A stretch of 24,868 bases of DNA, taken from positions 1-24,868 of the IMG/VR virus record IMGVR_UViG_3300044618_000417. The stretch is one strand, 5' to 3'. Made by a program: the position numbers and the translations under genes. This document shows, piece after piece, positions 1-24,868 of the stretch (its first letter is position 1; every line of letters starts with the position of its first letter). The notes beneath the pieces were generated by a model. It searched no databases, was not told the DNA's origin, and worked only from the letters and a program-made list of their open reading frames with translations. The DNA is from a virus. Lineage: Duplodnaviria; Caudoviricetes.

Positions 1-2
1 AA

Positions 3-1217
3 GGGCTGGTGAAGCGAGTGCTGGTGCTGTGCCCCCTGTCGATCATGAAGTCGGCGTGGCAGCAAGACCTGTTCAAGTTCGCCATGCACCGCTCATGCGG
101 CGTGGCACATGGTACGGCTACGCAGCGCGCTGCGGTCGTCAACAGCGGAGCCGAGTTCGTCGTCATCAATTTCGACGGTCTCTCGGTTATCAAAGACCAG
201 ATCACAAGCGGTGGCTTTGACCTGATCGTGGTGGATGAGGCTAACGCCTACAAGAACCCACAGACCAACCGCTGGAAGGTGCTCAATGAGTTGGTCAAGA
301 CGAATGATCCTCGGCTATGGATGCTTACTGGTACGCCAGCAGCCCAATCACCTCTGGATGCGTTCGGTCTCGCCAAGCTGGTGAACCCAGACAAGTCTCC
401 AAAATACTACAGCTACTTCCGTGCTGACACCATGTATCAGCTGACGAAGTTCAAGTGGGTGCCCAAGCCAACCGCACCGGAGTATGTGCACAACGTCCTG
501 CAACCGGCGATCCGGTTCGAGAAGAAGGACTGCCTCGACCTACCAGAGGTCACCTACATGGACCGCGAAGCGCCGCTCACCCCGCAGCAAGCAAAATATT
601 ATAAGCAGCTGGCCAGTGAGTTGCTTGTCGAAGCTGATGGGGAGGAGATCAGTGCGGTCAACGCAGCGGTCAAGATCAACAAGCTCCTGCAGATCAGCGG
701 AGGTGCGGCCTATTCGGATACTGGAGAAGTCATAGAGTTCGATGTGTCCAACCGCCTCAACACGGTGCTGGAAGTCATTGAGGAGGCTAGCAACAAGGTG
801 CTGGTCTTCGTGCCATTCACCCACACCATCGAGCTTCTACGTACCAAGCTAGAGAAAGAGGGCATCACCTGTGGTGTCATCAACGGCAAGGTGTCGGTCA
901 ATAAGCGCAGTGAGCTTGTCGATAAGTTCCAGACGGACAAAGACCCTCATGTGCTTATCATCCAGCCACAGGCAGCCAGCCATGGGCTTACACTTACGGC
1001 AGCAGATACAATCATATGGTATGCGCCGGTCCCATCGGTGGAGACCTACCTACAGGCGAACGCCCGTATCAACCGTCCCGGCCAGAAGAACGCCATGACC
1101 GTCGTGCACATCAAGGGGAGCGAGGTCGAGGGCAGGCTATACTCGTTGCTGCGCAGCAACATCAACAACCATGAGCGCATCATCGACCTGTACAGGGACC
1201 TGCTGAATACCCCTTGA
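3..1217 (+). CDS. SNF2-family (SF2) helicase, N-terminally truncated by the window edge
   Basis: The frame is open from the window start (GLVKRVLVLCPLS), so GTG at 9 is probably not the true start. Motifs: Ia CPLS, II LIVVDEAN, III LTGTP, V SHGLTL, VI QANARINRPGQ. Walker A would lie upstream of the window. Confidence 0.92.
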   Translation, partial: GLVKRVLVLCPLSIMKSAWQQDLFKFAMHRSCGVAHGTATQRAAVVNSGAEFVVINFDGLSVIKDQITSGGFDLIVVDEANAYKNPQTNRWKVLNELVKTNDPRLWMLTGTPAAQSPLDAFGLAKLVNPDKSPKYYSYFRADTMYQLTKFKWVPKPTAPEYVHNVLQPAIRFEKKDCLDLPEVTYMDREAPLTPQQAKYYKQLASELLVEADGEEISAVNAAVKINKLLQISGGAAYSDTGEVIEFDVSNRLNTVLEVIEEASNKVLVFVPFTHTIELLRTKLEKEGITCGVINGKVSVNKRSELVDKFQTDKDPHVLIIQPQAASHGLTLTAADTIIWYAPVPSVETYLQANARINRPGQKNAMTVVHIKGSEVEGRLYSLLRSNINNHERIIDLYRDLLNTP

Positions 1218-1242
1218 CACTGTATAATGTAAGCAATAAACC
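1214..1242 (+). promoter_or_regulatory. Putative sigma70-type promoter for the 1270-2813 genes
   Basis: Perfect TTGACA (1214-1219, overlapping the helicase stop), a 17-bp spacer, then TAAACC (1237-1242), in an AT-rich gap. A strong SD (AAGGAG, 1258-1263) precedes ATG 1270. Confidence 0.6.
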
Positions 1243-1269
1243 TACCAACCCAACCATAAGGAGCAAACT

Positions 1270-1677
1270 ATGGAAGATGAAGTAATCCCAGCTGACAAGC
1301 TGGTGGCGGTCTACCGTCGCATACGTGCCGCGATAGACGAGAAAGAAACCGAGCATGCCAAAGAGATCGCAGTGCTCAAGGATAAGCTGGAGCTTGTTAG
1401 TGACAAACTCCTTAAGATTTGCAACGATCAGAACATGGACAGCCTTCGCACCCCCGAGGGTACGGTGACGCGCCGCATCAAGTCGCGCTACTGGACCACT
1501 GACTGGGAGCATATGTACAAGTTCATCAAGGAGCACGATGCGCCGTTCTTGCTAGAGCAGCGTATCCACAACGGGAATATGAAGCAGTTCCTTGAAGAAA
1601 ACCCCAACCTGCACCCTGCTGGGTTACAGGCGGACCGCAAATACGCCATCACCGTGCGTAAACCGATGAACAAGTGA
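1270..1677 (+). CDS. Hypothetical phage replication-module protein (135 aa, N-terminal coiled coil)
   Basis: Strong RBS AAGGAGCAAACT-ATG; helical, charged N-terminal half; lies between the helicase and the putative SSB. Function not recognised. Confidence 0.8.
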   Translation: MEDEVIPADKLVAVYRRIRAAIDEKETEHAKEIAVLKDKLELVSDKLLKICNDQNMDSLRTPEGTVTRRIKSRYWTTDWEHMYKFIKEHDAPFLLEQRIHNGNMKQFLEENPNLHPAGLQADRKYAITVRKPMNK

Positions 1678-1685
1678 GAGAAATT

Positions 1686-2576
1686 ATGAGCAACATCACC
1701 ATTTTTGAAGAGAGCAGCAACCTTCCAACCGTGAAGCGCGAGTCGCGTCTTGCGGACAAGATCAGTTCGGGCGGCGGCTTGCGCCGTATCGCCACTAACA
1801 CCAACGGTACGTTCAAGCGCATCGTGGGCGGTGAGCAGATCGGTCGTGCGGTGCCCCATGAGATCAACGTCATTGTCGTGGACATGCTGAAGGATGTGTC
1901 GCGCGAATATTATGCCTCTGAGTACGACCCTGAGGGTAAAGCTACGCTGCCTGACTGCTGGTCTGCCGATGGTCGCACTCCCGACCCCAAGGCTTCCAAT
2001 AGGCAAGCAGCCAGTTGCGCGTCGTGCCCGATGAACGTCGATGGTTCAGGCAACAAGGGCCGTGGTAAGGCTTGCCGCTTCAAGCGCCGCATCGCTGTGC
2101 TGGCCGAGGGTGACCCGACCGGTGACGTGTATCAGATGAGCCTCGCAGCCAAGTCGCTGTTCGGTAAGGGCGTCGGTAACACGCATCCTTTCGAGAGCTA
2201 CTGCAACTACCTTAAGGCTAACGGCGAAGCGCCGGACACTGTCGTGACCAAGGTTATGTACGATACCGAGGCAGACACGCTGACGCTGAAGTTCAAGGCC
2301 GTGCGTCACCTGACGCAGGAAGAAGCAGACCTCGTCGACAACGCCTTTGCTGACCCCGATACCCAGCGCTACATCAAGCTCACTGCTGCCGAAATGGACG
2401 GTGTGACGGCTAAGCCTGCCAAGGCTATCGAGGCACCTAAGCAGTCTGTGTTTGACGAGCCGGAAGAAGCAGAAGAGGAAGTCGCTGCACCTGCGAAGCG
2501 CGCGAAGAAGAGCGCGCCGGTTGAGGTCCCCGCCGAAGACACCGACCTTGCTACTCTCCTTGACGAATGGGACTAA
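1686..2576 (+). CDS. Putative ssDNA-binding/annealing protein with a 4-Cys (probable Zn) motif and acidic C-terminal tail
   Basis: ATG 1686 preferred over GTG 1674 (GAGAG upstream). Motif PDCWSADG...CASCPMN...GKACR; Ala/Pro/Glu linker; acidic end DTDLATLLDEWD typical of SSB tails; replication context. The function is inferred. Confidence 0.65.
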   Translation: MSNITIFEESSNLPTVKRESRLADKISSGGGLRRIATNTNGTFKRIVGGEQIGRAVPHEINVIVVDMLKDVSREYYASEYDPEGKATLPDCWSADGRTPDPKASNRQAASCASCPMNVDGSGNKGRGKACRFKRRIAVLAEGDPTGDVYQMSLAAKSLFGKGVGNTHPFESYCNYLKANGEAPDTVVTKVMYDTEADTLTLKFKAVRHLTQEEADLVDNAFADPDTQRYIKLTAAEMDGVTAKPAKAIEAPKQSVFDEPEEAEEEVAAPAKRAKKSAPVEVPAEDTDLATLLDEWD

Positions 2577-2579
2577 GTC

Positions 2580-2813
2580 ATGAGTTATGGATACAGCCTA
2601 AGGTTGGTCCGGCTTAATCGTGAGGCCGATCCTAGCAAACTTGGTGTGCAGCTCGGGCGTCTGTGCATAGAGCACGACATCCCTGTCACTGAGGTTGCTA
2701 GGCGGTTCAAGGTCACTCGGGTGACGGTGTACAACTGGTTCTGTGGGGATAGCTCCCCGAGGCCGAATGTTGCACCGCTACTCGAAGCCTACATCGCTGA
2801 CCTCGCGGCTTAA
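2580..2813 (+). CDS. Cro/XRE-like helix-turn-helix protein
   Basis: IPVTEVARRFKVTRVTVYNWFCG...P fits the XRE/Cro HTH pattern; 77 aa; starts 3 bp after the previous stop. Confidence 0.85.
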   Translation: MSYGYSLRLVRLNREADPSKLGVQLGRLCIEHDIPVTEVARRFKVTRVTVYNWFCGDSSPRPNVAPLLEAYIADLAA

Positions 2814-2867
2814 TGCTGTTTATATTAACGCATATACAGGGGGTTTCGCCCCTGATGACTGGTGCCC

Positions 2868-5714
2868 ATGAAAGACATAGACCTCTTGAGCATTGTGCAG
2901 CCGCCTGATGGGTGGTTCGCAATAATAGGTATCAAGGGGGCCGGAGCAGACTTAAAACGACAACAACACCTAGTAGAGACACGGGAAGAGGTAAGCACAA
3001 TCGCCGCGCGTTTGGTGCGCGGTAAGTGGAATGTGTTCTTCGGCGTAGCCAAATACACCGACGATTCCAGCCGACAGAAATCCAATGTGAAAGCACTGAG
3101 GGCCTTCTGGCTGGACATCGACTGCGGACCGAAGAAGGCCATACCCAACCCCAAGACGGGACGTCCGGAAGGATATATAGACCAAGCCACCGGACTGCTG
3201 GCACTTCGCCAGTTCTGCACGACTGTCGGGCTTCCCAAGCCCATCCTCGTTAACTCAGGGCGCGGTATACACGCATACTGGCCGCTAACCCGCGATGTCA
3301 CACGGGAGGAATGGGAGCCTACAGCTGCTCGACTGCGTGACCTATGCGTCACCCACGGGCTTATCGTCGACCCTGCTGTCTTTGAAGTTGCGCGCGTTCT
3401 GCGTATTCCCGGCACCCTTAATTTTAAGGACGACCCGCCTAATCCGGTGTCGATTATAACCACCGCCGACCCGATTGATTTCGATGAGTTCCGCAAGCTC
3501 CTCGGGGTTAAGGAGTCGAAGGCAATGGAGGTGCCCGAGCGCCCTCGCAGCAATCTCAGCGAGAAGCTGCAGGACAACAGCGTGTCGAGGTTCTCCAAGA
3601 TAATGAAGCGTAGCATCAAGGGCGACGGCTGCCAGCAGCTGGTGTCAAGCTATGAGGAGCGCGCCGAGCTATCCGAAGTGCGTTGGTTTGACGCCTTGTC
3701 AGTGGCTAAGTTCTGCGTGGATCGTGACACAGCGATCCAGAAGATGTCGCACGGGCATCCGGACTATGACCCTGTCAAGGCACTGGAGAAGACCAAGCAT
3801 ATCTCGGGGCCACATAACTGCGCCACCTTCGAGCGCAACAATCCCGGGGGGTGTTATGGCTGCCCCTACTTGGGTAAGATTAAGAACCCCATAGTGTTGG
3901 GTAGGGAAATAGCGGAAGCCGAGACAGAGGATGGCAACTATGTCGTGCCTGAGGCTGGTGAAGCTGACGTGCCGCAGGACTACCGCATACCCGAGTATCC
4001 CTTCCCATTCACACGGGGCAAGAAGGGCGGCATCTACATCAAGCCTGAAAAAGATGAGGAGCTACCTACTCTAGTCTACGAGCACGACCTATATCTCGTG
4101 AAGACGATGACTGACCCTAAAGATGGCGATGTCCTAGTCATGCGGTTGCATCTGCCGAAGGAAGGGGTGCGTGAGTTTATCATCACGCAGAAACAGGCGG
4201 TCGGGGATGCGGCGGAGCTACGCAAAGTGCTTGCGAGTAAGGGCGTAGCTGCGACCGAGAAACAGTTCAAAAGCATCATCTTGTTCGTGACCATGTCACT
4301 CAAGGCGATCCAATATAAAAGAAAGGCAGAACTTATGCGTATGCAGTTCGGATGGGCAGACAACGACAGCAAATTTATTATCGGTGACCGCGAGATCAGT
4401 CACGACGGTATATTCCACAGCCCTCCATCCTCGGCAACCAAGGAGCTTGCGGACCGCATGCACCCTGCAGGTTCGTACGACAAGTGGCAGGAAGTGTTCA
4501 ATCTATATGGGCGTCCGGGGTTGGAGCCACATGCGTTCGCAGCGCTGACTGCCTTTGGTGCACCGCTCTTCAAGTTTACGGGGCAGTCAGGGGCGATCCT
4601 TAACGTCATCCACCCTAGCTCTGGTACAGGTAAGACGACCATCCTGCACATGTGCAACAGCGTGTGGGGCCACCCTCGTGACCTATGTGCGATCAAGGGG
4701 GATACTGCCAACGCAAAGACCATGCAGCTGGGCATCCACAACAACCTGCCATTCTGCGTGGACGAGATCACCAACATGACCCCCACGGGGCTTTCCGAGA
4801 TGTCCTACAATATGAGCCAAGGACGTGGGAAGAACCGCATGAAAGCCTCGACCAACGAGCTGCGCATGAACAACACGACGTGGCAGACGATCAGCCTGTG
4901 CTCATCCAACTCCTCGTTCTACGAAAAGCTCGGCCTCCTTAAGAATAACCCGGACGGCGAAATGATGCGCCTAATAGAGTATAAGATAGGATATAACGAC
5001 GCGATCCCGACCGACATCGCAAAGGAGATGTTCGACCACCAGCTGCTCGAAAACTATGGGCATGCAGGTGCAATCTTTATCCAGTGGGTCATCAACAATC
5101 TCGAAGAGGTCAAGAACACGCTCAAGGTCGTGCAGGTGAAGATCGACCGAGAGCTGAAGCTGACGCAGCGGGAGCGCTTCTGGTCTGCGAAGGTCGCAGC
5201 CAACATCACGGGTGGCATGATTGCCCGTAGGTTGAAGATCATCGACTGGGACATGGGTCGCATATACCAATGGGCAACCAATATGATTTGCGAAACTCGG
5301 CAGGATGTCGAGCCACCTAACGTAACCACGACAGCGGTGCTCGGTGACTACCTCAACCGTAACATCCACAACATCCTCATCGTCAACGACAAGATGGATA
5401 ACCGCTCCAACATGCAGGCAATTCCGGAACTGGAGCCTAAGGGAGCGCTCTATGTTCGGTTCGAGCCAGATACGAAGCGCCTGTTCGTCGACTATAAGCA
5501 CTTCCGTGAGGAGTGCATCAAGGCACAGATCAACTTCAAGGAGGTCCTTAGCGGCCTCAAGAAGTCGGGGGCCTATGTACGCGCAGGTTCCAAGCGTCTA
5601 TCAAAGGGCATGCGCATCAACACACTGCCTGTGTACGCCATCGAGTTCGACACCAGCGTCAACGACTTCCTAGATATGGAAGGCTTTATCCCGGAGAGCG
5701 AGGATGCAAGTTGA
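2868..5714 (+). CDS. Primase-helicase fusion: AEP/RepB-like primase, Cys-rich domain, DUF927/Cch-like P-loop helicase
   Basis: AEP motifs FWLDIDCG, VNSGRGIHAYWPL and ARVLRIPGTLNFK; Walker A SSGTGKTT; Walker B FCVDEITN; QGRGKNRM. Start is ATG 2868 or GTG 2862. Confidence 0.88.
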   Translation: MKDIDLLSIVQPPDGWFAIIGIKGAGADLKRQQHLVETREEVSTIAARLVRGKWNVFFGVAKYTDDSSRQKSNVKALRAFWLDIDCGPKKAIPNPKTGRPEGYIDQATGLLALRQFCTTVGLPKPILVNSGRGIHAYWPLTRDVTREEWEPTAARLRDLCVTHGLIVDPAVFEVARVLRIPGTLNFKDDPPNPVSIITTADPIDFDEFRKLLGVKESKAMEVPERPRSNLSEKLQDNSVSRFSKIMKRSIKGDGCQQLVSSYEERAELSEVRWFDALSVAKFCVDRDTAIQKMSHGHPDYDPVKALEKTKHISGPHNCATFERNNPGGCYGCPYLGKIKNPIVLGREIAEAETEDGNYVVPEAGEADVPQDYRIPEYPFPFTRGKKGGIYIKPEKDEELPTLVYEHDLYLVKTMTDPKDGDVLVMRLHLPKEGVREFIITQKQAVGDAAELRKVLASKGVAATEKQFKSIILFVTMSLKAIQYKRKAELMRMQFGWADNDSKFIIGDREISHDGIFHSPPSSATKELADRMHPAGSYDKWQEVFNLYGRPGLEPHAFAALTAFGAPLFKFTGQSGAILNVIHPSSGTGKTTILHMCNSVWGHPRDLCAIKGDTANAKTMQLGIHNNLPFCVDEITNMTPTGLSEMSYNMSQGRGKNRMKASTNELRMNNTTWQTISLCSSNSSFYEKLGLLKNNPDGEMMRLIEYKIGYNDAIPTDIAKEMFDHQLLENYGHAGAIFIQWVINNLEEVKNTLKVVQVKIDRELKLTQRERFWSAKVAANITGGMIARRLKIIDWDMGRIYQWATNMICETRQDVEPPNVTTTAVLGDYLNRNIHNILIVNDKMDNRSNMQAIPELEPKGALYVRFEPDTKRLFVDYKHFREECIKAQINFKEVLSGLKKSGAYVRAGSKRLSKGMRINTLPVYAIEFDTSVNDFLDMEGFIPESEDAS

Positions 5715-5898
5715 GGGGGTAACCTACGAAATAAACTGGAAAGCCTTCAAGCGGGGCACGGCGATTTTCATCCCGTGCCTCAACCCCAAAGTGGCTAGAC
5801 CACAAGTACTTGCGGTCACCAAACGCCTGAGACTCAAGGTATTGATGCAGGTGGTGATCGAAGACGGAATACGGGGTTTACGCATCTGGCGTTTGTAG
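5704..5898 (+). CDS. Small basic hypothetical protein (64 aa)
   Basis: Overlaps the primase stop, with GAGG just upstream of the ATG; same strand as the operon; C-terminal IEDGIRGLRIWRL resembles small phage proteins ending in G-x-R-(V/I)-W-R. Confidence 0.7.
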   Translation: MQVEGVTYEINWKAFKRGTAIFIPCLNPKVARPQVLAVTKRLRLKVLMQVVIEDGIRGLRIWRL

Positions 5899-5905
5899 GT
5901 ATAAC
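5877..5905 (+). promoter_or_regulatory. Putative promoter for the intergenic small RNA
   Basis: TTTACG (5877-5882), exactly 17 bp, then TATAAC (5900-5905); no credible + strand CDS lies between it and the terminator. Confidence 0.5.
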
Positions 5906-5911
5906 CACCCT

Positions 5912-5984
5912 CGGAAGTTTGCTCCTTCCTTTGCTGAAACGCACCCTTCTTACCCCCGACTGCTCACTCAGTCGGGGGTTTTTT
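5912..5984 (+). ncRNA. Candidate ~73-nt trans-acting antisense (anti-RBS) sRNA
   Basis: Bounded by the predicted promoter and an intrinsic terminator. Stem-loop GGAAG-TTTGCTC-CTTCC (5913-5929). AGTTTGCTCCTT (5916-5927) is the exact reverse complement of AAGGAGCAAACT (1258-1269), the RBS of the 1270 gene. Confidence 0.5.
5952..5984 (+). terminator. Rho-independent terminator ending the + arm and the candidate sRNA
   Basis: 11-bp perfect stem ACCCCCGACTG / CAGTCGGGGGT, 6-nt loop CTCACT, followed by a T-run. The - strand side has no U-tract. Confidence 0.9.
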
Positions 5985-8900
5985 AATCCCTACCGATGGT
6001 CTTATCCGCGTAGTAGGACTCGACCTCGTTCAGCCCCATGCCTTGGATATCGTACTTCGCCTCCGACGCAGCGCCGGTCAGGGACTTATAGACATTGGCG
6101 TAGGTGATACCAAAATACGGATTCCCGACTTTCTTGTTGTAATCCATAATATCCTTGAGCGCCTTCTGGGCTTCTTCTCGCCCATCTGCATCACCGTTCT
6201 GGAAGCGGCGCACAGCGCGTTTATAGGCACCGAGCAGGTCGCTCTTCTCGTCCTGCAGTTCATTTTTCCGGTTGAGGATATCGCGGTTTTCTTGCTGCAC
6301 CTTGGCAACCTGTGTCGGGTTGAAGCCTAGCATTGCACCGATAATCTCAGCGTTACTCATCTCTTCGTTCGCCAGTTTGATCTTCTCAGTCTGGGTGCGT
6401 ACGCCCTCGGTTTCCAGTCGATAGGCTTTCAACGGTGCTTTGAGCATCGCAGGCAGGCCGAGTTCGAGGCCCTTGAGTACGTTACCTTTGGCAATCTCTT
6501 CACCCATGGTGACTACGTTGAGCGAAGCAGACGCACCGGGAATGTTTTCCACCAGCGCATTATTGATCGTCTGGGTCCACGTATCGGCATCCTTCGGTGC
6601 ACGGAACCACATGCCGACTAGGTCGAGCGACACGCGAGAGCCAAAGTTCCAACCGGTTGCCTCTGACACAGCGCCGTTGAGGATGATGTCGCCCAACGTG
6701 ATTTTCTTGCCCTTATCATCGGTCACCATAGGCTGGCCGAAGTGCTCAGGCAGCCACTCATAGCGGAACTGCATCTCGACACTATCCGCAGTAATCGGGT
6801 TCTGCCTCATTCGCTCCCTGCGGTCCTCGTCGTCATCCGTCATGTCCTGCAGTGCTTGAAGCGTCATCATGCCGAGCGAGTAAAGCGGAAGCGCAACGAC
6901 ACCACCCATCATGAACGACATGCCCAAGACGCCTGTCATTTCCTTCATAGCCGCAACACGCTCGGCACGGGGTGTATCCTTGCCGAAGATAGCCCGTGTG
7001 CTCTGCACGAAGAAGCGCGTGGTAATAACGGAGTACTGCTTGAAGAGGAACAGCGCCCGCGCAAGCTCACTGCCCTTCATGATAGGGGGCCGGTTGAGGT
7101 TGGTATAGTTGCCGAGCGTGTAGTTCACCGTGTCCTTGGCGGCGATGATAGCCTTGGTCTGTCGCTCTTCAGGAGACAGCCCTGCGCTGCCCAGCTTATC
7201 ATACTCAAGGTCATAGGCAGCCATGAACGCCACCTCGCGCGTCAGCTGCTCCGATGTGTCGAACAGATACGTCATAGCATCATATGCTTTCTGACGGACT
7301 TCCGAGATACGCCCTTCCGTTGCTGTCTGCGGAGTGCGTTCCTGACCCATAGTAAATTCAGACAGCGGTATGATAAGCCCATACTCATCTGTCGCGCGAA
7401 CCAGCGCATCCCGATGCCGCTTGCTGTTCTTGACGATGTTCGACTCCAAAAGCGTCGGGATACGGAACGTCTTGCGCGCCCCCTTCGATTTACTCTCACG
7501 CTTAGGAAGGTTGCTAAACACGTTCATATACCGGCCCATGGCACGGGTGGTCGCAGCCATGCCATATTTGCCCCATAGATTAGGAGCTACGCGGATAGGC
7601 AGTGCAGTGACCTGCACAAGCGCAGTTGCAGGCGCAGTGAGGAACGCGATGTAAGCCAGCTGGTTCATCCAAGGGACGATCTTGTTGACAAACCCGTCAG
7701 GCGCTGGCTCCATTTCCCCGTTGATGCGCTCTTGGATGCTGTTGATGAACTCACGCGCAATCACTCTTTGGTTCGGCTCTAGGCTTTCCATGGCGGAGGT
7801 AGCGGCGCTGATTGCCCGGTCAATGTCAGGTGCAAACTGCAGGCGCGCAGCATCCGTCGCATACTCCTCAGCCGTTACGCCTACTGTGCGCAGGATATCT
7901 GAACTCCAACCAAGGCGGTTCTTCGACTTGATGAACTGCTTGCGGCCAGACCCTTCCGGAGTGCTTTGCAGATACAGCTGGTAGATGTCCGCACGAAGCC
8001 GGGTCTTCTTACCTTCGGTGAACGTGTCTGGGTTAAGATCGGAGATCATTTTCAACGTCTTAACGAGCGCATCACCTGCGTCGAAGTCAGCGCCTAGGTC
8101 TTTCTGGGCGTCGTTGCCGTAATCAACATCCTTGTTGTTGTTGATATCCAGCCCGAACTCTTCCGCAGCTGCTTCTAGGTCAGCGTCACGCTCGTCCGCA
8201 GTCTCGTAGAACTTCAGGATAGGCTCACCAAACTTGGTGCTTTTGATGCGCAGCCAATAGTCGCCGTAGCGGCGCTTTGGGAAATACTCCCGGTGGAACA
8301 GGCCCAACGGAACCTCAGGATAGTCCTTATGCGCATCCTCTTTGGCAGGTGCGTTTACCTTATCATTAAGGCGCTCCTGCTCTGCTCGTATAGATACCAT
8401 CAACTGGGAAATGACATCCTCAGCTACACCCGCATCTCGTAGAGCCTCGATCCGCTTGTCCATAAAGAACTGCCGTGCGGTCTGCATATCGCGGTTCATA
8501 TTGCGGATACGCGTGTAGAGCTTACGCCCTTCCTTCCCGAGCTTGCTCAGAATACGCATCGCACCGTCGATATCGGCTTCACGCTGCTTCCGCTTGTCTT
8601 CGTAATCCTTCTTCGTCTTGGCATCCAGCGAAGGGTTTTGAAGTAGCTTGTTATACCGACGCCAAATCTGATCGGACTTGAACGCATTCTCGCGTGACGT
8701 CACCTCCATGAGTTTGACCATGTCGATATTGTAGTAGTTGCCATGGTCCATAGCGACGGGAAGTGCTTTCAGCTTTTTACCGCCGACCACGATGGGGTCC
8801 GCATTGCTGAGCAGATACTCTTTAAGGTCGCCCACCATCTTATTGAGTGTACGACGCGTAGTGGCGCGACTACCATTCATCCTGTCCGCAATGTCGATTG

Positions 8901-11900
8901 CGTTGCGTAGTTCCCGGGTGATCGGCGTATCGCCTAGCATCGTCTCCATAAGGTCAAGCGCACCGTCTGTCGGCATTGCTTTGAGACCCTTACGTTCTAC
9001 CCAACCCCTATCAAAGTTCTTGAGCGAGAAACCTTTGGACCAGTTTTTGGAAGTCTTGCTTTTAAGTGATGCGCCGATACCCCCAAAGAAACCACGGGAA
9101 AAAGTCTCCATATCCTGCTGGTCTGTCGTGGTGGTAGCGACCTTCTCGATGGATTCCTGTGCGGCAATAGCGGCGTCGGCTGTCTCTTGGCTTGCCTCTT
9201 GCTGCTCCGGTGTGCTGAACATCATCGACGAGCTACCCATGACAGTTCCCTCACCAGAGAGAGCTTGCTCATGAGCCATAGCAAGGATGGTGCGCACCTC
9301 GCGGTCATTGAATTTGAGGTCGAGGCCCAAATACTGGCGAGCGAAGTCCTTGATGAACTTGACCAGCTTGTCGAACCGGCTTGCCCGCAGCGGACCTTTT
9401 TCCGACGCAGAAGCGAGCACTTCCTCTACTGCGCGAGCGGTAGGGTTTTCATCCTGCTTGTATAGGTCTTGGTTCGCATTGAGCCACTTGTCAGCCAGCC
9501 CAGCTACATTCTTGTTGGTACGGTAGATATCGGTCAGGACCTTATCCAACCCGTCCCGGAACCGTGCACGTAGGCCAAGGTGCCCAAGAGCCTCATGGTA
9601 GAGCGTAGGCGCTACATCATCAACGCCGTTCATATTGTCAGCGATCAGGTACGCCTTGCCGTCCTTGTAGAAACCGAAAGCATCAGTGCGCCCAAGGTCT
9701 TCGATCTCTTTGCGGATAGCCGCAGGTAGGTCAGCAGCAGACTGCACCGTCTTAGGTTCGAGCCTCGCACCCCAGCGGCTCGTGATTTCCTCGACAGCTG
9801 CGTTAAGCTCTTCCAGCGTAATACCAGTGGCTTTGCCTTTAGCCTTCCGGAACATATACGACTCTGGCGTCAGGTCGCGCACCATGCGGTCATACTGCTG
9901 CTTGTTGATCTTGCCTTCAGCTAGGCGCTCTTTTAACTTCTCAATCGCCTCTGCCGGTGCACGCTTAGCTTGTGCAAGTTTAGCGCGGACCGCTTTGTAG
10001 ATACCCTCCTTGGCTTTTACCTGCTCTGCACGCTTGGATTTGACACGTCTAGCGAGTTGAGCTGCACGGTTTTTAAGTTCCGCTTTCTTAGCAGTCTGAG
10101 CTTCTTTATCGGTCAACTCTTCCGCCGCCGCTTCCTCGATACGCAGCTGCCGCCCCTCTTTGGTGAGCGCATCAATCTCGTTCTGGATACGGATGGTCGG
10201 GTTCCACACGCTGCGCAGTGCTCGGCGCTTGGCGAGTTCTTCGTCGGTTAGCCCGCGCCTATATATGTCCATCTCTTCTGCGGTCGGGGTGCGCAGCATA
10301 TCAATAAGTTCGGTGCGCTGGGCGTCGTTAATGAGTTTCGCCCTACGGTTGCGGTCGATCTCTTCCAGCAACCCTTGCTGTTGCTCCTGCGCAGGAGTCA
10401 GCTTACCCGCACCTGCCGGTCCTTTTGGTTCCGGTTCAGCCTCTACGGGTTTAGCTTCCTCTAGACCCCGTGCTTTACCTGCGGGCATCTGTTTGACAGG
10501 CACGCCCTCGATCACCTGCTTGGGCTGGATCGGCGTCTCGTTCAGGATGCGGTTCTTAACGCTATTAAGGTTGGGGGAGCTGAATATAGCTTTGCCACCC
10601 GGAAGCCCGTAGGAATACCGACGACGGTCCTTACTCGCATCGTAGCGTATTTCGAAACCGGGATTGTACTGGTCTACCTCAGCCTGCGCAGCCTGCACTT
10701 CAGGCGGCAGCTCGATAGCTGGAGCTGTTTCAGTAGGAGCAGCAATATCCTGTTCCAGTGTTCCAGCAGTTTCGGAAACTTCTTGCTCGGGCGCAGCTGC
10801 AGCCTCTGCGATGGGGGCAGCTTCTTCTACAACTGGTGCAGCCGGTGCAGCCGGTGCAGCGGTAGCTTGCCTTGCTTGTTCGATAAACGCGTTAACGGTA
10901 CCAATTTCGTTCCCAATGAACTCCGAAAGCGCAAGTTCACGGTCAGGGGTTATAATACCTTTAATGCCAGTAGCCGTCATAGCATCAACATATTGGCGTG
11001 CTATGCTTTCGACGAGCGGAGCAGGGGCAGGTTTTCCTTTGTACGCTATGTACTCGTCTATCTGCGCGTTCAAATCCGGCAGTGTGCTTTCTACCGGCGC
11101 AGCCTCAGGCGCAGGGGCAGGAGCAACTTCAGGCGCAGGCGCAACTTTAGGGGCCAACTGCTCAGCAATCTGGGCTTCAGGGCTGACTTGCTCGATAGGC
11201 GGGATAATCGGTTGGGGTGTTAGTGTAGGCTCGACAACTCCCTCGCCAGCCATAGGTTGTCCAGTAGGAACGCTAGTTCCTCCCACTGGTCGTCGTCCAG
11301 CATCTGCAGGTGGTCCGGCAGGTTCTGCAACGGCATCTGGTTCGCCAACACCCGAAACGTCAGGCTCACTTCCTCCAATGTCAGGTTCGCTAACAGCACT
11401 TGGTGCCTCCTCTTGTCTGCGCGCGGTTTGCTGCTGCTCGCGTTCGTAGACCGCAAGCTCGATTGCTTTGGCCGAGTCAATCCCACTAAGCAGCTGCATA
11501 TACTCGGCAGCGCGCGTACGAATTTCAGGGTCTTCAGCTTCCGGTATACCCGTAGCAGCAATGTCTGCTTCAAGTTCTTCGCGCTCACTAAGGATTTCCT
11601 CATCCGAGGTGATGGGACGTGCTCCGCCACGGTCAAACGCACCTAAAGTTCCGCCGAGAATACCACCAGCGAGACCTTCGAATGCAGCCTGCCCCGCCAC
11701 GCCAGCCATGAGGTCAGTCTCATACCCCGCGCGTTGCTGTGCTAAATTCTGTGCAAACCGTTCTTGGCCTGCCTGCGCAGCTTCAGGAAGAGCTTCAGCC
11801 CCAAACCCTGTGACCCCGCGACGGACAACCCCACGCCTGACTTGCTGCTCGACAGCTTCTTCGGCACCCTCTTCGATAACATCAGTAACCGCACGTTTAG

Positions 11901-12672
11901 CAATTATACGGCCCAACGCCTTGTCGAAACCAGTAGCACTGGCGACACCACCAAGCACACCGCCCAGCGCGATCATATCGAGGTTGTCGCCGCCATAGGC
12001 TTGCGCCTGCTCGGCCATCAGCTCTGCTTCTTTTTCCGGTACGCCAGCTTCACGGGCGCGGGCGTATACAGCGTCACTGACACTGCCTTTTACGGTACCA
12101 ACACCTGAAGCGATACCAAGCCCCGCAGCGGCAGGAAGACCAGCACCAGACGCAGCGGCAGCGACAAACGGAATTGCGCCCCCTGCAACTTCCGCCAGAG
12201 TATCAATCGGATTGATGGTAAACGCACGGGCTGCAGCCTTAACTTCCTCCCATATGCCTTTACCCTCAGCTTCCCGCTGGATAGCCGCTGCGGTCTTGGC
12301 GTCTTCACGCGACTGCGCAGAAGTCAGGCTTTCTGCATATTGAGATACATCTTCGAGGAAGTCAGACGCCGCATTATCGGCACCAAACAGATCGGTAAAA
12401 GACTTACCTGTATTAGCCAACCCAGAGACAACATTGAGCGGGACATCCGCTGCACCCGCAAGCAAACCCCCAACAACGGGGATTCCCTCAAGGAAGTTCT
12501 CTTCATTCTTGCGCCAGCTTTCCGGGTTCGCTGGGTCGCCTCCGAGAAACTCATACCCATTCTGAAACGTCCCCTTTTTCGGGGGAAGCTTACTCCAGCT
12601 GCTAGGGGACGCAGGGTCGCCGCCCGTATAGCGGTACCCGTCTTTAACTGTACCGACTGTAGGGTTCGCCAT
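5983..12672 (-). CDS. Large polyvalent internal virion / DNA-ejection protein (2229 aa)
   Basis: RBS AAAGGA. Two N-terminal GY-x3-GGDP-x6-W repeats, Gly/Ala hydrophobic helices, an Ala/Pro/Glu linker, a zincin-like HEALGH...EEVLA motif, a YFPKRRYGDY (PLxRFG-like) motif and a helical C-terminal region. Last gene of the structural arm, like T7 gp16/P22 gp16. Confidence 0.8.
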   Translation of the reverse strand: MANPTVGTVKDGYRYTGGDPASPSSWSKLPPKKGTFQNGYEFLGGDPANPESWRKNEENFLEGIPVVGGLLAGAADVPLNVVSGLANTGKSFTDLFGADNAASDFLEDVSQYAESLTSAQSREDAKTAAAIQREAEGKGIWEEVKAAARAFTINPIDTLAEVAGGAIPFVAAAASGAGLPAAAGLGIASGVGTVKGSVSDAVYARAREAGVPEKEAELMAEQAQAYGGDNLDMIALGGVLGGVASATGFDKALGRIIAKRAVTDVIEEGAEEAVEQQVRRGVVRRGVTGFGAEALPEAAQAGQERFAQNLAQQRAGYETDLMAGVAGQAAFEGLAGGILGGTLGAFDRGGARPITSDEEILSEREELEADIAATGIPEAEDPEIRTRAAEYMQLLSGIDSAKAIELAVYEREQQQTARRQEEAPSAVSEPDIGGSEPDVSGVGEPDAVAEPAGPPADAGRRPVGGTSVPTGQPMAGEGVVEPTLTPQPIIPPIEQVSPEAQIAEQLAPKVAPAPEVAPAPAPEAAPVESTLPDLNAQIDEYIAYKGKPAPAPLVESIARQYVDAMTATGIKGIITPDRELALSEFIGNEIGTVNAFIEQARQATAAPAAPAAPVVEEAAPIAEAAAAPEQEVSETAGTLEQDIAAPTETAPAIELPPEVQAAQAEVDQYNPGFEIRYDASKDRRRYSYGLPGGKAIFSSPNLNSVKNRILNETPIQPKQVIEGVPVKQMPAGKARGLEEAKPVEAEPEPKGPAGAGKLTPAQEQQQGLLEEIDRNRRAKLINDAQRTELIDMLRTPTAEEMDIYRRGLTDEELAKRRALRSVWNPTIRIQNEIDALTKEGRQLRIEEAAAEELTDKEAQTAKKAELKNRAAQLARRVKSKRAEQVKAKEGIYKAVRAKLAQAKRAPAEAIEKLKERLAEGKINKQQYDRMVRDLTPESYMFRKAKGKATGITLEELNAAVEEITSRWGARLEPKTVQSAADLPAAIRKEIEDLGRTDAFGFYKDGKAYLIADNMNGVDDVAPTLYHEALGHLGLRARFRDGLDKVLTDIYRTNKNVAGLADKWLNANQDLYKQDENPTARAVEEVLASASEKGPLRASRFDKLVKFIKDFARQYLGLDLKFNDREVRTILAMAHEQALSGEGTVMGSSSMMFSTPEQQEASQETADAAIAAQESIEKVATTTTDQQDMETFSRGFFGGIGASLKSKTSKNWSKGFSLKNFDRGWVERKGLKAMPTDGALDLMETMLGDTPITRELRNAIDIADRMNGSRATTRRTLNKMVGDLKEYLLSNADPIVVGGKKLKALPVAMDHGNYYNIDMVKLMEVTSRENAFKSDQIWRRYNKLLQNPSLDAKTKKDYEDKRKQREADIDGAMRILSKLGKEGRKLYTRIRNMNRDMQTARQFFMDKRIEALRDAGVAEDVISQLMVSIRAEQERLNDKVNAPAKEDAHKDYPEVPLGLFHREYFPKRRYGDYWLRIKSTKFGEPILKFYETADERDADLEAAAEEFGLDINNNKDVDYGNDAQKDLGADFDAGDALVKTLKMISDLNPDTFTEGKKTRLRADIYQLYLQSTPEGSGRKQFIKSKNRLGWSSDILRTVGVTAEEYATDAARLQFAPDIDRAISAATSAMESLEPNQRVIAREFINSIQERINGEMEPAPDGFVNKIVPWMNQLAYIAFLTAPATALVQVTALPIRVAPNLWGKYGMAATTRAMGRYMNVFSNLPKRESKSKGARKTFRIPTLLESNIVKNSKRHRDALVRATDEYGLIIPLSEFTMGQERTPQTATEGRISEVRQKAYDAMTYLFDTSEQLTREVAFMAAYDLEYDKLGSAGLSPEERQTKAIIAAKDTVNYTLGNYTNLNRPPIMKGSELARALFLFKQYSVITTRFFVQSTRAIFGKDTPRAERVAAMKEMTGVLGMSFMMGGVVALPLYSLGMMTLQALQDMTDDDEDRRERMRQNPITADSVEMQFRYEWLPEHFGQPMVTDDKGKKITLGDIILNGAVSEATGWNFGSRVSLDLVGMWFRAPKDADTWTQTINNALVENIPGASASLNVVTMGEEIAKGNVLKGLELGLPAMLKAPLKAYRLETEGVRTQTEKIKLANEEMSNAEIIGAMLGFNPTQVAKVQQENRDILNRKNELQDEKSDLLGAYKRAVRRFQNGDADGREEAQKALKDIMDYNKKVGNPYFGITYANVYKSLTGAASEAKYDIQGMGLNEVESYYADKTIGRD

Positions 12673-12686
12673 GTGTTATTCCTTTG

Positions 12687-14270
12687 TCACTGGTACTGCG
12701 TCCACGGACCGGCGGGGGCTGCTCCCTCTCCCTCTAAACCGAGAAGCGGAGAGCTGCCTTTACCGTTAAGCTTCAACCATTCCTTAGCAGCTTCTTTAAG
12801 GGCTTTGTCCCCACTCATAAACATCTGAAACACCGAAGTGTTGACATCAGCACCTTTGCTTCGGAGCGCGGCGACTTCTGCGCTGAGTTTCTGTCTGGCC
12901 AAAGCCATCTCTTGCGCGGAGACATCCTGACGGAACTTAAGTTCTTTCTCTTGGAATGCCAATGCCCGTTCTGCAGCGTCTGTGGCCATGCCGGATTTGT
13001 AGACATCTATGCCAAGCTCGACGCCAGCCATAGCGGTCTTGCGGTCCACATCTTCGAGCGCCATGAGGGTGCGTACAGCTTCGTTCTTAGCAGCTTTGCG
13101 CTCTTTCTTAGAATCCCCATACACGCCCATTGCGGCTTTAGCGGCCTTCCCGATAGACCCGATAATCCCTTCGCCCTTATAGTCTTCGGGAGACATTAGG
13201 TCGAAGCCAAGGGTAGCTAGCGCTTGAGCCGTGTCATACTTGGCCTGCTTTTCGATATTGGCAGGATCAAGCTCTTCAAGCGCAACTGCTTTGGCGCGCT
13301 CAAGTGCTTCACGAGGGAGACCCGCAAACATTTTCTGGCCAAACGCAATGGAGTCCTCGGCAGACATGCTACGTCCTGCAGCAGTCGTTGTGTCAGCTTC
13401 GCGGGGCATAGGAGCACCCTCCAGCCCAAGACGCCCTAGGATATCACTGCTATACTTCTGGGTTTTCGGTCCCCAGCCCTTACGGTCTGGCCCTGCAAAA
13501 TAGTAAGCAGCGGACTTGCTTGGGTCGCCTTTGCCGTAGCTCCATGCTTCCCGTACCGCTTCGCGGGTAAGCGCATCTTGATACTCTCGTGCCGCCTCGT
13601 CATCACCCGCCATCAGGTCAGGACGATATTCACGCTTGAGGCGCTTAGCGATAGCCCTAGCCGTGTCCGGCATAATCTGCCCGATACCCATTGCACCAGA
13701 GCCTTCGGCATTAGGGATACCGTAGCGGCCACCAGACTCTTGCTGGATGATAGCGCGATAGAAGTCGTCAAACCCAGTGCCTCCGCCTCTTGCAAAGGCG
13801 ACCAACCCACCACCGGCAAAGCTACCATTGCTAGGTTCGTCAAACATATCGTCAGGCACAGACAGAGAAGCGACGCCGCCCATAGCCATACCGGGCATGG
13901 GCATCTCAGGTGCAGGCATAGCTGCGGCTTCTGGCGTAGCGCCAAGTCCGGCGGGAGCGGGAGGAGCTTCCCCTCCACGTAGCACAGGAATAGAATCCCC
14001 AAAGGCTGCTAGCAGATTAGCATCAAGTTGAGATGTTGGAGTCTGTTGGTACTGCGATGGGCGGCCCATGACCTGCTGGGCTACAGTCTGCTGAGGGATA
14101 GCTTCCGCCTGTGCTGCACCACGCATGCGGTCAATAAACATACCAGCCAACGTGCCAGCAGTCGGGTCAATAACGCCCATCTGCATAGCCTCAGCGATCT
14201 TCTGCTTGTTGCCGCCATAGTCCTTAGCAATCTGCTCAGGGGACTGAAGACTAAAGGGTTTGGTTTCCAT
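12687..14270 (-). CDS. Internal virion protein with an SLT-type lytic transglycosylase domain
   Basis: AIIQQESGG (catalytic Glu), GAMGIGQIMPDTA and AAYYFAGP match SLT motifs I-III; coiled-coil C-terminus; located in the ejection-protein cluster. Confidence 0.85.
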   Translation of the reverse strand: METKPFSLQSPEQIAKDYGGNKQKIAEAMQMGVIDPTAGTLAGMFIDRMRGAAQAEAIPQQTVAQQVMGRPSQYQQTPTSQLDANLLAAFGDSIPVLRGGEAPPAPAGLGATPEAAAMPAPEMPMPGMAMGGVASLSVPDDMFDEPSNGSFAGGGLVAFARGGGTGFDDFYRAIIQQESGGRYGIPNAEGSGAMGIGQIMPDTARAIAKRLKREYRPDLMAGDDEAAREYQDALTREAVREAWSYGKGDPSKSAAYYFAGPDRKGWGPKTQKYSSDILGRLGLEGAPMPREADTTTAAGRSMSAEDSIAFGQKMFAGLPREALERAKAVALEELDPANIEKQAKYDTAQALATLGFDLMSPEDYKGEGIIGSIGKAAKAAMGVYGDSKKERKAAKNEAVRTLMALEDVDRKTAMAGVELGIDVYKSGMATDAAERALAFQEKELKFRQDVSAQEMALARQKLSAEVAALRSKGADVNTSVFQMFMSGDKALKEAAKEWLKLNGKGSSPLLGLEGEGAAPAGPWTQYQ

Positions 14271-14276
14271 CGGCTA

Positions 14277-15992
14277 TTAGCCCCCTCTGAGCATATTATA
14301 AACACCAGCTGCGCCGAGACCAGCACCCAGAAGCTGCTGCCCGATACCCGGCGTCGGTGCGTAGGTTGAAGTCGTAGAAGACGGAGCGACAGGTACACCG
14401 CGCAACAAGCTGCTATACTGCTGGAGCATCTCAAGCGGGTAGTCGCGCTGGCGCAGGAAGTCCTGATACGCCATATCAAGATACTGCTGTTGCAATGCCT
14501 GCTGCTGTGCAGCCGTCTGGGTCTGCAGACCGAAGCGCGCCTGATCTGCCTGTGACCGGGCCGAGCCGATATTAGTGAGCGTCTGACCCATCTGGCCAGC
14601 CTGAGCAAGACCCTGAAGGCCGAGGTTAGCACCAAACTGGCGCGACTGCTCTCCCATACGTTGACGTTCGAGGTCTGCCTGCTGGTTAGCCTGCAGTGCC
14701 TGCAGTCCTGTCTGAGCACCAAGCTGCTGCGTTTCAAGCGCAGCCTGCAAATTCTGCTGGCCCGTAGTGAGGCCCGCTTGCTGGTTAGCCAGTGCGGCGC
14801 GCAGCGCTTGCTCAGCGTTCATACCCTGTGTCTGCAGCTGCGCTGCTAGGTTCTGGACATTTGCCTGTGAAGCCGCATCGAGATTAGCAAGAGCCGAGCG
14901 AGAGCCGATATCTGCGCCAAGCTGCTGCACACCCAACTGAGCTGCTAGGTTCTGCTGACCCCGTGTGACGTCCACACCCTGATTAGCGAGTGCGGCCTTC
15001 ATGGCGTTGTCGGCAGACATGCCTTGTGCTTGGAACTGCATAGCCTGATTGTTGACGTTGGCCTGCTGCTCATTGGACAGATTAGCCAACGCAGCCTGTA
15101 GCCCCGTGCTGACACCCAGCTGTTGCTGCTGAAGCGCAGCCTGCAAATTCTCTCGTCCTGCGGTCATACCCGCTGTGCGGTCGCGCTCAAACTGCTGCTG
15201 CGCACTCTCATATGCAGCCTGCAGCCCACGCGCTTGGATGTCACCCATCTGCTGGCCGAGGTTACGCTCGCGCTCCATGGAAGCGAGAAGCTGGCGGCTA
15301 CCACCATAGGTGCCCTGACGGGCTGCGCCCAAGTCTTCCGCAAGCTGGCCACGCTTCGCACTATACACAGCTTCCCGCATCTGCGGTTCCAGCGCCTGCT
15401 GGATATACGGCGACATATACTGCTGCGCCTGTGCAAGACCAAAAGACTGCGGGGCGTCCATACGGAACTGCTCAAGCGGACCCTGACCGTAGGAAGTGCG
15501 CGCCGCTTCCATAGTGGGAGCTTCGACGCCGACACCTGCTACATCGCGCACGCCGCCCATCTGGAAATAATTCAGGTCAGGCTGATATCCAGTCTGAGCA
15601 GTCTGCATCTGGGGTGCGCCATACTCACCAGCCTGCACCATGTCCGGTGCCCCCATGCTATACTGCTGGAGGTTAGGCTGGCCGATCTGCTGCGCGCGGA
15701 AACGCGACGGGCCATACTGCGATGCTTGAAGCGAACCAAGACCAGCTGCTGTAGCTAGATTAGACGCAGTGCCAAACTCACCCGGGGTCTGCTGGCTTAG
15801 GATATCCTGCTGGACCTGCTGTTGCTGCGGAGTGAAACCAGCAATTCGCTCTTGGCCGTACGGAGTATAGCCCTGCGTAAACAGTGACTGCCCACGCTGC
15901 ATCATGCCTTCGAAATATGGCCGTGCATATTCCGGGAGGTTAGACTGGGTTACTTCCTGTTTGACCGGTTGACTGCTACCGCCCTTAGCCAT
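14277..15992 (-). CDS. Gln/Ala-rich putative ejection (DNA pilot-like) protein, 571 aa
   Basis: ATG 15992 follows GGAGG and overlaps the end of the upstream gene. N-terminal GGSSQPVKQEVTQSNLPEYARPY, internal YMSPY, 11-residue-periodic repeats, C-terminal Gly-rich hydrophobic helix (LLGAGLGAAGVY). Confidence 0.7.
   Translation of the reverse strand: MAKGGSSQPVKQEVTQSNLPEYARPYFEGMMQRGQSLFTQGYTPYGQERIAGFTPQQQQVQQDILSQQTPGEFGTASNLATAAGLGSLQASQYGPSRFRAQQIGQPNLQQYSMGAPDMVQAGEYGAPQMQTAQTGYQPDLNYFQMGGVRDVAGVGVEAPTMEAARTSYGQGPLEQFRMDAPQSFGLAQAQQYMSPYIQQALEPQMREAVYSAKRGQLAEDLGAARQGTYGGSRQLLASMERERNLGQQMGDIQARGLQAAYESAQQQFERDRTAGMTAGRENLQAALQQQQLGVSTGLQAALANLSNEQQANVNNQAMQFQAQGMSADNAMKAALANQGVDVTRGQQNLAAQLGVQQLGADIGSRSALANLDAASQANVQNLAAQLQTQGMNAEQALRAALANQQAGLTTGQQNLQAALETQQLGAQTGLQALQANQQADLERQRMGEQSRQFGANLGLQGLAQAGQMGQTLTNIGSARSQADQARFGLQTQTAAQQQALQQQYLDMAYQDFLRQRDYPLEMLQQYSSLLRGVPVAPSSTTSTYAPTPGIGQQLLGAGLGAAGVYNMLRGG
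14670..15149 (-). repeat. Protein-level 33/66-aa repeats with 11-residue period
   Basis: Units of 22+11 aa begin with Asn (NLQAAL.../NLSNEQ.../NQAMQF.../NQGVDV.../NLAAQL... etc.); first to last Asn spans 154 aa = 14 x 11. Confidence 0.8.
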
Positions 15993-16425
15993 TCTGACCT
16001 CCAAAACCCGTTTCCGCTACGGGCAATTCAAACACCTGCCACAGTACACGATAACCATCATCGCGGAAAGCGCGAGCAAACCCCGGCCTACCTGATGCTT
16101 CAATAACATCGCACCCACTATCTCGTGCCCAGCGCTGGAGAGTGGACAGCATCTCATCCTTCCAGCTGAACCCGTCGTCACCGGCAAGGAACACCAAGTC
16201 CAAGCACTTCTTGCGTGGATACTGCCAGAAACGGGTTATCGTAATACCAATAATATCGTCGCCGTCGAGCACAGCCCATAGATGCGCTTGGTTGCTCAGG
16301 ACGAACTCAATGATGTCCTCTGCCTCATAGCGACCAAAGGTATATTCCGAAGCATTGCTAAGATGCGGAAAGATGCGGGGCCAAAGCCCTTCAACCAGCT
16401 GTGGCGGGACGAGCGACACTTCCAT
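15985..16425 (-). CDS. GNAT-fold acetyltransferase-like virion morphogenesis protein (146 aa)
   Basis: HLWAV...IIGITIT...LVFLAG...WARDSGCDVIEASGRPGFAR pattern; position among internal virion genes parallels T7 gp13/P22 gp14; TAATG overlap with the upstream gene. Confidence 0.65.
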   Translation of the reverse strand: MEVSLVPPQLVEGLWPRIFPHLSNASEYTFGRYEAEDIIEFVLSNQAHLWAVLDGDDIIGITITRFWQYPRKKCLDLVFLAGDDGFSWKDEMLSTLQRWARDSGCDVIEASGRPGFARAFRDDGYRVLWQVFELPVAETGFGGQNG

Positions 16426-17954
16426 TATGCAAGCCCCCGCAGAAGGTTAGGCCCGTCCTCACCACGCGGCGTTTTTTTACGTGACTGCTCTGCCTTACGC
16501 ATCAAGGAGTAAAGTTTTTTAGTGCCTTTATTATGGTCACCCCCTCCGATACGTTCGACTGCATCGTAGGGAAAGTAGATTTCGCCCGAAGCTACACGGG
16601 CTTCTTGGGTACCGCCAATACGAGCAGGTATAGAGTCACTAGTGCCATCGCCCGGGCCAATAAGCGGGATACCACCCAAGGGGGCAACTGCTTCGATAGC
16701 TGCTGGGAAACTACCTTTACCTATCTCAGCGGCCTCACGGGCGGATATGATGAACCCGCCATCGTCTATATGGACTTCACCGCCCTTGTTGTAACCTCGA
16801 CCGCCCGCGTATGGGATTTCTTCGAAGGAATACATCGGCTGACCCTTCTTGGGTCTCGGATTAAACATCGACTTTACAATCGGCGTACCCGGTTTGGTTT
16901 GCGTACCCGGCTGAGCTACCTGACCTTGCGCGTTGTAGATTTCCTGCACATCGACCGGGAAGTAGTCACGCTCCTTAGACGACCCAAGGATGTCGCTGGT
17001 GTTTTCTGCAAAGACCGGCTTGCGCTCCTGCGCAGTGTATGGACCCTGATATGAGTTGTCGATCTGGCCCGAAGAGGTTTTCATACCTGATGGGGTAGCT
17101 GCAGCGTTTACGCCACTAAGGACACCTAGCCCTGCTATAGCAGGAGCAGCTTTGGAGACGATACCGGGTGCACCGGCAGGGATGCCAGCACGAGCAGCTT
17201 CCGCAAATTTACCGAAGAAGCCGGGAGCCTTAGTAGCAGCTTGCTGCGCTACATTACCAACGACTGGGTTTATCGGGCCACCAGCGAGTATTCCCGGTGT
17301 TCCTCCTACACCAGTTACGGTAGAGCTAAGGCCGCGAAGCCCAGACGAAGCCGCTGCAGGAGCAGTAGAAGCGGCAGAACCGGCGGCAGAACCAGCAGCG
17401 CCTGCGGTGGGAAGAGCCGTGCTAGCGGCCTGTGCAGCTTTGCCAATACCAAAAGAGCCAGCGTTAAGGCCAGCTGCCGAGCCGAGCGCAGCGCCGCCAT
17501 ATGCTTGGAGGCCAGCCATGAGACCTTTACCGAGACTGCCCGTGGCGATACCCGTGCCTGCACCGATGAGAGCACTTGCTGTGAGTGGATTAATCAGACC
17601 CCCAGTAAGCGGCGTGGCGATTGCACCAAGGATCGTTGGAAGCAGTTTGCCAAGCCAACCAGCTTCAGGTAGCCCGGTGCTCGGGTTGATGGTGAGCGAG
17701 CCGCCTGTGGCCATAGCCAGCCCCTGAAGGCTGTTTACCTCTGCGGGTGTCATGTGGACGAGCATGGTATCTTCGCCACGTCCCTGCGCCTGAAGCTGCT
17801 GCGCTATCGGGTTACCAAGCACGGACAGACCACCTTGCGCCGGAGGCGAGTTAGCAGTTACCGGGTTCTGCTGACCGAGCATAGGTGGGGTACCTGAAGG
17901 GGGCATCCCTGCACCAGCGGGTGTATACGGAGACTGTGCCGGTTGAAGGTTCAT
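16425..17954 (-). CDS. Putative internal virion protein (509 aa)
   Basis: RBS AGGA. N-terminal GRGEDTMLVHMTPAEV...TINPSTGLPEA motif, Gly/Ala hydrophobic segments, C-terminal GPGDGTSDSIPAR...GE motif. Confidence 0.65.
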   Translation of the reverse strand: MNLQPAQSPYTPAGAGMPPSGTPPMLGQQNPVTANSPPAQGGLSVLGNPIAQQLQAQGRGEDTMLVHMTPAEVNSLQGLAMATGGSLTINPSTGLPEAGWLGKLLPTILGAIATPLTGGLINPLTASALIGAGTGIATGSLGKGLMAGLQAYGGAALGSAAGLNAGSFGIGKAAQAASTALPTAGAAGSAAGSAASTAPAAASSGLRGLSSTVTGVGGTPGILAGGPINPVVGNVAQQAATKAPGFFGKFAEAARAGIPAGAPGIVSKAAPAIAGLGVLSGVNAAATPSGMKTSSGQIDNSYQGPYTAQERKPVFAENTSDILGSSKERDYFPVDVQEIYNAQGQVAQPGTQTKPGTPIVKSMFNPRPKKGQPMYSFEEIPYAGGRGYNKGGEVHIDDGGFIISAREAAEIGKGSFPAAIEAVAPLGGIPLIGPGDGTSDSIPARIGGTQEARVASGEIYFPYDAVERIGGGDHNKGTKKLYSLMRKAEQSRKKTPRGEDGPNLLRGLA

Positions 17955-17978
17955 TGCGCTTTCCTACCTATGGCTACG

Positions 17979-18007
17979 CTTATAGCGGCAAATTGTTTAA
18001 AACCAAA
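17979..18007 (-). promoter_or_regulatory. Possible internal late promoter upstream of the ejection-protein cluster
   Basis: AT-rich 64-bp gap; on the - strand TTTGGT, 17 bp, then TATAAG (preceded by GC). Weak -35. Confidence 0.35.
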
Positions 18008-18018
18008 GCTCTTACACA

Positions 18019-18690
18019 TCACGGAATCTCCGAGGTGAACCGCACTTGCACGATGGCTGACGGTGTTGCTGGAATAGCAGGAGTGGTGCCCGGTACAGCC
18101 GTGACTGCTGGGAAGTGCTCCATGTTCACCCCCGTGTTCGATACGCGCCACATGACTTCGGTATAGTCGTTGGACGCCAGCTGGATCATGACTGGCGTTG
18201 TGGTAATCAAGTGCGACGGGTTACCCGTGCTTTTGCGCGCTGGAATAGAGAAGCGGCTATTGGTGTCAGGGATATCGACACCGTTCTTGCGTATCCAGAC
18301 GTCGATGTCCTGCGCATCGTTGGTGGTGTTTTTGAACTGCAGGCTAAAGGTAACGGTATAGATGCCCTCGGTTGGGACTGTTAGGCGCGAGCCACTGCTA
18401 AGTGTGATCCCATCCAAGAAGTCCGACTGGGTGTAGGTTACGGCATAGGCAACGTCGATAGCAGCTGCGTTCTGGTCCACATTACTCTGAAACTGCCCGA
18501 ACGGGAAAGACAGGTGCACGCCCGACCCGTAGAAGAAATCAGCCGTGTACTGGGACGCATTGTTGGCTGCCCGCGAGTCCAGCTGCGAGAAGTAAGTTTC
18601 CAACACGCGGATAACCTGCCGCATATATTGCGGGTCCCATTCCCCCGGAGGGCTGGGTAGCGGCGCGGCGCGGAACTTATCTAGAGCCAT
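18019..18690 (-). CDS. Tail accessory protein with a C1q/BclA-like beta-sandwich C-terminus (223 aa)
   Basis: N-terminal PLPSPPGEWD plus a helix, then SRLTVPTEGIYTVTFSLQF...VWIRKNG...QLASNDYTEV jelly-roll pattern. Immediately downstream of the tail-hub gene, the P22 gp26-equivalent position. Confidence 0.6.
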   Translation of the reverse strand: MALDKFRAAPLPSPPGEWDPQYMRQVIRVLETYFSQLDSRAANNASQYTADFFYGSGVHLSFPFGQFQSNVDQNAAAIDVAYAVTYTQSDFLDGITLSSGSRLTVPTEGIYTVTFSLQFKNTTNDAQDIDVWIRKNGVDIPDTNSRFSIPARKSTGNPSHLITTTPVMIQLASNDYTEVMWRVSNTGVNMEHFPAVTAVPGTTPAIPATPSAIVQVRFTSEIP

Positions 18691-20612
18691 TAGCGCCGCC
18701 CATCCGGTCGAACATCAAGGCGCGGTGCACCCAGCTGCCACTTTACCCCAAGGGTGTTTGATCTGATCTGGAACGCCATCTGACGAGCACGGGCACGCAT
18801 GAAGACCTGATCGGTGTAGCGACCTACAGAAGTCTCGATAACGCGCTGAGTATCCGCAGGGTCGGTGCTAAACGGACTGCCGGGGAAATTGCGGGGGCGT
18901 ACCGTCAGAGTGACTTCTGGTGTAGCCACGGTAGACCTAGCGAAATTCACGTCAGGCAGTATGCGGCGGATCAGCATGAACTGATCGCCTTCGTCAAGAT
19001 CAAAGTCGGACGACTGGATGTAGCTATCCATAGCCACCCCGTCAGCATCCACACCATCCTCATGATTATACAGATAGCCAGCACCTGTGGTCACAACGCC
19101 ACCGTTGACAGTTATCGTAGTGTTTGCAGCCTGCGGGTTATGCCGCAGTGGAGTATCGAGCCAAGCCGTGCGGTCGAGATAGCCATAATACCAAATGCGT
19201 TCTAGGTAGTTGTAGATAACATAGGCGTTATTAAAGCTGCTGCCCTGCGTTGGGTAGAACCACCAGATTTCATTCCACTGCTCGTTGGTGCCGCAGATGA
19301 TCTGGTCAGACTGCTCGAAGTTGATGTCATTGAACACATGGTCACGCAGGGAGCAGGGTAGTGTCTCGACACGACCGGTATAGGCATAGAATTTATCCTG
19401 CCCCATCCAGTAGACCACATTGGCCGCAGAGATCATGCAGCGTGGTGAGGCGACCGAAATATTGTCGGCATACTCCTGAAGCCCGAAGACGTCCGTTGTC
19501 CCAAGGAACTGCAGTGTGTAGAGGTTGGTGTCAGTCCAAACCAAGATTTCCTGTCGGGTCGGCAGTGCGCGCACGATGCGCGAGCCGCGCGATATACGTA
19601 GGTCCCCAGCGGTGTTGGTTTGCGTCGGGGTCCAATCCCCCGGAGTGTCTTGGTCAGCCCAGCGGATCAGCATAGGATCAAAGTCTAGCGTACTGGTTGA
19701 GCCAAACGGGACAGCGCCAAAGGCAATAAGATGCTTGTCCTGCTGTGATACCAGTAGCTGCATGACCTGTACGGGTACCGCCGTCGAGCTAAACCCCTCG
19801 CCAGTTGCATAGTCTTGTAGCGTGATCGCGTGGGTAGCAAGTGAGGTAGACGGGTCGTCCACAGTGCCGCGTGCCCACCAGTAAGGTGCGCCGTCGCGGA
19901 TATTCATAACAAGGTCGTTGTCGAAGTTATCAAACCACCAGTCACGTTGGGGTAGGTTCACCCCGCCGTTGGTAGCACCCAGACCCCAAGCATTACGACC
20001 CCAAGTCCCTGTGCCCCACCCAAGACCTATGACGCTGATAGCGTTGCCCGGTTCGATCTCAGGCCGCACGGTAAAGCCCGCACCGCTAACCGACGTGGTA
20101 GAAGTAGCTGGAGTTGTAGTGGGGAAAGTGAAGCTGTTGGCACCGGTCTTGGTAATGACGCGTGCGCCGTTAAGCTCGGTGATGGGGACACCGCCAAGGG
20201 CAGAGACAAAGCCAGCGATGAGGACTGGTTCGCCAGTTACGACCCATGAAGGCAGTGCAGTAGTAGTCGTGACCGTGACGATGCTCTGTGTGTTGGTTAC
20301 TGCAAATGTGTTCGACCCGGCTAGCGCAGTACCAAAGGGTGTGATGTCGTAATAGTAACCACCGTTCTCGATATACGCCTTCGAGTTGGTGCCTAGGGCA
20401 AGCAGGTTGTCGCTATAGGAAGTGATCCAGTTCCACATCTGACGGCATACGCCAGCAAAGGGAGTTGGGGTAGTCTTAGCCCAGCCGCCAATCTTCTCCG
20501 GATAACCGGAGCGGAACCTGATCTTGTCGCACTCGTACCAACCACCCTCGTTGGAGTAGTTAGTCTGGTCGCGGTTGAGACCGGGTTTGAATTGCAGCTT
20601 AAGGAAAGACAT
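18690..20612 (-). CDS. Tail hub/nozzle (P22 gp10-like packaged-DNA stabilisation) protein, 640 aa
   Basis: N-terminal KPGLNRD...W...KIRFRSGYPEKIGGW; beta-propeller-like Trp-rich segments (IRWADQ, VYWMG, NEIWWFYP, YNYLERIWY); C-terminal RARARQMAFQI...WQLG..RLDVRPDGRR. Confidence 0.75.
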   Translation of the reverse strand: MSFLKLQFKPGLNRDQTNYSNEGGWYECDKIRFRSGYPEKIGGWAKTTPTPFAGVCRQMWNWITSYSDNLLALGTNSKAYIENGGYYYDITPFGTALAGSNTFAVTNTQSIVTVTTTTALPSWVVTGEPVLIAGFVSALGGVPITELNGARVITKTGANSFTFPTTTPATSTTSVSGAGFTVRPEIEPGNAISVIGLGWGTGTWGRNAWGLGATNGGVNLPQRDWWFDNFDNDLVMNIRDGAPYWWARGTVDDPSTSLATHAITLQDYATGEGFSSTAVPVQVMQLLVSQQDKHLIAFGAVPFGSTSTLDFDPMLIRWADQDTPGDWTPTQTNTAGDLRISRGSRIVRALPTRQEILVWTDTNLYTLQFLGTTDVFGLQEYADNISVASPRCMISAANVVYWMGQDKFYAYTGRVETLPCSLRDHVFNDINFEQSDQIICGTNEQWNEIWWFYPTQGSSFNNAYVIYNYLERIWYYGYLDRTAWLDTPLRHNPQAANTTITVNGGVVTTGAGYLYNHEDGVDADGVAMDSYIQSSDFDLDEGDQFMLIRRILPDVNFARSTVATPEVTLTVRPRNFPGSPFSTDPADTQRVIETSVGRYTDQVFMRARARQMAFQIRSNTLGVKWQLGAPRLDVRPDGRR

Positions 20613-20953
20613 TAGGTTGCCTCCATGTTCACCGTAATAGTAGCATTTGCCGTGGCGCTGGAGCTATCAGTTACCGTGCAGCGGTAGACGCCGGACTTGG
20701 GTATACCGACGATCAAAGAAGTCGTGAATGTCGTGGCCGCAGAGGAGGGGGAGTTGATGGTGTAGCTATCCCCAGACACGTAAGTCCACGCATAGGTGTA
20801 GCCTCCGCTACCACCCGCCCCAGTACCGGTTGCAGTCGAACTCGTAAGGCTGCCATTGCCAACGCGAGTGTTGGTCATAGGAGACGCGGGAGATATACTA
20901 ATCGACAGAGGCGTGCCCGCAGCCCCCAGCAATGCCATCTGGATACCACTCAT
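20612..20953 (-). CDS. Small Ig-like/PKD-like tail-fiber-associated protein (113 aa)
   Basis: GGSGGYTYAW...GVYRCTVTDS...ATITV Ig-like pattern; TAATG coupling with both neighbours. Confidence 0.7.
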   Translation of the reverse strand: MSGIQMALLGAAGTPLSISISPASPMTNTRVGNGSLTSSTATGTGAGGSGGYTYAWTYVSGDSYTINSPSSAATTFTTSLIVGIPKSGVYRCTVTDSSSATANATITVNMEAT

Positions 20954-22740
20954 TAGCTTACCCCTGCACCCGAGATGATCGCTTCGGTCGAACTGTTAAA
21001 CCAGATCGTAGCCATACCCCGTGCAGCCAGCGTCCGGTTTCCGGTATTAGCCGTGCCTGCTTGGCGGAGCGTAGCCACACCTGCTGTAATGGTAATGGCC
21101 GAAGCGCTATCGTTATAGATCGAGATGGCATCGCCCGCTGCAAAGGTAGAGTTCGGGATCGTGATGCCCGCAGTAGCCGCGATGCACCGGCCAACATCTG
21201 CGACTACAGCTGTGGTGGTTGTGGTCGAGCGCGGGATATTCCGGAAGCCAATGGTCACACCGTCGATGGTAGCACCGGTCGCCACTGAGGTGACGGAACC
21301 AGAGAGGGTGAGGTTACCCGATGTGCTGACAGAACCAGAAAGGGTGAGGCCGTTTGTCGAGCCTGTGCCGCCTACACTCGTAACCGTACCAAGGTTAGTG
21401 GTATAGCCGTTGGGGTTTGTCGCGGGGTATGCACCTAGAGCAGTCAAAGCCAAAGGTGCAGTGGTAGCACCCGTGCCGCCATTGGCGATGGGTAGGGTGC
21501 CTGTCACGTTGGTCGTCAGGTTACAATAAGCAGTAGCGGTAGACCCCGTACCACCATTGGCGATGGGTAGGGCAGTGCCCGATAGAGTGACAGCGAAAGT
21601 ACCCGAGGTAGTGATGCTGGCAGGCGTCACCGACAAGAATGCCGGGACCGTCATGCCGACCGAAGTCACCGTGCCGGTGTTGGCGGTGTAGCCGCTGGGG
21701 TTTGTCGCGGGATAGGCACCTAGAGCAGTCAAAGCCAAAGGTGCGGTAGTAGCCCCTGTGCCGCCATTGGCGATAGGCAGTGTACCGGTAACGTTAGTCG
21801 TCAAGCTGCAGTAGGCAGTAGCGGTGGACCCAGTGCCGCCATTGGCGATGGGAAGCGTGCCCGAAACCTGCGTGGTAAGGCTGACGCCTGACAGAGCGCC
21901 GCCAAGAGTTAACGAGCCTGAGGAAGTGACGGTGCCAGTCAGAGTGATGCCGTTGACCGTGCCGGTGCCGCCGACAGAGGTAACCGTACCGTTGCCAGTA
22001 CCCGCTCCGATTGCAGTTCGGAAAGTCGCAGCGTCCAGAGTGCTTACGGTATTGTCAGCATTGATCCGAAGGAACGCAATGGCTGACGGGTTGGTCAGAG
22101 TATATAGGTTACCCCCTGCCGTGGTCGCACCGATAGCAGTCCGGAAAGTCGCGGCGTCCAGAGTGCTGACCGAGTTGTCGGCATTGATGCGAGTGAACGC
22201 TATGACTGATGGGTTAGCCAGCGTGAAAAAGTTACCGCCTACTGTAGTAGCACCGAGGTTAGTCCGCGCGCCGCCAGCAGTGTTGGAACCCGTGCCGCCC
22301 TGCAAGACAGGGAGTGCAGTGGTCAGTGTGAGCGACGAGAGATGCGTAACCGCGTCGACGACATTCGTACCGTCACCGTATACCCACATGGTTCTACCAG
22401 CGGGGACCGCTATGCCCGTGCCAGCAGCAGTCTTTACCGTGATCGTGTCGGCGCAGTCGTTCCGCACAATGTAGGGCTTCTCGATGCTGGGGACGATGAG
22501 GTCGCGGGCACCCCCAGTAGTACCAGTGCAGCGCAAGCGGAGATGGCGCGCAACCTGTGTAGCGTTGGTATTTGTAAGGGTAAGCGTGACGTTGGCACTG
22601 GCGAAAGTGACATTCTCAGAACCGACGATAGCTTCTTCAAGCGCCGTGCCAAGGTTGACGTTAGTGACGTCGCCCCATGTGGTGGTGTTCTCACCAGTGC
22701 CCATAAGCTGGATTTTGATATTACTATATGTGCTTGGCAT
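20953..22740 (-). CDS. Tail fiber protein (595 aa) with internal repeats
   Basis: RBS AAGGA; Thr/Gly/Ala-rich; N-terminal MPSTYS...GENTTTWG; repeated LPIANGGTG and GTVTSV fiber motifs; C-terminal RTLAARGMATIWF...ISGAGVS. Confidence 0.85.
   Translation of the reverse strand: MPSTYSNIKIQLMGTGENTTTWGDVTNVNLGTALEEAIVGSENVTFASANVTLTLTNTNATQVARHLRLRCTGTTGGARDLIVPSIEKPYIVRNDCADTITVKTAAGTGIAVPAGRTMWVYGDGTNVVDAVTHLSSLTLTTALPVLQGGTGSNTAGGARTNLGATTVGGNFFTLANPSVIAFTRINADNSVSTLDAATFRTAIGATTAGGNLYTLTNPSAIAFLRINADNTVSTLDAATFRTAIGAGTGNGTVTSVGGTGTVNGITLTGTVTSSGSLTLGGALSGVSLTTQVSGTLPIANGGTGSTATAYCSLTTNVTGTLPIANGGTGATTAPLALTALGAYPATNPSGYTANTGTVTSVGMTVPAFLSVTPASITTSGTFAVTLSGTALPIANGGTGSTATAYCNLTTNVTGTLPIANGGTGATTAPLALTALGAYPATNPNGYTTNLGTVTSVGGTGSTNGLTLSGSVSTSGNLTLSGSVTSVATGATIDGVTIGFRNIPRSTTTTTAVVADVGRCIAATAGITIPNSTFAAGDAISIYNDSASAITITAGVATLRQAGTANTGNRTLAARGMATIWFNSSTEAIISGAGVS
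21370..21855 (-). repeat. Duplicated ~67-codon block in the tail fiber (period 285 bp)
   Basis: LPIANGGTGSTATAYC...GTVTSVG occurs at ~21655-21855 and ~21370-21570; a 29-bp identical core lies at 21431-21459 and 21716-21744. Confidence 0.9.
22005..22255 (-). repeat. Tandem 41-aa (123-bp) duplication in the tail fiber
   Basis: GATT(V/A)GGN..TL.NPS.IAF.RINADN.VSTLDAATFRTAI occurs twice in tandem. Confidence 0.9.
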
Positions 22741-22749
22741 CTTCGTTCC

Positions 22750-23367
22750 TTACGTCGGGATTTCCACCCAAACCACTGTATTACCGTCTACCACCTGCAC
22801 CCAGTTCCCAGTCTGAGAGTCATTCACTGCCTGCCAGTTCGGTGTTTGAGCATCGTTAATGGTCGTCCATACCCCACTTTGTGTGTCATTCACGGGCTGC
22901 CAGTTTGGAGTCTGACTATCATCGACGAGACCCCAGACAAGTGGCGTGGCCACAATACCCGCTGCTTGTACACCAACAAGAGTTACTTTGGAACCACCTA
23001 CGGCAGTAGCTGTACCGACCGCACCAGTAGCAGACACACCGGTCACGAACACTGTTCTTGGTAGTGATATGGACACCGTGCCTAGGGCACCGGTAGCTGA
23101 GACCCCAGTGAGCGTAGTGTTGGCGCGGCCAGAGACCGTAGCAGTGCCGATGGAGCCGGTAGCCGAGATGCCTGTGGCGGTGGTGTTTGCCTTAGCGTTG
23201 ACTGTAACAGTGCCGATGGACCCTGTGGCCGACACACCGATAAGTGTGTTGCTTGAAACAGTGACGGTGCCCACGGCACCGGTTGCCGAGACGCCAGTAA
23301 CGGCTACCCCTACAGTAGCGATGCTCCCGGAGAAGGGGGCAGTGGCGAAGGGGACAAACCCAAACAT
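22750..23367 (-). CDS. Repeat-rich virion (head/tail decoration or fiber) protein, 205 aa
   Basis: RBS AAGGGGG. N-terminal MFGFVPFATAPFS; about five G(V/I)SATG..GT.(T/S)(V/I/A) repeats of ~20 aa; C-terminal 11-aa W..(V/I)(N/D)D.Q(T/S) repeats. Confidence 0.7.
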   Translation of the reverse strand: MFGFVPFATAPFSGSIATVGVAVTGVSATGAVGTVTVSSNTLIGVSATGSIGTVTVNAKANTTATGISATGSIGTATVSGRANTTLTGVSATGALGTVSISLPRTVFVTGVSATGAVGTATAVGGSKVTLVGVQAAGIVATPLVWGLVDDSQTPNWQPVNDTQSGVWTTINDAQTPNWQAVNDSQTGNWVQVVDGNTVVWVEIPT

Positions 23368-23412
23368 GTGTAAGCCCCCCTTTCTATGTCACGGTTAGCT
23401 TATAATATATTA

Positions 23413-23580
23413 TTAGCCGCCAAGGAAGTTCGCACCCGCAGCGGCGATAGCAGCGACGGTACCGAGAACTGCAGCTAGCTTAGCCTTCTTGCCCAGCTTG
23501 GGCTTTTCTGCGTCCATAGGGAGAATCTTGCCAGCTACCCGCTCTACAGCCGCTTTCTTAATGAGTTTCTTCAGGTTCAT
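23413..23580 (-). CDS. Small basic protein with a C-terminal hydrophobic helix (55 aa; absent from the ORF track), possible lysis accessory
   Basis: Perfect SD AGGAGGT before ATG 23580; translates MNLKKLIKKAAVERVAGKILPMDAEKPKLGKKAKLAAVLGTVAAIAAAGANFLGG; fills the gap directly after the endolysin. Confidence 0.8.
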   Translation of the reverse strand: MNLKKLIKKAAVERVAGKILPMDAEKPKLGKKAKLAAVLGTVAAIAAAGANFLGG

Positions 23581-23589
23581 AATACCTCC

Positions 23590-24201
23590 TTATAACCAAG
23601 CAGCGTATTTCTTGGTTTTCAGTTTGCGGTCGTCGAGGCCATGTGTGCCCCCGTTGATCCGCTTCGTCAGCGCGAGGATAGCGGCGTCATTGACGCCCTG
23701 ATCGCAGATGCCCCAGAGTTTGTTCCGGTCGAAGAACCATAGCGCGCTCTCAAAGCAGAGTTCACCAGCCACAAGGTCTGGGTTTGTCATCACGTCGGGG
23801 CGGTTCACATAGTTGGCGAAGGCTTGGTAGTTGTCATGTCCGGTGAGTTGAAGGGCACCCCTGCCTCGGAATTTCCACCCGTCGCCGCTGCTCTCAGGGC
23901 CATTGCCCATGCGGTTGGCGTACACGCGGTTTGCGATTTTCATCGGCTGGCGTGCGTAGGCATTGGCCAGAGCGTCAGTCGGGAAATACTTGCGGAAGAT
24001 GCCGCGCAGCCCCTTGGCGCTGTAGTTCAGGTTCTCGCTGAACGCCTTGAAGTTGCCCGACTCATGCGCCGTTTGAGCAAAGAAATGCGCAGCCCGATTA
24101 GGTGATAACTTATAGAAAGCCGAAGCCGCCTTAAGTGTTCCCGGACCGAACGCGCCATCTGCGGTTACTCCAATCTTTTGCTGTAGGTTTACGAGGCTCA
24201 T
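23590..24201 (-). CDS. Endolysin: GH19 chitinase-like catalytic domain with a short N-terminal peptidoglycan-binding motif
   Basis: LQQKIGVTADGAFGPGT (PG-binding-like); HFFAQTAHESG, ENLNYS, FRGRGALQLTG..NY, SALWFF and TKRINGG (GH19). ATG 24201 forms an ATGA overlap with the upstream stop. Confidence 0.93.
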   Translation of the reverse strand: MSLVNLQQKIGVTADGAFGPGTLKAASAFYKLSPNRAAHFFAQTAHESGNFKAFSENLNYSAKGLRGIFRKYFPTDALANAYARQPMKIANRVYANRMGNGPESSGDGWKFRGRGALQLTGHDNYQAFANYVNRPDVMTNPDLVAGELCFESALWFFDRNKLWGICDQGVNDAAILALTKRINGGTHGLDDRKLKTKKYAAWL

Positions 24202-24713
24202 TTGCCAGCACTCCGCCAATCAGGGAAATCATTTTCGTCGACTACGCCGTCGCCGTTGGCGTCATAGCGCAGGTCGTTGCGGTACTTCTCCCACGGCTCC
24301 ATCTCGTCGTCATCGTCGTCTTCGTCCGACGTGTCGATAAACACGGTACCCTGTGGGTCGTCGTAGGTCTTCAACTTCATATCGGGCGTCAAATCAAGCG
24401 GCGGAGGATCACGCTCCGGCTCAGGTGCGGCGGGTTCCGGTTCAGGCTCTGCCTTGTCACGCGCATTGGCGTTAAGGCTCAGGCCACCTAAAAGGCCGAC
24501 GAAGGCACCGATGATCGTCTGGAACGCGGGGTTGACCATGTCGAGGATGGCGGCGCTTTCGACGACGTCGTTCGGCAAGAAAAGTCCTGCGACAAGAGCC
24601 AGCACCACTACAAGGATGACAGCAGACAGCGTTACAATGGCCACGCGGACCACGAACTCGACGGTGTCATTGACGCCCTCTTGCTTGCTTTCAAAGCCAC
24701 TAAGAAAACTCAT
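24198..24713 (-). CDS. Two-TM membrane protein (holin candidate) with an acidic tail and an EF-hand/dockerin-like loop
   Basis: Hydrophobic segments VAIVTLSAVILVVVLALVAGLFL and AFQTIIGAFVGLLGGL; Pro/Glu linker; DEDDDDDE; YDANGDGVVDENDF; translationally coupled to the endolysin. Confidence 0.6.
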   Translation of the reverse strand: MSFLSGFESKQEGVNDTVEFVVRVAIVTLSAVILVVVLALVAGLFLPNDVVESAAILDMVNPAFQTIIGAFVGLLGGLSLNANARDKAEPEPEPAAPEPERDPPPLDLTPDMKLKTYDDPQGTVFIDTSDEDDDDDEMEPWEKYRNDLRYDANGDGVVDENDFPDWRSAGK

Positions 24714-24868
24714 TGCTTATCCTCTTCCTCTTCCTTCGGTGCGGGCTTGCCATTCATGGGGCCGCTGCCCTGCCCCGCCATCAATCCTGCCAATGCGCCG
24801 ACTATGAATGTAGCAATCGGGTTAATCAGCTTAAAAAACTCTGCGTCATTAGGTGCCTGTCCGTCCAT
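24710..24868 (-). CDS. C-terminal part of a small membrane protein, probably truncated by the window edge
   Basis: The frame is open to the window end: MDGQAPNDAEFFKLINPIATFIVGALAGLMAGQGSGPMNGKPAPKEEEEDKQ*; ATGA overlap with the next gene. Not in the ORF track. Confidence 0.7.
   Translation of the reverse strand: MDGQAPNDAEFFKLINPIATFIVGALAGLMAGQGSGPMNGKPAPKEEEEDKQ

Follow-up and report, generated by a model that had tools for sequence, protein, structure and literature searches.

A conserved phage element complementary to a tag in the ribosome-binding sites of early and replication genes

In cluster K mycobacteriophages, the start-associated sequence (SAS) is an extended ribosome-binding-site (RBS) tag with AGGAG, which according to the passages on SAS in PMC3203893 lies a few bases before the starts of non-structural genes only. 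The same passages describe several cluster K genomes in which one SAS copy is reversed and not tied to a gene start, and leave open whether an RNA or a protein is the SAS binder (PMC3203893). Loop-presented complementarity is known from c4 of P1 and P7 and sar of P22, phage RNAs that block translation at the RBS of a phage mRNA; as outlined in PMC12197685, they have a single target, an antirepressor, and serve in temperate immunity. The phage small RNAs covered in the relevant sections of that review have either a single phage mRNA or host genes as their targets (PMC12197685). In Vibrio cholerae, OppZ and CarZ are described in the abstract-level account of PMC7398697 as RNase E-processed host small RNAs from operon 3' ends, which inhibit translation of their own transcript and so act on their own operon.

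Here we analyzed a window of 24,868 nucleotides (IMG/VR record IMGVR_UViG_3300044618_000417), for which a preliminary description had proposed a small RNA antisense to the RBS of one gene. The element is a real, conserved feature, and it is richer than first described.

The element and its gene setting

The window is part of a tailed-phage genome, in which genes for an SNF2 helicase, a 135-aa protein, a 296-aa protein, a small HTH protein, a DUF927 primase-helicase, and a 64-aa protein run rightward, and a leftward arm carries virion, ejection, and lysis genes. A record of 51,957 nt (G001) is identical to the whole window and also contains the upstream early arm, with genes for a MoxR-like ATPase, DUF2201, a Holliday-junction-resolvase-like nuclease, DNA polymerase A, and others. 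On the plus strand of the window, the 135-aa protein (1270–1677) gives just weak DUF7307 or Mu Gam-like hints. The 296-aa protein (1686–2576, plus strand), whose own RBS is untagged in the window phage, belongs to PHROG families of unknown function; the label of SSB given to it earlier is not borne out, there being no Pfam match and no match to a named PHROG. The 77-aa HTH protein (2580–2813), with weak HTH matches below the cut-off, the primase-helicase (2868–5714), recognized by domain matches, and the 64-aa conserved protein of unknown function (5704–5898), which is the locus marker for the element, follow on the same strand. The gap behind them is 84 nt long, as previously stated, and extends from the stop of the 64-aa ORF, which ends at 5898, to the stop (5983–5985) of a convergent ORF. 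The latter encodes a 2229-aa virion/ejection-type protein (5983–12672, minus strand) and ends at the terminator described below.

A TTGACA promoter box (1214–1226, plus strand) before the 135-aa gene is conserved, and TTGACA or TTGACT was found at most 75 nt upstream of this gene in 73 of 86 relatives. The box often lies within a TTGACA-n-TGTCAA palindrome, which is often near-perfect and recurs once ahead of the nuclease gene region in two relatives (G003 and G007). The palindrome is a possible operator, with the 77-aa HTH protein as a candidate partner. A small ORF of 36 aa with a GTG start runs through the gap on the opposite strand; the length and sequence of the gap vary freely among relatives. 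Farther along the window, a 595-aa tail-fibre-like gene contains an internal direct repeat (21394–21864; about 189 nt, 84%).

The 12-nt complementarity reported in the preliminary description was confirmed. The seed at 5916–5927 (plus strand, AGTTTGCTCCTT) is the exact reverse complement of 1258–1269 (plus strand, AAGGAGCAAACT), which directly precedes the ATG at 1270 and consists of AAGGAG and CAAACT. This site is the tagged RBS of the 135-aa gene and is one of ten in the phage, the other nine being located upstream of the window. The match is the longest that region 5899–5985 has elsewhere in the window, and the bases flanking it are unpaired on either side. When 5906–5951 was shuffled with CTCCTT kept, a 12-nt match to any of 18 start regions was obtained in 64 of 20000 shuffles.

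The predicted small RNA (5912–5985, plus strand, about 73 nt) has its 5' end placed by reference to the promoter, which would be composed of a predicted −35 box, TTTACG (5877–5882), within the last codons of the 64-aa gene and a predicted −10 box, TATAAC (5900–5905), both on the plus strand. The two boxes and the 17-nt spacer are present as proposed earlier, but the promoter is missing from the list of a consensus promoter scan, and the −10 box of the window is imperfect, with C instead of T at its last position (the family mode is TATACT); the promoter is thus the least secure of the features described earlier. The seed hairpin (5913–5929, plus strand) has the GGAAG/CUUCC stem and UUUGCUC loop already described, which appear in both the MFE and centroid folds. 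The tag-reading bases are in the loop, whose bases are largely unpaired by computation, and half of the generic anti-Shine-Dalgarno (anti-SD) sequence is in the stem. A variable linker (5930–5951, plus strand) leads to an intrinsic terminator for rightward transcription (5952–5984, plus strand; 11-bp stem and U-run), and the strength earlier ascribed to it agrees with the terminator scan, in which 5952–5979 with the T-run ranked top. The fold z of the predicted RNA was −4.8, mostly due to the terminator. A covariance model found the element in single copy in the 52-kb record, and the Rfam search that had been proposed gave no match at the cut-off, in this record or near the element.

Conservation of the element and covariation with the tag

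Loci were collected via the 64-aa gene as the marker, and 104 distinct regions downstream of it were compared among relatives. A terminator was called in 90 of the 104, and CTCC, the anti-SD core, lies ahead of the terminator in 85 of those 90; two of the 14 loci without a terminator call (L132 and L138) are false misses. The element is dispensable, because about one in eight relatives is without it. L029 retains the terminator behind the 64-aa gene and the CAA tag of the 135-aa gene but has a deletion of the seed hairpin, which may be a recent loss. Longer elements with at least two CU-rich anti-SD motifs or hairpins were seen in L023, L035, L052, L053, L055, L162, L172, and L174.

Of the 66 relatives with GCTCCT, 56 retain the first stem with its full set of five pairs, compared to 3.1% when the 5' side was shuffled. 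The stem arms are GGAAG/CTTCC (37), GAGAG/CTCTC (9), GCAAG/CTTGC (3), and GACAG/CTGTC (2); the 5' stem covaries, and the tag-reading bases are always in the loop. In a 41-sequence alignment, hand-chosen from the main class, two helices beat all 500 shuffles by each measure, and the covariation count from this alignment is soft, because a one-column slide kept as many double changes. In most of the held-out loci, the covariance model gave a match immediately downstream of the marker gene.

Signals of a putative promoter recur across the family. TTTACG was the commonest −35 call (29 of 90). Among 80 element-bearing phages, 54 have TTA and 24 have TTG as the Leu59 codon, which forms the −35 box, compared to a TTA usage of 527 of 6972 (7.6%) in the primase Leu codons; among the 14 loci without a terminator call, TTA is found at this codon in just three. 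In 38 of 90 relatives, the sequence behind the stop codon contains a −10-like box with five or more of the six consensus bases, as against 7.3% of shuffles. The synonymous-codon bias and the conserved −10 box support a putative promoter of the element's own, with the imperfect −10 of the window as a reservation.

The 64-aa marker family is estimated at roughly 1600 stretches in IMG/VR. No cultured relatives of the 64-aa gene were found, and the matches in the genome collection carry unrelated labels. Pseudomonas phage Rollin and Rhizobium phage RHph_TM3_14A are distant cultured phages with primases 24–30% identical; neither an enriched tag nor the element was found in these two, with just a terminator-level match (E 0.08). 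RHph_TM3_14A (L199) has a hairpin (17450–17485) whose loop is anti-SD-like, within a gap that has no annotation; it is maybe coding sequence and chance, because one reading frame across it stays open over some 78 codons.

In order to compare cognate and swapped combinations of element and target, 80 loci were used, 18 being skipped (no terminator call or no 135-aa gene); two loci were dropped for a mis-called terminator, and 44 distinct ones were obtained after collapsing. In these 44 phages, the longest complement was 9.41 nt for cognate and 7.50 nt for swapped combinations, and none of the 20000 permutations reached the cognate value. This outcome answers the earlier proposal to look for covariation in related phages: the seed and the RBS tag of the 135-aa gene change together. 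The antisense pairing originally proposed for the 135-aa RBS is thereby strengthened, but its restriction to one target is not, since the tag is found before ten genes. The window's own target ranked 24th of 44 by duplex energy. A match of at least 8 nt was found at the RBS of the 135-aa gene in 35 of 44, at those of the 296-aa gene and the primase in 8 of 44 each, and at that of the HTH gene in 0 of 43.

Of 78 scorable phages (86 loci), 56 have identical triplets in the seed and after GGAG in the tag, and an exact tag-seed match is absent in the other 22, four of which have a CAG seed against a CAA tag. The seed/tag classes CAA, CGA, and CTA switch together between lineages. The CAA seed is common to most of the primase tree, and the CGA/CGA and CTA/CTA pairs form their own branches, each in two separate places, with weak deep support. 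The swap matrix is block-like: the window RNA matches 12–14 genes in G003, G007, and G012 and just 1–4 genes in G017, G022, G024, and G026. GGAG-CAA starts amount to 110 of 395 in phages with a CAA seed, 24 of 263 in those with a different seed, and 10 of 116 in those without the element, where six of the ten come from two loci in which just the terminator call failed. Lineages without the element are largely without the tag.

Among mismatches, G was found opposite an RNA U in 40 of 85 (background 26%, p = 4e-5), and the wobble test opposite an RNA G was flat (36 of 98, p = 0.34); p-values in this analysis are optimistic, because the genomes are related and hence not independent. RNA–RNA pairing is favored by the covarying stem, the rightward terminator, and the excess of G opposite RNA U.

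In some relatives, the linker carries a second seed for the primase start region. The duplex energy of linker and primase was −8.99 kcal/mol for cognate and −7.47 kcal/mol for swapped combinations (0 of 20000 permutations, n = 57). Complementarity of 8–15 nt to the primase start region was observed in the linkers of L064 (15 nt), L015 and L183 (10 nt), L141, and L007; the window phage has a match of 5 nt only, GCACC at 5941–5945 against 2861–2865. Many relatives have a hairpin ahead of the primase start. In L003 and L006, the linker can pair with the 135-aa leader immediately 5' of the SD, which gives a two-part duplex. This additional pairing, striking in a few phages such as L003, was rejected as a general feature, with 1034 of 20000 permutations and no such pairing in the window phage.

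The class of tagged genes

In the 51,957-nt record, GGAGCAA occurs ten times on the plus strand, from 2590 to 13477, each time just before a start codon. Among the genes so tagged are those of the DNA polymerase, of the 135-aa protein, and of the helicase whose end part is encoded at the start of the window; GGAGCAA is found before 0 of 33 late-arm starts. The triplet after GGAG is CAA in ten early genes, and no triplet is favored in late genes. One tagged early gene of this record (7558–7932; L081) encodes an RNA polymerase alpha-CTD-like domain (PF03118, above the cut-off), and its product is a possible transcription decoy.

The same contrast was observed in nine long genomes, with genes from a simple in-house caller. 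Of 298 early-strand genes, 79 match the phage's own RNA over at least 8 nt, as do 7 of 265 late-strand genes, although the contrast is not significant singly in two of the nine (G022 and G023). With GGAG-SD genes only, the counts were 74 of 189 early and 3 of 92 late. The latter result led us to reject a generic anti-SD explanation, in line with the earlier view that the match is more than a plain anti-SD.

A blind search gave a top upstream 7-mer of the early arm that is complementary to the phage's own element in 14 of 27 genomes. Examples are GGAGCTA in G022, whose seed is UUAGCUCC, and TCAAGGA in G024, where the RNA differs accordingly. The top motif was not complementary to the own element in 13 of 27 genomes, many of which are short fragments, and G011, which is without the element, showed no complementary upstream motif. 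Perfect targets are few in G013 (3/30), G023 (2/37), G025 (3/33), G010 (1/11), and G015 (2/17); in G013, the common GGAGTAA would pair by G-U. The ten tagged RBSs had net binding energies between −7.9 and −17.1 kcal/mol, and 13 untagged GGAG RBSs had energies between −1.2 and −11.3 kcal/mol (p = 4.5e-4). The 135-aa gene is the most conserved target, its homologs having a match of at least 8 nt in 22 of 25 genomes. In most cases a tagged gene is preceded by a gap, and untagged genes often overlap the upstream stop, which suggests that the tags sit on independently initiating genes.

Proposed mechanism and comparison with known systems

The anatomy, complementarity, covariation, and class restriction described above are read directly from the sequences, and from them we infer expression of the RNA, repression via SD occlusion, its timing, and selectivity by hiding of the anti-SD. 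The element probably yields a promoter-driven, trans-acting RNA, which would lower early and replication translation in mid-infection and feed back on its own operon. The loop of the gap element is complementary to the AGGAG-CAA tag in the RBSs of about ten early and replication genes. The RNA would be made from its own sigma70-type promoter, possibly also by read-through from the replication operon, and would therefore accumulate once the early mRNAs have already been translated. The exposed loop would nucleate on the tag bases, the weak 5-bp stem would open, and 8–13 bp would then cover the SD and spacer, so that 30S loading would be blocked. The half of the anti-SD hidden in the stem would leave untagged late and host SDs spared. 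Coupled downstream genes would fall along with the tagged genes, because tagged starts mostly follow a gap and their untagged neighbors overlap the upstream gene. The RNA would also act as negative feedback on replication, because it ends the operon whose first gene it targets, and translation would be lowered as infection passes from replication to virion building. Since loop and tag change together between lineages, one small RNA likely shuts off translation of the tagged class.

The same pairing and targets could also be served without a promoter, if the RNA were the 3' UTR of the replication operon mRNA, uncut or RNase-processed, acting by OppZ/CarZ-like autoregulation or by a long-range fold-back onto the first RBS. 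We regard this, the main rival, as unlikely. The element does lie on the same strand directly behind the last gene of the operon 1270–5898 with the terminator in common, the operon's first gene is the target kept most widely, the window −10 deviates as noted, and a few long elements have the seed hairpin 25–40 nt further downstream. However, TTA or TTG at the −35 position in 78 of 80 and the −10 enrichment point to a promoter, and pure cis fold-back is insufficient, because nine targets are on upstream transcripts. That the tag is a DNA or RNA site of a phage protein, stoperator-like or bound by a translational repressor, with 5916–5927 as a further copy in late-strand orientation, seems quite improbable to us. 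Transcription-oriented asymmetric repeats are known in phages (L5 stoperators are mentioned in the SAS passages of PMC3203893), HTH genes are present, and one wobble test was negative; against this, the inverted copy is in a hairpin with a covarying stem and fixed loop between a promoter-like site and a rightward terminator, mismatches opposite RNA U favor G, and the primase start, which is unrelated, pairs with a second seed that covaries with it.

Pairing with the tags might also occur without repression, the RNA protecting, timing, or handing over tagged mRNAs, for example by guiding a nuclease or protein or by shielding them from host or phage shut-off. The sign of regulation is unreadable from sequence, and the tagged genes include the DNA polymerase and helicase, which are needed during replication. 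Such a role is nevertheless very unlikely in our estimate: the duplex covers the SD and spacer, and no partner protein was identified. A duplex at this position blocks 30S binding by an established small-RNA mechanism. An immunity or carrier-state switch against related phages, as the preliminary description suggested, could draw on seed classes that differ by lineage, as in the heteroimmune c4 RNAs outlined in PMC12197685, and a superinfecting relative could be silenced if several of its early genes were blocked at once. This is extremely improbable, because no integrase or resolvase, that is, no tyrosine or serine recombinase, was found in five of five complete relatives. The genome collection gave just three matches, all MAG contigs, and the CAA seed extends across most of the tree, unlike diversifying immunity.

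In the literature searched, no description of the RNA family or of a tag-reading phage RNA was found, although supplements to structured-RNA surveys such as PMC5737381 may hold it as an unnamed motif. The class of mechanism is known; regulon-wide tag reading in a lytic phage was not found in print. Broadening the trans-acting reading, we see about an even chance that lytic phages run an RNA-addressed translational program, in which an SD-spacer barcode marks early genes, one RNA shuts the class off, and both drift together. If true, this logic would amount to a general early-to-late switch, one that evolved convergently and works without a regulatory protein. A single RNA co-evolving with the tag of about ten genes of its own phage would be a new form of lytic-cycle timing. 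CAA, CGA, and CTA are natural orthogonal seed/tag pairs, testable without phage culture.

The element resembles c4 and sar, as outlined in PMC12197685, in the predicted RBS occlusion by the loop of a phage RNA, but it has about ten early/replication targets with a common tag, in phages without a recombinase. No antirepressor target in a temperate immunity region was found, the targets being early and replication genes, and the c4 and sar Rfam families gave no match at the cut-off (sar 17.5 bits against a cut-off of 43, terminator only). The best sub-threshold Rfam match, NsiR1 (RF02399, 23.4 bits against a cut-off of 39), is likewise a short RNA with a similar terminator hairpin, but the match begins at 5932 and leaves out the seed. 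Like OppZ and CarZ in the account of PMC7398697, the element is at the 3' end of the operon with which it pairs; it differs from them in its promoter signals and in its many predicted targets, which lie on other transcripts.

The SAS of cluster K mycobacteriophages appears to be the closest parallel in print. As far as the SAS passages go, both tags have conserved bases that do not pair with rRNA and adjoin the SD, both mark non-structural genes only and in one orientation, and a lone inverted copy is found in both the SAS genomes and the element family. The SAS tag is 13 bp long and belongs to another phage group, with no RNA partner shown for it in those passages; the tag here, of about 7–10 nt, is of the AGGAGCAA type and departs from the 13-bp cluster K consensus. 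The inverted copy here, in contrast to that of SAS as described, is part of a hairpin that covaries and is accompanied by a predicted promoter and a terminator, and it changes together with the tag. The barcode logic, if true, would explain the SAS tags, unexplained since 2011, and the element thus offers a testable answer to the question of the SAS binder raised in PMC3203893.
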